A stretch of 64,000 nucleotides of DNA, taken from the NCBI GenBank assembly GCA_009773155.1, contig WOVA01000016.1:25507-89506 (forward strand). The letters run 5' to 3'. The notes beneath the pieces were generated by a model that was given only the letters and a program-made list of their open reading frames with translations, searched no databases and had not been told where the DNA came from. Of this stretch, positions 1 through 64,000 are shown piece after piece. Every line of letters starts with the position of its first letter. Positions within the stretch are counted from its first letter, which is position 1. Position numbers and translations under genes: made by a program. This DNA comes from Elusimicrobiota bacterium (GTDB taxonomy: Bacteria > Elusimicrobiota > Elusimicrobia > Elusimicrobiales > UBA9959).

Positions 1-1
1 C

Positions 2-2098
<2,097 letters not shown>

Positions 2099-2104
2099 AC
2101 CGAC

Positions 2105-3586
2105 ATGGAAAAAATCGCGTATATAAGCGTGCACGATAAGAGCGGGATGGCCGAGTTCGCGCACGGCCTGACCGGGCTGGGCTACGAGGTGTGGTCGTCG
2201 GGTTCGACGCTCAAGCTGCTGAGGCAGGCCGAGATAGACGTGGAGGAAGTGCCGGACTCCGCGCCGCTGGCCTCCGAAGTGGTCAAGGCCCTCGCCGGCG
2301 GCCGCGCGGCCATCGAAAAGCCCTATCTTGTCGTCTGCAACCTCTACCCCATCGCCAAGATAGTCCGCCAGGACGCCTTCACGCTGGAGGAACTGCCGGA
2401 TTACCTCGACGTCTCCAATTCCGCCGTCATACGCGCGGCCGCCCGCTCTTTCCACGACACCGCCGTCGTCTGCGACCCCGCCGATTACAGCGCCGTGCTC
2501 GACGCCCTGCGCGAGTTCGGCGGGCTGCCGGAAGAGCGCCTGCGCGCGCTGGCCGCCAAGGCCTGGGGCTACTGCGCCTATTACGACGCCACCGTGGCCC
2601 AGTACCTCAGCCCGTCGGCCGCGGCCGCGCTGCCGCCCGAGCTGTCCATGGCCCTGAAGAAGGTGTGTGACCTTTCCTATGGCGAGAACCGGCATCAGAA
2701 AGCCGCTTTTTACTCGCTCAGCGGCGCGCGGCCCTGGGGGCTCAACGCGGCCACGGTGTTTCAGGGTTTCCCGCTGAACCTCAACCATTATCTCGACCTC
2801 GACTGCGCCTTCGAACTGGCCGCCGAGTTCGAGGAGCCCGCCTGCGCCGTGGTGAAGCACCGCTCGCCCTGCGCCGCGGCCTGCGCCGTCTCGCCGGCCG
2901 AAGCTTTCCGGGCCGCCTTCCGCGCGGACCCGCGCGGCGCTTTCGGCGGCACCGCGGCTTTCAACCGCCCGGTGGACGCCGAGGCCGCCCAGGCCATCTC
3001 GGGCGAGCTGGTGGAGAGCGTCATCGCGCCGGAATATTCCAAAGAAGCGCTGGAGATACTCCGGCTCAGGGAAGATCTGCGCATAACCGCCATGCCTTCG
3101 GCCCTGCTTTCCGCGGGCGAAGCCGGGGTCCACAAAATTTCGGGCGGCCTGCTGATAGAGGAGAGCGATTCGGTGACCGAGCCGCCGGCCCCCAGGATAG
3201 TGTCCAAGCGCAAGCCTTCGGCCATCGAATACACCTCGCTGTCGCTGGCCTGGCGGGCGGCCAAGCACGCGCGCACTTACGCCATCGCGCTGGCGCAGGG
3301 GCAGGCCACGGTGGCCATAGGCTCCGGCCAGCCTTCCACGCTCGACAGCTTCAGGCTGGCCGCGATGAAAGCCAAAGAGAAGCACCCGATAATAGACCCG
3401 CATGACCCCGTGGTACTGGCGGCCGACGCGCCGCTGCCGCTCAATACGCTGGCCGAGGCGCTGAACTTCGGCGTCAAGGCGGTGATGCAGCCGGGCGGCT
3501 GGGTGGAGGACGCCGCCTGCGTGGAGCTCTGCAATTCCAAAGGCGCGGCCATGGTCTTCACCGGGCTGCGCCACGTCAGGCACTGA
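2105..3586 (+). CDS. purH: Bifunctional AICAR formyltransferase / IMP cyclohydrolase
   Basis: MGS-like N-terminus (ISVHDKSG...STLKLL). The C-terminus QPGGWVEDAACVE...FTGLRHVRH matches the PurH C-terminal signature (QPGGS.RD...RHFRH). Confidence 0.94.
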   Translation: MEKIAYISVHDKSGMAEFAHGLTGLGYEVWSSGSTLKLLRQAEIDVEEVPDSAPLASEVVKALAGGRAAIEKPYLVVCNLYPIAKIVRQDAFTLEELPDYLDVSNSAVIRAAARSFHDTAVVCDPADYSAVLDALREFGGLPEERLRALAAKAWGYCAYYDATVAQYLSPSAAAALPPELSMALKKVCDLSYGENRHQKAAFYSLSGARPWGLNAATVFQGFPLNLNHYLDLDCAFELAAEFEEPACAVVKHRSPCAAACAVSPAEAFRAAFRADPRGAFGGTAAFNRPVDAEAAQAISGELVESVIAPEYSKEALEILRLREDLRITAMPSALLSAGEAGVHKISGGLLIEESDSVTEPPAPRIVSKRKPSAIEYTSLSLAWRAAKHARTYAIALAQGQATVAIGSGQPSTLDSFRLAAMKAKEKHPIIDPHDPVVLAADAPLPLNTLAEALNFGVKAVMQPGGWVEDAACVELCNSKGAAMVFTGLRHVRH

Positions 3587-3602
3587 GAGTTTACCTGGAA
3601 AT

Positions 3603-3632
3603 AAAAAGAGCCGCGGCGCCGCGGCTCTTTTT
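3603..3632. terminator. Bidirectional rho-independent terminator between convergent purH and kbl
   Basis: aaaaagagccgcgg-cg-ccgcggctcttttt: a GC-rich perfect stem flanked by an A-run and a T-run. Confidence 0.7.
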
Positions 3633-3649
3633 ATTTAAGGGGCAGGAGG

Positions 3650-4843
3650 TCAGCTTATGATCCCCAGCTCCTTGCCGCATTTGCGGAACTTTTCCACGGC
3701 GAACTCCAGGTCCTTGATCGTGTGGCCCGCCGTGACTATGGTGCGCAGGCGCTCACGCCCCTTGGGCACCGTGGGGAAGCCCAGCGGCAGGGCGAAGACG
3801 CCTTCATCGAAGAGCTTCTTTGAAAGTGCCACGGCCTTCTCCATGCTGCCTATCATCACGGGCGTTATCGGGGTCACCGACGCGCCGGTGTCGAAGCCGG
3901 CCTTCTTCATCTCTTCCTTGAAGAAGGCGGTATTGTCCCAGAGCCGCTTGAGGTACGACGGGTCATTAAGCAGTATGTCCAGCACGGCCAGGCACGAGGC
4001 CGCCACCGACGGCGGCTGCGAGCTGGAGAAAAGGAACGGCCTGGCCACGGAGCCCAGGTAATCGCGCAGGTCCCGCGTGGTGGCCGCGTAGCCGCCGACG
4101 GCCGCGAAGGCCTTGGACAGCGTGCCGATCTGTATCTCGACCTTGCCGTCGAGGCCGAAGTGGCTGACCGTGCCGCGGCCTTCCCTGCCTATGACGCCGC
4201 TGGCGTGCGCGTCGTCCACCATTACGAAGGCGCCGTAGCGGCGGCAGACGTCCACCACCTCGTCGAGGTTGGCGACGTCGCCGTCCATGGAGAAGACGCC
4301 GTCGGTCACCACCATCTTGCGCCGGGCCTTGCGGGCCTCGGGGGATTCGAGTATTTCGGTAAGGTGCTTTATGTCCTTGTGCCGGTAGATCCTGCGGGGG
4401 GACCTGGCCAGCCGCGCGCCGTCTATGATGGAGGCGTGGTTGAGCTCGTCGGAGATGAGCAGGTCCTGGTCGGTGGACATCAGCGACTGGCAGACGGCCA
4501 CGTTGGAGGTGAAGCCGCTCTGGAACAGTATCGAGGCCTCGGAGTGCTTGAACGCGGCGAATTTCTCCTCGAGTTCCTTGTGGATCGACATCGTGCCGAT
4601 TATGGTGCGCACGGCGGCCGAGCCCACGCCGTATTTCTCTATGGCCTCTATGGCGGCCTTCTTGACCTTGGGGTCGTTGGCCAGCGCGAGGTAGTTGTTG
4701 GAGGTCAGGTTGACGACTTTCTTGCCGTCGATGACCGAGACCGGCTCCTGGGCCGATTCCAGCACGCGCGGCCGCAGTAAGCGGCCTTCCTTCCGGAGCG
4801 CCTCCACTTCCTCCCCGGCGAATTTGAGAGTCTCGAAACCCAT
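3650..4843 (-). CDS. kbl: Glycine C-acetyltransferase (2-amino-3-ketobutyrate CoA ligase)
   Basis: Alpha-oxoamine synthase family with PLP-lysine motif GTLSKA. It lies directly downstream of tdh. Start chosen at ATG 4843 (MGFETL) because AAGGAGG lies a few nt upstream; the ORF track start at 4861 is less likely. Confidence 0.9.
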   Translation of the reverse strand: MGFETLKFAGEEVEALRKEGRLLRPRVLESAQEPVSVIDGKKVVNLTSNNYLALANDPKVKKAAIEAIEKYGVGSAAVRTIIGTMSIHKELEEKFAAFKHSEASILFQSGFTSNVAVCQSLMSTDQDLLISDELNHASIIDGARLARSPRRIYRHKDIKHLTEILESPEARKARRKMVVTDGVFSMDGDVANLDEVVDVCRRYGAFVMVDDAHASGVIGREGRGTVSHFGLDGKVEIQIGTLSKAFAAVGGYAATTRDLRDYLGSVARPFLFSSSQPPSVAASCLAVLDILLNDPSYLKRLWDNTAFFKEEMKKAGFDTGASVTPITPVMIGSMEKAVALSKKLFDEGVFALPLGFPTVPKGRERLRTIVTAGHTIKDLEFAVEKFRKCGKELGIIS

Positions 4844-4873
4844 CGTTCCCTCCTTAAGCATAGCGTCCTCCGG

Positions 4874-5914
4874 CTACGGTTTGAGTATGACCTTCCCGCA
4901 TTTCTTCCCGCGGGAGGTTATCAGCGTGAAAGCCTTGCGGTAATCGGCGAAAGGCAGAGTGTGCGTCACGGCGGGGCGTATGTCCACGGCGCCCGACTTG
5001 AGCAGGTTCTCCATGCGGTACCAGGTGGCGAAGATCTCGCGGCCCGAGATGCCGTAGAGGCGGGCCCCCTTGAAGGCCAGTCCGCCGGCGTAGTCCAGCG
5101 AGGGGTTGGTTTCGGGGATCCCGAAGGCGGTGAACCGCCCGCCGGGTCTGAGCGCCTTGAGGCCCAGGTCTATGGCGCGGTGCTCGCCCGACATCTCCAG
5201 TACCGCGTCCACGCCGCCGCGTCCGCCGGCCGCTTTGAGGACCTTCTCAAGGGCGCCTTTGGCGCCGGGATCAATTATCGTGTCGGCGCCCATCTTTTTC
5301 GCCAGCGTCCTGCGGTAGGCCGAGCCCTCCAGCGCTATGACGGGCTTGGCCCCGCTGGCCTTGGCTATCGCTATGGCGAAGAGGCCCTGGGGGCCGCAGC
5401 CCGTAACCAGCGCGGACCGGCCCACCACGTCCTCCACCTGCACGGCGTGCACGGCGTTGCCGAAAGGCTCCAGCAGGGCGCCCAGTTCTTTAAGGCTCTC
5501 GTCGTTATGCTTCCAGGCGCAGCGCGCGGGCAGGCGGGCGTACTCGGCCAGCCCCCCGTCCAGGTCCAGGCCGAGTATCTTCAGGTTGGAACAGACATGG
5601 CGCTGGTCGTTGCGGCACTGGTAGCACTGGCCGCAGAAAATATGGGATTCGGCGGAGACGAAGTCGCCTTTTCCGAAGCCTTTGGCGAGCTCGCCTATCT
5701 CCACCACCTCGCCGCAGAACTCGCGGCCGAGCACGCGGGGGAGCTTCATGCGGCCCTTTATCCAGCCTTTCCAGGACCAGGCCGCTAGGTCGGCCGGCGA
5801 GATGGAGGCGCTGTGCACGCGCACCAGAAGTTCGTCGGGGGCTATCCGCGGTAGCGGTACCTGCGCGAGCCTGGCGCCGGCGGAGGGGGAGGTTTTGACT
5901 ATGGCTTTCATCAT
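4874..5914 (-). CDS. tdh: L-threonine 3-dehydrogenase (Zn-dependent MDR family)
   Basis: Zn-ADH fold motifs (GREFCGEV, CGQCYQCRN, GCGPQG). Forms the classical tdh-kbl operon pair. Confidence 0.88.
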   Translation of the reverse strand: MMKAIVKTSPSAGARLAQVPLPRIAPDELLVRVHSASISPADLAAWSWKGWIKGRMKLPRVLGREFCGEVVEIGELAKGFGKGDFVSAESHIFCGQCYQCRNDQRHVCSNLKILGLDLDGGLAEYARLPARCAWKHNDESLKELGALLEPFGNAVHAVQVEDVVGRSALVTGCGPQGLFAIAIAKASGAKPVIALEGSAYRRTLAKKMGADTIIDPGAKGALEKVLKAAGGRGGVDAVLEMSGEHRAIDLGLKALRPGGRFTAFGIPETNPSLDYAGGLAFKGARLYGISGREIFATWYRMENLLKSGAVDIRPAVTHTLPFADYRKAFTLITSRGKKCGKVILKP

Positions 5915-6012
5915 CTCGGGATCTCCTTGGAAAAATCGCGGCCGCTTACCCCAATTCTACAAAATAAAAAATGTTTTCACGGGCCGGATTTTTTGGTACA
6001 TTATAAGCGGAT

Positions 6013-6417
6013 ATGGAGACCGCGGAAAGAACGAATGAAACGACTCGCTCCAGGGCCTCGGTGGACAGGCTTTTCCTGCTGCCCAAGAACCCCTCGGAGA
6101 TGTTCGCCTGCTGGCAGTGGACGGCGGCGAAGATAGAGCTTTTCTCCTCCGGTTTCTTCGCTCCCGAAGTGACGGTGGCCGTCCTGCGTCAGCCCGGAGG
6201 CGAGGCGATCGGCGAGTACCGCTGCCGCTGGGACGCGCAGCGGCTCTATGTTTCCGTACCCGCGGGCGGCGGCTCTTTTCTGGTAGAACTGCGCGCCGAC
6301 ACCGCCGAGGGCCGCCGCGAGCTGCTGCTGACCAGCGAGCCGGCTTCTTCGCCGGCCGGAACGGCGCCCTGTTCCCCGTCCTCCACCAGCGGCGAGTTCT
6401 ACAGGAAGAGCGTATGA
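6013..6417 (+). CDS. Small DUF4912-like protein preceding the GH57 gene
   Basis: The motif DRLFLLPKNPSEMFACWQW resembles the DUF4912 N-terminal signature as I recall it. Its stop overlaps the GH57 start (ATGA at 6414-6417). Confidence 0.5.
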   Translation: METAERTNETTRSRASVDRLFLLPKNPSEMFACWQWTAAKIELFSSGFFAPEVTVAVLRQPGGEAIGEYRCRWDAQRLYVSVPAGGGSFLVELRADTAEGRRELLLTSEPASSPAGTAPCSPSSTSGEFYRKSV

Positions 6418-8012
6418 GCGCCAAAGGCTCCCTCATACTGGTCCTTCACGCGCACCTGCCTTACGTGAACCATCCCTCCAGCCCCGATTTTCTGGAGGAG
6501 AGCTGGTTCTTCGAGGGCGTGGTCGAGACCTACATCCCCATTATAACGATGCTGGAGAATCTGGCAAAAGACGGGATAAAGGCCGGCCTTACCATTTCCA
6601 TTTCTCCCACGCTGGGCGCGATGCTGGAGAACGAGAGCCTCGAAGGCAAGCTCATCGCCTACGTGGATTCGCGCCTCGCCCTGCTCGAGAAGGAAGCCGA
6701 GCGGGCCGGCGACCAGGAGCCCCTGGCCAGAACCGTGCGCCTCTACCAGCGCGTCTACGAGCAGGCCGCCGAGCTGCTGCACCGCTACAGCGGCGACATC
6801 ATAACGCCGCTCAAGCAGTTCCAGGCCGCCGGGCAGATAGAGATCATCACCACTTCCGCCACGCACGCCGTGCTGCCGCTGCTGTCGCGCCCCGAGGCCC
6901 TGCGCGCGCAGATCGCCGTGGCGGCCGAGGACTACGAGGACCGCTTCAACCGCAAGTCCTCCGGCTTCTGGCTGCCGGAATGCGCCTACGACAAGAGGCT
7001 GCAGACCTATCTCAAGCTCTCCGGCTTTAATTTCGTCTTCCTGGAATCGCACGGCGTGCAGTTCGGCTCGCCGCCTGCGCCGAGCGGCGTCTATTCTCCC
7101 TACCGCACGCCCAACGGGTTATCGGTGTTAGGGCGCGACTGCGAGTCGTCGAAAGAGGTCTGGAGCGCGCGTTACGGCTACCCCGGCGACCCGGCCTACC
7201 GCGAGTTCTACCGCGACGTAGGCTACGACGGCGACGAGGAGTATCTCAGGCCCTGGCTGGCCGGCCAGCGGCGGCCCCTGGGCCTCAAGTACCACCGCAT
7301 CACCGGTTCGGTGGACCTGGCGAAGAAGGAACTTTACGACCCCGACGCCGCGCTGGAGCGCGTCGAGGCGCACGCGGCCGATTTCCTGGCCAAGAGGCTG
7401 GCGCAGGTGGAGGCCATCGCCGCGAGCGGCGTGGCCAGGCCCGTGATAACCGGCTGCTACGACGCGGAGCTTTTCGGCCACTGGTGGTTCGAGGGCCCGG
7501 CTTTCCTGGAGTCGGTGATCCGCCGCATCAGGCAGGACCGCCTGCCCGTGCAGCTGGTGACGCCCACGGAGTATCTCAATTCCTGCCAGGAGCCGCCGGA
7601 GCTGGAGCCCGAGCTCTCGTCCTGGGGAGAGAACGGCTATTTCGACCCCTGGCTGAACCAGTCCAACGATTCCATCTACGCGCCGATACTGGGCGCGACG
7701 GAGCGCATGGTGGAGATGGCCAACCGCTTCCGCAGCCACGACCTGACGCACGTGTCCAGCCGGGCGCTGAATCAGGCGGCGCGCGAGGTGCTGCTGTCCC
7801 AGTCCTCGGACTGGCCGTTCCTGCTCTACATCAATTCCCACTCCAAGTACGCGGGCGACCGCGTGCGAGGGCACTGCCGCAACGCCGAGGAGCTGCTGTC
7901 GCAGGTCCTCGAAAAGCGCGTGGACGAGCGGGCCCTCGGCGCGCTCGAACGCGACCACTCCCTCTTCCCTCGCCTCGACTTCCGCATCTTCTCCTCCGCC
8001 TCCGAGTTCTAA
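6414..8012 (+). CDS. Glycoside hydrolase family 57 1,4-alpha-glucan branching enzyme-like protein
   Basis: The N-terminus LILVLHAHLPYVNHP is typical of GH57 branching enzymes. The ORF-track extension 6117..6413 is Arg-rich junk that overlaps the previous gene. Confidence 0.85.
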   Translation: MSAKGSLILVLHAHLPYVNHPSSPDFLEESWFFEGVVETYIPIITMLENLAKDGIKAGLTISISPTLGAMLENESLEGKLIAYVDSRLALLEKEAERAGDQEPLARTVRLYQRVYEQAAELLHRYSGDIITPLKQFQAAGQIEIITTSATHAVLPLLSRPEALRAQIAVAAEDYEDRFNRKSSGFWLPECAYDKRLQTYLKLSGFNFVFLESHGVQFGSPPAPSGVYSPYRTPNGLSVLGRDCESSKEVWSARYGYPGDPAYREFYRDVGYDGDEEYLRPWLAGQRRPLGLKYHRITGSVDLAKKELYDPDAALERVEAHAADFLAKRLAQVEAIAASGVARPVITGCYDAELFGHWWFEGPAFLESVIRRIRQDRLPVQLVTPTEYLNSCQEPPELEPELSSWGENGYFDPWLNQSNDSIYAPILGATERMVEMANRFRSHDLTHVSSRALNQAAREVLLSQSSDWPFLLYINSHSKYAGDRVRGHCRNAEELLSQVLEKRVDERALGALERDHSLFPRLDFRIFSSASEF

Positions 8013-8926
8013 AGCTTGAAGGGGCGGCCGGAGACGGTCTCCCAGGCCTTGCGGAAATCGTCTGGGACGGGGCAGACTATCTTAGTCGGCCGGCCCGTGG
8101 AGGGATGGGGGAACTGGAGGCGCAGGGCGTGCAGCAGCATGCGCGCCGCCGGCGGGCCGCCGTAGATAGCGTCGCCGATGATCGGGTGCCCGGCGTGGGA
8201 GATGTGGACGCGTATCTGGTTGGTGCGGCCCGTCTCGGGGCGGATGTCCACCAGGCAGGCCTTGCCCGCGCGCTCGAGCACCTTGAAATTAGTGACCGCG
8301 TCGCGCCCGTACTCCCAGACCTTTATCTTGCGCGACCCCGTCGGCCTGCCCATCGGCGCGTCCATCGTCCAGGCGTCGGACTCCGGGTCGCCCGCGGCCG
8401 CGCCTATGTAGAGCTTGCTTATCTCCCTGTCGCGGAAGGCCCCCGAGAAATATTCGGCCGCCGCCGCGGTCCTGGCTATGAGGATCAGGCCGCTGGTCTC
8501 GCGGTCCAGCCGGTGCACCAGGCCGAACCTGGGAACCGACGCCAGCTCCGGTCTTTCCTTCGCCAGTATGGAGATGAGCGTTTCCTCCCCCAGCAGCGCG
8601 GCGCGCGGGTCGCGCTCCCAGTTTGAGTCGGTAGGGTGGACGCAGAGGCCCGCCGGCTTATCGATGGCCATTATGCCGGCGTCCTCGCTGATCAGCATGC
8701 CGGGCAGCCGGGCCGGGGTTTCCTTTCCCTCGCCAGGCATGGAAATGGTGACCTCGTCGCCGGTCTTGAGCGGCGCCGCCGGCTTGACGGCGCGGCCGTT
8801 GACCCTGACCAGCCCCTCGGAGATCAGGCGCTTCACGAATTCCCGGGAAAGATCCTGCTCCTGGGTTTTGACGAACAGGTCCAGCCTGGTTCCCGCTCCC
8901 GAATAGACGAGTTTTTTATTTTCCAT
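8009..8926 (-). CDS. rluD: RluA-family 23S rRNA pseudouridine synthase (RluD-like)
   Basis: N-terminal S4 domain (RLDLFV...VRVNG) and catalytic motif GLVHRLDRETSGLILIA. Confidence 0.82.
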   Translation of the reverse strand: MENKKLVYSGAGTRLDLFVKTQEQDLSREFVKRLISEGLVRVNGRAVKPAAPLKTGDEVTISMPGEGKETPARLPGMLISEDAGIMAIDKPAGLCVHPTDSNWERDPRAALLGEETLISILAKERPELASVPRFGLVHRLDRETSGLILIARTAAAAEYFSGAFRDREISKLYIGAAAGDPESDAWTMDAPMGRPTGSRKIKVWEYGRDAVTNFKVLERAGKACLVDIRPETGRTNQIRVHISHAGHPIIGDAIYGGPPAARMLLHALRLQFPHPSTGRPTKIVCPVPDDFRKAWETVSGRPFKL

Positions 8927-9707
8927 CTTTGTTTCTCCGCGCCGAAAATGCCAGCCAGGCCGCCGCGGCGGCTGCCGCGGCCAGCGATATCAGCTGGGCC
9001 TGAGACAGGCCGGCCAGCGGGCCGCCTCTGTCGTCGCCGCGCAGGAACTCGAGCGAGAACCTGAGCATCGAATATAGCAGAACGTAGAGCGCCGTCAAGG
9101 AGCCCGCGCGCGGCGCCGTCTTTCGCCGCCAGGCGAAATGAAGGAGCCCGAAGATAATGAAGTTGCCGAGCGACTCATAGAGCTGCACCGGGTGCAGCGG
9201 CACGCCGAGCAGCGAGGGCTCCACCAGGCACAGCGGGTCGGTGAAGGCCAGGCCGGGCGCGCCGCCGGCCGGCGCGCCGTGGCAGCAGCCGGCCATCAGG
9301 CAGCCGAGCCGGCCGAAGCCGTGCGCCAGCGCCAGGGCCGGGGCGGCGAAATCGGCCGCGGCCGCGAAAGCCGCTTTATGTCTGCGAGCCCAGTACCAGA
9401 GCGCCGCGGCGCCGCCGGCCAGGCCGCCGTAAAAGACGAAGCCGTACTGCAGGCTCTTCAGCGCGTCCAGGACGCCGTCCCGGCCGCCGCCGAAAGAGTC
9501 CCAAAAAGTGACAATGAAAAGCAGCTTGCCGCCGAGCAGGCCGCCCAGCAGCGCGAAGAAGGAGAGGTCCGATACGCTTTCTTTGGACGCGCCTATCCTG
9601 CCGCGAACGGAGAGCAGGTAGAGGTAGGCCGCCAGGTAGCCGGTCATGGCCAGCAGGCCGTAAGCGGGAAGTTTGAAGAAGCCGAGATCGAGTATATACG
9701 GGTGCAT
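8916..9707 (-). CDS. lgt: Prolipoprotein diacylglyceryl transferase
   Basis: Multi-TM protein with the Lgt signature HPVQLYESLGNF and the GRLGC motif. Confidence 0.9.
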   Translation of the reverse strand: MHPYILDLGFFKLPAYGLLAMTGYLAAYLYLLSVRGRIGASKESVSDLSFFALLGGLLGGKLLFIVTFWDSFGGGRDGVLDALKSLQYGFVFYGGLAGGAAALWYWARRHKAAFAAAADFAAPALALAHGFGRLGCLMAGCCHGAPAGGAPGLAFTDPLCLVEPSLLGVPLHPVQLYESLGNFIIFGLLHFAWRRKTAPRAGSLTALYVLLYSMLRFSLEFLRGDDRGGPLAGLSQAQLISLAAAAAAAAWLAFSARRNKDGK

Positions 9708-9724
9708 GAACTTGAATTTTCCTG

Positions 9725-10354
9725 TCAGGAATTCTTCTTTATGAAAGCCGCGGCGTCGCGCAGGTCGCGGAGGGGGGAGAACTTTATCCCCTTCGCGCGG
9801 CAGAGGCCGCGCAGCCTCCCCGCGGCGTAGACCTTGTCCGCCAGCCCGGCCGCGCGCAGGTCGCTGGGCGCGTCGCCGCAGAAGAGCACGGCGAAGCCGC
9901 GGTCACGGTAATGCTTCACCCTGTCGGCCTTGAAAGACGGAAGGGTCTTTCCGGCCAGGTCCTCGTAACGCAACTCCCAGCAGCCGCCGTTCCCGCGGGT
10001 CCTGCCGAAAGAGGAGCGCGCCTTCACTCCCCAGGCCTTGAGCAGCGGCCGCGCGTAGATATCGGCGCCGCCGCTGACTATGTCGAAAGGGACGCGCCTG
10101 TCGGCGCAGAACCGTGAGAAGGCCGTCAGGCCGCGCCGCGGCTCGATCGAGCGCCCGATGAAGAGTTCTATCTCCGCCCGCGAGGCTTTCAGCCTGGCGA
10201 AGCCGCGAGCCATCCATTTTTCCACCGACTGTCCCGGCGCGTAGGAGCGTTCGATGTCCGCCGCCGTGAAGACGCCGAACTCCATCAGTATCGCGTCCCC
10301 CACGTCGGAGAGCGTCAGCGTCCCGTCGAAATCGGAGACCACGGCCCATTTCAT
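9725..10354 (-). CDS. HAD-IB family phosphatase (MtnX-like)
   Basis: HAD motif I (VVSDFDGTLT) and a C-terminal GD.PSD motif (FCGDAPSD). Confidence 0.7.
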   Translation of the reverse strand: MKWAVVSDFDGTLTLSDVGDAILMEFGVFTAADIERSYAPGQSVEKWMARGFARLKASRAEIELFIGRSIEPRRGLTAFSRFCADRRVPFDIVSGGADIYARPLLKAWGVKARSSFGRTRGNGGCWELRYEDLAGKTLPSFKADRVKHYRDRGFAVLFCGDAPSDLRAAGLADKVYAAGRLRGLCRAKGIKFSPLRDLRDAAAFIKKNS

Positions 10355-10365
10355 TCTTAAAGCCT

Positions 10366-10998
10366 TTATAGCGCCGCCGAGAGAAAAGCGTCGCCGCCCT
10401 TGGCGGCCAGCTTGATATAGATGTTGTGCAGCTTCTGCGCCCTTATTGTGGTGGTGGAGCCGTTATAGGCGTGCCCGGGCCAGACGACCGTGTCTTCGGG
10501 CAGGGCGGCCAGTTTCAGCAGGCTCTGGCGCATCTGCTCCGGGTCGGCGCCGGGCAGGTCCACGCGGCCTATCTCTCCCACGAAAAGCGTGTCGCCGGTG
10601 AAGACGGCGCCCGGGCCCAGGAAGGAGCAGGAGCCGGGCGTATGCCCCGGCGTGTGGATCACCTTGAGCTTGAGCGCGCCCGCCTCCAGCGCTTCGCCGT
10701 CGGCCACCGGCAGCAGGCGGGACTTGTCCAGCGCCCCGGCCATATGATCGTCGGCCGGGTGCAGCGCCGCCTGCAGGCCCTCGTAACGCTCCAGGAACCA
10801 GGCCGCCGCGTTGATATGGTCGGGATGACCGTGAGTCAGAACGATGAGCGCCGGCTTGAGGCCAAGGGCGAGCAGCTCTTTCTCTATCTTCGCCCCTTCC
10901 CAGCACGGGTCTATGACGGCGCAGTCGGGCCCGTCGCCCGCCCAGGCCAGGTAGCAGAAATTATCCATCGGACCTGCGCCGATCTGCTTCACGTTCAT
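10366..10998 (-). CDS. MBL-fold metallo-hydrolase (hydroxyacylglutathione hydrolase-like)
   Basis: THGHPDH metal-binding motif. Start set at MNVKQIG (ATG 10998), which overlaps the ftsB stop as ATGA. The longer ORF-track N-terminus runs across ftsB and the palindrome repeats. Confidence 0.8.
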   Translation of the reverse strand: MNVKQIGAGPMDNFCYLAWAGDGPDCAVIDPCWEGAKIEKELLALGLKPALIVLTHGHPDHINAAAWFLERYEGLQAALHPADDHMAGALDKSRLLPVADGEALEAGALKLKVIHTPGHTPGSCSFLGPGAVFTGDTLFVGEIGRVDLPGADPEQMRQSLLKLAALPEDTVVWPGHAYNGSTTTIRAQKLHNIYIKLAAKGGDAFLSAAL

Positions 10999-11300
10999 TG
11001 GTCCCTCTCTTTCTCGGAAGGCGGCGGGAAGCGGAACTCTATCTCCCCTTCCTTGAGCATTCCCAGTTCCCTGCGCGCGTTGTACTCCACGCTCTCGGTC
11101 CTGGCGGTCTCCGCCGCGGAACTTTTCAGCTCCGCGCTTTCGGTCTTGAGCTCGGCCAGGCGCCGCTTCATCTTGAAGACCTCCAGCTTGTTGGAGACAA
11201 GGGAGCGGAAACCCGGATTGGCCAGCAGCAGGACGGCCGCGGCCAGCGCAAGCAGCGTCAGCCCCGTCCTCCTGGTGATAACGGCGTCTTTTTGTTTCAT
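10995..11300 (-). CDS. ftsB: Septum formation initiator (FtsB/DivIC family)
   Basis: About 100 aa with an N-terminal TM (LTLLALAAAVLLL) followed by a coiled coil (KLEVFKMKRRLAELKTESAELK). Lies downstream of eno, as in many bacteria. Start at MKQKD (11300). Confidence 0.65.
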   Translation of the reverse strand: MKQKDAVITRRTGLTLLALAAAVLLLANPGFRSLVSNKLEVFKMKRRLAELKTESAELKSSAAETARTESVEYNARRELGMLKEGEIEFRFPPPSEKERDQ

Positions 11301-11335
11301 CCCGGAAAATAGAGGGGGCGGCCGGAGGCGGTACC

Positions 11336-11398
11336 GGGACACCATGCCGCATGGTGTCCCCCGCTGATACACCATGCCGCATGGTGTCCCCCGCTGAT
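11336..11398. repeat. GGGACACCATGCCGCATGGTGTCCC palindrome, tandem pair (30-nt unit x2)
   Basis: The unit acaccatgccgcatggtgtcccccgctgat occurs at 11339-11368 and again at 11369-11398, in the eno-ftsB spacer. Confidence 0.9.
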
Positions 11399-11417
11399 GG
11401 CCGCCCCGTGGCGGACT

Positions 11418-12704
11418 TTACTTCTTGAAGCGGAAGGCCGCGTCCTTGGCGTACCTGGCCTTCTTGCCCAGCTCCTCCTCGATGCGGATGAGCTGGTTGT
11501 ACTTGCAGAGGCGCTCGCTGCGGCACGGCGCGCCCGTCTTGATGGCGCCGGCGTTGACGGCGACGGCGAGGTCCGCTATGAAGGCGTCCTCGGTCTCGCC
11601 CGAGCGGTGAGAGATCACGGTGGCGTAATCGGCCTCGTGCGCCATATTGATGACGCGAATGGTCTCGGTCAGCGAGCCGATCTGGTTGAGCTTGATGAGG
11701 ATGGCGTTGGCGATGTCCTCCTCGATGCCCCGCTTGAGGCGCTCGGGGTTGGTGACGAATAGGTCGTCGCCGACGATGCGGGCTTTCTTGCCCAGCTGCT
11801 TGGTGAAATGCTCCCAGCCTTCCCAGTCGTCCTCGGCCAGCGGGTCCTCGTAGGAGATGATCGGAAAATGCTTCTTCCAGTCCGCGTAGCGGGCCGTCAG
11901 CTGCTCGGCCGTCAGGTTGGCGCCCTCGAACATATAGCTGCCGTTCTTGTAGAACTCGCTGGCGGCGGAGTCGAAGGCTATCTGCACTTCCTTGAACGTG
12001 TAGCCGGCCTCCCTGATGGCCTTCGCGATGGTCTCGATCACGGCCTCGTGGGTGAAGATCTTGGGGGCGAAGCCGCCTTCGTCGCCGACCGCCGTGGTAT
12101 AGCCGCCCTTGGAGAGGATGGCCTTGAGCGTGTGGTAGACTTCCGCGCCCACGCGGATGGCGTCGGAGAACCTGGCCGCGCCCGTCGGGACGATCATGAA
12201 CTCCTGTATGTTGATGCCGCTGTCGGCGTGCTTGCCGCCGTTGACGATGTTGAGCATCGGGGCGGGCAGCAGGAAGTCCTTGTGCTTTATGCCGTAGGCC
12301 TTGCGGATATAGGCGTAGAGCGGCAGCCTGGCCGACTGCGCGGCCGCGCGGGCCAGCGCCATGGAGACGGAGAGGATGGCGTTGGCGCCCAGCTTGCTCT
12401 TGGTCTGCGTGCCGTCGAGCTCTATCATCTGGTCGTCGATCTTCTCCTGCTCGGCCTTGAGCCCGATGAGCTCGGGGGCGATGAGCCTGGTGACGTTCTC
12501 GACGGCTTTGAGCACGCCCTTGCCGCGGTAGCGCTTGCCGCCGTCGCGCAGTTCCAGCGCCTCGTGGGTGCCGGTGGAGGCGCCGCTGGGAACGGCGGCG
12601 CGGCCGAAGGAGCCGTCGGCCAGCAGCACGTCGGTCTCCACCGTGGGAAAGCCGCGGGAATCGAGTATCTCGCGGGAGACTATTTTTTTGATCTTGGCGT
12701 CCAT
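11418..12704 (-). CDS. eno: Enolase
   Basis: Full-length enolase ([13 protein letters not shown]..., [20 protein letters not shown]). Confidence 0.97.
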
Positions 12705-12741
12705 TGTGTTAATTCTCCTTGGGGCTGTGCCCCGTTGCTAT

Positions 12742-14238
12742 TTAAAACTTGCCGTCGGCTATCTTTTTGCCGGCGTCCGTCAGCTTGTTCAGTTTGTCCT
12801 GCGAAGAGGCCTCGGCGTAGATGCGCACCACCGGCTCGGTGCCGGAGGGGCGCAGGCCCAGCCAGGACCCGTCGCGCATGATGAACTTGAAGCCGTCGGT
12901 GTGGTCTATGCGCCAGACCGAGGAGCCGCCGATATTGAGAGGCGGCTTGGAATTCAGCCTGGCCGCCAGGGCCGGCATGTCCGCGTCCGGGCCCAGGCGC
13001 AGGTTTACGCGCGTATTGAGGAAAGTCCCGACGCGTTTGCGCAGGTCGGCCAGCACCTTGCCGAGCGGCTTGCGCTCGTAGGCGTAGAGCTCGGCCAGCA
13101 GCATGCAGGCCAGGATGCCGTCCTTCTCCGGCACGTGGTTCATGATCGACAGCCCGCCCGACTCCTCTCCGCCGATGAGGAACTGGCCGGTGCGCAGCAT
13201 ATTGCCGACGTACTTGAAGCCGACCGGGGTCTCGCGGACCTCCAGGCCGTGGCTCTTGGCCACGGCGTCGGCGAAATGTGAGGTCATGACCGAGCGGGCG
13301 ACCTTGCCCTTCATGCCGCGGTTGCGGACCAGATGGTCCAGCAGCAGCGCCAGCACGTCGTTGGGGGCTATCCAGGTGCCGTCGGAATCTATGACGCCGA
13401 AGCGGTCGCCGTCTCCGTCGCAGGCCAGGCCCAGGGCGAGCTTGCCCTTCAGCACTGCCTGCCTCAGCCCGGCCAGGTTCCCGGCGTCGGTGTCCGGCGG
13501 CTTGCCGCCGAACATGACGTCGCGGTTCTCGCGCAGCGGCACCACCGAGGCTCCCATCTTTTCCAGCGCCGGCCGCAGGTAGGTGCGGGCCGTGCCGTAG
13601 ATGGAGTCGGCCGCCACCTTGAGGCGGGCCTTCTTCAGCGCGCCGGCGTCGAGCAGCGAGTAGAGCTGGGTGAAGTAGGAGTGGTGGAAGTCCTCTTCCT
13701 TGACCAGCCCGGCGTTCTTGGCCTGGGTGAAGGGGATGAACTTGTCGCAGGCGGCTATGGTAAGCGACGAGGCCCTGGTCTCTATGTCGTTGGTGACCTC
13801 CGGGATGGCGGGGCCGCCCCAGTAAGGCGTCCATTTGAAGCCGTTGTAGTTGGCCGGGTTATGGCTGGCGGTTATCATGACGCCGCCGGCCGCGTTGGAG
13901 CGCATGACCGTCCAGGCCACCACGGGGGTGGGGGTCTCTTCCGGAGAGAAGAGCACGTTCACTCCCTCGGCGGCGAAGACCTCGGCCGCGTTGCGGGCGA
14001 ATTCCTCCGACATGTAGCGGGTGTCGTAGCCGACCACGGCCAGCGGCGAGTCGGGCGCCTTGACGCCCTTTTTTTCCAGGTGCAGCAGGTATTCCTCGCC
14101 CCTGTAGCCGTAATCCTTGTTGTCCCTGGCGTGCTGGGCCGCGGCGTGAGAGGCCCTTTTCAGATTGCTAAGCGTGAACTCCTCGGCTATGACGGCGCGC
14201 CAGCCGGAAGTCCCGAATTTGATGGCGGTGTTGCTCAT
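12742..14238 (-). CDS. Phosphoglucomutase/phosphomannomutase family protein
   Basis: Active-site loop ITASHNPANYNGFK and metal loop GLACDGDGDR. Start set at MSNTAIKFGTSGWR (14238). Confidence 0.86.
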   Translation of the reverse strand: MSNTAIKFGTSGWRAVIAEEFTLSNLKRASHAAAQHARDNKDYGYRGEEYLLHLEKKGVKAPDSPLAVVGYDTRYMSEEFARNAAEVFAAEGVNVLFSPEETPTPVVAWTVMRSNAAGGVMITASHNPANYNGFKWTPYWGGPAIPEVTNDIETRASSLTIAACDKFIPFTQAKNAGLVKEEDFHHSYFTQLYSLLDAGALKKARLKVAADSIYGTARTYLRPALEKMGASVVPLRENRDVMFGGKPPDTDAGNLAGLRQAVLKGKLALGLACDGDGDRFGVIDSDGTWIAPNDVLALLLDHLVRNRGMKGKVARSVMTSHFADAVAKSHGLEVRETPVGFKYVGNMLRTGQFLIGGEESGGLSIMNHVPEKDGILACMLLAELYAYERKPLGKVLADLRKRVGTFLNTRVNLRLGPDADMPALAARLNSKPPLNIGGSSVWRIDHTDGFKFIMRDGSWLGLRPSGTEPVVRIYAEASSQDKLNKLTDAGKKIADGKF

Positions 14239-14363
14239 GCCATGAAATATAGCAAAAAACCTTTTTGAAAGCAAAAAAGAGAGCATGGCCCGGAATTTTG
14301 GATATAATATGTCTGAATGCACCATAAGAACGCCTTTCTGGTCCTGGGCCGACTGGGGGAGCG

Positions 14364-14819
14364 GTGAACAAGCGTCTCTCATCCAAGGCGACGCAGTACC
14401 TGCTGGACGCCTCCAACTTCGCGCGCCGTTTTCCCGGCGGTCATGGGTTCTCGGCGGACCTGGCGGAGGCCGAGTTCCTGGGCTGGATAGAGGATTTGAC
14501 CGGCCTGCCGGCCTTCGCCTCCTCCGGCTTCAGGGTCTATTTCGACGGGCCTTTCCGGGAGCTGCGGTTACGGGGACACCATGCCGCATGGTGTCCCCGT
14601 AACCGGGACCAGGTCAGCGTGACTTTCAACGAGGGGCGCACCGCCGACGAAGCGCTGCTGGAGACCGGGGAATTCCTGCTTTCCTGCGGCGTGCGCGCGC
14701 TGCTGGTCACCTCGGACAGGGGGCTGCAGTCGGCGGCCGGGGTGCGCGGCATCGGCTGGCTGAGCTGCGAGGATTTCTACAAGTTATGCCGTGCCGAGCT
14801 GCGCCGGGAAAGCCGTTGA
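14364..14819 (+). CDS. YacP/Rae1-like NYN-domain protein carrying an in-frame palindrome insertion
   Basis: Blocks align by eye with B. subtilis YacP: YLLDASNF / LLVDGYN, VYFDG / VVFDA, VSVTFNEGRTADE / VEVIFTKENETADE, LVTSD / VATSD. GTG start. Confidence 0.6.
   Translation: MNKRLSSKATQYLLDASNFARRFPGGHGFSADLAEAEFLGWIEDLTGLPAFASSGFRVYFDGPFRELRLRGHHAAWCPRNRDQVSVTFNEGRTADEALLETGEFLLSCGVRALLVTSDRGLQSAAGVRGIGWLSCEDFYKLCRAELRRESR
14566..14604. repeat. 39-bp perfect palindrome of the GGGGACACC family, inside the NYN-domain CDS
   Basis: ggttacggggacaccatgc-c-gcatggtgtccccgtaacc. It spans 13 codons, roughly the RLRGHHAAWCPRNR stretch. Confidence 0.92.
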
Positions 14820-15041
14820 AAATGATAGAATCTGTCCTGTATCGCGTATAACCCGCGCGAATACCTTCGTAGTGAGCGCGGGTTCCTCTCAGGAGGGGTT
14901 CAGTGAATTTTCCACGTCTCTGATGGCGCGGAAAATTCACGACGATGAAATGGGGAACCTGGGTTCCCCTTGTAGAAGGGCCGAGCGGAGTATTCCTTTC
15001 GGAGCGAGGATCACCCGACCGAAGGGAGGGCCCGGAAGAGA

Positions 15042-15125
15042 GCCCGGGTGCTGTAACTGGTAGCCAGAGCTGACTTAAAATCAGCTGGAGTATCCTCCGT
15101 GCGGGTTCGAGTCCCGCCCCGGGCA
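15042..15125 (+). tRNA. tRNA-Leu (anticodon TAA)
   Basis: Hand fold: acceptor GCCCGGG/CCCGGGC, anticodon stem GCTGA/TCAGC with loop CTTAAAA, long variable arm (GGAG/CTCC), T-arm GCGGG-TTCGAGT-CCCGC, discriminator A. Confidence 0.9.
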
Positions 15126-15159
15126 TGAATTTAAGCGCTTTCGAAAGGAGAAAGTCATC

Positions 15160-15798
15160 ATGAATTTAGCCCCCGCCGGCTGGAAGATACTGATCGTGAC
15201 CATAGCGATAACGGGCCTGGGCGGCCTGGTCGCCTACTGGTGCAGGTGGTGCGGCGTGCCGCTGCTGGTACTGGGCCTGCTGCTCACGGCCTTCTCGGCC
15301 TACTTCTTCCGCGACCCCGAGCGGGACAGGACCTTCGGCCCCGACGACATAATCTGCCCCGCGGACGGCACCGTCCTCAGCGTGGGCCGCGAGGACGACC
15401 CCGGGGTCCTGGTCGTGCGCATCTTCCTCTCGGTCTTCAACGTGCACGTCCAGCGTGCCCCGCTGGCCGGGACGGTGGAGAAGATAAAGTACGAGAAAGG
15501 CGCTTTCGCCGTGGCCTATAAGCCCGAGGCCAGGGTCAACGAACGCAACCTCATAAGGATAAACGGCGGGAACGGCCGCTGGGCCGGCGTAGAGCAGATC
15601 ACCGGCGCCATCGCCAGGCGCATAGCCTGCTATGTGAAAGAGGGGCAGGCCGTGTCGGGCGGCGAGCGCATAGGCATGATCTATTTCGGTTCCCAGGTCG
15701 CGGTTTACCTGCCCAAGGGCTCGCGCGCGCTGGTGAAGGCGGGAGACAAGGTCGCCGGCGCCGAAACCATCCTCGGTATCTGGAAGGCTGAACGATGA
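15160..15798 (+). CDS. psd: Phosphatidylserine decarboxylase proenzyme (short type)
   Basis: N-terminal TMs, the FFRDPER motif, and a C-terminal self-cleavage-type motif IYFGSQV. Lies upstream of pssA and overlaps it. Confidence 0.85.
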   Translation: MNLAPAGWKILIVTIAITGLGGLVAYWCRWCGVPLLVLGLLLTAFSAYFFRDPERDRTFGPDDIICPADGTVLSVGREDDPGVLVVRIFLSVFNVHVQRAPLAGTVEKIKYEKGAFAVAYKPEARVNERNLIRINGGNGRWAGVEQITGAIARRIACYVKEGQAVSGGERIGMIYFGSQVAVYLPKGSRALVKAGDKVAGAETILGIWKAER

Positions 15799-16595
15799 CC
15801 GAAGAGAAGAAACGCATAGACATGGCCAGGCTCAAGAAGACCGGCGCGGTGGTGCTGCCGTCGCTGTTCACGATAGCCAACATGGCTTTCGGTTTCTTCT
15901 CCATACTGGCGGCCTCCGAGCGCGACTTCGTCCTGGCCGGCTGGTTCATAATCGCGTCCATCGTCATGGACATGCTGGACGGGCGCATCGCCAGGCTGGT
16001 GCACGGCGAGAGCTCCTTCGGCGTGGAGATAGATTCCCTTTCCGACTGGATCTCCTTCGGCATCGCGCCCGCCTACCTGATGTACAATTTCGTGCTCAAG
16101 GATTACGGCTACTGGGGTTACCCCGTGGCTTTCCTATACGTGCTCTGCGGCGCGCTGCGCCTGGCGCGCTACAACGTGAAGTCCCACTTCGGCGGCGACG
16201 CCGCCGGCCCCAACTTTCAGGGCCTGCCCATACCCGGCGCGGCGGGCATACTCGGTTCCATAGTGCTGGCCTACAGCATGCTCGAGACCGAGAGCGGCTT
16301 CCGCAGCATCAGCGCGGTGATGAAACAGATGCCGCACGTCTACGCGGCCATACCGTTCATCATGATCGGTCTCTCTCTGCTGATGGTCTCGACGGTGCCC
16401 TACGCCGCCTTCAAGAAGGACGGCGCGGTGCGTCCCGGTTCCATCAAGGGTATGCTACTCATCTTGGCGGTACTCTTCCTCATCATAAGGTACCCGCAGG
16501 ACGGCCTGTTCATTTTTTTCTCCGTCTACGCCCTCTCGGGCGTGGTCATCGGCCTGGTGCGGGCGCTTACGCCCGCCTGCAGGCAGCAGAATTAG
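15795..16595 (+). CDS. pssA: CDP-diacylglycerol--serine O-phosphatidyltransferase
   Basis: CDP-alcohol phosphatidyltransferase motif (DMLDGRIAR...GVEIDSLSD) in a multi-TM protein. Confidence 0.9.
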   Translation: MTEEKKRIDMARLKKTGAVVLPSLFTIANMAFGFFSILAASERDFVLAGWFIIASIVMDMLDGRIARLVHGESSFGVEIDSLSDWISFGIAPAYLMYNFVLKDYGYWGYPVAFLYVLCGALRLARYNVKSHFGGDAAGPNFQGLPIPGAAGILGSIVLAYSMLETESGFRSISAVMKQMPHVYAAIPFIMIGLSLLMVSTVPYAAFKKDGAVRPGSIKGMLLILAVLFLIIRYPQDGLFIFFSVYALSGVVIGLVRALTPACRQQN

Positions 16596-16629
16596 CCCGG
16601 CCGCCCGCCGGGCGGGTGAGCCGCCTCTC

Positions 16630-17274
16630 ATGGAAAAACCTTTCTCCAGGTTCCAGCATCAGAGCGGACTGGCCGCGCGCCTGCGCGAGCTGGGCGGAGA
16701 GGAAGCTACCAGTTTCCTGAACCAGAAAGAATCATTCATAAGCGCCCTGCGCGCGGCGGAGGAGCCGCTCGCCGCGCTGCAGCTGGAGTCCTGCCGCGAA
16801 GCCTGCGACCGGTTCCTCGTAAAGCTCGGCAAGGGGCGCGCCACGCCCGAGTTCGTAGCCGAGTTCAAGGACCCGCTGGACAAGCTGCTGTCGTCTAAGG
16901 ATTTCGCTCTGATGGAAGGAGGACTGCCTGGCGGTCCCGAGGTCGTGCGCTCGCGGCTGGCGGCGCTGCGGCCGCTGTCCATAGCCGGGGGCGAGCGCAC
17001 CGGGACGCTGCGCGACTCCGGGGCGGAGAGGCTGTTGTCCGAGGCCTACCGCAGGCTCGGTTTCGATTCGCTCGAGCGGGAACTGTCCGGCCGGTCCGGC
17101 GACCAGGCCTACGACGCCGTCCTGCTCAAGGCGCGGCGCGGCGTGGCCGATTACTGCAGGCTCTACCAGGTCGTGCCCTCGCCGGAGGATACTCTCCCGG
17201 CCTTCTCTCTCTCCAGGATAGACGCCGTCCTAGGCGCCTGCTACCGGCTGCTCTCGCGGCTGCGCGGGGTCTGA
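16630..17274 (+). CDS. Hypothetical protein
   Basis: A 214-aa ORF in an otherwise empty slot, with codon usage like its neighbours. I recognise no motif. Confidence 0.5.
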   Translation: MEKPFSRFQHQSGLAARLRELGGEEATSFLNQKESFISALRAAEEPLAALQLESCREACDRFLVKLGKGRATPEFVAEFKDPLDKLLSSKDFALMEGGLPGGPEVVRSRLAALRPLSIAGGERTGTLRDSGAERLLSEAYRRLGFDSLERELSGRSGDQAYDAVLLKARRGVADYCRLYQVVPSPEDTLPAFSLSRIDAVLGACYRLLSRLRGV

Positions 17275-17284
17275 AAAAGTTCCG

Positions 17285-18766
17285 TCAGGGCTTGCGGGGG
17301 AAAAGAGGCGCGGCCCGCTGCGGTTCCACGCCTCCCCGGGTGCCGCCCATGCCCATCTGCATCCTGGCGGAGGTATCTGGCATGAAGGGATAGATCCAGC
17401 CGGCGATCAGCCGCAGACACCAGACCATGTCCTTAAGGAAAGCTTCCAGCGCGGCCGGGTCGGTCCTGGCCAGCTCCCCCGGCTTCCGGGAGTCTATGCC
17501 GCTGTTCAGTTCTTCGACGGCGTCCCGGATCCTGTCCAGCGCCGAGGAGAACCTAAGCTCCTCGATGTCCAAAGCGATGTCCGCGTCCAGCGCGCGCAGC
17601 CGCGCGAAAGTCCTGGCGCTCTCTTCCTCGGGCTTATCAGGCAGTTTGCTGTCGAGATACCTGCCGGTCAGTTCTATCACGCGGGAGAAGAGGCCGCCGA
17701 GGCCGTCGGCCAGGTCCGAATCGTAGCGCTGCCGGAGGGCTTCGGTGGAAAAAACCCCGTCCTGGCCGAACGGGACCTCCCGGAAGAGGAAATAGCGCAG
17801 GGCGTCCGTGCCGTATTCCTTTATCGCTTCGGCCGGGCTTACCGCGGCGTCTCCCTGCCCGGCCGTCTCATCGCCCTCTATCGTCCACCGGCCGTGAGCG
17901 TAGACCTTGCCGGGCAGCGGCAGGCCCAGCGCCATCAGCATGGCCGGCCAGGCGACGGCGTGGGCGCGAAAGAATTCTTTCCCGGCCAGGTGGACGTCGG
18001 CCGGCCATAGGGAGCGGAACTCCGCCGTCTCCCTGTCCGCCTGCCAGCCGGCGCCGGTGAGATAGCCGAGCAGCGCGTCGAACCAGGCCTGCACGGTGTG
18101 CTTCAGGTCGGAGCGCACGGGGACGCCCCAGGCCGCTCCGGCGCGCGAGACCGGGATGTCCCGCAGACCCGACCTGACGAGATCGATTATTTCCGCGGCC
18201 CTGTGCTTCGGCGCCAGAAAGCCGGGGTGGGCGGCGTAATGCTCCAGCAGGGGCTTCTGGTATTTGGAGAGCCTGAAGAAATAAGTATCTTCGCTGACGG
18301 CCTCCGCCTTCTTCCTGTGCACGGGACAGAGTCCTCCTTCCGGCAGTTCCGTTTCGCCGTAGAAGTCATCGCAGGAGGCGCAGTAGTATCCCGAATAGGA
18401 GCCGGGGTAGATGTCGCCGGAGGCCAGCATCCGTTCGAAGGCGTCCTGCACCCCGCGCTCATGGTCCGGTCCGGTGGTGCGTGTGAAGCGGTCGTAATTA
18501 ACGTTGAGCAGCTTCCAGGCCCGCTCGAAGTCGGCCGAGATACCGTCGGCCCAATCCTTCGGCGCGCTGCCGCGCGCTGCGGCGGTACGCGCCACATCGG
18601 CGCCGTGCCCGCCTGTGCCGGTCTGGAAAAACACCTCGGTCCCGCGCGCCCGCAGGTGGCGGGCCAGCACGTCGGCGGCCAGCGTGGTGTAGGCGTGATC
18701 TATGTGCGGGCGGTGGTTTACGCGGTAGAGCGGGGTGGTGACGAAGAATTTTTTCGGCTCAGGCAT
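17285..18766 (-). CDS. metG: Methionine--tRNA ligase
   Basis: The N-terminus FFVTTPLYRVNHRPHIDHAYTTLAADVLARH matches the MetRS HIGH region. A Cys-rich insertion (CASC...CPVH) is present. Confidence 0.9.
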   Translation of the reverse strand: MPEPKKFFVTTPLYRVNHRPHIDHAYTTLAADVLARHLRARGTEVFFQTGTGGHGADVARTAAARGSAPKDWADGISADFERAWKLLNVNYDRFTRTTGPDHERGVQDAFERMLASGDIYPGSYSGYYCASCDDFYGETELPEGGLCPVHRKKAEAVSEDTYFFRLSKYQKPLLEHYAAHPGFLAPKHRAAEIIDLVRSGLRDIPVSRAGAAWGVPVRSDLKHTVQAWFDALLGYLTGAGWQADRETAEFRSLWPADVHLAGKEFFRAHAVAWPAMLMALGLPLPGKVYAHGRWTIEGDETAGQGDAAVSPAEAIKEYGTDALRYFLFREVPFGQDGVFSTEALRQRYDSDLADGLGGLFSRVIELTGRYLDSKLPDKPEEESARTFARLRALDADIALDIEELRFSSALDRIRDAVEELNSGIDSRKPGELARTDPAALEAFLKDMVWCLRLIAGWIYPFMPDTSARMQMGMGGTRGGVEPQRAAPLFPRKP

Positions 18767-19775
18767 CGGCCCGTTCCAGGTTGCGCAGGCTGATGCCGGC
18801 CCTGGCGCATTCCATCACGGCCGTCTCCACGGTTATGGAGGGGCTGGCGTTGCGGCCCAGGCAGCGCTTGAGCTCGAAAAGCCCGTCGAGGAGCCTGGTC
18901 ATGGAGGCCTTCTCCGGCCCTTCCGCCGTGCGCCAGCGCGCGGCCGAGCGGGTGACCAGGATATTGAGTATCAGGCGGGCGGTCTCGCGGGCCGTCGCCA
19001 GCTCGCGGCCCAGCTTGTCGGCCACGCGGAAAGGGGCCATCGGGTCCAGGTGGTTGAGGTCGGAAAGTTTCTCCAGCACCGCGCGCAGGTCCAGCGCGCG
19101 CTTGACCGAGCCGAAGGAGAGGCCGGCCAGGTTGTCGGCCTCGGCCAGCTCCAGGCCCTCGCGCCCCAGCACCTCGGCCACCTCGCGCCTGGCCAGGCCG
19201 CGGAAATTAACGGTGTGGCAGCGCGAGAGTATCGTCGGCAGCAGCGAGGCCCTGTTGGAGGCTATCAGGATGAAGGCCGTGTCCGGCGGCGGCTCCTCGA
19301 GCATCTTGAGTATGGCGTTCTGCGCCTCCACGGTCATGGAGGAGGCGTCGTTGATCACGAATATCTTCCAGGGCGAGAGTATGGGGCTGGAGTAGGCGCT
19401 GCGGGAGAGCTCGCGCACGGTGTCTATCTTTACGCTGCGCTGCTTCTCCTCGTCCTCGCCCAGCAGGTGCGCCTGCCAGGCGGCGTCCACCAGGCGGCAG
19501 TCGGGGTGGATGTTCTTGCCCAGCTGGAGGCAGGAGGGGCATTTGCCGCAGGCCCGGCCCGGCTCGCGGGGGGCGGGCTCGGCCGCGCCGAACAGTCCGC
19601 CCTCGTCGGCCGGCTCGCCGGTGCAGTTGAGCCCCGCCGCGAATTCCATGGCGGCCAGCCGCTTGCCTGTCCCCTCCTGGCCGTAGAAGATCATGGCCGG
19701 CGGCACGCGGCCGGAGGCGGCCAGCGCCCTCAGCGCGGCCCTCTCGCGTTCATGGCCCAGTATTTCCTTGAACAT
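18759..19775 (-). CDS. holB: DNA polymerase III subunit delta-prime
   Basis: AAA+ clamp-loader pattern (GHERERAAL...IFYGQEGTGKRLAA...C..C..C), SRC-like motif TILSRC, and the tmk-holB-metG context. Confidence 0.85.
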   Translation of the reverse strand: MFKEILGHERERAALRALAASGRVPPAMIFYGQEGTGKRLAAMEFAAGLNCTGEPADEGGLFGAAEPAPREPGRACGKCPSCLQLGKNIHPDCRLVDAAWQAHLLGEDEEKQRSVKIDTVRELSRSAYSSPILSPWKIFVINDASSMTVEAQNAILKMLEEPPPDTAFILIASNRASLLPTILSRCHTVNFRGLARREVAEVLGREGLELAEADNLAGLSFGSVKRALDLRAVLEKLSDLNHLDPMAPFRVADKLGRELATARETARLILNILVTRSAARWRTAEGPEKASMTRLLDGLFELKRCLGRNASPSITVETAVMECARAGISLRNLERADA

Positions 19776-20404
19776 CAGCGCGTCCTAAAACCCTTTTTGC
19801 GGAGCAGGGCGTTCACGGCGGAGCGGACCTGCCCGTGCACGGCCTCTATCGCCGCGGCCGCGTTCACGCGGACGACGCCGGGCCTGGCCGCCAGTTTCTT
19901 GTAAGCCCTGTTGACCTTCAGCCTGAAAGAGGCCGTCTGCAGTTCCATCCTGTCGCTGCCGCGGCATTCGCGCCGCTTGAAAACGCTGTCGGGCACGTCG
20001 AAGACTATGGTCAGGTCGGGCTTCAGGCCCATGGTGGCTATGCGGTTGAGCGTCTCCACCGTCTTCAGGTCCAGGCCGCGCCCGTAGCCCTGGTAGGCCG
20101 TCGTGGACATCGTATAGCGGTCGGAAACTATTATTTCGCCGGCTTTCAGCGCCGGCATTATGACTTTCAGCGTGTGCTTGGCGCGCGAGGTCTCGTAAAG
20201 GAAAAGTTCGGTGAGCGGTTCTATCTCGCTCTTGGGGTCCAGCAGTATGGCGCGTATCTTCTCGGAAAGATATGTCCCGCCGGGCTCGCGCGTCAGGCGC
20301 ACCTTGCGGCCCAGGCCGGTCAGCCAGTCCCGGAGCATGGCTGCCTGGGTGGATTTGCCGGAGCGGTCCGGGCCTTCGAGTACGATGAAAATCCCCCGTT
20401 TCAT
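19775..20404 (-). CDS. tmk: Thymidylate kinase
   Basis: P-loop FIVLEGPDRSGKST and the DRY motif (VSDRY). Start at MKRGIF (20404); the ORF-track extension crosses a palindrome repeat. Confidence 0.92.
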   Translation of the reverse strand: MKRGIFIVLEGPDRSGKSTQAAMLRDWLTGLGRKVRLTREPGGTYLSEKIRAILLDPKSEIEPLTELFLYETSRAKHTLKVIMPALKAGEIIVSDRYTMSTTAYQGYGRGLDLKTVETLNRIATMGLKPDLTIVFDVPDSVFKRRECRGSDRMELQTASFRLKVNRAYKKLAARPGVVRVNAAAAIEAVHGQVRSAVNALLRKKGFRTR

Positions 20405-20471
20405 TATTATATGATAGCAAAAAGGGAAAACCCCGGTTTTGCCGGGGTTTTCGGCGCGGCCGCGGCCGAAC

Positions 20472-20497
20472 GGGGCACCATGCCGCATGGTGTCCCC
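20472..20497. repeat. GGGGACACC-family palindrome copy (intergenic, tmk / rpoN-like divergent spacer)
   Basis: ggggcaccatgccgcatggtgtcccc. The left arm lacks one A. It is followed by ccccgatgccgg, as in the 50.5 kb copy. Confidence 0.8.
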
Positions 20498-20521
20498 CCC
20501 CCGATGCCGGCGCTGGTAAAT

Positions 20522-20530
20522 TGTTATAAT
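20522..20530 (+). promoter_or_regulatory. Possible extended -10 promoter (TGTTATAAT) for the rpoN-like gene
   Basis: An exact TGnTATAAT lies about 27 nt before ATG 20557. No good -35 was found. Confidence 0.3.
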
Positions 20531-20556
20531 TTTAGCGGGGGAAAAACCCCGACGAT

Positions 20557-21654
20557 ATGAGAAAAAAACGCTCTCTCGGGCTGGAGCTTTCGGCCAGGGG
20601 CTCCCTGGAGGCCACGCTGCGCGCGGCCAGGATGATGGCGGCCGGCGAGGACGAGTTCCTGGCGCTGGAGCGGGCGGTGGAAGAGGACCCTCTTTTTAAA
20701 AAGCTGGTACGCCCGCCGGGCGGCGCGTCGCCGGCCGTGCGGCGCCGCAGGCCGGGCGGGGTGAATTTCGCCTGGAACCGCGCCCTGGGCCAGGACATGC
20801 TCGTCGAACCGGGGGAAGTCCCCGCCGGCGGCATGCTGGAAGGGCGCGAGGCCGCCCTGGCCCTTATAAAACGCATTGGCGCCGGGAATTTCGAGAGGTA
20901 TTTTCTTTCAGACGAGCCTGTACCGGCCGGGCGCAGTGCTTCCGGCACCGACAGCGGCGAAAGCCGCCCTGATCCGTCCGCGGAGGCCGCCGCGGCCTGC
21001 GGGCTCGCCCCGGCGGAGTTCGCCGAAGTCAGGGCTTTCACCGCCTCTTTCCTGGCGGCTCATGAGCGGCTGCAGCTGAAGCCCGTCGACCGCCCTTTCG
21101 CCGCCGTGGCGGCCGTCGCCGCCGGGCCGCGCGGCCCGGAACTTTCCTATCTTTCCTCGCGCTACGCGCGCGGGACCTACGACGTGGACCTGGCCGCCCT
21201 GCGCGGGCTGGGGGCCTCGGGCCTGATCTCCTCCGACGAAAAGCGCCGCCTCCGGCCGCTGCTGGCCGCCCTGCGGTCGCTCAACAGCAAGAAGCGCGGG
21301 CTGACGCTGCTGCTGCCGGCCCTGGCCGAGCGCCAGGCCGATTTCCTGCTGGGCCGCATCCCGTCGCCCAGGCCGCTGTCGATGACGGCCCTGGCCGCCG
21401 ACCTGGGCCTGAGCGCGGGCAGCGTCTCGCGGCTCGCCGCCGGGCGCAGCCTGCTCCTTCCCTCCGGTGAGGAAATAACCATACGCTCCCTGTTCCCGGG
21501 CAAGGGCTCCCGCTCGATTGACAGGATAAGGGATATATTGATACAAAAAGGCGGGGATAAACTGACCGACGACGAGGTCGCCGCCCGGCTGCGCGGGAAA
21601 TACGGGCTCAAACTCTCCCGACGCACGGTCAACCATTACAGGGGACGTATCTGA
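20557..21654 (+). CDS. rpoN: Short, divergent RNA polymerase sigma-54-like factor
   Basis: Region-I-like N-terminus (LGLELS...LEATL...DEFLALERAVEEDPLF). C-terminal HTH (PLSMTALAADLGLSAGSVSRLAAGR) and an RpoN-box-like LSRRTVNHYRGRI. At 365 aa it is shorter than typical RpoN. Confidence 0.68.
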   Translation: MRKKRSLGLELSARGSLEATLRAARMMAAGEDEFLALERAVEEDPLFKKLVRPPGGASPAVRRRRPGGVNFAWNRALGQDMLVEPGEVPAGGMLEGREAALALIKRIGAGNFERYFLSDEPVPAGRSASGTDSGESRPDPSAEAAAACGLAPAEFAEVRAFTASFLAAHERLQLKPVDRPFAAVAAVAAGPRGPELSYLSSRYARGTYDVDLAALRGLGASGLISSDEKRRLRPLLAALRSLNSKKRGLTLLLPALAERQADFLLGRIPSPRPLSMTALAADLGLSAGSVSRLAAGRSLLLPSGEEITIRSLFPGKGSRSIDRIRDILIQKGGDKLTDDEVAARLRGKYGLKLSRRTVNHYRGRI

Positions 21655-22751
21655 AAAAACAGGAATCACAATCGCAAGCGCTGCAGCACAGCCTTTTCCG
21701 GTCGGTCTTCAACGAGTCGACCGAGAGGTTCCTGGTGCTCGACGCCGCCGGCGTCATCCGGCTGGCCAATGACAGCGCCCTGGAGCTGCTCGGCTATAAA
21801 GAAAGCGAAGTGGTCGGCCAGGGCGTCGCGAAGCTGGTGCTGGAGAAGGACGCGGCCGAGCTGGAAGGCTTCCTGAAAGCCGTATCCGAAAGCGGCGAGC
21901 TGCGCAACTATAAATTCTACTTCCTCACCTCGCGCCAGAGCATCATCCGCCTCTTCATCAGCATAAAGGCCCTGAGGGACGAGGACGGGAAGCTCGAGGG
22001 CTTCAGGCTGGCCCTCTCGCTGGTCTATCCCGACGAGTGGGCGGCCCTGCGCGACCCGCATTTTTTCCAGGGCGTCGCCAGGAAGCTCGGCCGCCTGACC
22101 TCCGTGGGCCAGCTCACGTCCATCTTCGCCCATGATATCAAGAACCCGCTGCACGTGATACTTTCCACCTCCGAACTGATGCTCTCCTCCGGCGAGCTGC
22201 CGGCGGAATCCCGCGAGAGCCTGGAACTCATCGAGCGCAACGCCCAGCGCGCCTCGCGCATAGTCAAGACCCTGCTCGATTTTTCGCGCAGCGGCATCTG
22301 CCAGCTGCGCCCCTGCTCGGTTAACGATATCGCCGAGCATTGCATCGGGCTTCTCGCCAGCTCGCTGAAGACCTCCAGGATCTCGGTCAAGAAGGAACTC
22401 GGACAGGCGCCCAAGGTGTTCCTGGACCCGCATTACCTCAACAGCGTGGTCTACAATCTGCTCAACAACGCGGCCGAGGCCCTCGGCCCCGACGGGGGCG
22501 AGATAGTCGTCGCCTCCGGCGAGAACACGCCGGGGGAAGCCTTCCTGCGCATAACGGACAATGGCCGCGGCATGGAGCCCGGCGTCCTCTCGTCGGTATT
22601 TCAGCCCTTTTTCACCACCAAGGAGAACGGCACCGGGCTGGGGCTGTACCTGGCCAGGCAGGTCATGAACGAACACAGCGGCCGCATCACGCTCGACTCC
22701 AGGCCCGGCAAAGGCACGTCGGTGACGCTCTTCTTCACCAAGCTGGCCTGA
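21651..22751 (+). CDS. PAS-domain sensor histidine kinase (start uncertain)
   Basis: PAS (LFRSVFNESTERFLVLDAAGVIRLAN), H-box SIFAHDIKNPL, and ATPase N/G boxes (NLLNNAAEA, DNGRGM, GTGLGL). PAS residues extend upstream of the first GTG (21735). The only in-frame candidates are CTG 21651 and CTG 21681. Confidence 0.85.
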   Translation: MKKQESQSQALQHSLFRSVFNESTERFLVLDAAGVIRLANDSALELLGYKESEVVGQGVAKLVLEKDAAELEGFLKAVSESGELRNYKFYFLTSRQSIIRLFISIKALRDEDGKLEGFRLALSLVYPDEWAALRDPHFFQGVARKLGRLTSVGQLTSIFAHDIKNPLHVILSTSELMLSSGELPAESRESLELIERNAQRASRIVKTLLDFSRSGICQLRPCSVNDIAEHCIGLLASSLKTSRISVKKELGQAPKVFLDPHYLNSVVYNLLNNAAEALGPDGGEIVVASGENTPGEAFLRITDNGRGMEPGVLSSVFQPFFTTKENGTGLGLYLARQVMNEHSGRITLDSRPGKGTSVTLFFTKLA

Positions 22752-22772
22752 GCCCCGCCCCCCCATACATCC

Positions 22773-24141
<1,369 letters not shown>

Positions 24142-24146
<5 letters not shown>

Positions 24147-24202
24147 ATTTTTTTCTACAAAATATTGTAGAATAAAATCTACAATGTGGAATAAAGTCTA
24201 CA
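24142..24202 (+). promoter_or_regulatory. Putative enhancer (UAS): three TGTAGA-N6-TCTACA palindromes
   Basis: TGTAGA 24142 / TCTACA 24154 / TGTAGA 24166 / TCTACA 24178 lie on a 12-bp lattice, plus TGTGGA 24185 / TCTACA 24197. The array sits about 80-140 bp upstream of the sigma-54 promoter and starts at the activator stop codon. Confidence 0.6.
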
Positions 24203-24249
24203 CTCACCCTTGTAACAAGTTTTTCACAGTCCCAACAGGAAGCGAAAAT

Positions 24250-24277
24250 ATCCCGTCCGTCAGGCGGGATTTTTTAT
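24250..24277 (+). terminator. Rho-independent terminator after the activator gene
   Basis: The hairpin tcccgtcc-gtca-ggcggga is followed by TTTTTT. Confidence 0.65.
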
Positions 24278-24278
24278 T

Positions 24279-24293
24279 TGGCAACTTTGTTGC
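24279..24293 (+). promoter_or_regulatory. Sigma-54 (-24/-12) promoter
   Basis: TGGCAACTTTGTTGC fits TGGCAC-N5-TTGC with GG and GC correctly spaced. It lies about 75 nt upstream of ATG 24369, which has a GGAGG RBS. Confidence 0.75.
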
Positions 24294-24368
24294 TACTACT
24301 TTTTTCGGGGAACATCGATTTTTCGGTCATCGCTTGACTGGTTTTAATAGTTAGTGGAGGAATAGCTT

Positions 24369-25787
24369 ATGAAACGGATCATTAATCTCCTGACGGCCGC
24401 GGCCCTCTCTTCGCTCCTGTCCCTGCCCGCCTACGCCGCCCCGCTGCTGATAAACTACCAGGGCCGGCTGATAGACACCGCCGGGAACCCGCTGATCGTA
24501 ACAAACCAGCCCATAACTTTCAGGATCTACGACGCTCTTACGGGCGGCAATCTCCAATGGACCGAGAACCAGAGCATAACTCCGGACAACGGCATCTTCA
24601 ATGTCTCGCTCGGAAGCGTCAGCTCTCTCCCCGCCCCGGTCTTTTCCTCCGACGACCGGTACCTCGAGGTCCAGATCGGCGCCGACTCCCCGCTTTCGCC
24701 GCGCACCCGGCTACTCTCCGTTCCCTACGCCGTTTACGCCGCCAATATAGGATCTCCTTCCAGTTCCATCAATGTTTCCACTCATATGGTCCTTTCCGGC
24801 GGCCAGCTCCGCTTCGGTAATTTTGCCTCCGCTCCCTCGGTCGCCGTCGGCGCCGGCGCGATGTATTATAACACCACCAATAACCAGCTCTATTACCACA
24901 ACGGCACGGCCTGGACAGCCCTGGCGGCCGGCGGCATCAGCCCGCTGACCGACAACGGTGACGGCACCGTTACCCTAAACGTGCCTGCCAACAGGGTCGG
25001 CCTTGGAAAAGCGCCCGCCGAAAAGTTGGACGTGGCCGGTAATATCAAGGCCGATTACGGCCTTATATCCGCGACCGCCGCGGTCAGCGGCGCGGTCTAT
25101 GTGGGCTCCGGCGCGAACATCAGCACGATAACGCCGACGGGATTCTTCGGCAGCGGCGCGGGGCTGCTTAACGTGCCGGTGGGCGACAATACGGTGACGT
25201 CGGCCAAGATAGTGGACGACAGCATAATGAACGCCGACATCAACGCGTCGGCCGCGATAGCCAAGAGCAAGCTGGCGGCTTTGAATATAGTGAACGCGGA
25301 CGTGGACGCGGCGGCCGCGATAGCCCCGTCGAAGATAGCGGGCACGGCGGCCATACTGGGCGCGAATACGTTTACCGGCGCGCAGACGTACGCCGCCGGT
25401 TCGTCGCTGGCGGCGGCGGCCGCACAGCCTGGCGTGGCGGTGTCGACGGCGGTCTTCATCGGCACGGGCGCGAACATCAGCACGATAACGCCGACGGGAT
25501 TCTTCGGCAATACAATACACGCTTCCAGCGCCACGCTGACGGGTGACGCGGAAGTCCGCGGCTTGATTAAGGCCGGCTCCACCCCGGCGGCCATAACCGA
25601 TGTCTCCGGCAATGTCTTGGCCTCCAAACTGATCGGGGCAATACCACAAGCTGTCACTGTGTTCGTCTCCGCTGATTGTGAGGCTTTAACCCCAGGGACT
25701 GTGGCACAGTTCTGCTATAACAGCACTTCGTTTATTCTTAATGTTTCGACTAGCACGAATCTCGGAGGCTTTGCTCCGTTGCATTAG
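24369..25787 (+). CDS. Secreted fibre/adhesin-like repeat protein (uncharacterised)
   Basis: Signal peptide MKRIINLLTAAALSSLLSLPAYA. The protein is Ala/Gly/Ser/Thr/Asn-rich with no TM. It has the motifs INYQGRL and MYYNTTNNQLYYHNGTAWTAL and the internal repeat G.GANISTITPTGFFG. Confidence 0.7.
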   Translation: MKRIINLLTAAALSSLLSLPAYAAPLLINYQGRLIDTAGNPLIVTNQPITFRIYDALTGGNLQWTENQSITPDNGIFNVSLGSVSSLPAPVFSSDDRYLEVQIGADSPLSPRTRLLSVPYAVYAANIGSPSSSINVSTHMVLSGGQLRFGNFASAPSVAVGAGAMYYNTTNNQLYYHNGTAWTALAAGGISPLTDNGDGTVTLNVPANRVGLGKAPAEKLDVAGNIKADYGLISATAAVSGAVYVGSGANISTITPTGFFGSGAGLLNVPVGDNTVTSAKIVDDSIMNADINASAAIAKSKLAALNIVNADVDAAAAIAPSKIAGTAAILGANTFTGAQTYAAGSSLAAAAAQPGVAVSTAVFIGTGANISTITPTGFFGNTIHASSATLTGDAEVRGLIKAGSTPAAITDVSGNVLASKLIGAIPQAVTVFVSADCEALTPGTVAQFCYNSTSFILNVSTSTNLGGFAPLH

Positions 25788-25819
25788 TGATAGACCTAAG
25801 CATCCCTCGCCGGCTAATT

Positions 25820-28003
25820 ATGGGCTACAAAAAAGGCGGCATGATACTATTGACTTTCCTTGTCGGCGGCTTGTTCGCCGTCCAGGGGGTTTCTTTTGCC
25901 GCTAACACCCTGGAGACGCGGGCGGTCACGGGCGGGCTGGGGATCTCGTCGGGCACGGCGAAGATACTTGAGTCGGTGATAGGCGAGCTCTCCGGGCCGG
26001 CGCCGACGGGGTCCGTGCGCAAGGTCCTCTCGGGTCACGCCCGGACCAGCCACAGCCCGGGCGCGCTCTACGACATCGCGGTGACCACGCAGCCGGTGGA
26101 CGAAGGGCAGGTGCGGATAACCTTCACCACGCCCGGCCGCGCCGGCTTCCGCGGGCAGCTTTCCTTCGTGGAAGTCAAGATAGCCACCTACGCCATCACC
26201 GCGGCTAATTACGAGGCGATAACTTCGTCGCTGACGCTGACGGCGCTGAGCACCGGCACGGCGGGTCTGACCACTTATTATCACCTGGTCCCCGGGCCGA
26301 CCTATTACGCCGCCGGGCGCGCCCGCGACGCGGCGGGCATGAAGAGCCGCCTCTCGCCGACGCCGACGTTCCTGACCTCGGCCATAGCGCCGGCCCCGGT
26401 CACCTCCATTACTATCGTCAACTCAACCTACGGCGCCGTTAATATCACCTGGAACGTGACCGGCGACGACGGTTTGATCGGCGACCTGACCACCGGCTAT
26501 TTCCGCATAGCTTATTCCAGCGTGCCGGCGGAAGCGGCCCTTTTCAGTTCCGCCAATTACACCACCCAGCTTTCCACCAGCGCGCTGGCCGGCTCCACCC
26601 AGTATCACCGGCTCTCCGGCCTGCAGGGTAATGTGACCTATTACGCCGCCGTCTTCATCGGCGACGAGGTGACCGTCTACGGCGGACTCGGGACCATCGC
26701 GCAGGTTGTCACGATGGCTTATCCGCCGATCCAGTCCGGCTTCTCAAATCTTTCCAGCGACGGGTTCACGGTCAGTTATACGGCCAACAACTACCCCGGC
26801 GCGCAGTACTATATCCAGACGTCCAGCGACCCCGCTTTCTCCTATGCCACGAATTCCGGCTGGATCACGACAAGCTCGGCGTCCTTCTCCGGGCTCAACA
26901 CCAACCAGACTTACTATGTGCGCGGCAAGGCGCGCAATTCGCAACTGGTGGAAACCCAGTATGCGGACCTCGGCAGCGTCTCGCTGACACTCAACGTTTC
27001 AAAGCCCAAGCCGCCGCCCCTGAAGGGGGAGGCCTCCGGCTCCACCATAATCCTTTCCTGGGACCAGGTGGTCTACAACATAGCCGGCGGCACTACCACC
27101 ATAGCCGCGTACGACATCTACTACAGCACCGGGGTCAACGGGGCGGAGAATTTCATCGAGGCCGTCTCCAGCTCGGTGTTCACCAGGACTTACACGCCTC
27201 CCGCGGCGCGCTGGTACTATGTGAAGGCGCGCGACCAGTACAGCCTGCGCAGCGATCCGTCCATATGGGTGAAGAGTACGCTCGACGTGGCGCGCGTGGT
27301 GGCCGCCGACCTCCGCGCCGTGGCGGATATGCCGCCGGACGCGGGCTACCAACTCGCCGCCTCCGGCCTTACGCTGCGGATATCCCACCAGAGCCAGTAC
27401 GAGACCGGGCTTGTGCAGGCCTCGTATAAGGTCTCGCTGCTCGACAATAACGGCAACGAGCGCGTGGGCCTGGACCTGCCGTCCGCGGCCGTCGTGACTA
27501 TGCCCACCACCCGGACCGGCGCCGTGACCATAACCGGCTACTCGCCGTCGATCTCCTATTCCGTCTACGATTACGCCGTCTTCTACTACAACGGCGTGGA
27601 GGACGTGAACATCGGCGGCGCGGTGGACCCGAACTCCGGCACCGTCAGCGTCTCCACAAAGAAGACGGGCGTCTTCAAGGTAAAGCAGGTTATAAGGCCT
27701 TCCTCCTTCAGGATAACCCAGACCGTGCCGCGCAAGATCTTCACGCCCAACGGCGACGGGATCTGGGACGAGTTCAACATCGTCTACGACAACCCGGAGG
27801 GGCTCTCCATCTCCGACGCCAAGGTTTATGACCTCTCCGGGGCCGAAGTGGCGTCGCTGCGCGCCGGCACCTATAATACCAGCGCCTCGCTGTCGTGGGA
27901 CGGCCGGCGGAAGGGCGGCGACAAGGCGGCGGCCGGCATCTATGTCTACCAGTTTAAGGCCGGGTCAAAGTACCATAACGGCACGATGGTGCTGGCGCGG
28001 TGA
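25820..28003 (+). CDS. Large secreted FN3/Ig-like repeat protein with T9SS-type-B-like (gliding-motility C-terminal) domain
   Basis: Signal/TM segment MILLTFLVGGLFAVQGVSFA and repeated beta-rich modules (..YY.RGKARN.., WYYVKARD). The C-terminal IFTPNGDGIWDEFNIVY...GIYVYQFKAG resembles the PNGDG.ND C-terminal sorting domain. Start ATG 25820 is preferred over GTG 25787. Confidence 0.75.
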   Translation: MGYKKGGMILLTFLVGGLFAVQGVSFAANTLETRAVTGGLGISSGTAKILESVIGELSGPAPTGSVRKVLSGHARTSHSPGALYDIAVTTQPVDEGQVRITFTTPGRAGFRGQLSFVEVKIATYAITAANYEAITSSLTLTALSTGTAGLTTYYHLVPGPTYYAAGRARDAAGMKSRLSPTPTFLTSAIAPAPVTSITIVNSTYGAVNITWNVTGDDGLIGDLTTGYFRIAYSSVPAEAALFSSANYTTQLSTSALAGSTQYHRLSGLQGNVTYYAAVFIGDEVTVYGGLGTIAQVVTMAYPPIQSGFSNLSSDGFTVSYTANNYPGAQYYIQTSSDPAFSYATNSGWITTSSASFSGLNTNQTYYVRGKARNSQLVETQYADLGSVSLTLNVSKPKPPPLKGEASGSTIILSWDQVVYNIAGGTTTIAAYDIYYSTGVNGAENFIEAVSSSVFTRTYTPPAARWYYVKARDQYSLRSDPSIWVKSTLDVARVVAADLRAVADMPPDAGYQLAASGLTLRISHQSQYETGLVQASYKVSLLDNNGNERVGLDLPSAAVVTMPTTRTGAVTITGYSPSISYSVYDYAVFYYNGVEDVNIGGAVDPNSGTVSVSTKKTGVFKVKQVIRPSSFRITQTVPRKIFTPNGDGIWDEFNIVYDNPEGLSISDAKVYDLSGAEVASLRAGTYNTSASLSWDGRRKGGDKAAAGIYVYQFKAGSKYHNGTMVLAR

Positions 28004-29109
28004 GCGGAGATATTATGGAAAGGGACGAAAATAAAGTTTCTCTCCTCGCGGCCGCGGCGGCGCTGCTCTTTCTCTCCGCCGCCTCAGCGCGCGCCTCGTT
28101 CACCGATTCGGGTTACGCGGCCCGCCAGGCCGCGATGGGCCAGGCTTTCACCGCCATCGCCGACGACTCCGGCTCGGTGCCCGCCAATCCAGCGGGGCTC
28201 GTGAATCTCTCCGGTCCCGAGCTCACCGCCGTCTACGGCAAGCTCTACCAGGGCCTCTCCGACAATTCCGACATCGGCCGCGGCTATTTCGGCTTCGCTT
28301 CTCCGGTGAAGCGCTGGCTGCCCGGCGCCGCGGCTTTCAGCTGGGACGAGACCCGCCTGACGGAAGCCTACGCCGAAACCTCCTTCTCGGTCTCCTACGC
28401 CACCCGCGCCTGGCGCGGCCTGGCGACCGGCCTGACGCTCAAATACCTGCGCAAGGGCTACGAATCCGATTCTTACACGGCGGTTGACCCGCTTTTCAGC
28501 GGCGGCTACTCCAAGGCCGCCCTGGGCGTAGACCTCGGCGCGCATTACCGGCTCTCGCCGAAATATACGTTCGGCCTGCTGCTGCGCAATATCAACCGCC
28601 CCGACCTGGGCATAGGCGGGAAGGACGCGCTGCCGGCGCAGGGCAGGCTCGGCGCGGCCTACTGGCTGCGCAACGGCGTGGTCAGCCTGGACGCCGGCTT
28701 CGGCGAGGATTTCGAGCTGGCCCTGGGCGCCGAATACGTCCTTCACCACAAGTACCCGCTGCGCCTGGGGCTCAACGTAAACGACGACGCGCGCCGCAAC
28801 GTGAGCTTCGGCCTCGGCGCCAGGATGGCCTCTTTCGGCCTCGATTATTCCTTCACCCTGCCGATAGGCGGCGTGCAGGACATCTCGGGCTCGCACCTGC
28901 TGGCTTTCTCCATGCGCTTCGGCCGGGCCGACGCCGGCTTCTACGCGGCGCAGGCCGATCCCGCCGCCGCGGCCCAGCTGCGGGACGCGCTCGCGGCCCT
29001 CAAGGCCGCCGAGCAGCGCGAGCGCGATCGCGAGCGGGAGATCCTGGACCTGGAGCGCCGGCTGCTGGAGAAGCAGCGCGCTGTCGGCGGGCCGGCGCCC
29101 TCCCGATGA
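28000..29109 (+). CDS. Outer-membrane beta-barrel protein (PorV/PorQ- or PorP/SprF-like), C-terminal coiled coil truncated by a frame change
   Basis: Signal peptide LLFLSAASARA. The motif AAMGQAFTAIADDSGSVPANPAGL resembles that family. Alternating beta-strand pattern ending ...GSHLLAFSMRF, then a coiled coil (EQRERDREREILDLERRLLEKQ), with the stop at 29107-29109. Confidence 0.7.
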   Translation: MSGDIMERDENKVSLLAAAAALLFLSAASARASFTDSGYAARQAAMGQAFTAIADDSGSVPANPAGLVNLSGPELTAVYGKLYQGLSDNSDIGRGYFGFASPVKRWLPGAAAFSWDETRLTEAYAETSFSVSYATRAWRGLATGLTLKYLRKGYESDSYTAVDPLFSGGYSKAALGVDLGAHYRLSPKYTFGLLLRNINRPDLGIGGKDALPAQGRLGAAYWLRNGVVSLDAGFGEDFELALGAEYVLHHKYPLRLGLNVNDDARRNVSFGLGARMASFGLDYSFTLPIGGVQDISGSHLLAFSMRFGRADAGFYAAQADPAAAAQLRDALAALKAAEQRERDREREILDLERRLLEKQRAVGGPAPSR

Positions 29110-29485
29110 ACCCAAAGTTATTATCCCGTCGACCGAAGTCCCCGGCGAATCCATACGCGCGCTCGAGGAGACCCTGAACGCGCTCAAGGGCGAACTGGAG
29201 AAGGCCAGGCTCGAGAGCGAATCCTTCAAGACCCGCGTCAGCGGCCTCGAGGAGCGGCTTAAGACCGCGCCCAGGCCCTCGGCGCCTGCCGTCAGGCCCG
29301 CGGCCCCGGCCCCCGCGCCGGCGGCCAGGCGTTCCTACGAGGCGCAGAAAGGCGATACGCTGCAGAGCGTCGCCGAGAAAGTCTACGGCGACGCCTCGCG
29401 CTGGCCGGAGATCTACAGGGCCAACGCCGCGTCGCTCGGCCGCGGCGGAGAAGTGAAGCCCGGCCAGGTCCTGGTCATCCCCTGA
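29108..29485 (+). CDS. Coiled-coil + LysM domain reading frame without a start codon (probable frameshifted 3-prime part of the preceding gene)
   Basis: The +1 frame is open from 28868 to TGA 29483-29485 and encodes ...IRALEETLNALKGELEKARLESESFKTRVSGLEERL...YEAQKGDTLQSVAEKVYGDASRWPEIYRANAASLGRGGEVKPGQVLVIP (LysM). No in-frame ATG, GTG or TTG occurs before the domain. Confidence 0.6.
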   Translation, partial: EPKVIIPSTEVPGESIRALEETLNALKGELEKARLESESFKTRVSGLEERLKTAPRPSAPAVRPAAPAPAPAARRSYEAQKGDTLQSVAEKVYGDASRWPEIYRANAASLGRGGEVKPGQVLVIP

Positions 29486-29619
29486 CCGGGACCGAGGCCG
29501 GCGCTTTATCAGGGATTTCCCTTTTTAGTAACATTTGCGAAACACGCCGGGTGTAAATTATAGGCGCCGGTACTCCGCCCCGCCGGCGGCAAGGACGGGG
29601 CAGGTGCGGAAGAAAGCAA

Positions 29620-29642
29620 GGACACCATGCGGAATGGTGTCC
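29620..29642. repeat. GGACACC-family palindrome copy upstream of the giant coiled-coil gene
   Basis: ggacaccat-gcgga-atggtgtcc, about 40 nt before ATG 29682. Confidence 0.75.
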
Positions 29643-29681
29643 CCACCCGGCGGAACGATGTTTTTTTTACGGACTTTAACT

Positions 29682-32600
29682 ATGAACGACAAATGGGACG
29701 AATCTTCGCTTAACGAGCAGGCGATAACCGACCTGGAGACGGCCAAGCTCGCGCTGCGCTGGGCGCTGGACAAGCTCCGCGCCAACCAGGAAGAGTCGCT
29801 CAAATCCCGCCAGACGCTGCAGGAGAAAGCCTCGCAGGTCTCCTTCCTCGAGAACCAGGTCAAGGCCAAGAACGCCGAGATGGAGCGGCAGCAGCGCGCG
29901 CAGGAGGAGGAGATCAAGTCCCGCCAGGAGAGCCTGGAGTACCAGTTCAGGTCCCGCCTGGAGCGCCTGACCGAGCGCGAGAAGGAACTCGAGGATAACG
30001 CCGCGAAGCTGGAGGGCTCCTTCAAGGCCCGCGAGCAGAAGCTCACCGACGACTTCCAGAAAAAATCCGAGGAACTGCGCGGCCGCTGGGGCCAGGTGGA
30101 GGCCGAGATCTGGCAGCTGCGCCAGGAGCAGCTGGCCAAGCAGCAGGAGTTCGAGAAGCTTTACGCCGAGCGCCTCTCGGCCGAGCAGAAGCGCGCCCGG
30201 GAAGAGTCGGAGAACTCCCGCGCGGAGATGGAGAGAAATTACGGGTCCCGCGTGCAGGAGCTGGAGAAGCGCGAGCACACGCTGGGCGAGGAGCTCAAGA
30301 AACAGGAAGCGGTGATGAAGTGGGCCCGCGACAGCTGGCAGAAGGACGCCGACGAGCGGGAGAAGAAGCTCAAGGTCCGCGAGCTGGAGATAGAGAAGAA
30401 ACTGCTCGAGAAAGAGCAGGAGATAGACGATTACAAGGTCAAACTGGGCCTGCTCAACAAACAGCTGACCGACCTGCCCGAGGCCGTGCGCAAGCGCGAC
30501 GAGGAACTGGAGCGCTACCGCGGCGCGCTGGACAGCCTGGAAGGCGTGATCAGGACCCTGGAAGGGGAGAAGAGAGCCCTCGCCCAGGATTCCGATTCCA
30601 GGCAGTCCCGCCTGGCCGAGGCGCTCGAGGCCGAGAAGGCCCGTTTCAAGGACCTCGAGAACGAGATCCCCAGGCGCCTCAAGATAGCCATAGAGCACGA
30701 GCGCGCCCGGCTGCAGGAGAAGGTCTCCGAGGTGGAGAAGAACTTCGGCCTGGACCTGCGCAAGAAGCAGGAAGAGGCGGACTACCTCGAGCGCAATCTC
30801 AAAACTTTCGAGGAGACCATAAAGACCCTGCAGGCCGAGCGCGAAGGGTTCGCGCAGAAGACCGAGCAGCTGCAGACCCAGCTCAATATCCGCTCCGAGG
30901 AGACCTCCTTCCGCGAGCGGCAGCTGCAGTCGGAGTACGAGGTCCGCCTCAGGGTGGAGCTCGAGAAGCAGAGCCGCGGCCTGCGCTCGGAGATAGAGAC
31001 CGCGCAGCGCATCTACGAGGACAATCTGCGCCTCAAGATCGAGGAGATCGCCCACCTGCGCAAGGAGATGGAGACCCTGGCCGGCGAGAAGTCCGACCTG
31101 TCCTCCTCCTCCTCCGAGCTGCGCCGCCAGGTGGAGGCCCAGAAGGATAAGTACGAGCGCGACCTGGCCTCGACCAGGGCCGCCCTCAAGGAGAGCCACG
31201 ACGCCGAGCTGGGCCGCCGCATGGAGGAGGAAACGGCGAAGCACGAGCAGGCCCGCGCGGCGCTGCAGAAGGATTTTTCCGCCCAGCTGGAGGGCCTCAA
31301 CCTTATAGTCGCCGAGCGCGAGGCGGAGCTCAACCGGTTCAAGAACGAGGTCCAGCGGATGTCCGCCGAAAAGGCCGAGGCTATTGCGCGGGAGAAGGAC
31401 AAGGCGCGCCAGGACCTGGAGCTGCAGGCGAAGGCGTTCGCCGAGACCGAGAAGATATACCAGGAGAAGCTGCAGCAGTCCGCGCGCAATATCGAGGCCG
31501 TCCGCGTCGAGAAGGAAGAGACCATACTGCGCGAGAAGGACCGCCTCGAGCGTATCTACGCCGAGCGCGAGAAGGATTACGAGGATCAGCTGGCCCGCAG
31601 GGACCAGGAGGTCGTGCGGCTGCGCGAGGACCTGCTAAAGTCGGCCCATGAGCGGGAGACGGTTCTTCGCGAGGTTTCGGCGGAGCGCGACGCGCTGCGC
31701 CAGAAGCTCAGGGAAGCGCATGACGCCGCCGCCCGTGCGGAAGCGCTCAAAGAACTGGAACTGGAGCGCGCCCGCCAGGCCGAGAAGGACAAGTCGGCCG
31801 ACATCCTCGACAAGCGCGACAAGGAGCTGGCCGCGCTGGCAAGGACCAAGGACGAGCAGGACGCCGCCTACCGCCGCTCGCTGGAGGATTTCCGGGCCAG
31901 GCTCTCCGAAGCCGTGGGCAAGATGGAAGAGCTTAAGGCCGTGGCCGAGGAACGCCAGACCCGCGTCTCCGCGCTGCAGGTGGAGATCTCCGAGGCCAGG
32001 CGCCAGCATAACGACGAGCATATGGCGGTGTCCGGCCGGCTGGCCGACAGGGAAAAGCAGCTCAAGTCCCTGCGGATGGACTATGATTCGCTCAAGGCCA
32101 ATTCGGCGGCCGTCACCCAGGAGTCGCAGAAGCAGATTGGCGAGGCGCTGATGCGTCTCAAGGCCGCCGAAGAGCACCGCGGCGCTTCCGAGAAGGCTCT
32201 TTCCGAAAGCCGGCGCGAGATAGATATGCGCAGGGTAGAGCTTTCCAAGAAAGAGGACGAACTGCTAAAGCTGCACTCCGACCTGGAGAGCTCGCGCAAC
32301 TCCGCAGCCCGGACAGTGGAGGAATCGCGCGGCCGCGAAACTTCCCTCAAGAGCCGGCTGGAGGTGCTCGAGTCCGAGCTGGCCGGCCGCTCTTCGCTGG
32401 CGTCGGACCTTACCGCCGAGCTGAAAGCGCGCAACGCCGAGCTTTCAAAGGCGGGGGAAGAGAAGTCCCGCCTGGAGCAGGAGCTCAACGTCAGGCTCTC
32501 GGAATTCAAGCAGCAGCTTGAGTCGGAGCGCAAGGAGTTCCGCCTGTCCTACGAGCGGCTCAACCGCGAATTCGCCGACCGGGAAAAGGCCCTGATCGGG

Positions 32601-33413
32601 GAGGTCAACGCCCTCAGAGGCCAGTTGACTTCCGGCGAGTCACTGGCCCAGGACCTGAAGTCCCGGCTCGAGAGCGCGGAGGCGGCCGGGCCCGGGATGA
32701 AGGCGCGCATAGACGAACTGCAGAAGAAGATCAGGAACATGGAAGAGGCGTCCTCGGGCCTCGCCGAGAGCCTGCTGGCGGCCAAAGAGAGCGCCTCCGC
32801 CGCCGCGGCCCGGATAGAGAAGCTCTCCGCCCAACTGGAGGACGAGAAGAAGCGCCGCTCCTCGCTCGAAGCCGCCAACGAGACGCTCTCCTCGGAACTG
32901 CGCAGGAAACTCGAGGAGTTTTCGGCGGCCTCCTCGTCCGTCAAGGACCTTTCCGGCCGCCTGGCCCGGGCGCAGGAACTATGTGAGACGGAAAAGCGAA
33001 AGCGGGAGGAGACGGAAGTCTATTCCCAGACCTCCGCTTCCGCCCTCCAGGAGAAGGAAGTGGAACTGTCCGACCTGAAGTTCTCCATGAAGGAGCTGTC
33101 TTCCAGGGTCAATAAACTCCAGTCCCTCTACGAGGCCGAGAAGCTCAAGCGCGAGGAGACCGAGGTTTATTCCCAGACCTCGGCCAGCGCCCTGCGCGAG
33201 AAGGAAGACGAGCTCAAGGGCCTCGGGAAGCGCTGCGCGCGGCTGGAATCCGAACTCAACGCCTCCAGGAAAGAGGCGGGTTCCGCGTCGGTCGAGGCGG
33301 CCAGGCTGGCCGGCGAGATCGAGGAGCTCCGGCGCGTCAAGGAAGAGTACGAAAAGAGCCGCAGGCTGGCGGAAAAGCTCAAAGATAAGCTCAAGCTATG
33401 GAAGAAGGAATGA
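29682..33413 (+). CDS. Giant coiled-coil-rich protein (about 1240 aa), no enzymatic domain recognised
   Basis: Almost entirely E/K/R/Q/L/A heptad-like sequence with no TM or signal peptide. Start set at MNDKWDES (29682; ATG 29658 is also possible). The ORF-track TTG 29535 start would read through a palindrome repeat. A C-terminal duplicated block EK.KREETEVYSQTSASAL.EKE.EL is present. Confidence 0.8.
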   Translation: MNDKWDESSLNEQAITDLETAKLALRWALDKLRANQEESLKSRQTLQEKASQVSFLENQVKAKNAEMERQQRAQEEEIKSRQESLEYQFRSRLERLTEREKELEDNAAKLEGSFKAREQKLTDDFQKKSEELRGRWGQVEAEIWQLRQEQLAKQQEFEKLYAERLSAEQKRAREESENSRAEMERNYGSRVQELEKREHTLGEELKKQEAVMKWARDSWQKDADEREKKLKVRELEIEKKLLEKEQEIDDYKVKLGLLNKQLTDLPEAVRKRDEELERYRGALDSLEGVIRTLEGEKRALAQDSDSRQSRLAEALEAEKARFKDLENEIPRRLKIAIEHERARLQEKVSEVEKNFGLDLRKKQEEADYLERNLKTFEETIKTLQAEREGFAQKTEQLQTQLNIRSEETSFRERQLQSEYEVRLRVELEKQSRGLRSEIETAQRIYEDNLRLKIEEIAHLRKEMETLAGEKSDLSSSSSELRRQVEAQKDKYERDLASTRAALKESHDAELGRRMEEETAKHEQARAALQKDFSAQLEGLNLIVAEREAELNRFKNEVQRMSAEKAEAIAREKDKARQDLELQAKAFAETEKIYQEKLQQSARNIEAVRVEKEETILREKDRLERIYAEREKDYEDQLARRDQEVVRLREDLLKSAHERETVLREVSAERDALRQKLREAHDAAARAEALKELELERARQAEKDKSADILDKRDKELAALARTKDEQDAAYRRSLEDFRARLSEAVGKMEELKAVAEERQTRVSALQVEISEARRQHNDEHMAVSGRLADREKQLKSLRMDYDSLKANSAAVTQESQKQIGEALMRLKAAEEHRGASEKALSESRREIDMRRVELSKKEDELLKLHSDLESSRNSAARTVEESRGRETSLKSRLEVLESELAGRSSLASDLTAELKARNAELSKAGEEKSRLEQELNVRLSEFKQQLESERKEFRLSYERLNREFADREKALIGEVNALRGQLTSGESLAQDLKSRLESAEAAGPGMKARIDELQKKIRNMEEASSGLAESLLAAKESASAAAARIEKLSAQLEDEKKRRSSLEAANETLSSELRRKLEEFSAASSSVKDLSGRLARAQELCETEKRKREETEVYSQTSASALQEKEVELSDLKFSMKELSSRVNKLQSLYEAEKLKREETEVYSQTSASALREKEDELKGLGKRCARLESELNASRKEAGSASVEAARLAGEIEELRRVKEEYEKSRRLAEKLKDKLKLWKKE

Positions 33414-36049
33414 CCTCCTCCTCCGGACTGGAAGGCCTGGACGCCGAAATAGACCGCCTCCTGGAGGAAGTGCAATCCAAGGAGAAAGTTTATTCCGCGC
33501 GCGTAGCGCTGCTTGAAGGCGAGCTCAAGCGCCGCGACGGGGAGGTGCACACCCTCTCGGCCAGGCTGGCCGAGTCCGAGAAGACGTGGTTCGCGCGGGA
33601 GCGCGAGCTCAAGGAGAAAGGCCGCTCGCTGAAGGAGGTCCTTGCCGAGCGCGACGCGGCCGCCGCCGACCTTACCCTCAAGGCGGAGGAACTGACGAAG
33701 AAGATCGCCTCCCTCGAAAAGAGCCTGGAGAAGGAACTCACCGCCAACAGGGAGAAGGAAGTCTACATACAGAGCGCCAAGTCGGCGGTAAAGGGGCGCG
33801 ACGCCGAGGTGGAGAAGACCTGGCGTATGCTGGAGGAGGCCCGCTCCGAGATAGCCTCCTGGAAGGCGCAGACCTCCGAGCGCGACTCGCGCCTGGAGGC
33901 CGCCGCCGCCGGGAACCAGGCCCTCGCGCTGGAGATACAGAAGCTCAACAATTCGCTGCAGCAGGCGGCGCAGGGGTTCCGGCACAAGCTGGACATGGTA
34001 AGGAAGGAAGCCGAGTCCGCCGTGCTGGAGAAGTCCTCCGCGCTGGTCCGCGTCAGCGCGGCCGAGGAGGCCATGAATGAGCGGGCCGCCTCCATGGAGA
34101 AGCTGGCCGTCAGGGCCAGGCAGCTGGAAGAGACCCTCGCCGTGCGCGAATCCCGGCTGGCCGAGCTGGAGGACAGGCTTAAATTTTTCGAAACGGTCCC
34201 GCAGTCGGCGGAGAAGGCTTCCGCCGAGACCGCGGCGCTGCGCCGCAAGGAGCGTCTGGTCTCCGAACTGACGTCACGGGTGGCCTCGCTGGAGAAGGAC
34301 CTGACTTCCGTGGAGGAGGACCGGGCGCGGCTGGCCGAGCGCATGCACGTCTCCGAGGCGGAACTGCGCGCCGCCCGCGAGGAGCTGGCCGGCTCGACCG
34401 CCAGGTTAAGGGCGCTGGAGTCGGAGCGCGACTCGTTCAAGAAACTTTCGGCGGAGGCCCAGGAGATGGCCGCCGCCATCTCGGAGAAGTCCGGGCGCGA
34501 GGATACCGAGAAACTCTCTAAAATAGGCGAGAGCCTGCGCCAGGAGCACGTCCGCTACAGTCAGGCGCTCTCGCGGGCCGAGGAACTCGCCACCCGCTAC
34601 GCCGCGCTCGAGGCCGATCACGAGGCGCTGAAAAAACGCCACGACGATTCCGTGGCGGAGAAGGCGGTGGAGATAGAGAAGCTGCGCTCCGACCTGGCCC
34701 AGGCCGAAGCGGAAGGCGCCAGGCGCCTGTCCGAACTGGCCGAGACCGACCGCCGCCGCTACCACGAGCTCGCGGGCGAGATGCAGCAGCTCAGCTCCCG
34801 CCTCGCGGAGAAGGAGATGGAGCTGGAGGCCGCCCGCTCCGGCCACGAGGCCATAAAGGCCGAATGCGCCCGCCTGCGCGAGCACGAGCGCGAACTGCAT
34901 AAGAATTACGAGCGCCAGCTCAAGGACGACAACCGCCAGCTGGAGGAGGCCCGCGCGGCCGCCGCCAGGCTGGAGGGGGAAATGCACGCCATCCATTCCC
35001 GGGAGTCCGCCCTGAAGGCGGAGGCCGCGGCGCTGAAAGCCGAGATAGAGGTCTCCAAAAAAGAGAAGAACACGGCCGCTTCTTCCGGCAAAAAGCTCAG
35101 GGAGCTGGAGTCACGGCTGGAGGAAAAGAACGACGAACTGTCCGAGGCGCGCAAGAGCCTCTCCAAGATCTCGACGGAGAAGGCGCGCTGGCACGAGCGG
35201 GAGCGCAAGCTGGCGGAGGACGGCCGCGGCGGCAAGGCCAAAGCCGAACTGGCCGACGCCGAGCGCCGCCTGGCCGCCAAGGAGCAGGAACTGTCCGGGG
35301 TCTCCGACAGGCTGGAGGCCGCCGCCGCCGAGATCTCCGGCCTGCGCGCCGCGAGGGAGAGCTTCAGGAGCAGGCCCGCCCCGGGCGCCTCGACGGACCT
35401 GCAGGAGCTGGTCGCCGGCATCGCGCACCAGATCTCCAATTCCGTCAGCATAATACGCAGCCACGCCGAGTACTGCCTGGAGGCGCCTAAAGAGTCAGAT
35501 CTCAAAGAGCCGCTGGGCGCGATAGTGCGCAGCATAGTCACCCTGCAGAAGCGCATCGAGGAAATAGCCGACTTCTCCAGGCCCGTTCTGCTGCAGCGCA
35601 AGACCGTCGGGCTCGGCGACATAGCCAGGGAGGCCCTGGCCTTCGCCGCCAACGCGCAGGGGCAGGTCCCTTTCCAGTCCAGGGTCTCCGCCCCTAAAGA
35701 CCTTCCTCCGCTGCGCGTGGACCAGGTCCGCCTGCAGGAGGCCCTGGAGCATGTCCTGACCAACGCCGCCGAGTCGCTCGGCAAGGACGGGCGGATAGTG
35801 GTGGACATACGCCGTTCGTCGGGCGGCCAGGTCATAAAAGTGTCCGACACGGGACAGGGAGTAGAACCCAAGAACCTGCCGGCGGTCTTCGAACCTTTCT
35901 TTTCCACCAGGCCAGGCAAGCTGGGTCTGGGGCTGGCGATAGCCAAGAATATCATCAAGTCGCACGGCGGAGAGATCAAGCTCTCCAGCGAGTTCGGCCG
36001 CGGAACGCAGGCCGAGATCTTCCTCCCGGACGCTCCGGAAGAGGACTAA
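33398..36049 (+). CDS. Histidine kinase with about 620-aa N-terminal coiled coil
   Basis: Overlaps the previous gene (ATGA at 33410-33413). Long coiled coil, then H-box LVAGIAHQISNSVSII and an HATPase (LTNAAESL, SDTGQGV, GKLGLGLAIAKNII.HGG). No TM segment seen. Confidence 0.85.
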   Translation: MEEGMTSSSGLEGLDAEIDRLLEEVQSKEKVYSARVALLEGELKRRDGEVHTLSARLAESEKTWFARERELKEKGRSLKEVLAERDAAAADLTLKAEELTKKIASLEKSLEKELTANREKEVYIQSAKSAVKGRDAEVEKTWRMLEEARSEIASWKAQTSERDSRLEAAAAGNQALALEIQKLNNSLQQAAQGFRHKLDMVRKEAESAVLEKSSALVRVSAAEEAMNERAASMEKLAVRARQLEETLAVRESRLAELEDRLKFFETVPQSAEKASAETAALRRKERLVSELTSRVASLEKDLTSVEEDRARLAERMHVSEAELRAAREELAGSTARLRALESERDSFKKLSAEAQEMAAAISEKSGREDTEKLSKIGESLRQEHVRYSQALSRAEELATRYAALEADHEALKKRHDDSVAEKAVEIEKLRSDLAQAEAEGARRLSELAETDRRRYHELAGEMQQLSSRLAEKEMELEAARSGHEAIKAECARLREHERELHKNYERQLKDDNRQLEEARAAAARLEGEMHAIHSRESALKAEAAALKAEIEVSKKEKNTAASSGKKLRELESRLEEKNDELSEARKSLSKISTEKARWHERERKLAEDGRGGKAKAELADAERRLAAKEQELSGVSDRLEAAAAEISGLRAARESFRSRPAPGASTDLQELVAGIAHQISNSVSIIRSHAEYCLEAPKESDLKEPLGAIVRSIVTLQKRIEEIADFSRPVLLQRKTVGLGDIAREALAFAANAQGQVPFQSRVSAPKDLPPLRVDQVRLQEALEHVLTNAAESLGKDGRIVVDIRRSSGGQVIKVSDTGQGVEPKNLPAVFEPFFSTRPGKLGLGLAIAKNIIKSHGGEIKLSSEFGRGTQAEIFLPDAPEED

Positions 36050-36063
36050 GTCCCGAGGAAAAC

Positions 36064-37236
36064 ATGGCCAAGATACTGATCGTCGACGACGAACCAGACA
36101 TGAGGCTGGCGATAAAGAACGTCCTGCGCCTGAGGGGGCACGAAGTCTCCGAGGCCCAGGACGGTCCGTCCGCGCTGGCCGCGCTGGAGGGCGAGAAGCC
36201 CGACCTGGTCCTGCTCGACATCAGGCTGCCCGGCATGGACGGCATAGAGCTGCTGGAGCGCATACGCAAGATGAGCCGCTCCCTGCCGGTGGTGATGATA
36301 ACCGGGTACGGCCACATACAGTCGGCCGTCGACGTGATGAAGCTCGGAGCCAACGAGTACCTGCAGAAACCTTTCGAGAACTCGCAGCTGGTGGATACTG
36401 TGAAGCGCTTCACTTCCGGGCGCAAGCCCGCGCCGGCGGCCGCCGCAGGGGACATCCCGCCTCATGATGGCGGGGACGCCATGCCGCAGGGCGTCGCCAA
36501 ACCTCTCTTTACCCCGGCCAGGCTGCTGGCCCTGGCCGCCGCCGCCGCCGCCCTGCTTCTTTTTTTCCGCTGGTCCGACGGCCGGCGCAATTACGCCGCG
36601 GCTTACGAGTCGGCCGGGGCCAACGTGTCATCCCTGGTCTGGCGCGGCGGGGACCTCTGGGTCTCCGACTGGCTGGAGCAGAGCCTCTACCGCTACGCGC
36701 CGCGCGGCGGCAAGCTCGCCCTTGCCGAGAAAGTCGCGCTGCCGGGCACCCATATCACCGGCTTCGCCTTCGGCGACGACGCCCTCTACATCTGCGATTC
36801 CTGGGCCGGCGTGGTGCAGGAACGTACGCTGGAGAAGGGGTTCCCGGTGGCCAGGAACCACGACCTGCCGGGCAAGATAACCTCGCTTTTCTTTGACGGC
36901 AAATATCTCTGGACCTGCGATTCGGAGGGCGTGGTCTCGCGCCGGAGGACCGGGGAAGACCTGCCGGTGGAGGCGGAGTTCCGGCTGGCGCATAAGCCCG
37001 ACCAGATCTATAAGGACTCCGGCGCCTTCTGGTCGGTGGTCTCCTCGAGCGGCAGGCTCTACCGCCACCGGCTCGACGACAAACTTTCGGTGGAGGCGGT
37101 CTTTACGGCCGGCGACCCCGGCGCCGACAGGCCCCTGTCGGCCTTTACCTGGAGCAAGGGCAGGCTCTGGCTGGCCAGGGAGGGCGGCAAGAGCATAGGG
37201 GAGTACGGCCCCGGGATATTGAAAGAAACCGACTGA
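36064..37236 (+). CDS. Response-regulator receiver fused to a TM helix and a C-terminal beta-propeller-like repeat domain
   Basis: REC (KILIVDDEPDMR...DLVLLDIRLPGMDG...KLGANEYLQKPF), TM LLALAAAAAALLLFF, then five repeats of the type [LF].W..G.LW..D (SLVWRGGDLWVSDW, ALYICDSW, YLWTCDSEG, AFWSVVSSSG, RLWLAREGG). Confidence 0.85.
   Translation: MAKILIVDDEPDMRLAIKNVLRLRGHEVSEAQDGPSALAALEGEKPDLVLLDIRLPGMDGIELLERIRKMSRSLPVVMITGYGHIQSAVDVMKLGANEYLQKPFENSQLVDTVKRFTSGRKPAPAAAAGDIPPHDGGDAMPQGVAKPLFTPARLLALAAAAAALLLFFRWSDGRRNYAAAYESAGANVSSLVWRGGDLWVSDWLEQSLYRYAPRGGKLALAEKVALPGTHITGFAFGDDALYICDSWAGVVQERTLEKGFPVARNHDLPGKITSLFFDGKYLWTCDSEGVVSRRRTGEDLPVEAEFRLAHKPDQIYKDSGAFWSVVSSSGRLYRHRLDDKLSVEAVFTAGDPGADRPLSAFTWSKGRLWLAREGGKSIGEYGPGILKETD
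36472..36498. repeat. Degenerate GGGGAC-family palindrome inside the response-regulator linker
   Basis: ggggacgccatgccgcagggcgtcgcc (arms gacgcc/ggcgtc) encodes GDAMPQGVA between the REC domain and the TM. Confidence 0.5.
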
Positions 37237-37255
37237 ACCGAAAGGCAGGAAAAAT

Positions 37256-37293
37256 AAAACCCCACCCCCGCCATATGGCGGGGATGGGTTTTT
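37256..37293. terminator. Bidirectional rho-independent terminator ending the locus (convergent with the pilin-like gene)
   Basis: aaaaccccacccccgcc-atat-ggcggggatgggttttt. Confidence 0.78.
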
Positions 37294-37308
37294 GTCTCGC
37301 GACAGCGC

Positions 37309-37734
37309 TTAGTTTATCAGGTCTCTGCCGCAATTCGCGGGGCAGGTCGGAGTCGCGCTCGCGTAGGGGTAGGTGATCACATAGTTGCCGTAAGTCGCGG
37401 GAGCGGCCCCTACCCTGGTGGCGGTCGCTCCCGTGGCGGTAAGAGCTAAACTGTATATTTTCTGGACGCATGCGCTTGTGCCCGTGCATTCCGCTCCGCC
37501 GGCGGTCTTGAAGGTAACGTCCAGCTCGTCCCAGTTGGTACTGAAGACCGACTTCCTTGCGTAATACCGCTCCTGCGCGGCTTTGATAGCGGCGAAAGCG
37601 GACAGCGCTTCGGATACCCTGGCGCGCTCCACCACCTTGAAGTACTGCGGTATGGCCATGGAGGCCAGGATACCGATGATCAGCACGACGACGAGAAGCT
37701 CGATAAGAGTGAAGCCCTTGCGTATTTTTTGCAT
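37309..37734 (-). CDS. Type IV pilin-like / pseudopilin protein (prepilin N-terminal cleavage-methylation domain)
   Basis: MQKIRKGFTLIELLVVVLIIGILASMAIPQY is a class-III signal peptide with G/F cleavage and Glu+5. Confidence 0.88.
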   Translation of the reverse strand: MQKIRKGFTLIELLVVVLIIGILASMAIPQYFKVVERARVSEALSAFAAIKAAQERYYARKSVFSTNWDELDVTFKTAGGAECTGTSACVQKIYSLALTATGATATRVGAAPATYGNYVITYPYASATPTCPANCGRDLIN

Positions 37735-37841
37735 TTCTTCCGTTTCTCCTTTTGCTTATGCGGACTGCCGTACGGTTCAAAGCGTTCCCCCGGAGTTGCG
37801 CGCGCCCCTCTAAAGCGGAACCGCGGTGACGGCTTAACTGA

Positions 37842-37870
37842 ATCTTAATAAAAAGGCGCCGGAAAATCAA
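37842..37870 (-). promoter_or_regulatory. Possible sigma-70 promoter for the pilin-like gene
   Basis: Minus strand reads TTGATT, a 17-nt spacer, then TAAGAT. Confidence 0.35.
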
Positions 37871-37898
37871 GGGGGGGGACTCCGGCCCCTGAAATCTT

Positions 37899-37970
37899 TG
37901 CGCCCGGCGCGATTCGAACGCGCGGCCACCCGCTTAAAAGGCGGATGCTCTACCACTGAGCTACGGGCGC
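37899..37970 (-). tRNA. tRNA-Lys (anticodon TTT)
   Basis: Hand fold of the reverse complement: GCGCCCG-TA-GCTC-AGTGGTA-GAGC-A-TCCGC-CTTTTAA-GCGGG-TGGCC-GCGCG-TTCGAAT-CGCGC-CGGGCGC-A. Confidence 0.92.
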
Positions 37971-37975
37971 ATATT

Positions 37976-38066
37976 GGGGACGTTGTTTAGTTGTTTAGTT
38001 TTCCGTCCGGGTGGACGGATACGGGTTTCCTGCCTCCCGAAAACTAAACAACTAAACAACGTCCCC
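37976..38066. repeat. Long-hairpin palindromic element, copy 2 (28-bp arms, about 35-nt loop)
   Basis: ggggacgttgtttagttgtttagttttc ... gaaaactaaacaactaaacaacgtcccc. It differs from copy 1 by a C-to-G change in the left arm and the complementary G-to-C change in the right arm. The loop is unrelated to the copy 1 loop. Confidence 0.85.
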
Positions 38067-38089
38067 ACTGATTATACAAAAATTGTAGA

Positions 38090-38899
38090 ATGTCGCATAA
38101 CATGACGACGAACAGGCGGTACAGGGTCAAGGTCCGGTTCAAGGTGCGCAAGCGCGGCCTCGGCCTGGCCGGCGCCGTAGCGCTGGCGGTATTCCTGTCC
38201 GTCTCCGCCGTCTACGGCGTCAGGATAGCGTGGGACTGGGTCTCGCCCCGTTTCAGCCGGGGCCTGGTCAAGTTCAAACTGGAGCGCGCGGTGGTGGAGG
38301 TGCCGGCCAAAAGCGTGGAGACCTGGATAGCGTCCCACCTGTCGTCCCGGCGGGGGGAAGAGTGGACCTCCGCCGACCGCGACCGCTTTCTGGAGAGAGT
38401 GGAGAAGCGCTACCCCTACCTCAGCGAGCCGAAGCTCTCCCGCAACTTTCTGACCGGCTCGCTGCGCTTCCGCGCCGGCGTGGAGACCGTCGTCGCCCCC
38501 GTGACGCGCGCCGGAGCCTCCTGCTATCTGGGCGAGAGCGGCCGCCTCTTCCCGGAGATATACCCCGAGGCCGTCCCCGGCGGCATCAGCGCCGCGCTGC
38601 CGGCCTCGCCCGACGCCTTCCCGGACGCCGCGCGCTTCCTGTCCCGCCTCAACGCCCTTTCGGGCCTTTTCGACAGCCGCCCCGTTTCCCTGTCCTGCCC
38701 CTCGGCGGAGGGCCCCTGCAAACTGGCCCTCTCCGACGGCAGCGAGGTGCTCTGGGGCGGGTTTGAATTCACGCGCGCAAAAATATTAAGATTGAACGAG
38801 ATTTTGGAGAGATCGGCTGCCAGGCTCAAGGGTCCCTATAAGGTGGACCTGCGTTATTTCGAAGACGGCAGGGCCGTGGTTTCGGCGTCAGCCCGATAA
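38090..38899 (+). CDS. ftsQ: Cell division protein FtsQ-like
   Basis: Basic N-terminus, a single TM (LGLAGAVALAVFLSVSAVYGV), and a periplasmic POTRA-like region. Lies immediately upstream of ftsA-ftsZ. Confidence 0.7.
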   Translation: MSHNMTTNRRYRVKVRFKVRKRGLGLAGAVALAVFLSVSAVYGVRIAWDWVSPRFSRGLVKFKLERAVVEVPAKSVETWIASHLSSRRGEEWTSADRDRFLERVEKRYPYLSEPKLSRNFLTGSLRFRAGVETVVAPVTRAGASCYLGESGRLFPEIYPEAVPGGISAALPASPDAFPDAARFLSRLNALSGLFDSRPVSLSCPSAEGPCKLALSDGSEVLWGGFEFTRAKILRLNEILERSAARLKGPYKVDLRYFEDGRAVVSASAR

Positions 38900-38922
38900 A
38901 CCTGTTCTATCCGGAGACTTCT

Positions 38923-40155
38923 ATGGCTAAACCCGAAATCATCGCCGGCCTCGACATGGGCAGCGGCAAAGTTACCTGCGTCCTGGCCTCCCACGACCCC
39001 GCCGCCGGCAAGGTGCGGATAATCTCCGGCGCCAGCGTGCCCTGCAAGGGCCTCAAGGGCGGCGTAGTGGTCAGCATCCCCGAGACCACCAAGGCCGTCG
39101 CCCTGGCCATGGAAGAGGCGGAGGAGAAGGGCGGCGAGGTCATCCGCGAGGTCCTGATGGGCGTGCGCGGCACCCATATCACCACCTACAACAACCGCGG
39201 CGCCTACAATATCGCCCGTACCGACCGGGAGATCACCGCCGACGACGTGGCCAGCGTGATAGAGAGCGCCAAGGCCATCCCGATGTCCAGCGACAGGGAG
39301 ATCCTGCACGTGGTGCCGCAGGGTTTCTCTCTCGACAGGCAGAAGGGCGTGCCGAATCCCGTCGGCATGGAAGGGTCCCTGCTCGAGGTGGGCGTGCACA
39401 TCGTAACCGCTTCCAGCTCGCACATCAATAATCTCATGCGCGCGGTCTCGCAGGCCGGCTTCCGCGTGGTGGACACCGTCTACAGCCTGCTCGCGCTGGG
39501 CGAGGTGGTGGTCTCCCCCGAGGAGAAGGACCTGGGCTGCCTGCTCATCGACGTCGGGGACCAGTCGGTCTCCGTCGGCAGTTACTACGAGGGCAGCCTG
39601 CGCTTCAGCCGCGAGCTGGGCATAGGCGGCTACCACGTGACCCGCGACATCGCCTACGCGCTGCACACCTCCATGAGCGCCGCGCAGGCCATAAAGGAGA
39701 AGCACGGCGCCGTGCTCTCCTCGCTGGTGGACGACGAGGGGGCCATCAGCGTGGTCGGCCTCGACGGCCGCAACAAGCGCGAGATAAAGCCGCGCGAGCT
39801 GCTGGACTACATCCAGCCGCGCGTGGAGGAGATCTACGGCAAGGTGAACTCCGCGCTGCAGAACTGCAACTACGCCTTCCCCGGCGGCGCCGTGCTGACC
39901 GGCGGCGGCTCGCTGCTGCGCGGCATGCCCGAGGCGGCCGAGCAGATGCTGGAGCTGCAGCAGTCGCGCCTGGGCCTGCCCCGTCCCGATTTCATCGACG
40001 GCCCGCCGGAGTACATGACCCACGAGTACACCACCGCGGCCGCGCTGGTCTGCTACCCGTTCATCAGGTCCTGGCCGGGCGACGAGGGCCGCGCGGGCGC
40101 CACCTCGGGCGGCGTCTTCAGGCGGGTCAAGCGCCTGCTGCAGAACATGATCTGA
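38923..40155 (+). CDS. ftsA: Cell division protein FtsA
   Basis: Actin-fold phosphate motifs (IIAGLDMGSGKV, LLIDVGDQSVSV, AVLTGGGSLL). Confidence 0.93.
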   Translation: MAKPEIIAGLDMGSGKVTCVLASHDPAAGKVRIISGASVPCKGLKGGVVVSIPETTKAVALAMEEAEEKGGEVIREVLMGVRGTHITTYNNRGAYNIARTDREITADDVASVIESAKAIPMSSDREILHVVPQGFSLDRQKGVPNPVGMEGSLLEVGVHIVTASSSHINNLMRAVSQAGFRVVDTVYSLLALGEVVVSPEEKDLGCLLIDVGDQSVSVGSYYEGSLRFSRELGIGGYHVTRDIAYALHTSMSAAQAIKEKHGAVLSSLVDDEGAISVVGLDGRNKREIKPRELLDYIQPRVEEIYGKVNSALQNCNYAFPGGAVLTGGGSLLRGMPEAAEQMLELQQSRLGLPRPDFIDGPPEYMTHEYTTAAALVCYPFIRSWPGDEGRAGATSGGVFRRVKRLLQNMI

Positions 40156-41303
40156 TGCCCAGGATTAACTGCATAGAGGAAAGCCGGGAGCACGAAGCCG
40201 TCATAAAAGTGATAGGCGTCGGCGGCGGCGGCGGCAACGCCGTCAACCGCATGGTGCAGTCCGGCATACGCGGCGTGGATTTCATCGCCCTCAACACCGA
40301 CGCCCAGGCGCTGCGCATGAACTCCGCCCCGGTGCGCATACAGATAGGGGAGAAAGTGACCGAGGGCCTCGGCGTGGGCGGCGACCCGGCCGTAGGCCAG
40401 CAGGCCGCCATGGAGTCCGAGGAGCAGATAAAGGACATCGTCCGCGACGCGGACCTCATTTTCGTCACCGCCGGCATGGGCGGCGGCACCGGCACCGGCG
40501 GCGCGCCCGTGGTGGCGCGCGTGGCCAAGGAGACCACCAACGCTCTCGTCGTGGGCGTGGTCACCAGGCCCTTCGGTTTCGAGGGCAAGAAGCGCCAGGA
40601 CCAGGCCGAGGCCGGCATCCGCGAACTGCGCGCCCACGTGGACTCGCTGCTGATCATCCCCAACGAACGGCTGATGGAGATCGTGAGCCGCGACACCACC
40701 ACCCCCGAGGCCTACCGCCTGGCCGACGACGTGCTGCGCCAGGCCATACAGGGCATCTCCGACGTGGTGACCCGAGCCGGGACGATAAACGTGGATTTCG
40801 CCGACGTGCGCAAGATCATGACCAAGTCCGGCGAGGCGCTGATAGGCATAGGCAAGGCCGAAGGGCCGGACCGCCACATGGAGGCCGCCAGCCTGGCCAT
40901 ACACTCGCCCCTGCTCGAGAACGTCGTGATGGAGGGCGCGCGCGGCATACTGGTCTACTTCACCTCTTCCAAGGACCTGCGCCTCTTCGAGATAAACGAG
41001 GCGATGGATTACATCAAGAAGTCGGCCAGCTCGGACGCGATGATAAAGTACGGCCAGGCCTACGACGATACGCTGGGCGACAGCATCGTCATCACGGTGG
41101 TCGCGACCGGCTTCCCGTCCAACCACAGGCGCGTGCGCGAGCTGGGGCCGGGCCGACACCAGGGCGCCCGCCGGCCGCCGGCGCCCGGCGTGGAGTACGA
41201 GGCGGACCCTTCGCTGCTGCAGCCGCCGCCTTTCCTCTCCGAAGACGAGGATATAGACAAGCCCGCTTTCATCCGCGCCGGCGGCAAGAGGATCCTCAAG
41301 TAA
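40155..41303 (+). CDS. ftsZ: Cell division GTPase FtsZ
   Basis: GVGGGGGNAVNRM and the tubulin signature GMGGGTGTGGAPVVA. The start overlaps the ftsA stop (TGATG). Confidence 0.97.
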   Translation: MPRINCIEESREHEAVIKVIGVGGGGGNAVNRMVQSGIRGVDFIALNTDAQALRMNSAPVRIQIGEKVTEGLGVGGDPAVGQQAAMESEEQIKDIVRDADLIFVTAGMGGGTGTGGAPVVARVAKETTNALVVGVVTRPFGFEGKKRQDQAEAGIRELRAHVDSLLIIPNERLMEIVSRDTTTPEAYRLADDVLRQAIQGISDVVTRAGTINVDFADVRKIMTKSGEALIGIGKAEGPDRHMEAASLAIHSPLLENVVMEGARGILVYFTSSKDLRLFEINEAMDYIKKSASSDAMIKYGQAYDDTLGDSIVITVVATGFPSNHRRVRELGPGRHQGARRPPAPGVEYEADPSLLQPPPFLSEDEDIDKPAFIRAGGKRILK

Positions 41304-41313
41304 GGAGCCAAGT

Positions 41314-42402
41314 ATGGCCATAGACCTGAAACTGCTGCTGAAAGTGATGGTCCAGAACAAGGCGTCGGACACGCATATCCGCGCCGACTCCCCGGTCTTC
41401 CTGCGCATCAACGGCGTGATGACGCCCGTGAACGGCTCCAGTATGACGGCCGCGGAAGTGGAGGCTATGATAAAGCCCCTCTTCAACGACCGCCATAAGC
41501 GTATCTTCGAGCAGATGAACGAGGTGGACTTCTCCCAGGACGGCGGCGACCTCGGCCGCTTCCGCTTCAACGCTTTCATGCAGAAGGGCAGGATGTGCGT
41601 GGCCATACGCCATATCCCGCGCGCCATCCCCACGTTCGAGGAACTCAAGATGCCCGTGGAGTCCATCAGGAAGCTGCTGCAGAACGAGCGCGGCCTCATT
41701 CTGGTGACCGGCATCACCGGCTCGGGCAAGACCTCCACGCTGGCCGCGATGATAGAGCATCTCAACAGCGAGTGGGAAGGGCATATCCTGACCATCGAGG
41801 ACCCGGTGGAGTTCGTCTTCACCGAGAAGAAGTGCATCATCAGCCAGCGCGAGATAGGCGCCGACACCACCGATTTCGTGCAGGCGCTGCGGGCCGCGAT
41901 GCGCCAGGACCCGGACATCATCCTGGTCGGCGAAATGCGCGACCTGGAGACGACGCAGGCGGCCATCACCGCGGCCGAGACCGGCCACCTGGTCCTCGCC
42001 ACGCTGCATACGGTCAACGCCGTGCAGACCCTCTCACGCATAATCGATCTGTTCCCGCCGCATCAGCAGGCCCAGGTGCGCATGCAGCTTTCCGAGACGC
42101 TCAAGGGTATAGTCTCGCAGCGTCTGATCTCCAGCACCAAAGGCGGCCGCATCCCGGCCGCCGAGGTCATGGTGGTCACGCCGCACGTCAAGAAGATGAT
42201 CGCCGACAACAACCTGGACCAGATCAACCAGGCCATAGCCAAGGGCGGCTTCTACGGCATGCAGAGCTTCAACCAGTCGCTGGTCAGGATGCACAAGGAG
42301 GGGCTGGCCAGGCTGGAGGATATAGTCCAGGCCGCCACCAATCCCGACGACGTGCTGCTGGCCGTCAAGGGCATCGAGCAGGATATAGACGGCAAGAAGT
42401 AA
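41314..42402 (+). CDS. pilT: Type IV pilus retraction ATPase PilT
   Basis: ASDTHI motif, Walker A GITGSGKTST, Asp/His boxes, and PilT-type AIRAAMRQDPDIILVGEMRD. Confidence 0.93.
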   Translation: MAIDLKLLLKVMVQNKASDTHIRADSPVFLRINGVMTPVNGSSMTAAEVEAMIKPLFNDRHKRIFEQMNEVDFSQDGGDLGRFRFNAFMQKGRMCVAIRHIPRAIPTFEELKMPVESIRKLLQNERGLILVTGITGSGKTSTLAAMIEHLNSEWEGHILTIEDPVEFVFTEKKCIISQREIGADTTDFVQALRAAMRQDPDIILVGEMRDLETTQAAITAAETGHLVLATLHTVNAVQTLSRIIDLFPPHQQAQVRMQLSETLKGIVSQRLISSTKGGRIPAAEVMVVTPHVKKMIADNNLDQINQAIAKGGFYGMQSFNQSLVRMHKEGLARLEDIVQAATNPDDVLLAVKGIEQDIDGKK

Positions 42403-42423
42403 AACGGTACAAAGGGGTGTGAC

Positions 42424-43143
42424 ATGTTCGCTGAAGGCTATATCGGCATCGCGGGTATCATAGGCGTGGGCAAGTCCACGCTGACCATGGAGCTGGCCAA
42501 AGCGCTCAACTTCGAGCCGGTGCTGGAGGAGGTGGGCGGCAATCCCTACCTGGAGCGCTTCTACGGCGACATGAAGCAGTACGGCACGATCATGCAGATC
42601 TGGCTGCTCAATCACCGCTTCCGCCAGCACCGCGAGTTCGTCAGCCGCATCAGCCTGGGCAAGATCCGCGGCGTGGTGCAGGACCGCACGATCTGGGAGG
42701 ACACCATCTTCGCGCGCATGCTCAACCGCCACCCGGACAAGATCATCTCGGACATGGATTACAACACCTACCTCGACCTCTTCGACAATATGGTCCTGCG
42801 CGAGATGGTGTTCCCGCAGCTGATGATCTTCCTCGACTGCCGCGTCGAGACCGCGCTCAAGCGCATCAGCGAGCGCGGCCGCAACATGGAGAAGGCCATC
42901 GACCCGGCCTACCTCCGGAGCCTGCAGGAGAACTACTACGAGTTCATTTCGGAGATGGAGGACGCCGGCGTCCGCATCCTCCGCCTCAACTGGGAGAATT
43001 TCCACTCGATAAGCGAGGTGGCCCGCCTGGTCCACGAGTACTCGCTCAAGCCGTCCTCGTTCACCAAGTGGGTGCGCCCGCTGCGCAAGCTGGGCATCGA
43101 TAACGAGGCCAACATCCCCAAGAAGGTGCCGGTGGCGCAGTGA
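42424..43143 (+). CDS. Deoxynucleoside kinase
   Basis: P-loop IGIAGIIGVGKSTL, plus ERF and DR(T) motifs of the dNK family. Confidence 0.83.
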   Translation: MFAEGYIGIAGIIGVGKSTLTMELAKALNFEPVLEEVGGNPYLERFYGDMKQYGTIMQIWLLNHRFRQHREFVSRISLGKIRGVVQDRTIWEDTIFARMLNRHPDKIISDMDYNTYLDLFDNMVLREMVFPQLMIFLDCRVETALKRISERGRNMEKAIDPAYLRSLQENYYEFISEMEDAGVRILRLNWENFHSISEVARLVHEYSLKPSSFTKWVRPLRKLGIDNEANIPKKVPVAQ

Positions 43144-43832
43144 GCCGGCCCAGGGGAATAATCATAGCGATAGACGGTCCCGCCGGGGTGGGGAAATCCA
43201 CCATCGGCAGGCTGGCCGCGTCCCGGCTGGGCTATGAGTTCTTCAGCACCGGCCGCATGTACCGCGCCCTGGCGCTCAAGGCGCTGGAGGCCGGGCTGGC
43301 CGTCGGCGACGGTCCCGCCCTGGCCGCGCTGGCCGGCCGCCTGCGCTGGGAGTTCCGCGACTCGGCGGGGCCGGAGCACGACATGTACGTCGACGGCGCG
43401 CTGATGGGCGACCGGCTTTCCGAAGAAAAAGTGAGCCGGGCCTCCAGCGCGGTGGCCAGGCTCAGGGAAGTGCGCGACTTCATGCGCGACCGCCAGCGCG
43501 AGGCCGGCCGGGACGGCGGCGTCATCATGGAAGGCCGCGATATAGGCACCAACGTCTTCCCCGACGCCGAGCTCAAGATCTACCTGGACGCCTCGCCCGA
43601 GGCGCGCGCCGCGCGCCGCGTCGGCCAGCTGCGCGAGCTGGGCCAGCCCGCCGACTACGGCGAGATACTCGATTTCATAAAGAAGCGCGACGCGCAGGAT
43701 TCCGGCCGCGAGCACAGCCCGCTGAAAAAGGCGGACGACGGCCATTACCTCGACTCCACCACGCTCACCCGGGACCAGGTGGTCGAAGAGATAGTTCGCC
43801 TCCACGCGGCCGCGGCGGGCGGCGGCCGCTGA
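43140..43832 (+). CDS. cmk: Cytidylate kinase
   Basis: IIAIDGPAGVGKST...STGRMYRA...MEGRDIGT. Confidence 0.93.
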   Translation: MSRPRGIIIAIDGPAGVGKSTIGRLAASRLGYEFFSTGRMYRALALKALEAGLAVGDGPALAALAGRLRWEFRDSAGPEHDMYVDGALMGDRLSEEKVSRASSAVARLREVRDFMRDRQREAGRDGGVIMEGRDIGTNVFPDAELKIYLDASPEARAARRVGQLRELGQPADYGEILDFIKKRDAQDSGREHSPLKKADDGHYLDSTTLTRDQVVEEIVRLHAAAAGGGR

Positions 43833-44425
43833 TGTTCGCCGGTCCCTTCCTGGCCTTCGTCCGCCTGCTGATGCGGCTGCTCTACCGGATCGAGGTGAGC
43901 GGCCTGGAGAAGGTCCCCGCCTCCGGCGCCGTAATACTGGCCTGCAACCACCTCTCCAATATCGACCCGCCCGCGCTGATGTCCTTCGTCAAGAAGGCCC
44001 GCCCCGACGCCTGCATAATAGCCAAGAAGGAGCTGTTCGCCGTGCCGGTGTTGGGTTCCGTCATACGGGCCCTGGGCGCCTTCCCGGTGGACAGGCGGCG
44101 CGAGGGCGGCGACCTGGGGGCGATGCGCGCGGCGCTGGGCGTGCTCAGGGCCGGCCGCCTGCTGGCCATCTTTCCCGAGGGGACCCGGGCGAAGGGAAAG
44201 AAACTGGAGCCCAAGGCCGGGGTGGCCATGCTGGCCCACCGCGCCGGCGCCCCCGTCCTGACCGCCCGGGTGTTCAACAGCGAAAACGCCGCCAAATTAG
44301 GTAAAATAAAGGTTAAGTTCGGCAGCCTGATGACTTTCGAGCCGTCCGGAGAGGACCCCAAAAAAGACTACCTGGAGTTTTCCAGGACCGTCATGGACGG
44401 CATATTCGCGATAACGGAGGACTGA
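43832..44425 (+). CDS. plsC: 1-acyl-sn-glycerol-3-phosphate acyltransferase
   Basis: NHLSNIDP (H..D box) and the FPEGTR box. Confidence 0.85.
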   Translation: MFAGPFLAFVRLLMRLLYRIEVSGLEKVPASGAVILACNHLSNIDPPALMSFVKKARPDACIIAKKELFAVPVLGSVIRALGAFPVDRRREGGDLGAMRAALGVLRAGRLLAIFPEGTRAKGKKLEPKAGVAMLAHRAGAPVLTARVFNSENAAKLGKIKVKFGSLMTFEPSGEDPKKDYLEFSRTVMDGIFAITED

Positions 44426-44432
44426 GATCGCC

Positions 44433-45620
44433 ATGGAAGAGAACAAAGATACGCAGCATGAACCGGAGACCGCCGCGCCGGCCGCGGAGGAGGAAATGTC
44501 CATGGCGGACCTGCTCAAGGAGGGGGAAGCCGTCTCTTCCAAACTCTACGGGCGGGATATAGTCGAGGTTACGGTGGTGCAGGTCACCGCCGACGCCGTG
44601 CTCGTCAATATAGGAGAAAAGAAAGAGGGCATAATACCGCTCTCCGATTTCCAGGACAAGAAGCCGCCGGAGCCCGGCGCCGTCATACAGGCCGTCCTGG
44701 AGAAGAAGGGCGGCGAGGGCCGGCCCACGATACTTTCCCATAAGCGCGCCCACGAGCGCGTGGCCTGGCAGGAATGCGCCAGGGCCTTTACGGCCAAGGC
44801 CCGGCTGAAAGGCCGCGTCGCCGCCAAGGTGAAGGGCGGCTACGTGGTGGACGTGGACGGCCTGCGCGGTTTCATGCCGCTCTCGCTCTCCGAGATAGGC
44901 GGCGCGCACAGGCATTACCTGCCCGACAACGCCAAGGTGAAGTTCTACATAACCGATTTCTCCGCCGCTGAGCACAAGCTCATCGTCTCGCGCCGGCAGG
45001 TGCTGGAGGAGGACGAGAACGCGCGCAGGGGCGAGGTGCTCGCCGAGATCAAGACCGGCGAGATAATACGCGCCGTGGTCTCCAAGGTCGTCGCCGACGG
45101 CGCCTTCCTGCGCTTCCAGGGCATAGAGGGCTTCGTGCGCCTCTCCGACGTCTCCTGGCGCAAGCCGGAGGAGGACCTTAAGACGCTCAAGCGCGGCCAG
45201 CGCGTCAAGGCCAAGATCCTCTCCATAGACCGCGAGACCGAGAAAATCTCCTTCGGCCTCAAGCACCTGATGCCCAACCCCGTCGACACGCTCAAGCAGC
45301 GCTTCGCCTACAGGTCCATAGTCACCGCCAAGGTCGTCTCCGTTTCGCCCGACGGGGCCAAGGTTACCGTCGGCGAGCGCGTCGAAGGCTTCCTCCCCGC
45401 CGCCGAGTACGGCCACGAGGCCGTCCCGGCCGAAGGCGGGCAGGTGAAGGCGGCCGTCATAGGCGTAAACGCCCAGGATTACACGCTGACGCTTTCCGTC
45501 AGGAGCGTGGAGGCCATAGAGGACCGCAAGCGCATGGCGCAGTACCTCAAGGGCGCGCCTACGCTGACCCTCGGGCAGATCCTGCTCGAGAGCTCGGAGG
45601 ACGAGGGTGAGAACGGCTGA
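44433..45620 (+). CDS. rpsA: 30S ribosomal protein S1 (four-S1-domain form)
   Basis: Repeated S1 OB-fold modules (G.V..V...GA.V...G..GF.P.S). The cmk-rpsA neighbourhood is conserved in many bacteria. Confidence 0.9.
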   Translation: MEENKDTQHEPETAAPAAEEEMSMADLLKEGEAVSSKLYGRDIVEVTVVQVTADAVLVNIGEKKEGIIPLSDFQDKKPPEPGAVIQAVLEKKGGEGRPTILSHKRAHERVAWQECARAFTAKARLKGRVAAKVKGGYVVDVDGLRGFMPLSLSEIGGAHRHYLPDNAKVKFYITDFSAAEHKLIVSRRQVLEEDENARRGEVLAEIKTGEIIRAVVSKVVADGAFLRFQGIEGFVRLSDVSWRKPEEDLKTLKRGQRVKAKILSIDRETEKISFGLKHLMPNPVDTLKQRFAYRSIVTAKVVSVSPDGAKVTVGERVEGFLPAAEYGHEAVPAEGGQVKAAVIGVNAQDYTLTLSVRSVEAIEDRKRMAQYLKGAPTLTLGQILLESSEDEGENG

Positions 45621-46485
45621 GGCCGCGCCCTCCGCGTCCCGGGCCCTCGTTTCCCGCAACCGGGTAACTTCGGCCCTCGCCGCGGCGCTCGCCGCGGCGG
45701 GTATCTACGCCGCATTCTCCGGCCACACCGCCGACGACGAAGCGTTTGAAAAACGTCTGGCCCGCGCCGAGGCCAGGATAGCCAGCGACCCTTCCGACAT
45801 AAAGGCCCTCTACGAATCCGGCCAGCTGAAGTTCCTCAAGGGGCCTTCCGCCTACGCGGCCGCCGCCGCGGACTTCGAGCGGGCGCGCGAAGGCGGTCTG
45901 TCCGAACCGAAACTTTTCTATTACCTGGGCGCCGTCTACCAGGGCCTGGGCCTCTACGATTTCGCCGGGGACGAGTACCGGCGCTACCTCAATAACAGCC
46001 CCGGCGACCTTGATACGCGCCTGTCGCTGGCCAAGATCGCCTATCTGAAGGGCGATTACGCCGCCGCGGAGTCCATGTACGCGGAGCTGGCCTCAGCCCG
46101 GCCCCGGGACCCTGTGGTGCTGGAGAACCAGGCCCTGGCCGCCTGGAAGAACGAGAGCGCCTGGGCCGAACCCCTGGCCGCGCTGCGCGCCCTGGGGGAG
46201 ACCCCCGCGGGCCGCGCCGATTTCGTAGAGGGCATCATAATCCACGGCTCGGGCGACCACGCCCGCGCCGCGGAGTTGCTGGCCCGCGCCGCCGCCTCGC
46301 CGGACGCCGGCGCCGACCTGCCCGATATCTGGCGCCGGCTTGCCGATTCCCGCCGCCGCCTCAAGGACGACGAGGGGACCATGGCCGCGCTGCGCTCGCT
46401 GCTGCTCCTCGAGCCCGGCGACCGCGAGGCTTCGGCGCTGCTCTCGCGCCTGGAGAAAGCCGCGGCCAGGAAGAAGAAAAAGTAA
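45607..46485 (+). CDS. TPR-repeat membrane-anchored protein
   Basis: N-terminal TM (ALAAALAAAGIYAAF) followed by TPR-like A..Y..G.Y..A repeats. Confidence 0.7.
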   Translation: MRTAEAAPSASRALVSRNRVTSALAAALAAAGIYAAFSGHTADDEAFEKRLARAEARIASDPSDIKALYESGQLKFLKGPSAYAAAAADFERAREGGLSEPKLFYYLGAVYQGLGLYDFAGDEYRRYLNNSPGDLDTRLSLAKIAYLKGDYAAAESMYAELASARPRDPVVLENQALAAWKNESAWAEPLAALRALGETPAGRADFVEGIIIHGSGDHARAAELLARAAASPDAGADLPDIWRRLADSRRRLKDDEGTMAALRSLLLLEPGDREASALLSRLEKAAARKKKK

Positions 46486-46502
46486 CCGTTCCCGGGGGAC
46501 CC

Positions 46503-49313
46503 CTGTCACACAGCCGCAAGCTATTTTATGCCCTGACGCTGGCGCTCCTCTGCCCGGCCGCGGCCCTGGCCGACAATAAGGTCATAATCAGGGACTTCGA
46601 CTGGAAGGTCTATTCCACCGACCATTTCGACGTCCATTATTACGCCGAGTCCGAGGGTTGGCACCGCTTCGCCGCCGCCGTGCTGGAGGACGCCTACCGG
46701 ACCACCGGGCTCTCGCTCAACCCCAAACTGGACAAGCGCATTCCCTTCTTCCTCTACGCCTCCATAAACGACATGCAGCAGTCCAATATCGCCGATACCG
46801 GCGACGGCGTGGGCGGCGTGACCGAGGCCTTCAAGGACCGCTTCATGGTCTGGTCGGACGGCTCGCGCGAATGGCTGGAGGACGTCATCCGCCACGAATT
46901 CGCCCACGAGGTGCAGTTCAGCCTGCTTATCGACGGTTTCTGGAAGTCCGCACGCATACTCAAGCTCTACATCTACCCGCTCTGGATGATGGAGGGCATC
47001 GCGGAGTACGCGACCGGCGACCGCGACCTGGCCGTGGAGGAGATGTATATACGCGACGCGGCCGCCGACGGGCGCCTGACCGAGCTGTGGAGGCTCAACC
47101 AGTTCTCCCACCTCAAGCCCCACCAGGTGACCTACGCCTACAAGCTCGGCGGCCAGGCGGTGCGTTTCCTCGCTGAGCAGTACGGCGAAGACCGCGTGGG
47201 CAGGATGCTGGAGCTCTATCGCACCCGCTACGACGCCTCGTCGGTGCTGCTGCCGCTGGTCGGGGCCGACATCTTCGGGTTCGACAGCAGGTTCCGCGAG
47301 CGCACCACCCAGAAGTTCCTGGCCCAGGCGGAGCGCGAGGGGTTGCGCGGGCCGGAGGCCTGGGCCCCGCCGCGCACCGCCAACAAATATCCGGGTATAC
47401 CGGAGTTCAACCTCAGCCCCGCCCGCGCGGCGGGGACGCTGGCCTGGCTCTCTACGGAAGAAGGCCATCCGCCCGTGGTGAAGGCGCTCCGGCCCGGCGA
47501 TAAAAAAGCGCGGGTCCTGCGCGGCCTCTCCGCCGGCGCGGAGAACATCCCCTACGGCCGCTTCACCAAGCCGCTGCGTTCGCTCTCGCTCTCTCCGGAC
47601 GGGCGCTGGGCCGTTTTTTCCGGCCAGCGCAACCACCGCGAGGGTATTTACGCCTGGGACCTGGAGACCGGCCGCTCGGCGCGCCTGGGCCCCGAAGGCC
47701 TGGAGGAAACCCGCCAGCCGCATTTTTCCCCCGACGGGAAGCGGCTGGTCTTCGTCGGCATGAAAGGCGGCTTCAACGACCTCTACGAGATGGATTTCCA
47801 CGGCCTGGAAAAAGTGCGGGCCGCGCGCCGGCTGACCGAAGACCGGGACGACGAGTCCTCGCCCACCTTCGCGCCGGACGGTGCGATATACTTCTCCTGC
47901 GAATTGCCGGTCTCGTCGGCGCCCGTCCGGGGTCTCTGCTCGCTGGCGCCGGGGGGAGAGAAGAAAGTCGAGCTGACGCTGGACGGCAGCGTCTACGATC
48001 CTGCGGTCTCGCCCGACGGCTCCAGGGTTATCTTCACCTGCGACAGGGAGAATATCTTCGACCTCTACGAGTACGAGCCGGCCTCGGGCGCGGTGACCCG
48101 GCTGACGCGCTCGCTGGGCGGCTCCTTCACCCCTTCCTACGGCGAAGGGGGGGAGATAGTCTTCGCGGCCTTCCGCGGCGGCGAGATGAACGTCCATTCC
48201 GGCCCCCGTGAAAATTTCCTCTCCGAGGTCGTAGTGCCGCCGGCAGACGGTACGGGGACACCATGCGCCATGGTGTCCCTTCCTGATGCCTTCGGCGTAT
48301 ACCGGCCCTACCGCTTCAGAGCCTCCACGGACCTGTTCTTCCCGGCCTTCCTGTTCTCCTCGCCCGGCGGGCTTTTCTGGATGAACTACTGGCAGGCCTC
48401 CGACATGCTGGGCGACCACAAGGCCGGGCTCTTCCTCACCTATAATTCCGGCGCTCCCTACCTCAGTTACCAGTTCGACTACACCTACGGCCCGCACAGG
48501 ACGCGGTTCTATTTCTCGGCTGCGGGCCTGTCCTCCGAAGGGAACAAGGACGCGCTGTCGCTGGAATACGACAAGCGCTGGTCGAGGCAGATAGCGGGCG
48601 CCTCGTATCCTTTCGACCGCTATAACGGCGCCCTGCTCTATCTGATACGCAAGAATGAGAAGACCGAATACACCGACGTAGACTATGCCTACAGGAACGA
48701 CGTGCGCGCGGCGCAGCTGGCTTACTTCCGCGACACCGCCAACGGCGTCTACCTGCTGGCCAACCGCGGCTCGCGCCTGCAGCTGAGCTGGATAAAAGCC
48801 GTCGAAAAGTTCGGCGGCAACAGGCGCTACGACGCCTATGTCGGCGAGCTGACCAAATTCTTCCCGCTGAGCAAGCAGGCCACGCTGGTCAACCGCCTTT
48901 TCGCGGCCGAGAGCTTCGGCCGGGACCGCGACGCTTTCGACTACGGCGGCCTGTCCGGCGTGCGCGGCTACGCCCGCCGCAACGGGGCCAACGAGGCCGG
49001 GCGGGTGCTGGTCAACAACCTGGAGTGGCGCTTCCCTCTCTTCGAGGACCTCAACTATTATATGTGGTATATGTTCCCCGATTTTTATTTCAAGACCATC
49101 TTCGCCAAGGTTTTCGTCGACTCGGCCGTCCCGCTTCAGCCCCAGGGGTCCTGGCGGTTCAGCGCGGACGACGCGATAACTTCCGTGGGTTTCGGCGTGA
49201 ACGTGCACACCTTCATCCTGCAGGCTTTCCCGCTGGTGCTGAGCCTGGATTACGCGCGCCGGCTGGACGACGGAGGGTACATAGTGTATTTCTACCTGGG
49301 CCCGCTTTTCTGA
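46503..49313 (+). CDS. Composite outer-membrane protein: HExxH peptidase-like module + PD40/TolB-like propeller repeats + Omp85/BamA-like C-terminal barrel (start uncertain, possibly CTG)
   Basis: VIRHEFAHEVQF (HExxH), PD40 repeats (SPDGRWAVFSG, FSPDGKRLVF, FAPDGAIYF, VSPDGSRVIF), and the barrel end ...IVYFYLGPLF. The signal-peptide-like SHSRKLFYALTLALLCPAAALA is encoded in-frame upstream of the first ATG (46680). The only in-frame candidate start there is CTG 46503. Confidence 0.8.
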   Translation: MSHSRKLFYALTLALLCPAAALADNKVIIRDFDWKVYSTDHFDVHYYAESEGWHRFAAAVLEDAYRTTGLSLNPKLDKRIPFFLYASINDMQQSNIADTGDGVGGVTEAFKDRFMVWSDGSREWLEDVIRHEFAHEVQFSLLIDGFWKSARILKLYIYPLWMMEGIAEYATGDRDLAVEEMYIRDAAADGRLTELWRLNQFSHLKPHQVTYAYKLGGQAVRFLAEQYGEDRVGRMLELYRTRYDASSVLLPLVGADIFGFDSRFRERTTQKFLAQAEREGLRGPEAWAPPRTANKYPGIPEFNLSPARAAGTLAWLSTEEGHPPVVKALRPGDKKARVLRGLSAGAENIPYGRFTKPLRSLSLSPDGRWAVFSGQRNHREGIYAWDLETGRSARLGPEGLEETRQPHFSPDGKRLVFVGMKGGFNDLYEMDFHGLEKVRAARRLTEDRDDESSPTFAPDGAIYFSCELPVSSAPVRGLCSLAPGGEKKVELTLDGSVYDPAVSPDGSRVIFTCDRENIFDLYEYEPASGAVTRLTRSLGGSFTPSYGEGGEIVFAAFRGGEMNVHSGPRENFLSEVVVPPADGTGTPCAMVSLPDAFGVYRPYRFRASTDLFFPAFLFSSPGGLFWMNYWQASDMLGDHKAGLFLTYNSGAPYLSYQFDYTYGPHRTRFYFSAAGLSSEGNKDALSLEYDKRWSRQIAGASYPFDRYNGALLYLIRKNEKTEYTDVDYAYRNDVRAAQLAYFRDTANGVYLLANRGSRLQLSWIKAVEKFGGNRRYDAYVGELTKFFPLSKQATLVNRLFAAESFGRDRDAFDYGGLSGVRGYARRNGANEAGRVLVNNLEWRFPLFEDLNYYMWYMFPDFYFKTIFAKVFVDSAVPLQPQGSWRFSADDAITSVGFGVNVHTFILQAFPLVLSLDYARRLDDGGYIVYFYLGPLF
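48255..48279. repeat. GGGACACC-family palindrome copy inside the Omp85-like CDS
   Basis: gggacaccatg-cgc-catggtgtccc. The extended 46-nt unit 48245..48290 encodes DGTGTPCAMVSLPDA between the propeller and barrel parts. Confidence 0.88.
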
Positions 49314-49340
49314 CCTATGTTTTATGATAAAATCCTAACT

Positions 49341-50420
49341 ATGAAACACATACTGACTTTTATTTCCCCACTGCTCCTGGCGGGCGCTCTCTTTGTCCCG
49401 GCCGCGGCCCAGACCGCGCCGGCAAAAAAAGCCGCCTCGCCGGCCCCCAAAGCCGCCGCGCCGGCCCCAAAAGCCGCCCCCGCGGCCAAGAAGGCGGCCG
49501 CCGCCGCGCCTAAAGCGGCGCCCGCGGTAGCGGCGTCCACCCCTACCCCGAAAACGCCTTTCGAGGAAGCCACGGACAACCTGAAAGCGGCCGACGCCGC
49601 CACCCGCCGCCAGGGCGCCGACGCGCTGGGCCGCCTGCGCGACGGCAAGGCCGAGCCGCTGCTCCTGAAAGCGCTCTCCGACGAGAGCGCGCCGGTCCGC
49701 GCGGCCGCGGCCGACTCTCTGGGCATGCTCAGGTCGCGCGGAGCCGTGCCGGTACTGGCGAAGATGCTGACGGACGACAAGGACCCTTCCGCCAGACAGG
49801 CGGCGGCCATCTCCCTTTCCTATATCGGCGATCCCGCGGCCGGCGACGCGCTGGTGAAAGCGCTCAAGGACGAGGCTCCCGGCGTGCGCTACGCCGCCGC
49901 GCGCACCCTCGGCGTCATCCGCTACGCCAAGGCGGAGGACGCGCTGATAGTTTTCCTCGACGGGAAGGACCTTAATATGCGCCGCGGCGCCGCCGCCACG
50001 CTGGGCCAGCTGCGCTCCGTCAAGGCGCTGGACGGCCTCTACGTCGCGGTCCGCGACGAAGACAGGTTCCTGCGGCTGGAGTCGGTCAAGGCCATAGGAG
50101 AGATAGGCGACAAGGCCGCCGTTCCCGCCCTGTCCAAGGCCCTCGCCGACAAAGACCAGAGCGTGAGCATAGAAGCCGCGCTCGCGCTGGCTAAACTGGG
50201 CAGCGACGAGGGGCTCAAGGCCGCCTACGAACTGATAAAGTCTCCCGAGATGCCCGTAAAGCAGCAGGCGGCTAATGTCATAGCCCTGATGGGCAATGAG
50301 AAGAGCGTTAAGGTCCTCGACGAGGTCTACGCCGCGGAGAAGGACGAGAATTCGAAGATGCTCATAGATTACGCCAGGCAGAGGCTCGCCGCCCGCCTGC
50401 GGCTGCAGAAACAGCAGTAG
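49341..50420 (+). CDS. Secreted HEAT-repeat (PBS-lyase-type) protein with Ala/Pro/Lys-rich N-terminal region
   Basis: Signal peptide MKHILTFISPLLLAGALFVPAAA, an AKKAA/APKAA low-complexity tract, then repeated ..VR..AA.ALG....A.P.L...L.D units. Confidence 0.8.
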   Translation: MKHILTFISPLLLAGALFVPAAAQTAPAKKAASPAPKAAAPAPKAAPAAKKAAAAAPKAAPAVAASTPTPKTPFEEATDNLKAADAATRRQGADALGRLRDGKAEPLLLKALSDESAPVRAAAADSLGMLRSRGAVPVLAKMLTDDKDPSARQAAAISLSYIGDPAAGDALVKALKDEAPGVRYAAARTLGVIRYAKAEDALIVFLDGKDLNMRRGAAATLGQLRSVKALDGLYVAVRDEDRFLRLESVKAIGEIGDKAAVPALSKALADKDQSVSIEAALALAKLGSDEGLKAAYELIKSPEMPVKQQAANVIALMGNEKSVKVLDEVYAAEKDENSKMLIDYARQRLAARLRLQKQQ

Positions 50421-50446
50421 GCCCGTCCGGGCCTCCCCACAGCGAT

Positions 50447-50815
50447 ATGGCAAAGAAGTCCCGCAAGCGCGCCAAGGCCGCCCAGGAGAAGGGCGCCGCC
50501 GCGCGCGGCGCGTATTTAACCGGCACGCCCTTAGACGGTACGGGGACGCCATGCGGCAGGGTGTCCCCCGCCGATGCCGGGGGGGAGATAAGCGGCGCGG
50601 GCTGGCTGATAGTGGCCGTTTCGGTCATCACCGCCGTCGTCGGCTACTTCCTGCTCTCCAAAGCCGCTCCCGAAGGCCGCGACCTCTACTCCAATCTCTC
50701 TCCTTTCGTGATCCTGGCCGGCTATATAGGCGTAGCCGTGGGAATAATGTGGCCGGGACGGCGGGGGGAGGGGGAGGAATACCCTGCTTCCGCCGGCGAA
50801 AAGTTCCCGGCCTGA
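50447..50815 (+). CDS. Small hypothetical membrane protein (two TM helices) containing a palindrome-derived segment
   Basis: Basic N-terminus, then two TMs (GWLIVAVSVITAVVGYFLL, FVILAGYIGVAVGIMW). Residues DGTGTPCGRVSPADA are encoded by the repeat. Confidence 0.5.
   Translation: MAKKSRKRAKAAQEKGAAARGAYLTGTPLDGTGTPCGRVSPADAGGEISGAGWLIVAVSVITAVVGYFLLSKAAPEGRDLYSNLSPFVILAGYIGVAVGIMWPGRRGEGEEYPASAGEKFPA
50542..50568. repeat. Degenerate GGGGAC-family palindrome copy inside the small membrane-protein ORF
   Basis: ggggacgccatgcggcagggtgtcccc. By hand alignment, the extended unit 50533..50578 matches 48245..48290 at 39 of 46 positions. Confidence 0.65.
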
Positions 50816-50917
50816 TTTCACCCCTTTTTTTGCTTCTTTTCCCCTCTTTTTCATTAAAATTGCCGTAGCCGGTCTTTTCCGGATACCCTGAAAAGCGCCT
50901 TCCGGCTTTGCTCACAT

Positions 50918-51328
50918 ACCATGAAACCCCCGTGCCCGGGTCCGCCGGGCTTTCCGGGGCCTTTCATGGTATTTTTTTTCTCCTCCTAAATTCCGCCGTC
51001 CCGCCCCTGCCCCTGGTCTGGCCGCCTGTATTGCCTCCAGGGCCTTTCATGGTGTTTTCGATCGCGGTCTTTTTCGCCTCCCCCCGGCCCTCCCTTTGCC
51101 TGTTCGGCTTTCATGGTATTTTTAAACTTCCGGTTTTTCAGGCTGCTTCCGGGCTCTTTCCAGGGTCCTGGGCGGGCAGCTCTTTCATGGTATTTTCAGC
51201 CTGGCGGGGGGAGAGGGCCTATTCGGGCGTATAGGCCCCCCGGCCTTTCCAGGGTTTCCGGAAAGTTGGCAAGTTTTTGGCTTCTTTGGATCCGCGGCCC
51301 ATGAAAGCCGGGGGAGGTCTTTCATGGT
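50918..51328. repeat. Iteron-like array: 7 copies of CTTTCATGG(T) plus 2 CTTTCCAGGGT variants at irregular spacing
   Basis: Forward copies at 50961, 51044, 51108, 51182 and 51319. Reverse copies at 50918 and 51299. Variants at 51156 and 51245. The flanks favour GGCCTTTCATGGTATTTT. Confidence 0.8.
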
Positions 51329-51583
51329 TTTTTTGAAGTCGCGATTTTGAGCCTCCTGGCCGGATCTCTTGGTTTCAAGTTTTCAAAAAGTTGGCAACTT
51401 TTTTGGAAATTCCGCGGCCGGTCACCAGTAACCAGCTGGCAGGGCATATATAAGGAGACTGCTATTAATAAAAAACTATATTTTGTATTAGGGTTTCTCA
51501 AAAAAGCATTATAAAACAATGCTTTTCGTAAAAACATTAAAACCAATTATAACTTCACCCCAACCCCGCAAAGGGGATGTTCT

Positions 51584-51611
51584 AGTTAACATAATATATC
51601 TTATCGTAAGT
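51584..51611 (-). other. dif-like XerC/XerD recombination site candidate
   Basis: The minus strand reads ACTTACGATAA-GATATA-TTATGTTAACT. By hand alignment from memory, the XerD arm matches E. coli dif at 10/11 (TTATGTTAAAT), and the whole site matches B. subtilis dif (ACTTCCTAGAATATATATTATGTAAACT) at 23/28. It is embedded in an AT-rich tract. Confidence 0.6.
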
Positions 51612-51927
51612 TGGGGATAGGGGACGCTGATTACTAAATGACTAACCGGTATGTGGATCCGGAGCCTTGCGGATCGGCCTGTTCCCGGCTGTTTTGTTGG
51701 CTGGATGCGTCGGAGCCGCCGGAGCCCTTTCGGTCAGGCCGGGCGCAGTGCTCCCGGCACCGACTGCGGGCATTGCCGCCCTGTTCCGGGCTCGCGGCGG
51801 CTTGGTGGTATTTGGTTGCTGGCTTTTCCCCGGATCTCCGGGGCTTCTGGCGGGCTGTTTTTGGGCTTTCCGGGGTTCTTCCGGGGTCGTTCTGGTTGGC
51901 CCCGGGCCTGCTCTTTTTGGCCGATTC

Positions 51928-52431
51928 TCAGCCCTCGCTGTCGGCTATTTTCTTGAGCTTCATGGCCGCGCCCCAGGCCTTCTCCATGCCTCGCTGGGTT
52001 ATGGCGTAGGTCCGGCCGCGCTTGCTGCCGCTGGCCGTTATCAGGCCTTCTTTGATGTACCGGGCTATCAGCCTGTCCAGCCTGTCCGGGGCATAGCCGG
52101 AGGCTTTTATGGCCCTGGACAGGGTTATGGCTCCGGTCTCCTGCCTGCCTTCCAGCAGCCTGTAGGCGGCCGACAGGGCCAGGAAAGCCTCTTCCGGGGC
52201 TATCTCCGGGCTCTTGTTGCGCAGCTGCAGCAGGCCTGCCTTGGTCACGGTTATGGCCTGCCAGAGCCCCGGCTCCTGGCCGGGCTCCGCGGGCCTGGAC
52301 GCTGTCGTCCGGCCGGGGCCGGAAATCTCTTCAATAAAACCGCGCTTCTCGTTTATTATGAAATCCAGCGGGCCCTCGGCCTCGAATTCGGCGCCGGAAG
52401 GGTGTTTAATCCTGAGCTTATAGTTTTCCAT
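51928..52431 (-). CDS. Hypothetical protein with C-terminal winged-helix-like DNA-binding region
   Basis: 167 aa. The C-terminal RLDRLIARYIKEGLITASGSKRGRTYAITQRGMEKA resembles MarR/PadR-type wHTH recognition-helix-plus-wing patterns. It is the only credible ORF in the 50.8-52.7 kb island. Confidence 0.6.
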   Translation of the reverse strand: MENYKLRIKHPSGAEFEAEGPLDFIINEKRGFIEEISGPGRTTASRPAEPGQEPGLWQAITVTKAGLLQLRNKSPEIAPEEAFLALSAAYRLLEGRQETGAITLSRAIKASGYAPDRLDRLIARYIKEGLITASGSKRGRTYAITQRGMEKAWGAAMKLKKIADSEG

Positions 52432-52479
52432 AGTATTTCCCTGCCAGTTCTTAGCTTCTTAACAGTCACCTATGTCATT

Positions 52480-52508
52480 ATTCTATCTTATGCGTTGTTA
52501 TATGTCAA
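52480..52508 (-). promoter_or_regulatory. Sigma-70-type promoter for the wHTH gene
   Basis: The minus strand reads TTGACA, a 17-nt spacer, then TAGAAT. A second TTGACATAT box and the inverted repeat CATATGGC-N12-GCCATAT lie just upstream (52509-52545). Confidence 0.55.
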
Positions 52509-52720
52509 TATATGGCAGACACATGACGGCCATATGTCAACAGGTTGTGGATAGCTTTGGGGATATCCCGGGTCACGGGGCGGTTCTCATTGGGAAAAAG
52601 TGGGTATCCGGGGGGCGTCGGAGGCGTCTCCGGGTGCCTGATATGCACAGGAATCGGGCTGTATTTTGGGCTCCCGGGGGCGGGAGGCCTGTGTGACCTG
52701 GGTTACAGGGGCCGGAAGGG

Positions 52721-54028
52721 CTAGAAACGGGCCTGTACGTAGGCTGAGATAAGCTTTGACTTGTCGTCGGTGGGGTAGAGGCCGCCGGGGGTGAAGACGG
52801 CGTAAACGCCCTTTAGAACGAGGTCCTTGTCTATCGGCCAGGCCACGGCCAGGTCCAGCTCGGTGCCCAGCTGCCGGTTGCCGCTGTTTATGTTCTTGGA
52901 GGCCCGGTACTTGAAATAGTCCACCGAGAGCACCAGCCGCTTATACGGCATATCGGCGCCGAGATTGATCACATTGAGACCCGAAACCCCCTCGGGCATG
53001 CCGTTGACCGTGCCGGAGGTCTTGATAGTGTCGTAGAGGCTGGCGCCCATTATGGCGCCGTAGCCGCCCCGCTCCAGGCCGCCGTCGCTTTTCGAGCCGA
53101 AGGAGGGGAAAAAAGCCTTGTCCTTCCCCCCCGCGGCGTGGGGATTGCCGCTGGACCGGCCATAGGCCAGGCGGAAGCGGGAGGAGCCGAAGAAGCCGAG
53201 CGGCTGGTTCCACGACCCCTTCATCATAAAGGCCGCGCCCTCGTACTCCACTTTGGTGCCGTCGGTCTTCTTGCCCGAGCCGCCCTGCATGACGAACTCG
53301 CCGTCGAACTCCAGCTGGCTGCGGCTCATGAAATAGCGTACGCCGGTATAACTGCGGTTCCTGGACGAGGCGGTATAATCCAGCGCCGTTACATTGGAGG
53401 CGGTATTCTCCCGGAAGTAGTAGAACTGCCAGACGCCTTCGTCGGAGGGATGGTACAGGCTGGCGCCAAAAACGGTGTAGGCCGCCGTGGACTTGTAGGG
53501 CCGGAAGGCGAAGAGGCCGGTCTTGAGGCCGAAGAGGCTGTCGGCTTCCAGCCGCGCGCCGGGGAAGCCCTGGTCGTTCGACGAGAGGGTAATGCCCTGG
53601 CCCAGCCTGAAGTCCTGCCGGCCCAGCGTGGCCGTCAGGCCGCGGCGGCCGAAATTGTAGATCTTCACATACGCGTTGCGGACGAAAGGCGAGCCGTTTA
53701 TACTGCTGTACCTGGCTGCGCCGTCCTGGAACTGCGGCGCGCCGATGGTGCTGGAGGCACCGCCGGTGCCCATGCTCTGGAATACTACGCCCAGGTCCAT
53801 GGTGGAGATGGGCCGGCGCGGCAGGGTTATGCCCTTGACCACGAAGCCCAGCGAGGTGTGCTCGGTATAGATGGTCTCGCTGTTGCGGGCGTTTATATAG
53901 AGGAGGTCCTCGTAGGACGAGGCCTTCACGCGTATGTCGGAGACTATGTCCAGCTTGACGGCATTGGCATTGCCGGAAAGGGCGAAAAGGGATGCCAGTG
54001 CCGAGGAGATAACGATATGCCGCTTCAT
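52721..54028 (-). CDS. Outer-membrane beta-barrel protein (alginate-export/porin-like)
   Basis: Signal peptide MKRHIVISSALASLFALSGNANA, an aromatic-rich alternating strand pattern, and a C-terminal ...YVQARF. Confidence 0.75.
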   Translation of the reverse strand: MKRHIVISSALASLFALSGNANAVKLDIVSDIRVKASSYEDLLYINARNSETIYTEHTSLGFVVKGITLPRRPISTMDLGVVFQSMGTGGASSTIGAPQFQDGAARYSSINGSPFVRNAYVKIYNFGRRGLTATLGRQDFRLGQGITLSSNDQGFPGARLEADSLFGLKTGLFAFRPYKSTAAYTVFGASLYHPSDEGVWQFYYFRENTASNVTALDYTASSRNRSYTGVRYFMSRSQLEFDGEFVMQGGSGKKTDGTKVEYEGAAFMMKGSWNQPLGFFGSSRFRLAYGRSSGNPHAAGGKDKAFFPSFGSKSDGGLERGGYGAIMGASLYDTIKTSGTVNGMPEGVSGLNVINLGADMPYKRLVLSVDYFKYRASKNINSGNRQLGTELDLAVAWPIDKDLVLKGVYAVFTPGGLYPTDDKSKLISAYVQARF

Positions 54029-54161
54029 CGGGATTTATTATAACAAAATAGCCGGGGAGTTTCCGGTGAAACTCCCCCCGCGCATAGCGCGGGCACTCCG
54101 TGCGGCATACATCCTCTCGTCCTGTCGCGCATAGCGCTCCGGACTCGACCCGCTGCGCGGG

Positions 54162-54193
54162 TAACTTTAAGTCCCGCAGGGGACTTAAAGTTA
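54162..54193. repeat. Perfect 14-bp-arm hairpin
   Basis: taactttaagtccc-gcag-gggacttaaagtta, preceded by a second small palindrome acccgc-tgc-gcgggt (54148-54162). Confidence 0.7.
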
Positions 54194-54195
54194 GG

Positions 54196-54232
54196 AATAA
54201 AAACCCCGGGGTTTTGAGGCCCCGGGGCTTTT
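54196..54232 (-). terminator. Probable terminator region downstream of porin gene 54254..55612
   Basis: The minus strand reads aaaagccccggggcctcaaaaccccggggtttttatt: GC palindromes followed by a T-run. Confidence 0.5.
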
Positions 54233-54253
54233 ACTCTTAGAACCTTGCGGTTA

Positions 54254-55612
54254 TCAGAACTTGACGTTGAACGCCGCGCCCAGCACGGAGGTCGCATCAT
54301 CTCTCGCGATGGTGGAGTTCCTCGTCGCGAAGTCATCATCGGGCATGAACGTGGCGTAGTACGCTTTCACGCCGACATCCTCGCTGTGCTGCCAGTTGGC
54401 GCACAGATTGAACTCGGAGCCGTAGGCATCATAGGCCTTCGCGGTGCCGAGGAGCTTCTTGGTAGGCGAGAAGCTGAAGAGCTTGGCCTTGAGGGTCAGC
54501 TTCTCCATCGCTTCGGGGTTCCATTTAGCGCCGATATTCCAGGTCTTCAGGTTGGCGATGCCTTCCCCGCCGACGGGGAGGTGGCCGCCGCCCCAGATGA
54601 TGCCGGGGCGATAGTCGCCGTTGATGCTCTGGAACGACTTGACCTCATTGTCGGTGGTGATGGTGTCGCCGGTGCCGCGGGCGAATTCGCCATTGAAAGC
54701 CAGCTTGCCTATGACGTCCATCTCATAGCCGGCGTTGAACTTCATCCCCCTGCCGGTAAAGTCGCCCTTGGTGGCGATGCCGGTCATAAGGCCCGCATCG
54801 GAGACGTTCTCGTTATAGGTGCCCACGTTTTTGGCGAGTTCAACCCCGTAGGTGAAGCCGTAGAACTTAGCGTTGACCTTGGCACCGATAACGCCGAGCG
54901 TGGTGTCGGGCCCGGCGGCAACGCCGGACTGCCTGTCCTGGCGGTAGTGGTAGCCGCCCAGCTTTATGTCGTCAGCCAGGTCATAGCCGGCGACGACGCC
55001 CCAGATATGCGTATCAGTGTCAGCCGCGGCCTGCCCTTGAGCGGCCCTAAACATCAGGGCGTGCAGGTTCAGCTTGTCGGCCTTATACCAGCCGGTCCAG
55101 CCGTCCGTGGCGGCAACGCTGAGCTGGTTGGTCTGCGCGATGTGGTCCACTTTGTAGGGCCAGCTCTGAGGGCCGTAATAGACGACCAGGTCGCCCTCAT
55201 TGCCGTAGTACTGGCGGCCGAGCTTGTGGTCCATGCCGAACACTCCCTTGAGGTTCATATAGGCCTGCTCAACCACGAGCTGACCAAGAATACCGGTCGA
55301 GCCCGCGGTCGGGGGGACCGGATTGGATTCTATATTGCCAATCCTTTCATTCCCGGCACCGTACTGGCGGTTATTTTTGACCAGGGACACGACTGCGTCC
55401 ACATCGTCATTGAGGTCGAAGCCCATGTTCACCTGAACGCGGACGTCCGTGTCGTTCCGCTTGTCATTGACGGTCTTGTTGAAGTCGGTGTTGCGCTTCT
55501 GCCAGCTATTGACCTCCACCTTACCGTCGTACTTGAAGTTCTTGAGCAGCTCGGCGCCGGCGATGTTGCCAGTAAGCGCGATCAGCGCAAGTATCGCTAT
55601 CAGTTTTTTCAT
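54254..55612 (-). CDS. Outer-membrane porin-like beta-barrel protein
   Basis: Signal peptide MKKLIAILALIALTGNIAGA, Gly/Tyr/Asp-rich strand pattern, and a C-terminal ...AAFNVKF. Confidence 0.8.
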   Translation of the reverse strand: MKKLIAILALIALTGNIAGAELLKNFKYDGKVEVNSWQKRNTDFNKTVNDKRNDTDVRVQVNMGFDLNDDVDAVVSLVKNNRQYGAGNERIGNIESNPVPPTAGSTGILGQLVVEQAYMNLKGVFGMDHKLGRQYYGNEGDLVVYYGPQSWPYKVDHIAQTNQLSVAATDGWTGWYKADKLNLHALMFRAAQGQAAADTDTHIWGVVAGYDLADDIKLGGYHYRQDRQSGVAAGPDTTLGVIGAKVNAKFYGFTYGVELAKNVGTYNENVSDAGLMTGIATKGDFTGRGMKFNAGYEMDVIGKLAFNGEFARGTGDTITTDNEVKSFQSINGDYRPGIIWGGGHLPVGGEGIANLKTWNIGAKWNPEAMEKLTLKAKLFSFSPTKKLLGTAKAYDAYGSEFNLCANWQHSEDVGVKAYYATFMPDDDFATRNSTIARDDATSVLGAAFNVKF

Positions 55613-55968
55613 TTACTCTCCTCCTGTCTTGTCGTAAGCCCCCGTTTCCGGGGCCTTCTCAATGCCTGTGCCCCTTTTGGGGGCCTACGGCCTTGTGAGT
55701 TCGGTCAGAAGCCTGCTTTCGGGCTGCAATCGCGGCTTTCGGCCTGCGGCTTCGTCGCTCGTCGCTTACATACCCTTGCGGTGTATGCTCGCTCCTCGCT
55801 TCTCGCCTCGGCTCGAAATCCACGATTTCGCTTCCGAGTGCGGCTTCCGACAGAACTCCTAGGAGAAGCGCCTTAAATCTGGCGCTCCGCTCCCCCCCAA
55901 TTACTCCCCGGGGCTGGCGGACCCTCCTGTACTGCGAGTGGAAGGCCTCCTTTACAGAGCATGGTAAT

Positions 55969-55995
55969 ACTATAAAAAACCCAAAACCCTGTCAA
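55969..55995 (-). promoter_or_regulatory. Possible sigma-70 promoter about 350 nt upstream of the porin start
   Basis: The minus strand reads TTGACA, a 15-nt spacer, then TATAGT. The spacer is short, so confidence is low. Confidence 0.3.
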
Positions 55996-56076
55996 GTATA
56001 TGTTCAGTACTTTCAGTACATATGACTTATATGTCCCATTATGCCAAAGAGTGGCGAGCCGCCCGGAGCCGGCGGC

Positions 56077-56108
56077 AATAAAAAAGCCCGGCCGGGGGCC
56101 GGGCTTTT
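56077..56108. terminator. Rho-independent terminator after the TPR/YfgM-like gene (bidirectional shape)
   Basis: aataaaaaa-gcccggcc-ggg-ggccgggc-tttt. Confidence 0.75.
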
Positions 56109-56127
56109 CGGAGGCGCGGGGGCCTTG

Positions 56128-56796
56128 TTACCTGGGCTGGGCGGGAGCGGCCTGGCCGGTCTTCTGCTTGGCGGCCTCGGACCAGGAGGTCTCGGGGTAG
56201 AGTATGGCGATCTTTTCGTAGGTGGACCTGGCTCCTTCCCTATCGCCCAGCTTTTCCTGCACCGCGGCCAGCGAGAAGTGGACTTCGGGCGCCAGCATGT
56301 GGTCGGAATATTTGGCCAGGAAGTCGCGGTAGTCGGCGGCGGCCTCGGCGGTTAGCGCCAGGGCCTCGCGGCTCTTGCCGGCGTTGTAGATGGCGAAGGG
56401 GCGCATGTAGGCGGGGCCGTTGACGAGCTTCTTGTACTCCTCCAGCGCCTCCTTGTACTTCTCCTGGCGGAAGAGGATGTCGCCCTTGCTCATCACGGCG
56501 TAAGGCGCGGCGTCGGAGCGGGCGAAGCCGGCGGCGACTTCGTCGAGCTTCTTTTCGGACTCGGCGTAGGCGCCGGAAAAGCCCGTCTGCTGCGCGATGA
56601 AGAGCTGCTTCCAGGCGGTGTCGTTGATCTGGCTGTAGTGCAGGTAGAACCAGGCGCCCAGTATCGCGGCGGCGATCAGCACCACCGAGCCCGCGACGAC
56701 GGCCTCGCGCTTTTCCTTTACGAAGGTCACGACCTGGTCGGTCCTGCTGACTCTTATCTGGGGCTCGCCGCTGGAGATCCAAGTGGATGAAGGCAT
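56128..56796 (-). CDS. Membrane-anchored TPR-like protein (YfgM/UPF0070-like)
   Basis: N-terminal TM (VVAGSVVLIAAAILGAWFYL) followed by TPR-like helices. Confidence 0.6.
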   Translation of the reverse strand: MPSSTWISSGEPQIRVSRTDQVVTFVKEKREAVVAGSVVLIAAAILGAWFYLHYSQINDTAWKQLFIAQQTGFSGAYAESEKKLDEVAAGFARSDAAPYAVMSKGDILFRQEKYKEALEEYKKLVNGPAYMRPFAIYNAGKSREALALTAEAAADYRDFLAKYSDHMLAPEVHFSLAAVQEKLGDREGARSTYEKIAILYPETSWSEAAKQKTGQAAPAQPR

Positions 56797-56822
56797 AATT
56801 CTCCGTTTTACCGGTTGAAAAC

Positions 56823-56897
56823 TGGTGCCCCCGAGAGGAATCGAACCTCTATTTGGAGTTTAGGAAACTCTCGTCCTATCCGTTGAACGACGGGGGC
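56823..56897 (-). tRNA. tRNA-Arg (anticodon CCT), CCA encoded
   Basis: Hand fold: GCCCCCG...AGAGT-TTCCTAA-ACTCC...AGAGG-TTCGATT-CCTCT-CGGGGGC-ACCA, with one A-C mismatch at the top of the anticodon stem. Confidence 0.88.
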
Positions 56898-56907
56898 GGC
56901 TAACGCG

Positions 56908-57444
56908 CTAATATTTTATCAAAGATTCGACGGGGTAGCCAGAGAGCTTGCCGCGGCCGTTGAGGAAGCCCAGTTCTATGAGCATGGCCACCGCCTCCAC
57001 TTTGCCGCCGAGCTTCTCCACCAGGCCGCAGACTCCCCTGGCCGTGCCGCCGGTGGCCAGCACGTCGTCGACGACTAGTATCCGCTCGCCCGGGTTTATC
57101 GCGTCCTCGTGGATCTGCAGCGTGTCCTGGCCGTATTCCAGGTCGTAGGTCACCGAGACGGTCTTATAGGGCAGCTTGCCCTTCTTGCGCACGGGCGTGA
57201 ACCCCGCGCCCAGCGCCAGCGCCACGGGCGCCGCGAAGATGAAGCCGCGGGCCTCCATGCCGATGACCTTGGTTATCCCTTTCCCTTTATACGGCTCGGC
57301 CAGCAGCTTGATGGCCCGGGCGAAGAGCGCCGGGTCGTTGAGCAGCGGGGTGATGTCCTTGAACATGATGCCGGGCTTGGGGAAGTCCGGCACGTCGCGG
57401 ATGGCGGCTTTTATCGACTCGATCGCTTCCGTCGTCGCGTTCAT
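56908..57444 (-). CDS. apt: Adenine phosphoribosyltransferase
   Basis: DFPKPGIMFKDITPLL and the PRPP motif ILVVDDVLATGGTA. Only the last 178 codons of ORF 56908..58029 belong to this gene. Confidence 0.95.
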   Translation of the reverse strand: MNATTEAIESIKAAIRDVPDFPKPGIMFKDITPLLNDPALFARAIKLLAEPYKGKGITKVIGMEARGFIFAAPVALALGAGFTPVRKKGKLPYKTVSVTYDLEYGQDTLQIHEDAINPGERILVVDDVLATGGTARGVCGLVEKLGGKVEAVAMLIELGFLNGRGKLSGYPVESLIKY

Positions 57445-58544
57445 TATTTCTTCCCCTTTTCCTGCTTGCGCGGCACATAGGGCTTGGTGGGTATGGCGTC
57501 GCCCAGCAGGTCGGTCTTCTGCTTGGGCTGGTTCCAGCCGGGCTGTATGTTGGTGGGCCCGCCCTTGTTGGACATCTCGATGAGGCCCATGCGGGCCGCC
57601 ACGCGGCGCAGGCGCAGCAGCGCGCGCTCCTCTATCTGGCGCACGCGCTCGCGCGAGAGGCTCAGCTTCTGGCCTATCTCGTTGAGCGTCATCGCGGTCT
57701 GGCCGGTGAGGCCGTAGCGCAGTTCCACTATCATGCGCTCGCGCTCGCCTATCTCCACCAGCGCGTCTTTGAGCTCGTCGTGGAGGCGCAGTATGGAGAT
57801 GAGGTTGTCGGGCGTGCCGGCGTTGTGGTCCTGCAGCGTGTCGCCGACCGTGTCGGAGCCGTCGTCGTGGCCCAGCGGGGTCTCGATGGACGAGAGGCCG
57901 GTCATGACCTCGGAGGCGTTGAGGGCGGTGCGCACCTGGTTGGCGGTCCAGTGCATCTGCTTGGCCATCTCGGCCAGTGTCGGATCGCGGCCCAGCTTGC
58001 CGTGCATGCAGTCCCACTGCTTGAGCCACTTGCGCAGCGCGGTCCAGGCGTGCGGCGGGACGCGTATGGTGCGCGAGGTCTCCTCGACGGAGCGGCGGAC
58101 GTACTGCTCCACCCAGTACGAGGCGTAGGTGGAGAAGCGGTAGCCTTTGCGGATATCGAACTTGTCGATGGCGTGGAGCAGGCCGAGGTTGCCCTCTTCG
58201 ACCAGGTCCATCAGGTCGGCGCCGGGGTAAAGGAAGCGCTTGGCTATGGGGATGACCAGCTTGAGGTTGAGCTCCAGCAGGCGCTGCTTGGCGCGGCGGT
58301 CGCCGCGCTTGACGCGCTTCCAGAGGTCGTGCGTCTCTTCGCGCGAGATCTTGTGGTCGATGGTGCTGATCTTGCGGATGTACTGGTTGGTGGAATCTAT
58401 GTTGATGGCGCTGAGCTTTTCCTTGGGGATGCCCTTCTTCTCTTCGCCCTCGGGCGCGCCGGGTTCCTTCTCTTCGGAGGCGGTCTCTTCTTTCTCCTCT
58501 CTTTCCTCTTCTTTCTCTTCCTGCTTGTCGTCTTTAACGTGCAT
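57444..58544 (-). CDS. RNA polymerase sigma factor, sigma-70 family (RpoD/RpoS-like)
   Basis: Region 2 (DLVEEGNLGLLHAIDKFD...GYRFSTYASYWVEQ), region 3, and region 4.2 (LTLNEIGQKLSLSRERVRQIEERAL). The N-terminus is acidic. Confidence 0.9.
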   Translation of the reverse strand: MHVKDDKQEEKEEEREEKEETASEEKEPGAPEGEEKKGIPKEKLSAINIDSTNQYIRKISTIDHKISREETHDLWKRVKRGDRRAKQRLLELNLKLVIPIAKRFLYPGADLMDLVEEGNLGLLHAIDKFDIRKGYRFSTYASYWVEQYVRRSVEETSRTIRVPPHAWTALRKWLKQWDCMHGKLGRDPTLAEMAKQMHWTANQVRTALNASEVMTGLSSIETPLGHDDGSDTVGDTLQDHNAGTPDNLISILRLHDELKDALVEIGERERMIVELRYGLTGQTAMTLNEIGQKLSLSRERVRQIEERALLRLRRVAARMGLIEMSNKGGPTNIQPGWNQPKQKTDLLGDAIPTKPYVPRKQEKGKK

Positions 58545-58559
58545 GTTGCGTGGACCTCT

Positions 58560-58829
58560 TTACTTGATCTCGAAATTGTCGCCGCCCGTCCGCGTCTCCG
58601 GCACTTCGTGCTGGGCGAGCCCCGTGACCCTGGCCCAGTCGTGGCCGCCCTTTATCTCCGCCAGCAGCCGCTCCAGCTTGTCGGCGGGGCCCTGCGCCTC
58701 GCCCTCCACGTCGCCGCCGGGCAGATTGCGCACCCAGCCCGAGAGCTTCAATTCCAGCGCCGAGTCGCGCACGAACCACCGGAAGCCGACTCCCTGCACC
58801 CTGCCGCTGGCTTTGAAATATACGCGCAT
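58560..58829 (-). CDS. acyP: Acylphosphatase
   Basis: MRVYFKASGRVQGVGFRWFV...GWVRN signature. Start at 58829. Confidence 0.85.
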   Translation of the reverse strand: MRVYFKASGRVQGVGFRWFVRDSALELKLSGWVRNLPGGDVEGEAQGPADKLERLLAEIKGGHDWARVTGLAQHEVPETRTGGDNFEIK

Positions 58830-58908
58830 CTTTACCGGGGAAATAATACTAAAAACAGCCCTTGCGGGCAAGGGCTATTGACAAGGCAATGGGGGAGGAA
58901 ATCAGCGA

Positions 58909-58982
58909 TCGGGGCGGTGAGATTTGAACTCACGATCTCTCGCACCCGAAGCGAGCGCTCTAGCCAGCTGAGCCACGCCCCG
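58909..58982 (-). tRNA. tRNA-Pro (anticodon CGG)
   Basis: Hand fold: CGGGGCG-TG-GCTC-AGCTGGCTA-GAGC-G-CTCGC-TTCGGGT-GCGAG-AGATC-GTGAG-TTCAAAT-CTCAC-CGCCCCG-A. Confidence 0.9.
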
Positions 58983-58996
58983 ATCGTGGAATTATT

Positions 58997-60145
58997 TTAG
59001 CATGTTTTCCGGCCCTTTTCCAAAGAGGGCCGGTAGAGCTCTTCCAGTACGCGGGCGGCTATATCGCGCGCGGCGCGGGGGCGGGAGTGGGCGGTCATCG
59101 CTTTCTTCATGGGGTCGAGCATGGCCGGGTCGCCGGCGGCTTTTTTTACCAGCTGCGCCAGGCCGGCGGCGGTGTCGGCTTTGAGCGCCAGCTGGCGGCG
59201 GGCCAGGAAGTCGGCGTTGCGCTCCTCCTGGCCGGGCAGCGGGGCGAAGATGAACAGCGGCTTTATCAGCGCCAGCGACTCGGCGGCCGTTACGCCGCCG
59301 GGTTTTCCCGCCACTATGTCGGCGGCGGCCAGGTGAGGCGAGGTGTCGCGGCAGTAATTGAAGACGCGCGCGTGCCGCTTCCCCCCCAGGAATTTTTCCA
59401 GCCGCGCGGCGAGGCGGCGGTTCTCGCCGCAGAGCACCAGCAGCTGTATCCTGCCCAGCAGCGGCCTGAGCGCGGCGGCCGCCTCTTCCAGCTCGCCCAG
59501 GCCCTTGCTGCCGCCGGCCAGCAGGACGGTGAAGAGGCGCGGGTCCAGGCCCAGCGAGAGGCGCTCGGCCTCGCGGCTGCGCGGCGCGGCGAAGCCCCTG
59601 CGCACGGGTATGCCGCAGGGGAAGATCTTTTCCGCGGGGGCGCCGTTCTTTTTGAGGTCGTCGGCGCCGGCGCGGTCGTGGGTGAACCAGGCCTTCACCC
59701 CTTTGCCGGGCCAGTAGGAGTGGGCGCGGAAATCGGTGATGACGGCGAAGACCGGGCCGTTGAGCGTGAGGCCGCCGTCGCCGGAGAGCATCTGGCAGGC
59801 CAGGGCGTGGGTAGAGATGACGGCTTTGACGCCCTTGCGGTGCAGGTACGACGAGAGCCGGCGAGTGTAATAAGGAAGCACCGCGCCGCGTATGCTTTTG
59901 GCCGCCATCGAGAGCAGGCTGTTGTCGTAGGCGCAGGACCAGAGGGCCGGCGTTTTCCTGAGCATCTGCAGGTAGGCGCGCGCGACGAAAGGTCCGAAGG
60001 ACGGGAACACCGCAGAGAGATTTACATGGACGGGCTCTACCAGCTCGGGCGGCAGCTCCTCGGCTATGGCCTGCGCGGCCGAGGAATGGCCTGACGGCTC
60101 ATAGCCGTAGATGAGGGCCGCTTTGAGCGGGCGGTGGCGGGGCAT
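58997..60145 (-). CDS. MGDG-synthase/GT28-like glycosyltransferase (diacylglycerol glycosyltransferase-like)
   Basis: The N-terminal GYEPSGHSSAAQAI resembles the MGDG_synth domain start. The C-terminal GT-B half has GKPGGVTAAESLA. Confidence 0.75.
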   Translation of the reverse strand: MPRHRPLKAALIYGYEPSGHSSAAQAIAEELPPELVEPVHVNLSAVFPSFGPFVARAYLQMLRKTPALWSCAYDNSLLSMAAKSIRGAVLPYYTRRLSSYLHRKGVKAVISTHALACQMLSGDGGLTLNGPVFAVITDFRAHSYWPGKGVKAWFTHDRAGADDLKKNGAPAEKIFPCGIPVRRGFAAPRSREAERLSLGLDPRLFTVLLAGGSKGLGELEEAAAALRPLLGRIQLLVLCGENRRLAARLEKFLGGKRHARVFNYCRDTSPHLAAADIVAGKPGGVTAAESLALIKPLFIFAPLPGQEERNADFLARRQLALKADTAAGLAQLVKKAAGDPAMLDPMKKAMTAHSRPRAARDIAARVLEELYRPSLEKGRKTC

Positions 60146-60160
60146 GGGCTAATTTATACA

Positions 60161-60198
60161 AAATAAAAGCGCCGGCGGGCATCATTTCCCGCCGGCGC
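60161..60198 (-). terminator. Rho-independent terminator after ahpC
   Basis: The minus strand reads gcgccggcggg-aaatgatg-cccgccggcgc followed by TTTTAT. Confidence 0.75.
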
Positions 60199-60213
60199 AG
60201 GGGAGGAATCGGC

Positions 60214-60825
60214 TTATTTCAGTTCTTCGTGCACCTTGCCCACCAGCTTCTCGGAGGGCTTGAGCGTCCGCTCGCCGGGCTTCCACTTGGCGGGGCAGAC
60301 CTCCTGCGGATTCTTATAGACATGGGCGAAGGCCTTCATCTTTCTGACCAGCTCGTCCATATCGCGGCCGACATTGCTGAAGTTGACCTCGGAGCCCACC
60401 AGGACGCCCTCGGGGTTTATGATGAAGGTGCCGCGGTAGGCCAGGCCGCTCTTGTAGTCGTATGTGCCAAGCGCCTTCGCCAGCGTGCCTTTCACGTCGG
60501 AGCCCATGGGGTACTTCACGTCCTTGAGCAGGCGCTCCTGTCCCTGCCAGCCCATGTGGGTGAACTTGGTGTCGATGCTGACCGAGACCACCTCGGCGCC
60601 CAGGCCGGCGAGCTCCCGGTGCTTGCAGGCCAGGTCGGCCAGCTCCGTAGGGCAGACGAAGGTGAAGTCGGCGGGGTAGAAGACCAGCACGGTCCAGCGC
60701 TTGTCCTTGACCGCGTCGGCCAGGCGGAAATGGCCGAACTTCACGGCCGCCGGATCGAAGGTCTCAAGCTCGAAGTCGGGGACCCTGTCGCCTACGGTTA
60801 ACGCTTTTTCTTTTTCTTCGCACAT
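60214..60825 (-). CDS. ahpC: 2-Cys peroxiredoxin (AhpC/Prx1 family)
   Basis: FYPADFTFVCPTEL peroxidatic Cys motif and a C-terminal resolving Cys (EVCPAKW). Confidence 0.92.
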   Translation of the reverse strand: MCEEKEKALTVGDRVPDFELETFDPAAVKFGHFRLADAVKDKRWTVLVFYPADFTFVCPTELADLACKHRELAGLGAEVVSVSIDTKFTHMGWQGQERLLKDVKYPMGSDVKGTLAKALGTYDYKSGLAYRGTFIINPEGVLVGSEVNFSNVGRDMDELVRKMKAFAHVYKNPQEVCPAKWKPGERTLKPSEKLVGKVHEELK

Positions 60826-61280
60826 GGTTTTGTCCTCCTTCCGGACGCTTTGGACGTTTGGGATTTTTTGGCCGCGCAGCGGCGGCAGCAGCCGCGGAAA
60901 ACGGTTTCGGAGTGGACGGTGCGGAAGCCGCCGCAGCTCCGCGGCTCCGGCGGGCGCGGCGCGGGACGTTTGATGTCGGCCACTTCGCCGCAGGACAGAC
61001 AGAACAGGTGGGCGTGGACGCCCAGGTCGGGATCGAAGCGCAGCCTCTCCGGGTCGAACCGCAGCTCCGCCAGGCGGCCCAGCGCCACCAGCTTCTGGAG
61101 GTTGTTGTAGACCGTGGCCAGCGAGAGGCCGGGGAAGCGGCGCCTGAGCGCGGCGTGGAGGCGCTCGGCCGACGGGTGCGAGCGGTTCCCCTCCAGCAGG
61201 GCCTCCAGCGCGTCGCGCTGCGGCGTGCGGCGCGCGGCGTGGGCTTTGGCGGGTATCGCTGGTTTTGGACGGCTCTTCAT
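60798..61280 (-). CDS. perR: Fur-family regulator (PerR-like by context)
   Basis: Winged helix (HPSAERLHAALRRRFPGLSLATVYNNLQKL), CxxC pairs (CLSCG, CCRRC), and a position immediately upstream of ahpC. Confidence 0.8.
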   Translation of the reverse strand: MKSRPKPAIPAKAHAARRTPQRDALEALLEGNRSHPSAERLHAALRRRFPGLSLATVYNNLQKLVALGRLAELRFDPERLRFDPDLGVHAHLFCLSCGEVADIKRPAPRPPEPRSCGGFRTVHSETVFRGCCRRCAAKKSQTSKASGRRTKPCAKKKKKR

Positions 61281-61281
61281 G

Positions 61282-61352
61282 TTGACTTTTCCCGTAAGGT
61301 AAATTAGAATAATTATTGTTTAGTAAATGTTACTAAATTAGAATCATTATTT
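61282..61352 (+). promoter_or_regulatory. Tandem duplicated promoter/operator modules in the perR-copZ divergent spacer
   Basis: P1 is TTGACT-17-TAGAAT (61282-61310) and P2 is TTGTTT-17-TAGAAT (61316-61344). Each -10 is overlapped by a Fur/PerR-box-like 7-1-7 element: TTAGAATAATTATTG at 61304-61318 and TTAGAATCATTATTT at 61338-61352. Confidence 0.55.
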
Positions 61353-61366
61353 CAAGGATTCAAAAC

Positions 61367-61570
61367 ATGAAGACCGTGATCAAAATAAGCGGGATGACGT
61401 GCGGGGGCTGCGCCGCGGGCGCTAAAAAGGCGGCGGAGTCGGTGCCCGGCGTGAATTCGGCGGAGGTCAGTCTGGAGCGGGCGGAGGCGGAGCTGCGATA
61501 CGACGGCAAAGCGGAGACGCTGGAAGACGTGAAAAAGGCCCTGGGCCGCGCCGGCTTTACAGCCGGCTGA
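61367..61570 (+). CDS. copZ: Heavy-metal-associated (CopZ-like) metallochaperone
   Basis: GMTCGGC metal-binding motif in a 67-aa ferredoxin-like protein. Confidence 0.85.
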   Translation: MKTVIKISGMTCGGCAAGAKKAAESVPGVNSAEVSLERAEAELRYDGKAETLEDVKKALGRAGFTAG

Positions 61571-61602
61571 CCCAGGGCCTCGTCGGGCCCGTATCACGAA
61601 TT

Positions 61603-62844
61603 TCAGGCGGCGGGATTCTCCACGCGGCCGATGAACAGCACCAGGCCGGTCTTGTTCTCCAGTATCAGGAACAGGAAGGGCCGGTCGGCGCGGAATAATT
61701 CGAAATCCATCTGTATCGACTTCAGGCCCATGGCCACGCCGGTGGCGGCGGCGGCCTCGGTGCCCTCTTCGTTGACCTCCACGAAAGCCTGGTGGAAGGC
61801 CTTCTGTATGTAAAGGTCCTGGGTGCCGTCCATGCCGGAGAAATCCGCGGCGTCGGTGAAGGCGAGCTTCAGCCCCATGGCGGGCAGGCGCTCGGCCAGG
61901 CTGTACTTGGCGCTGAACTTGAACCTGGGCAGGAACGCTTTCACGTCGCGCAGGTCCATCGCCTCGCGCCAGTCGGCGAGCTTCTTCGCCGAGAGCACTT
62001 CTTCCACCTCGGCCAGGCTCTTTCCCTCGCGCGGCAGTACCGCCATCATCGACAGTGAGCCGCCGGCGTAAGGCAGGTCCACCACGGAGGCCAGGTCGTC
62101 GGCGGTGTAGAGGCGCTTCTTCTGGCCCGGGTGGGCCATCATCTTAACCTTCACCGGCTCCCCCGCCTTGACGAAGAAGTCGGCGTCGGAGGTCATGCCA
62201 GCCTCGAAAGGATGCTGCCAGGTGCCCTTGAAATAGACGGCGCTGGCCAGGACCAGGCGGGTCAGCGCGGTAAGCGACTTAGGCGGGAAGAGGTCCTTTA
62301 TCTTGCCTTCGGTCTTCTTCCCGGTCCAGTCGTTTATCTCCTTGCGGGCGGCCTCGGCGTCCTTGCTGAAGTCGACGACGGAGGACTGCGCGCCGTAGGA
62401 TTTCTTCAACTTGGAGAGATATTCAGCCTTGAACTTATAGCCGCGCTGCGGCCAGATGCTGTTGGCCAGCGTCAGTTTGGCCGTGCCCTTGCCGGCCTCC
62501 AGCGCCCCGGCCGCGGCCTCGAAGCTTTCCGCCAGGCCCTTGGCCGGGGCCGGGAAGCCGAAGACCTGCGTGAACTCGTCCGCGGTGGGGCCCTTGGCGC
62601 CCTCGCGGGTCATGGCGAAGGCGGAGGTGATGCTGTAGGGCGAGAAGAAGATATTGCCGTTCTCGGGCGCCAGCGAGCGGTAGAGCTTTATGGCGAAGTC
62701 GTTGTTATAGGGGGCCAGGGCCGGTACGGCCGGCGCGGCGGCCGCGGCGCCTGCCTTCTTATCCTCAGCCACCTTGCCCGCGCAGGCAAAAGCCGCAAAA
62801 ACCGTCAAAAAAACCACCGCCATCACTATCTTATTGCTGATCAT
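61603..62844 (-). CDS. Serpin-family protease inhibitor, secreted or lipoprotein
   Basis: FFSPYSITSAFAM start of the serpin core and the reactive-centre hinge EEGTEAAAATGV. Signal peptide MISNKIVMAVVFLTVFAAFACAG; start at 62844 is preferred. Confidence 0.9.
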   Translation of the reverse strand: MISNKIVMAVVFLTVFAAFACAGKVAEDKKAGAAAAAPAVPALAPYNNDFAIKLYRSLAPENGNIFFSPYSITSAFAMTREGAKGPTADEFTQVFGFPAPAKGLAESFEAAAGALEAGKGTAKLTLANSIWPQRGYKFKAEYLSKLKKSYGAQSSVVDFSKDAEAARKEINDWTGKKTEGKIKDLFPPKSLTALTRLVLASAVYFKGTWQHPFEAGMTSDADFFVKAGEPVKVKMMAHPGQKKRLYTADDLASVVDLPYAGGSLSMMAVLPREGKSLAEVEEVLSAKKLADWREAMDLRDVKAFLPRFKFSAKYSLAERLPAMGLKLAFTDAADFSGMDGTQDLYIQKAFHQAFVEVNEEGTEAAAATGVAMGLKSIQMDFELFRADRPFLFLILENKTGLVLFIGRVENPAA

Positions 62845-62862
62845 ATTAGTCCTTTCCTTTTC

Positions 62863-62953
62863 AATTGGGGACACAATACCTATTTCCCCGCTATTTTTTT
62901 ATGCCTATGCTGTAAGCGTTTTTATGCCTGAAATAGGTATTGTGTCCCCAATT
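62863..62953. repeat. Long inverted repeat (24-bp perfect arms, 43-nt loop) with GGGGAC...GTCCCC core
   Basis: aattggggacacaatacctatttc ... gaaataggtattgtgtccccaatt. The loop carries aggcataaaaa twice. It lies between tRNA-Pro(GGG) and the serpin start. Confidence 0.85.
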
Positions 62954-63003
62954 GGCTCCCAATTGCTCCCCTGTCACTATACAAAAAAGTTCGACCTTCC
63001 TCA

Positions 63004-63075
63004 TCGGGGCGCCGGGGATTGAACCCGGAGTCTCTCGCACCCCAAGCGAGCGCTCTACCATTGAGCCACGCCCCG
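63004..63075 (-). tRNA. tRNA-Pro (anticodon GGG)
   Basis: Hand fold: CGGGGCG-TG-GCTC-AATGGTA-GAGC-G-CTCGC-TTGGGGT-GCGAG-AGACT-CCGGG-TTCAATC-CCCGG-CGCCCCG-A. Confidence 0.9.
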
Positions 63076-63157
63076 GTGAGGAAGGTCGAAAACGTCGAGG
63101 CGTTATTCTATCAAAAACGGGACCCGTCTCAAAATCGCGCGCGCCGCCCGCGCGCCG

Positions 63158-63508
63158 TCAGAGGTCCTTCATTATCTGGCGCAGCTCTTTCTTTATCTCG
63201 TCGAGCAGTTCCGCCGTTTTAACGTCGGAGGCCGGCGGGACGAACGACTGCTTCTTCTCGGGTTTGGCCTTGCCGCGGGTGTAGAGCACCTTCCTGGCGC
63301 CGCGCAGCGAGTAGCCCTTGAGCAGGACCAGGTCCTTGATCTCGTTGACGGTCTCCAGGTCCTTCTGCGTGTAGCGGCGGTGGCCGCTGGCCAGGCGCAG
63401 CGGGCGCAACAGCCTGAACCGGGACTCCCAGTACCTGATGGTGTGCGGGGCGATGCCGGTCTTGCCGGCTATCTCGTTTATCGTGAGGTAATTCTTTTCC
63501 GTACCTAT
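63158..63508 (-). CDS. MerR-family transcriptional regulator (start codon unresolved)
   Basis: The HTH NYLTINEIAGKTGIAPHTIRYWESRFRLLRPLRLASGHRRYT is encoded upstream of the first TTG (63409). There is no in-frame ATG, GTG, TTG or CTG. The 5-prime end abuts the hup stop. Confidence 0.72.
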   Translation of the reverse strand: MGTEKNYLTINEIAGKTGIAPHTIRYWESRFRLLRPLRLASGHRRYTQKDLETVNEIKDLVLLKGYSLRGARKVLYTRGKAKPEKKQSFVPPASDVKTAELLDEIKKELRQIMKDL

Positions 63509-63771
63509 ATCCCTATCAGGATCTTTCTGGACGGCTTGAAGCGGATGCTCTTGCGCGGGCCCACCATGACCTTCTGATTGGTCTTGGGGTTGCGCATCTG
63601 GCGCGGCTGGCGCTCCTTCACGCGGAACGTGCCGAAATTGGAGATGACCACCTTCTCGTTGGAGCGCAGGGCGGCGGCCATCATCTCGAAGATGCGGTGC
63701 ACGGCCATCTTGGCGTCCTTCTCGGTGGTAAGGTGGCGGCCGATCTCTTTTATGATGTCATGCCTGTTCAT
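63505..63771 (-). CDS. hup: HU/IHF-family DNA-binding protein
   Basis: 88 aa with GTFRVKERQPRQMRNPKTNQKVMVGPRKSIRFKPS, a beta-arm with the conserved RNP.T motif. Confidence 0.9.
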   Translation of the reverse strand: MNRHDIIKEIGRHLTTEKDAKMAVHRIFEMMAAALRSNEKVVISNFGTFRVKERQPRQMRNPKTNQKVMVGPRKSIRFKPSRKILIGI

Positions 63772-64000
63772 CGTCCTGCTCCTCTTCTTCTCCGCGTCTG
63801 TCGTCGCGCGCGCCCTTGCCGGGGCCGCCGGGCGGGCCCGGCTCTTTAAGCAGCTGCGAGATTATGTCGTTGGGCTTGAGGCTCTTGAGGTCCTCGCGGA
63901 ACTTGACCACCTCGTCCTCGGTGATCGGCTTGGAAAGCACCTGCGTTTTCGCGAAGACGGCCTCGGAGACCAGGATGGGGCAGCCGAAGCGCACGGCCAT
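63758..64000 (-). CDS. Bifunctional-nuclease (DUF151)-like protein, 5-prime partial (continues right of window)
   Basis: AVRFGCPILVSEAVFAKT resembles the C-terminal part of the BFN domain. It has an acidic tail. The ATG at the window edge is probably internal. Confidence 0.55.
   Translation of the reverse strand: MAVRFGCPILVSEAVFAKTQVLSKPITEDEVVKFREDLKSLKPNDIISQLLKEPGPPGGPGKGARDDRRGEEEEQDDEQA

Follow-up and report, generated by a model that had tools for sequence, protein, structure and literature searches.

The repeats described here sit in a non-coding region of about 1.6 kb that surrounds the chromosomal dif site in Elusimicrobiales and whose architecture is conserved. The layout is common to about 43 related genomes with GC contents from 39 to 65%, and each locus carries five to seven 16-bp boxes in a single orientation. 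The boxes concentrate near dif, are separated by whole turns of the DNA helix and stand at a rigid distance from the site. On balance, we favour the reading in which they are putative protein-binding sites in a nucleoprotein scaffold that acts at the level of the DNA and is functionally coupled to dif. A protein bound to the boxes would then affect Xer recombination or the replication terminus.

The locus and its dif site

Using as a query the 877-aa PD40/peptidase gene of the window (the whole stretch of 64,000 nucleotides that was analysed), we retrieved 68 loci, nearly all from metagenome-assembled genomes of Elusimicrobia, at 28-90% identity. From left to right, the order is the gene of the PD40 protein, a HEAT gene, a small membrane-protein gene, the box array, two palindromes, an AT-rich block, dif and a winged-helix gene. 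According to synteny established with tblastn, the genes of the 877-aa, HEAT and small membrane proteins are on the plus strand, and the winged-helix gene and two porin-like genes are on the minus strand. The flanking proteins are about 50% identical across the order. Two loci (L013 and L021) have an insertion of nrdR-nrdD-nrdG-dut that separates the array from the small membrane-protein gene but leaves it beside dif. We found no empty site: the array and both flanks are present wherever the contig covers them. The window also contains ftsA and ftsZ, about 10 kb off.

The dif site (51584..51611, plus strand) has the form of two 11-bp arms around a 6-bp centre, with an XerD-like arm (AGTTAACATAA), the centre TATATC and an XerC-like arm (TTATCGTAAGT). 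Compared with the dif sequence of B. subtilis, 23 of the 28 positions are identical, and the arm AGTTAACATAA matches the XerD arm of the dif sites of both E. coli and B. subtilis. The 28-mer is present in the window and in 42 other loci, one per locus, with constant orientation and context. Its distance downstream of the 877-aa gene is mostly about 2.2-2.6 kb, and smaller or larger in a few loci. Genes of the window are encoded on the plus strand from about 20.5 to 50.8 kb and on the minus strand from 51.9 to 63 kb; they thus converge on dif, as fits a replication terminus. Together, the dif site and the orientation of the genes fit a location of the locus at the terminus. As for GC skew, the coding strand is slightly C-rich on whichever strand a gene lies. 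No Xer gene was found in the window or in the loci by tblastn with an approximate E. coli XerD sequence as the query.

An array of boxes to the left of dif

The preliminary description of this DNA had reported an array of nine motifs, and the array is real. It consists of five exact copies of CTTTCATGGT on the plus strand (at 50961, 51044, 51108, 51182 and 51319), two copies with one mismatch on the minus strand (at 50918 and 51298) and two copies of the variant CTTTCCAGGGT (at 51156 and 51245). With a single mismatched copy outside the array, the matches to CTTTCATGGT in the 64 kb amount to eight, against 1.8 expected, and none of 100 shuffles gave as many as eight. Similarly, seven of the nine matches to the 8-mer TTTCATGG in the window lie inside 50919-51327, against 1.1 expected. 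Two measurements had to be corrected. The forward copies are 83, 64, 74 and 137 bp apart from start to start, not 24-83 bp, and the tract, first given as 0.8 kb, is an intergenic gap of about 1.1 kb (50816-51927). It is bounded by the stop codons of the small membrane-protein gene (50815) and of the winged-helix gene (51928) and holds only short, mutually overlapping ORFs.

The five forward boxes lie 264-622 bp to the left of dif (51584-51611), all on the plus strand. Offsets are counted from base 51588, a reference position in dif. Box 1 (CCTTTCATGGTATTTT, 50960..50975; 26.4 bits) has its ATGGT core at -622 and is unchanged among close relatives. It is followed by box 2 (CCTTTCATGGTGTTTT, 51043..51058; 25.9 bits) at -539, 83 bp or 7.9 turns further on, by box 3 (GCTTTCATGGTATTTT, 51107..51122; 25.1 bits) at -475, after another 64 bp (6.1 turns), and by box 4 (TCTTTCATGGTATTTT, 51181..51196; 23.4 bits) at -401, after another 74 bp (7.0 turns). 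Box 5 (TCTTTCATGGTTTTTT, 51318..51333) stands at -264, about 25 helical turns from dif, and is the most position-conserved box of the family, most of the 43 loci having an equivalent between -260 and -264.

The remaining copies are less regular. The CTTTCCAGGGT copy at 51245..51255 (plus strand) is a degenerate box in phase with the others, 63 bp past box 4 and 74 bp before box 5 as derived from the coordinates, and in another locus (L023) a scoring box occupies the equivalent offset, -344. The copy at 51156..51166 (plus strand) is out of phase, at 48 and 26 bp from its neighbours, and is probably not a member of the box family. Both reverse copies exist and are kept in close relatives; neither has the T-run and both score below 12 bits with the family matrix. 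The one at the left edge of the array (50916..50928, minus strand; ATACCATGAAACC on the plus strand) is invariant in three other loci (L002, L003 and L011), and L059 has a similar reverse copy at the corresponding edge of its array; the standing of the copy in the window as a true site is uncertain. The other (CCCATGAAAG, 51298..51307, minus strand) occurs in close relatives only, is missing from the 43-locus consensus and is probably not a family member.

The boxes are confined to the dif region

We built a position matrix for the 16-bp box (GCtCTTCATGGTrTTTT) from the loci and retained matches of at least 12 bits. Near dif (-1200 to +900, 89 kb in total) there are 207 forward and 2 reverse matches, counts that are partly circular because the matrix was built from the same sites. 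The other 772 kb contain 0 forward and 6 reverse matches, and this scarcity does not depend on how the matrix was made. The preliminary description would have given up the array as a local feature had the motif been common throughout the genome at similar density, and the absence of forward matches from these 772 kb outside the dif region upholds it. Scanning metagenomes for pairs of boxes separated by 40-70 bp gave 13 contigs; in 10 of these the dif 28-mer follows about 0.5 kb downstream and is oriented in the same way. No viral contig had the array.

The boxes recur at offsets of about -262, -400 to -410, -475 to -484, -536 to -556, -600 to -631 and -690 from dif, irrespective of the GC content of the tract, which varies between genomes from 39% to about 60%. 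Weaker boxes follow on the right-hand side of dif; many loci have one at +55/56. In the window, a degenerate box (TTTTCCATAGTATTTC, 52424..52439, plus strand) spans the start codon of the winged-helix gene; at its position, L002 and L003 have GTTTTCCATGGTATTTTT, which scores 18.8 bits. About ten other loci have a box within the linker codons of the same gene, in a reading frame that varies. Among close relatives the boxes are invariant and the spacers variable. One conserved box position in the 43-locus alignment reads GATGG and lacks the ATG. Compared by eye, the boxes resemble none of the sites of IHF or DnaA, parS, matS, the NBS of Noc or the dif arms. We also considered TGGTATTTT as an extended -10 promoter element and rejected this reading, given the A/G variation at the key second position and the lack of any promoter-like site in the tract.

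The boxes are helically phased

Distances between neighbouring boxes are quantised. Of 105 such distances, 102 are at most 2 bp off a multiple of 10.5 bp, although they come from related loci and are therefore not independent events. Other periods fit worse, with 12 of 105 for 10.0 bp and 20 of 105 for 11.0 bp. Counting each value once, 27 of 29 distinct distances fit the period of 10.5 bp (binomial p ~2e-7). The distances fall into 11 discrete classes: 53-54, 61-65, 72-74, 83-85, 91-95, 102-106, 114, 125-126, 135-137, 146-148 and 156 bp. Differences in spacing between lineages also amount to about one helical turn (63/74/84 bp; 137/147 bp). We found no short tandem unit in the spacers that could yield this pattern by slippage, and we therefore discarded such a unit as its source; nor did the spacers carry a signal of T-tract periodicity or of intrinsic curvature.

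Spaced by whole turns, the boxes all face one side of B-DNA, as would be expected if proteins bound them cooperatively and wrapped or looped the DNA.

Palindromes and the AT-rich block

Two palindromic boxes accompany the array. The first, AAAGTTG-G-CAAGTTT (51262..51276), lies at -326 from dif, and the second, AAAGTTG-G-CAACTTT (51387..51401), is perfect and lies at -201. They belong to the family AAAGTTG-N-CAACTTT (AAAGTTGNCAACTTT), whose members are found at offsets of -312 to -314 (or -326) and -198 to -201, with positions varying by 1-3 bp within each offset class. Among all loci, 36 of 42 matches lie within 700 bp to the left of dif. Given the constant offsets of box 5 and of the palindromes, the 330 bp beside dif have kept their length across the order.

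Between the palindromes and dif lies a conserved AT-rich block (CTGCTAnTnATAAAAAnCTATAAAnnGTrTTAG; 51459..51492, plus strand), with a degenerate box core near -113. The AT-rich segment noticed at the outset is thus real, and dif (51584-51611) is inside it. The 43-locus alignment adds a GGGGAT element immediately before dif. We examined GTTGGCAAGTTTTTGGC and the CTGCTA block as a possible sigma-54 promoter and abandoned this reading, since the GG-N10-GC spacing is unconserved across the loci, including the window; the sigma-54-like element is better described as the palindrome AAAGTTG-N-CAACTTT.

Further on, ahead of dif, there is an imperfect AT-rich palindrome (AAAAGCATT-N7-AATGCTTTT, 51502..51526). 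In the alignment, 71% of its cells are paired, a share that falls to about 40% once the partner is slid, and covariation is weak. RNAalifold gave no consensus structure for it. We thus retain the palindrome and reject an RNA hairpin or terminator at this position. The non-coding tract has no sigma-70-like promoter or terminator, and in a search with Rfam 15 only tRNAs reached the gathering score, the best E-value within 50700-52000 being 0.58.

A winged-helix protein encoded beside dif

The gene that converges on dif from the right (51928..52431, minus strand) encodes a protein of 167 aa (P0001) for which neither Pfam nor NCBIfam has a family. It is identical to an entry named "hypothetical protein FD189_1025 [Elusimicrobia bacterium]" and has 228 relatives among 5.8 billion proteins, few of them named and nearly all of those from Elusimicrobia. 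A profile search returned 645 cluster representatives with very different linker lengths. The AlphaFold model (pLDDT 75.5) consists of an N-terminal beta-beta-alpha domain, a disordered linker, a C-terminal winged helix and a long C-terminal helix; the N-terminal domain has an invariant acidic motif, SGAEFEAEG. Searches of solved structures by sequence and by fold listed generic winged-helix regulators alone. The best matches are regulators of the MarR, PadR, F-93 and Sso10a types, all weak (E ~2e-3), and the matches listed include no Tus, RTP or MatP.

The region upstream of this gene is strongly conserved. Its promoter (TTGACA-17-TAGAAT, 52478..52545, minus strand) is overlapped by four or five tandem TGMCATAT repeats about 11 bp apart, which are conserved (TGACATAT) and also occur upstream of distant homologues. 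Further upstream are two or three DnaA-box-like elements (in the window CTATCCACA and ATATCCCCA; 52546..52566, minus strand). Across the loci such elements are about 18-fold enriched, and 61 of 63 have the orientation of the winged-helix gene. They link the locus with the replication cycle.

One distant homologue (P0145) is encoded about 770 bp from a dif-like site, with a DnaA box and TGACATAT repeats at its promoter, and the gap between its gene and that site holds a different repeat, ACGAAGAG, in about ten unphased copies. Another homologue has a prophage-like context and a similar GACATAT element upstream. Between lineages the DNA-reading residues are the same and the arrays differ, so, on sequence grounds, the protein more probably reads TGACATAT than the 16-bp box. 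A comparison of the recognition helix with box variants (e.g., TGGGTTTT in L057) found no usable covariation. We also looked for kinship between the promoter repeats (ATATGKCA on the plus strand) and the box core CATGGTA; they share ATGGYA alone, which is too weak, and we rejected it. The case for the winged-helix protein as the reader of the boxes is weak, and we regard the protein as one candidate component of a complex on the array.

A scaffold coupled to dif and its alternatives

The observations can be combined into a model. A sequence-specific protein would bind the boxes cooperatively on one helical face, over about 430 bp, and would wrap or loop the left flank of dif. The two palindromes and the AT-rich block would bind further factors. 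The distance of 25 turns would give this nucleoprotein structure a set position relative to dif, on the side of the XerD-like arm, from where it may control events at the site, i.e., the assembly of the Xer complex, the directionality or timing of recombination, or the marking of the terminus. An accessory scaffold for Xer recombination or a scaffold that marks the terminus would be the leading functions, and control of Xer recombination, in the manner of the cer and psi accessory regions or of the TnpI accessory repeats, is in our analysis the most economical one. The preliminary description had listed accessory sites flanking an Xer site among several possibilities, and this one fits best, with boxes that are helically phased and keep their offsets from a conserved dif across about 43 genomes. 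The evidence argues for a role at the level of the DNA over an RNA, mini-ORFs, the scar of an IMEX or plasmid iterons.

The architecture might instead be a polar fork barrier similar to Tus-Ter or RTP-Ter, in which bound asymmetric boxes halt forks from one direction so that termination takes place beside dif. The strict single orientation of the boxes is what such a barrier would show, the site is where the genes converge with dif, and DnaA boxes stand at the winged-helix promoter. The adjoining gene encodes a small DNA-binding protein and has a box copy at or in it, and TerB-tus and TerI-rtp have the same relation between a terminator site and the gene of its binder. Yet there is no opposed group of boxes within about 10 kb (the six weak reverse matches have inconsistent positions), and the boxes to the left and right of dif share one orientation. 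A barrier would need neither helical phasing nor a fixed distance of 25 turns to dif, and the protein model resembles MarR, PadR and F-93, with no RTP or Tus among the 50 matches listed. We thus consider a barrier unlikely.

We hold it to be similarly improbable that the array is a tether or a centromere-like cluster of the MatP-matS, ZapT or ParR-parC type, whose complex would hold the terminus at the division site or organise segregation. Phased direct repeats beside the gene of an autoregulated small DNA-binding protein resemble ParR-parC, the winged-helix protein has the looks of an adaptor, with its invariant acidic N-terminal domain on a flexible linker, and the window has ftsA and ftsZ at a distance of about 10 kb. 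However, the flanking genes examined include no partner NTPase or Zap-like gene, and a rigid distance to dif would be unexpected. The cluster is moreover single and spans 0.6 kb, whereas matS sites are many and dispersed, and the sites of ZapT are dispersed as well (PMC7188993).

A long non-coding RNA, e.g., a protein sponge with repeated CUUCAUGGUAUUUU or AAAAUACCAUGAAG, would account for the conservation of the tract, its lack of ORFs and its strand asymmetry (T-rich on the plus strand), and the AT-rich palindrome ahead of dif could have been its terminator. But spacing quantised at 10.5 bp is meaningless for an RNA, and the boxes run past dif and reach into codons of a gene that is read from the other strand. 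With no Rfam match, no sigma-70-like promoter or terminator in the tract and no structure from RNAalifold, we regard such an RNA as very improbable.

An origin from plasmid or phage iterons, or from what is left of an element that had integrated at dif (IMEX), had also been proposed. Phased repeats, an AT-rich block, DnaA boxes less than 1 kb away and a winged-helix gene resemble an iteron replicon in form, and one distant homologue of the winged-helix protein is in a prophage-like context. These likenesses are outweighed by the position of the array in a syntenic chromosomal locus, where core-gene flanks are conserved across the order and genes converge rather than diverge. The iteron reading found no support, as there is no match to a Rep family (Rep initiators have two winged-helix domains, the 167-aa protein one) and the array was absent from viral contigs. 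The comparison of related genomes for an empty site speaks against the scar of an IMEX in the same way, with conserved flanks, a single dif per locus and no empty site. We give an origin of either kind hardly any credence. The idea that the boxes start tiny Met-Lys peptides on the minus strand is the least credible of all: the forward boxes do read AAAAYACC-ATG-AAR on that strand and open frames of 16-46 codons, but the peptides are unrelated and have only Met-Lys in common, a conserved box position (GATGG) lacks the ATG, spacers change by 10-11 bp and not by multiples of 3, and boxes inside the winged-helix gene are in differing reading frames.

Comparison with known systems

Chromosomal dif is usually portrayed as a bare 28-bp site under the control of FtsK, and accessory DNA is seen as a trait of plasmids. 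In Elusimicrobiales, dif is embedded throughout the order in accessory DNA of rigid layout, spaced in whole turns, and a DNA-binding protein that has DnaA boxes at its promoter is conserved along with it. A full-text search of the literature found no account of accessory arrays at chromosomal dif in Elusimicrobia, nor of the family of the 167-aa protein; Kono et al. give the prediction of a single Elusimicrobia dif and nothing more. We tentatively raise the possibility that phased one-orientation boxes, palindromic operators and a winged-helix adaptor controlled by DnaA, on the XerD side of dif, form an undescribed terminus system of Elusimicrobiales. Such a system would govern dimer resolution or termination in a manner unlike those of FtsK-KOPS, PepA-ArgR, Tus or RTP. 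Should Xer recombination or termination be under the control of this architecture, a poorly studied phylum would have supplied a new way to meet the universal need of ending replication and resolving dimers. Its parts (the 16-bp box, the 15-bp palindrome and the 167-aa protein) are testable, and the phasing rule predicts that function would be lost upon the addition of half a helical turn and kept upon that of a full turn.

The locus has features of several systems that act at or organise termini. It shares with Tus-Ter of E. coli and RTP-Ter of B. subtilis asymmetric, orientation-strict sites at the terminus, one of which touches the gene of a small DNA-binding protein. It differs in that no opposed groups turned up within about 10 kb, its sites form one cluster with helical phasing, and the protein model has no specific similarity to Tus or RTP. 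Direct repeats on one helical face, close to the gene of a small DNA-binding protein that has repeats in its expression region as well, recall ParR-parC and the iterons of theta plasmids, whereas the location here is chromosomal, at the terminus and coupled to dif, and lacks a partition NTPase or a Rep initiator; the likeness of phased direct repeats to iterons is one of form only. The matS sites of MatP in enterobacteria are many and dispersed. The binding sites of ZapT in Caulobacter are also dispersed (PMC7188993). The likeness to MatP-matS and ZapT lies in a terminus-specific DNA-binding protein of adaptor design. The difference is that their sites are spread over hundreds of kb, and those described here are gathered in one compact array whose distance to dif is fixed. 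Unlike KOPS/SRS, which occur genome-wide and invert at dif, the boxes have 0 forward matches in 772 kb and keep one orientation on both sides of dif.

The closest parallels are accessory sequences of recombination sites. Those of the Xer sites cer (ColE1) and psi (pSC101) are bound by PepA together with ArgR or ArcA; they comprise about 180 bp beside the XerC arm, confer selectivity on resolution and are proposed to control recombination by wrapping around proteins. Like them, the array is non-coding DNA that flanks an Xer core in a fixed geometry. Unlike them (they are on plasmids and are not arrays of one box), it is chromosomal, extends over about 650 bp on the XerD-like side and is made of 5-7 copies of one 16-bp box and two palindromes. 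In the internal resolution site of Tn4430, reportedly 116 bp long, the accessory repeats are said to carry the recognition motif of the recombinase itself, whereas the boxes here have no resemblance to the dif arms. The site of Tn4430 has a TnpI core with accessory direct repeats, DR1 and DR2 (PMC2847244). Both loci thus combine the core of a tyrosine recombinase with accessory repeats on one side and in the same orientation, and the repeats of Tn4430 impose directionality (PMC2847244). Given the differing side, length and repeat design, the locus is not a member of the cer/psi or TnpI accessory families. The comparison suggests that it represents a known kind of element, accessory DNA at sites of site-specific recombination or at termini, in a form not described before, that of a protein-binding scaffold at the terminus.

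Repeats at the promoter of the winged-helix gene

In front of the winged-helix gene, on the minus strand (window 52478-52545), four or five TGMCATAT repeats at intervals of about 11 bp overlap its promoter, TTGACA-17-TAGAAT. Repeats of this type are also found 5' of distant homologues of the gene in loci from other genomes or contigs (L070:2128-2200; L069:2371-2388). This recurrence suggests that the TGMCATAT repeat is the operator of the winged-helix protein family itself.

Directly 5' of this promoter, about 0.95 kb from dif, lie two or three DnaA-box-like elements (52546-52566, minus strand; consensus TTATCCACA-GG-TTATCAACA), which occupy the same position in 38 loci. Across loci, matches to these elements number 63 in 28 kb versus 102 in 833 kb, and 61 of the 63 have the orientation of the winged-helix gene.

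Palindromes and inverted repeat left of dif

The tract flanking dif carries a palindrome of 15-17 bp, AAAGTTG-N-CAACTTT, at two fixed offsets from dif (counted from base 51588): one at -313 or -326 and the other at -199, which in the window correspond to 51262-51276 and 51387-51401. Across loci, the palindrome is nearly restricted to this tract.

An inverted repeat, GGGCCTAT-N8-ATAGGCCC, is also present at 51215-51238, with runs of G and C on its flanks; in close relatives its loop varies and its stem is kept, and a weak, non-significant Rfam match overlaps it. Elsewhere in the window, two large adjacent genes on the plus strand (29535-36049; 1292 and 883 aa) have an excess of A over T (skew of +0.27 to +0.31) that is unusually strong relative to the rest of the window.

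Changes of the locus in relatives

In L013 (14540-19459), and similarly in L021, an insertion of nrdR, nrdD, an nrdG-like gene and dut separates the small membrane-protein gene from the array of phased 16-bp boxes, which still adjoins dif.

Other loci differ at the tract itself. In a 90%-identical relative (L011), the tract matches the window through box 4 and the first palindrome, and from about 14575 on it changes abruptly to unrelated GC-rich sequence. The change could come from an inserted or rearranged segment, or from a chimeric assembly. In L059 (13580-14220), the array and the winged-helix gene are present along with the AT-rich block; at the expected position of dif the locus follows the family sequence only up to TAAGTT and then diverges, and dif was not found anywhere in this 18-kb locus. 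In the most divergent dif-bearing locus (L057:3780-4400), a variant repeat, (A/C/T)TGGGTTTT, replaces CATGGTATTTT at comparable positions.

The box sequence is also present in two off-target metagenome contigs (L074:764-905 and L073:1-140), both AT-rich and apparently from unrelated organisms. One contains about seven copies of a 21-bp tandem repeat, TTTCTTCATGGTGTTTTTGCC, and the other an 80-bp direct repeat beginning with GGCTTCATGGTATTTTTAGAG.

Distant winged-helix homologues

In L070 (3206-3981; same in L071), a distant homologue of 323 aa and a dif-like site, ACTTTACATAATAAAAATTATCGTTAGTT, lie some 770 bp apart. Between them are about ten copies of a short repeat other than the 16-bp box, ACGAAGAG, which are not spaced by whole helical turns. 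In L069 (221-7898), another homologue (174 aa, 29% identity) is found among genes for an ERF recombinase, an S24 repressor-like protein, a TIR-domain protein and a DnaA_C-domain protein, a context that looks prophage-like.

What the first reader, a model, noticed from the sequence alone, without database searches (positions are those of the whole stretch)
51584..51611. dif-like Xer recombination site at a point where gene orientation converges (candidate replication terminus)
The minus strand reads ACTTACGATAA GATATA TTATGTTAACT. By my hand alignment from memory, the right arm matches the E. coli XerD arm at 10/11, and the whole site matches B. subtilis dif at 23/28. It also fits the published degenerate dif consensus at 26/28. 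It lies in the only AT-rich, gene-free tract of the window. All genes from 38.1 to 50.8 kb are on the plus strand. Almost all genes from 51.9 to 64 kb are on the minus strand. That convergence is what is expected at a terminus.
Basis: partly seen in the sequence, partly recalled or inferred. Interest (0 to 1): 0.65.

Follow-up and report, generated by a model that had tools for sequence, protein, structure and literature searches.

The report
Elusimicrobia chromosome dimer-resolution (dif) site
This 28-base sequence is almost certainly where the bacterium's Xer recombinases separate chromosomes joined as dimers, which is an ordinary device; the unusual part is that across this phylum it sits in a fixed setting beside a phylum-specific DNA-binding protein gene and a conserved non-coding repeat array of unknown role.

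Summary
The reported 28-mer (minus strand 51611..51584, ACTTACGATAA-GATATA-TTATGTTAACT) is real and unique in the window. It matches published dif sites: 23/28 to B. subtilis and 10/11 to the E. coli XerD arm. The same 28-mer, or a variant differing only in the central 6 bp or the first base, occurs once per genome in about 35 Elusimicrobia species (27-64% GC). The sequence touching it varies between species. That is the signature of a chromosomal dif site. The window is core chromosome of an Elusimicrobia MAG (GCA_009773265.1).

The terminus claim is plausible but could not be tested. The GC-skew flip at 51 kb comes from codon usage plus convergent genes, and no complete genome was reachable.

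Unexpectedly, the site is embedded in a conserved locus. A phylum-specific winged-helix gene (p167) always reads toward the XerC-type arm. Past the XerD-type arm lies a non-coding module at fixed offsets: an AT-rich block with TAGCA at +118, small palindromes, and 3-6 same-strand boxes (AAAAYACCATSAAR) spaced in multiples of about 10.4 bp. One genome keeps the module without dif.

Verdict: a new member of a known kind. The attached module is undescribed and its link to Xer function is unproven.

The parts
51584..51611 (-). dif-type Xer core site, ACTTACGATAA GATATA TTATGTTAACT
   Evidence: The identical 28-mer is present once per genome in 26 other Elusimicrobia loci from the pattern scan, plus L060 and L061.
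51601..51611 (-). XerC-type arm, ACTTACGATAA. The assignment is by analogy with E. coli and B. subtilis dif.
   Evidence: 8/11 to the B. subtilis left arm and 10/11 to the E. minutum and S. usitatus predicted left arms. Binding was not tested.
51595..51600 (-). 6-bp central region, GATATA
   Evidence: This region was left as N6 in the search pattern, yet it is GATATA in 26 Elusimicrobia loci. Variants are TATATA, GAAATA, CATATA, TAAATA and TATACA.
51584..51594 (-). XerD-type arm, TTATGTTAACT
   Evidence: 10/11 to the E. coli and B. subtilis XerD arms.
51573..51578 (-). ATCCCC motif 6-11 nt past the XerD-type arm
   Evidence: ATCCC lies within 20 nt of the arm in 17 of 36 loci. Position counts show C enrichment at +8 to +11.
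51501..51527 (.). AT-rich inverted repeat (AAAAGCATT-GTTTTAT-AATGCTTTT) with A-run and T-run flanks; terminator-like
   Evidence: 72% of cells paired against 38-52% for slid controls. Covariation score 0.255 against 0.08-0.13. 0 of 500 shuffles reach it.
51459..51493 (-). Conserved AT-rich block, CTAATAC..TATAG..TTATTAATAGCAG
   Evidence: Nearly invariant columns in a 35-genome alignment. TAGCA sits 117-120 nt past the site in nearly all genomes. It is also present in L057, which lacks dif.
51385..51404 (.). Palindrome AAAAAGTTG-G-CAACTTTTTT
   Evidence: Conserved position in alignments A1 and A5. The two half-sites change together between genomes: GTTG/CAAC, TCAG/CTGA, TCTG/CAGA.
51261..51279 (.). 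Second, weaker copy of the palindrome (GAAAGTTGGCAAGTTTTTG)
   Evidence: family D5; alignment A4.
50961..51333 (-). Array of five same-strand boxes. On the minus strand they read AAAAYACCATGAAAG. The plus-strand copies (CTTTCATGGT) start at 50961, 51044, 51108, 51182 and 51319.
   Evidence: Positions are conserved across genomes at about +252, +391, +465, +529 and +612 from the site end. Spacings are phased at 10.4 bp (R=0.75 for all spacings, 0.62 for unique spacings; 0 of 5000 simulations reach this). The motif occurs nowhere else in the 64 kb window.
50916..50980 (+). Hairpin made of an inverted box plus box 5, followed by T8. Probably the intrinsic terminator of the convergent p122/HEAT/p877 operon.
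   Evidence: I5: 16-nt arms, 88% complementary. Compensatory changes appear in the equivalent hairpin of other genomes.
51805..51813 (-). Degenerate box (AAATACCAC) on the XerC-arm side, in the same orientation as the array
   Evidence: Many genomes carry a better box about 40 nt left of the site.
51928..52431 (-). p167: an Elusimicrobia-specific protein with an N-terminal KLRIKHPSGAEFEAEGP motif and a C-terminal winged helix. It is transcribed toward the XerC-type arm.
   Evidence: - No Pfam or NCBIfam hit.
- The family has 768 representatives, and every named one is Elusimicrobia.
- AlphaFold2 model pLDDT 79. The best Foldseek hits are generic winged-helix proteins (F-93, MarR, PadR, AspA) at E about 1e-2.
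- It is adjacent to the site in 34 of 35 evaluable loci.
52480..52508 (-). Sigma-70-type promoter of p167 (TTGACA-17-TAGAAT, 11/12)
   Evidence: This is a consensus match only.

Best explanation
The 28-mer is the chromosomal dif site of this Elusimicrobia bacterium.

**Mechanism (by analogy with E. coli and B. subtilis; established knowledge, not tested here).** Two tyrosine recombinases of the XerC/XerD type bind the two 11-bp arms. They exchange strands across the 6-bp centre between the two dif copies of a chromosome dimer late in the cell cycle, probably on activation by FtsK. This returns two monomers.

**What is shown.**
- The sequence match to published dif sites.
- One copy per genome.
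- Conservation of the whole 28 bp across about 35 species, while the sequence touching it varies.

**What is inferred.**
- Xer binding and catalysis.
- FtsK dependence.
- A position near the replication terminus.

**The surrounding locus.** In this phylum the site lies inside a conserved locus, in this order: p167 winged-helix gene, dif, AT-rich TAGCA block at +118, palindromes, helically phased box array. The most economical reading is that this module is a DNA-level protein-binding platform and terminator/insulator region. It shares the convergence point with dif and may or may not act on recombination.
For: - **Match to published sites:** exact sequence and identities, with published references.
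- **One copy per genome:** the arms pattern gives one hit in each of 43 genomes, about 35 of them Elusimicrobia.
- **Whole-site conservation:** the free positions (outer AC and central GATATA) are also conserved, and the flanks are not.
- **Control phyla:** the Firmicutes genomes hit by the same pattern show the usual positive-to-negative skew across the site. Two of them (L035, L041) have a tyrosine recombinase gene next to it.
- **Chromosomal context:** the window is core chromosome, with ligA, eno, holB, metG, ftsA, ftsZ, cmk, rpsA and an rpoD-like gene.
- **No second site:** there is no second dif-like site in the window.
- **Link to the published E. minutum site:** divergent p167 loci found through the protein alone carry ACTAACGATAATTTTTATTATGTTAACT (L055) and ACTAATGATAATTTTTATTATGTCAATA (L063). 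Both are 26/28 to the dif predicted for E. minutum Pei191, which lies 20.9 degrees from the antipode of the origin.
- **Xer genes in the phylum:** Kono et al. analysed only genomes that carry XerCD.
Against: - No xerC, xerD or ftsK in the window or within 8 kb of the site in any Elusimicrobia locus. This is not unexpected, but presence in this MAG was not checked.
- Terminus position is unverified. Local skew polarity is origin-like in sign, though it is explained by codon usage.
- Both flanks are syntenic across the phylum, which is unusual for the normally plastic dif region.
- One genome (L057) keeps the synteny and the module but has no dif core there. Three of eight evaluable p167 loci chosen through the protein alone lack a nearby site.
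Confidence: 0.8

Rival explanations
1. It is a Xer site whose activity is governed by the flanking module, on the logic of plasmid cer and psi sites. p167, and perhaps other proteins, would bind the AT-rich block, the palindromes and the phased boxes. They would build a fixed nucleoprotein architecture beside the core that activates recombination or sets its direction, partly or wholly replacing FtsK control.
For: - Spacing is rigid to about 1 bp from the site to TAGCA (+117 to +120) and to the first box (+251 to +254) across genomes of 28-64% GC.
- The boxes are phased at 10.4 bp.
- The p167-then-dif order and orientation are conserved even where the far-side genes differ.
- The DNA-contact residues of the p167 winged helix are invariant.
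- The segment has no RNA structure and no conserved ORF.
- The motif is unique to this locus in the window.
Against: - L057 has the module without dif.
- The low-GC clade has p167 and dif but no boxes.
- The module lies on the XerD-type arm side, whereas cer and psi accessory sequences flank the XerC arm (established knowledge).
- There is no evidence that p167 binds any of these motifs. The Foldseek matches are generic.
Confidence: 0.2
2. The box array together with p167 is a replication fork barrier of the RTP-Ter or Tus-Ter kind. It lies beside dif and fixes where forks meet. dif itself works conventionally.
For: - The boxes are asymmetric, all in one orientation and clustered at the convergence point.
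- p167 has the winged-helix-plus-long-C-terminal-helix layout that RTP also has (the RTP topology is from my knowledge).
- The rtp and tus genes also lie next to their Ter sites (knowledge).
Against: - Boxes on both sides of dif have the same orientation, so there is no opposed pair of barriers.
- The boxes are missing in the low-GC clade, which still has p167.
- RTP and Tus are not among the top structural hits.
- The direction of replication is unknown.
Confidence: 0.1
3. The site is an attachment site or a remnant of a mobile element that exploits Xer (an IMEX or plasmid resolution site), not the host's own dif.
For: A tailed-phage contig (L054) carries a site with identical arms and a different centre. 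So elements that use this sequence may exist.
Against: - There is only one site in the window and none flanking an island.
- The neighbours are housekeeping genes with genome-typical GC.
- The same locus and synteny occur in about 35 species.
Confidence: 0.03
4. It is not a recombination site. It would be an AT-rich palindromic operator or terminator, or part of an oriC-like element made of the AT-rich tract plus repeated boxes.
For: - An AT-rich block next to a phased repeat array resembles an origin layout.
- The skew changes from negative to positive.
- A single 8/9 DnaA-box-like CTATCCACA lies upstream of p167.
Against: - The match to dif covers both arms and the spacing, and is shared with Firmicutes dif sites.
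- The genes converge here instead of diverging.
- The module has no DnaA-box cluster.
- The skew change is due to codon usage.
- No dnaA, dnaN or gyrB lies in the 64 kb window.
Confidence: 0.03

Closest known systems
E. coli dif / XerC-XerD / FtsK chromosome dimer resolution
   Same: A 28-bp layout of 11 + 6 + 11, imperfectly inverted arms, a XerD-type arm 10/11 identical, and one copy per chromosome.
   Different: The XerC-type arm is only 5/11 identical. Terminus position, KOPS and FtsK dependence are untested. E. coli dif has no conserved neighbouring gene or fixed flanking module (knowledge).
B. subtilis dif (RipX/CodV) and the Firmicutes dif consensus
   Same: 23/28 to B. subtilis dif and 25/28 to the Firmicutes consensus. 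The same arms occur in Lapidilactobacillus and other Bacilli genomes.
   Different: A different phylum. The Firmicutes hits show normal positive-to-negative skew at the site, and the Elusimicrobia loci do not.
Predicted dif of Elusimicrobium minutum Pei191 (Kono et al. 2011, PMC3025954)
   Same: Same phylum, 22/28 identical. An intermediate form that is 26/28 to the E. minutum site lies downstream of p167 homologues in L055 and L063.
   Different: The central region is TTTTTA against GATATA, and there are two changes in the XerD-type arm. The neighbourhood of the Pei191 site could not be inspected.
Plasmid Xer sites cer and psi with accessory sequences (PepA, ArgR, ArcA)
   Same: A Xer core flanked on one side by a few hundred bp of conserved, spacing-constrained, protein-binding-like DNA.
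   Different: This site is chromosomal. The module is on the XerD-type side and is longer, about 700 bp. No PepA, ArgR or ArcA sites were identified. One genome has the module without the core.
Single-recombinase systems with the gene next to dif (XerS/difSL, XerH/difH, XerL)
   Same: A conserved gene sits immediately beside the site.
   Different: The linked gene is a 167-aa winged-helix protein and not a tyrosine recombinase. The site has the classical 28-bp XerCD form.
RTP-Ter (B. subtilis) and Tus-Ter (E. coli) fork traps
   Same: A small DNA-binding protein gene lies next to clustered asymmetric repeats in the presumed terminus region.
   Different: All repeats share one orientation. There is no sequence or specific structural match to RTP or Tus.

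Membership tests
Chromosomal dif (XerC/XerD-type dimer resolution site) | 28 bp: two 11-bp arms in imperfect inverted repeat around a 6-bp centre | tested here: met
   The arms are 8/11 complementary with a 6-bp centre.
Chromosomal dif (XerC/XerD-type dimer resolution site) | Sequence similarity to experimentally defined dif sites, strongest in the XerD arm | tested here: met
   23/28 to B. subtilis and 10/11 to the E. coli XerD arm. The reference sequences were verified.
Chromosomal dif (XerC/XerD-type dimer resolution site) | Single copy per chromosome | tested here: inconclusive
   There is one site in the window and one hit per assembly in 43 genomes. Those assemblies are draft MAGs, and the rest of this MAG was not scanned.
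Chromosomal dif (XerC/XerD-type dimer resolution site) | Conserved as a site among related genomes, independent of the sequence touching it | tested here: met
   The 28-mer is identical in 26 species while the flanking 30 nt vary.
Chromosomal dif (XerC/XerD-type dimer resolution site) | Located opposite oriC, near the GC-skew shift point | not testable with these tools
   - The source is an 88.8 kb contig of a MAG.
- Local skew is driven by codon usage.
- No complete genome was reached.
- The only link is indirect, through the E. minutum-type site.
Chromosomal dif (XerC/XerD-type dimer resolution site) | XerC/XerD (or a single Xer) and FtsK encoded in the same genome | not tested
   None in the window or in the 8-kb loci. 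The evidence is at phylum level only, from Kono et al..
Chromosomal dif (XerC/XerD-type dimer resolution site) | Flanked by polar KOPS-like motifs that invert at the site | tested here: inconclusive
   The known motifs are too rare. Every polar 7-mer tracks the coding strand.
Chromosomal dif (XerC/XerD-type dimer resolution site) | Xer binding, cleavage and dimer resolution | not testable with these tools
   This needs biochemistry or genetics.
cer/psi-type Xer site with accessory sequences | About 180 bp of accessory DNA next to the XerC-binding arm, bound by PepA with ArgR or ArcA | tested here: not met
   The conserved module lies on the XerD-type arm side and extends about 700 bp. No known accessory-protein boxes were recognised.
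cer/psi-type Xer site with accessory sequences | Carried on a plasmid or other multicopy replicon | tested here: not met
   The context is housekeeping chromosome.
IMEX attachment or integrated element at dif | Element bounded by two dif-like sites, with foreign composition or genes | tested here: not met
   There is no second site. The neighbours are syntenic core genes.
RTP/Tus-type replication fork trap | Polar Ter sites in two opposed groups flanking the terminus | tested here: not met
   All boxes are on one strand, on both sides of dif.
RTP/Tus-type replication fork trap | Terminator protein homologous to RTP or Tus | tested here: not met
   There is no sequence match to any PDB chain at E<0.1. 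The Foldseek top 50 are generic winged-helix proteins.
Bacterial oriC | Cluster of DnaA boxes beside an AT-rich unwinding element, with genes usually diverging | tested here: not met
   There is no DnaA-box cluster in the module, and the genes converge.

The most novel reading that the evidence does not exclude
In Elusimicrobia, dif is not a bare 28-bp site. It would be the core of a dedicated nucleoprotein locus. The phylum-specific winged-helix protein p167 and the fixed-offset module (AT-rich TAGCA block, co-varying palindromes, helically phased AAAAYACCAT boxes) would assemble beside the XerD-type arm. That assembly would control Xer recombination as a chromosomal counterpart of cer and psi accessory control, or it would act as a one-sided fork barrier or terminus organiser.
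Probability: 0.25. Interest if true: 0.75.

Novelty: new member of a known kind. Interest (0 to 1): 0.4.

Why it matters
**The dif call itself is routine but useful.**
- It gives a probable terminus marker for draft Elusimicrobia genomes, which helps scaffold ordering and coverage-based growth estimates.
- It extends the one published prediction for the phylum (E. minutum) to about 35 species that share an essentially invariant site.

**The surrounding module is the more interesting result.** Chromosomal dif sites are thought to need no flanking sequence and to have no dedicated neighbouring gene. Here an orphan DNA-binding protein gene and a spacing-constrained repeat array travel with dif across a phylum. 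If the link is functional, it would be a new way of controlling Xer recombination or replication termination in a deep-branching, poorly studied lineage. It can be tested with a few purified proteins and plasmid assays.

Tried and rejected
1. **GC skew as terminus evidence.** The flip at 51 kb is caused by codon usage. Pooled skew across 35 loci shows the same coding-strand effect.
2. **KOPS or polar oligomers.** Not separable from gene orientation.
3. **Anchoring on a complete genome.**
   - Protein searches with the L038 homologues of p167 and p877 did not return E. minutum Pei191. The largest contig was 551 kb.
   - A metagenome scan for the Pei191 arms gave 0 hits.
4. **Structured RNA in the module.**
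   - No Rfam match, even at E<=1.
   - RNAalifold gives 0 pairs on either strand of the rigid 134-bp segment.
   - Only the AT hairpin covaries.
   - The GC hairpin after TAGCAG has no consistent terminator polarity.
5. **Small proteins in the array.** No frame is conserved, and the ORFs placed there by gene callers are unrelated to each other. The ATG inside the box is only 56% conserved. Real gene starts use Shine-Dalgarno contexts.
6. **Intrinsically curved DNA.** A/T tracts show no 10.5-bp periodicity.
7. **Outer inverted repeat around the core.** Complementarity is at chance level.
9. **Recombinase next to the site.** Found only in the Firmicutes control loci.
10. **Sigma-54 promoter reading of TTGGCAA-N-TTGG.** Rejected, because the -12 element is not conserved in other genomes.
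11. **p167 autoregulation through module motifs.** The p167 promoter region contains none of them.

Full report
**1. The observation**

The minus strand at 51611..51584 reads ACTTACGATAA GATATA TTATGTTAACT, as reported.
- 23/28 to B. subtilis dif
- 10/11 to the E. coli XerD arm
- 19/28 to E. coli dif overall
- 25/28 to a Firmicutes consensus
- 26/28 to the degenerate consensus

The E. coli and B. subtilis sequences match those printed in Kono et al. 2011 (PMC3025954). The degenerate consensus string was not found in the paper library, so it rests on memory. The two arms form an 8/11 imperfect inverted repeat.

The site is well beyond chance. No shuffle of the window gives a match within 3 mismatches. 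The next best consensus match scores 22/28 and has a poor XerD arm.

Gene calls confirm convergent transcription. All genes from 38102 to 50815 are on the + strand. All from 51928 to 62874 are on the - strand except one 67-aa gene. One sub-claim is wrong: other AT-rich tracts exist at 24041-24390 and 61231-61430.

**2. Source and context**

The window corresponds to contig WPII01000013.1 (88.8 kb) of the Elusimicrobia MAG GCA_009773265.1, apart from small indels. It is ordinary core chromosome at about 65% GC. It carries ligA, nusB, purH, eno, holB, metG, ftsA, ftsZ, cmk, rpsA, an rpoD-like sigma factor and five tRNAs. No tyrosine recombinase or ftsK gene lies in the window.

**3. Why it is a dif site**

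I scanned one genome per prokaryotic species for the arms only (TTACGATAA-N6-TTATGTTAACT). This found 43 genomes with exactly one hit each, about 35 of them Elusimicrobia.
- In 26 of those, the eight positions left free by the pattern (outer AC, central GATATA) are also identical to the window.
- The other Elusimicrobia loci differ only in the central 6 bp or the first base.
- Their GC content ranges from 27% to 64% (L060).
- The 30 nt touching the site on either side are not conserved.

This combination is the expected signature of a chromosomal Xer target.

The few non-Elusimicrobia hits serve as positive controls. They are Bacilli, Lachnospiraceae and similar genomes. They show the usual positive-to-negative skew across the site, and two (L035, L041) have a tyrosine recombinase gene beside it.

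Kono et al. predicted a dif for the one Elusimicrobia genome then available, E. minutum Pei191. It reads ACTAACGATAATTTTTATTATGTCAATT and lies at 917,173 of 1.64 Mb. That is 20.9 degrees from the antipode of the origin and 18.9 degrees from the skew shift point. Their data set contained only genomes that carry XerCD. The window site is 22/28 identical to it.

**4. An unexpected fixed neighbourhood**

tblastn of the window's proteins against the dif-oriented loci shows the same gene order in about 34 species. On the XerC-arm side, a porin-like p452, an AlgE-like p435 and p167 all read toward the site. On the other side there is about 800 bp of non-coding DNA. Beyond it, p122, a HEAT-repeat protein and a peptidase_MA/PD40 protein read back toward the site.

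p167 (51928-52431, minus strand) ends 48-308 bp before the XerC-type arm in 32 loci, with amino-acid identity falling to 34%. What is known about p167:
- It has no Pfam, NCBIfam or PDB sequence match.
- Its family has 768 representatives at 50% clustering, and every named one is Elusimicrobia.
- The alignment shows an invariant N-terminal motif (KLRIKHPSGAEFEAEGP), a variable linker, and a C-terminal domain with invariant SGY..R.DR and G.KR.R.Y.
- AlphaFold2 models the C-terminal domain as a winged helix with a long terminal helix (pLDDT 79).
- Foldseek returns only generic winged-helix proteins at E about 1e-2: F-93, MarR, PadR, AspA and the Cdc6 winged-helix domain.
- It has its own near-consensus sigma-70 promoter.

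To remove ascertainment bias, I looked up nine p167 family members found by protein search alone. Of eight loci evaluable downstream, five have a dif-type site within 1.3 kb of the p167 stop codon, always in the same orientation (L055, L059, L060, L061, L063). In L055, L059 and L060 the far-side genes are completely different. Three loci lack a site (L057, L058, L062).

The L055 and L063 sites are each 26/28 identical to the Pei191 prediction. This links the p167 locus type to a site with a known terminus-region position. The link is indirect.

**5. The non-coding module**

Reading the minus strand away from the XerD-type arm, alignments of 26-35 genomes show these elements in order:
- **ATCCCC** at +6.
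- **An AT-rich inverted repeat** at +57 to +83 that covaries. It is 72% paired against 38-52% for slid controls, and 0 of 500 shuffles reach its covariation score.
- **A nearly invariant block**, CTAAYAC-N4-TTTATAG-N7-TTATTANTAGCAG. TAGCA falls at +117 to +120 in nearly all genomes.
- **A variable GC hairpin.**
- **Small palindromes.** The forms are AAAAGTTG-N-CAACTTTT, AATCAG-C-CTGATT and ATCTG-C-CAGAT. Their two half-sites change together between genomes.
- **Three to six copies of a 17-nt box**, AAAAYACCATSAARRGC, all on the same strand. The first is at +251 to +254 in about 20 genomes.

Box spacings cluster at 52, 63, 73, 84, 136, 147, 190, 208, 219, 230, 272 and 315 bp. These are close to whole multiples of about 10.4 bp (R=0.75 for all spacings, 0.62 for unique spacings, and 0 of 5000 simulations reach this).

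A further box lies about 40 nt to the left of the site in many genomes, in the same orientation. In the 64 kb window the box occurs only in this intergenic region: 5 hits against 1.7 expected. The last box pairs with an inverted copy and a T-run. Together they form the likely terminator of the convergent operon.

**6. What the module is not**

- **Not a known or structured RNA.** There is no Rfam match even at E<=1. RNAalifold finds no consensus structure on either strand of the rigid TAGCA-to-box-1 segment.
- **Not protein-coding.** No reading frame is conserved, and the small ORFs placed there by gene callers are unrelated to each other. The ATG inside the box is only 56% conserved.
- **Not intrinsically curved by phased A-tracts**.

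Helical phasing and rigid offsets, with sequence-variable spacers, point to a DNA-level protein-binding architecture (inference).

Two observations argue against the module being an obligatory part of dif:
- L057 keeps the synteny, the AT-rich block, the palindromes and the boxes, but it has no dif core.
- The low-GC clade has p167, dif and the AT-rich block, but no boxes.

The elements that always travel with p167 are the AT-rich TAGCA block and, in most lineages, dif.

**7. The terminus question**

GC skew changes sign at about 51 kb from negative to positive. That is the opposite of the usual terminus polarity. At fourfold-degenerate sites the coding strand is C-rich by the same amount for + and - genes left of the site (-0.191 and -0.198). 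The replication component is therefore about 0.00 +/- 0.01, and the flip simply mirrors gene orientation.

Known KOPS or SRS motifs are too rare to test. Every polar 7-mer reverses inside oppositely oriented genes.

So the window neither supports nor contradicts a terminus. The convergent gene arrangement and the indirect link to the E. minutum prediction make a terminus-proximal position likely (inference, about 0.65).

**8. Mechanism proposed**

By analogy with the E. coli and B. subtilis systems (established knowledge), XerC- and XerD-type recombinases bind the two arms. They exchange strands across GATATA between the two dif copies of a chromosome dimer, probably on activation by FtsK at the closing septum.

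The flanking module most likely binds p167 and possibly other proteins on one face of the helix, and it terminates the two convergent transcription units. Whether it also controls recombination (cer/psi-like logic) or fork progression (RTP/Tus-like logic) remains open. These rivals get 0.2 and 0.1. A mobile-element origin and a non-recombination reading each get about 0.03.

**9. Comparison and novelty**

The core site meets every sequence-level criterion for a classical XerCD-type dif. It is a new member of a known kind, and one species of the phylum already has a published prediction.

It is not a cer/psi-type site, because it is chromosomal and the module is on the other arm. It is not an IMEX junction, because there is no second site. 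It is not a Ter trap, because the boxes share one orientation.

I found no description of a conserved dif-linked winged-helix gene or flanking array in the literature searched.

**10. Limits**

- All comparison genomes are draft MAGs.
- The loci are related, so motif counts are not independent.
- The arm assignment is by analogy.
- No binding or recombination data exist.
- Presence of Xer and FtsK genes in this MAG was not checked.

Noticed in passing
L054 12977-13002 (IMGVR_UViG_3300029892_000077, 16.7 kb, GC 0.57): A tailed-phage contig (SU10-type portal, RusA) carries ACTTACGATAACACACATTATGTTAACT in an intergenic gap. Both arms are identical to the Elusimicrobia dif and the centre differs. 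None of the chromosomal neighbours are present. It may be a Xer-exploiting temperate phage of this phylum.
   Followed up: partly
L057 4287-4900 (GCA_016209085.1, JACQWV010000065.1): This genome keeps the AlgE-like, p167, HEAT and p877 synteny, and also the AT-rich TAGCAG block, the palindromes and four boxes. It has no dif core. The block starts right after the p167 stop codon. The location of dif in this genome is unknown.
   Followed up: partly
window, all genes (e.g. 11418-12704 eno, 44433-45620 rpsA): Coding strands are C-rich at fourfold-degenerate sites. The skew is about -0.2 overall and reaches -0.48 in eno and -0.52 in a TPR gene. Local GC skew therefore tracks transcription direction with the sign opposite to most bacteria, and it would mislead skew-based origin and terminus calls on contigs of this lineage.
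   Followed up: yes
window 29535-36049: Two very large + strand genes (1243 aa with no Pfam hit; 883 aa with HisKA/HATPase) have a strongly positive AT skew (+0.25 to +0.35) and a positive GC skew, unlike the rest of the window. They are followed by a response regulator.
   Followed up: no
window vs GCA_009773265.1 WPII01000013.1: The window is not identical to the deposited contig. Coordinate offsets differ by 11-15 bp between regions, and one called gene (L051 4633-5865, about window 28.0-29.3 kb) has no exact copy in the window. The window may come from another assembly of the same population; a 96,974-bp contig carries the identical p167.
   Followed up: partly
window 38923-41303: ftsA and ftsZ lie only about 10 kb from the dif site, on the strand that reads toward it. 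The cmk-rpsA pair lies about 6-8 kb away.
   Followed up: no
window 52510-52545 (minus strand), upstream of p167: The p167 promoter region contains two TTGACATAT repeats within an inverted ATATGGC/GCCATAT arrangement. A single 8/9 DnaA-box-like CTATCCACA lies at 52546-52554. This may be an operator. None of the module motifs occur here.
   Followed up: no
L009, L022, L035, L041, L043 (Muribaculaceae-labelled MAG, Lapidilactobacillus, Bacilli MAGs): Genomes from other phyla carry dif sites with exactly the same 9+11 arm bases as Elusimicrobia, for example ACTTACGATAATATATATTATGTTAACT. This shows how little the Firmicutes-type dif has diverged across phyla. L035 and L041 have a tyrosine recombinase gene next to the site.
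   Followed up: partly
L055 4961-7654 (GCA_944324115.1): A 319-aa p167 homologue is followed by about 2.7 kb with almost no called genes. This stretch holds the E. minutum-type dif at 5710 and a short tandem repeat (TTTAGCC)n at about 5161-5200.
   Followed up: no
L064 1841-1868: In one divergent p167 locus, a dif-like TGTTGTGATAATTTTACTTATGTTAACT (perfect XerD-type arm) lies 1.1 kb upstream of the p167 start on the opposite strand, instead of downstream. The contig ends 150 bp after the gene, so the downstream side could not be checked.
   Followed up: no
window 24041-24390 and 61231-61430: Two other strongly AT-rich intergenic tracts (minimum GC 0.25 and 0.29) occur in a 65% GC genome. The first follows a sigma-54 activator gene. 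The second contains the 22/28 weak consensus match at 61287-61314.
   Followed up: no
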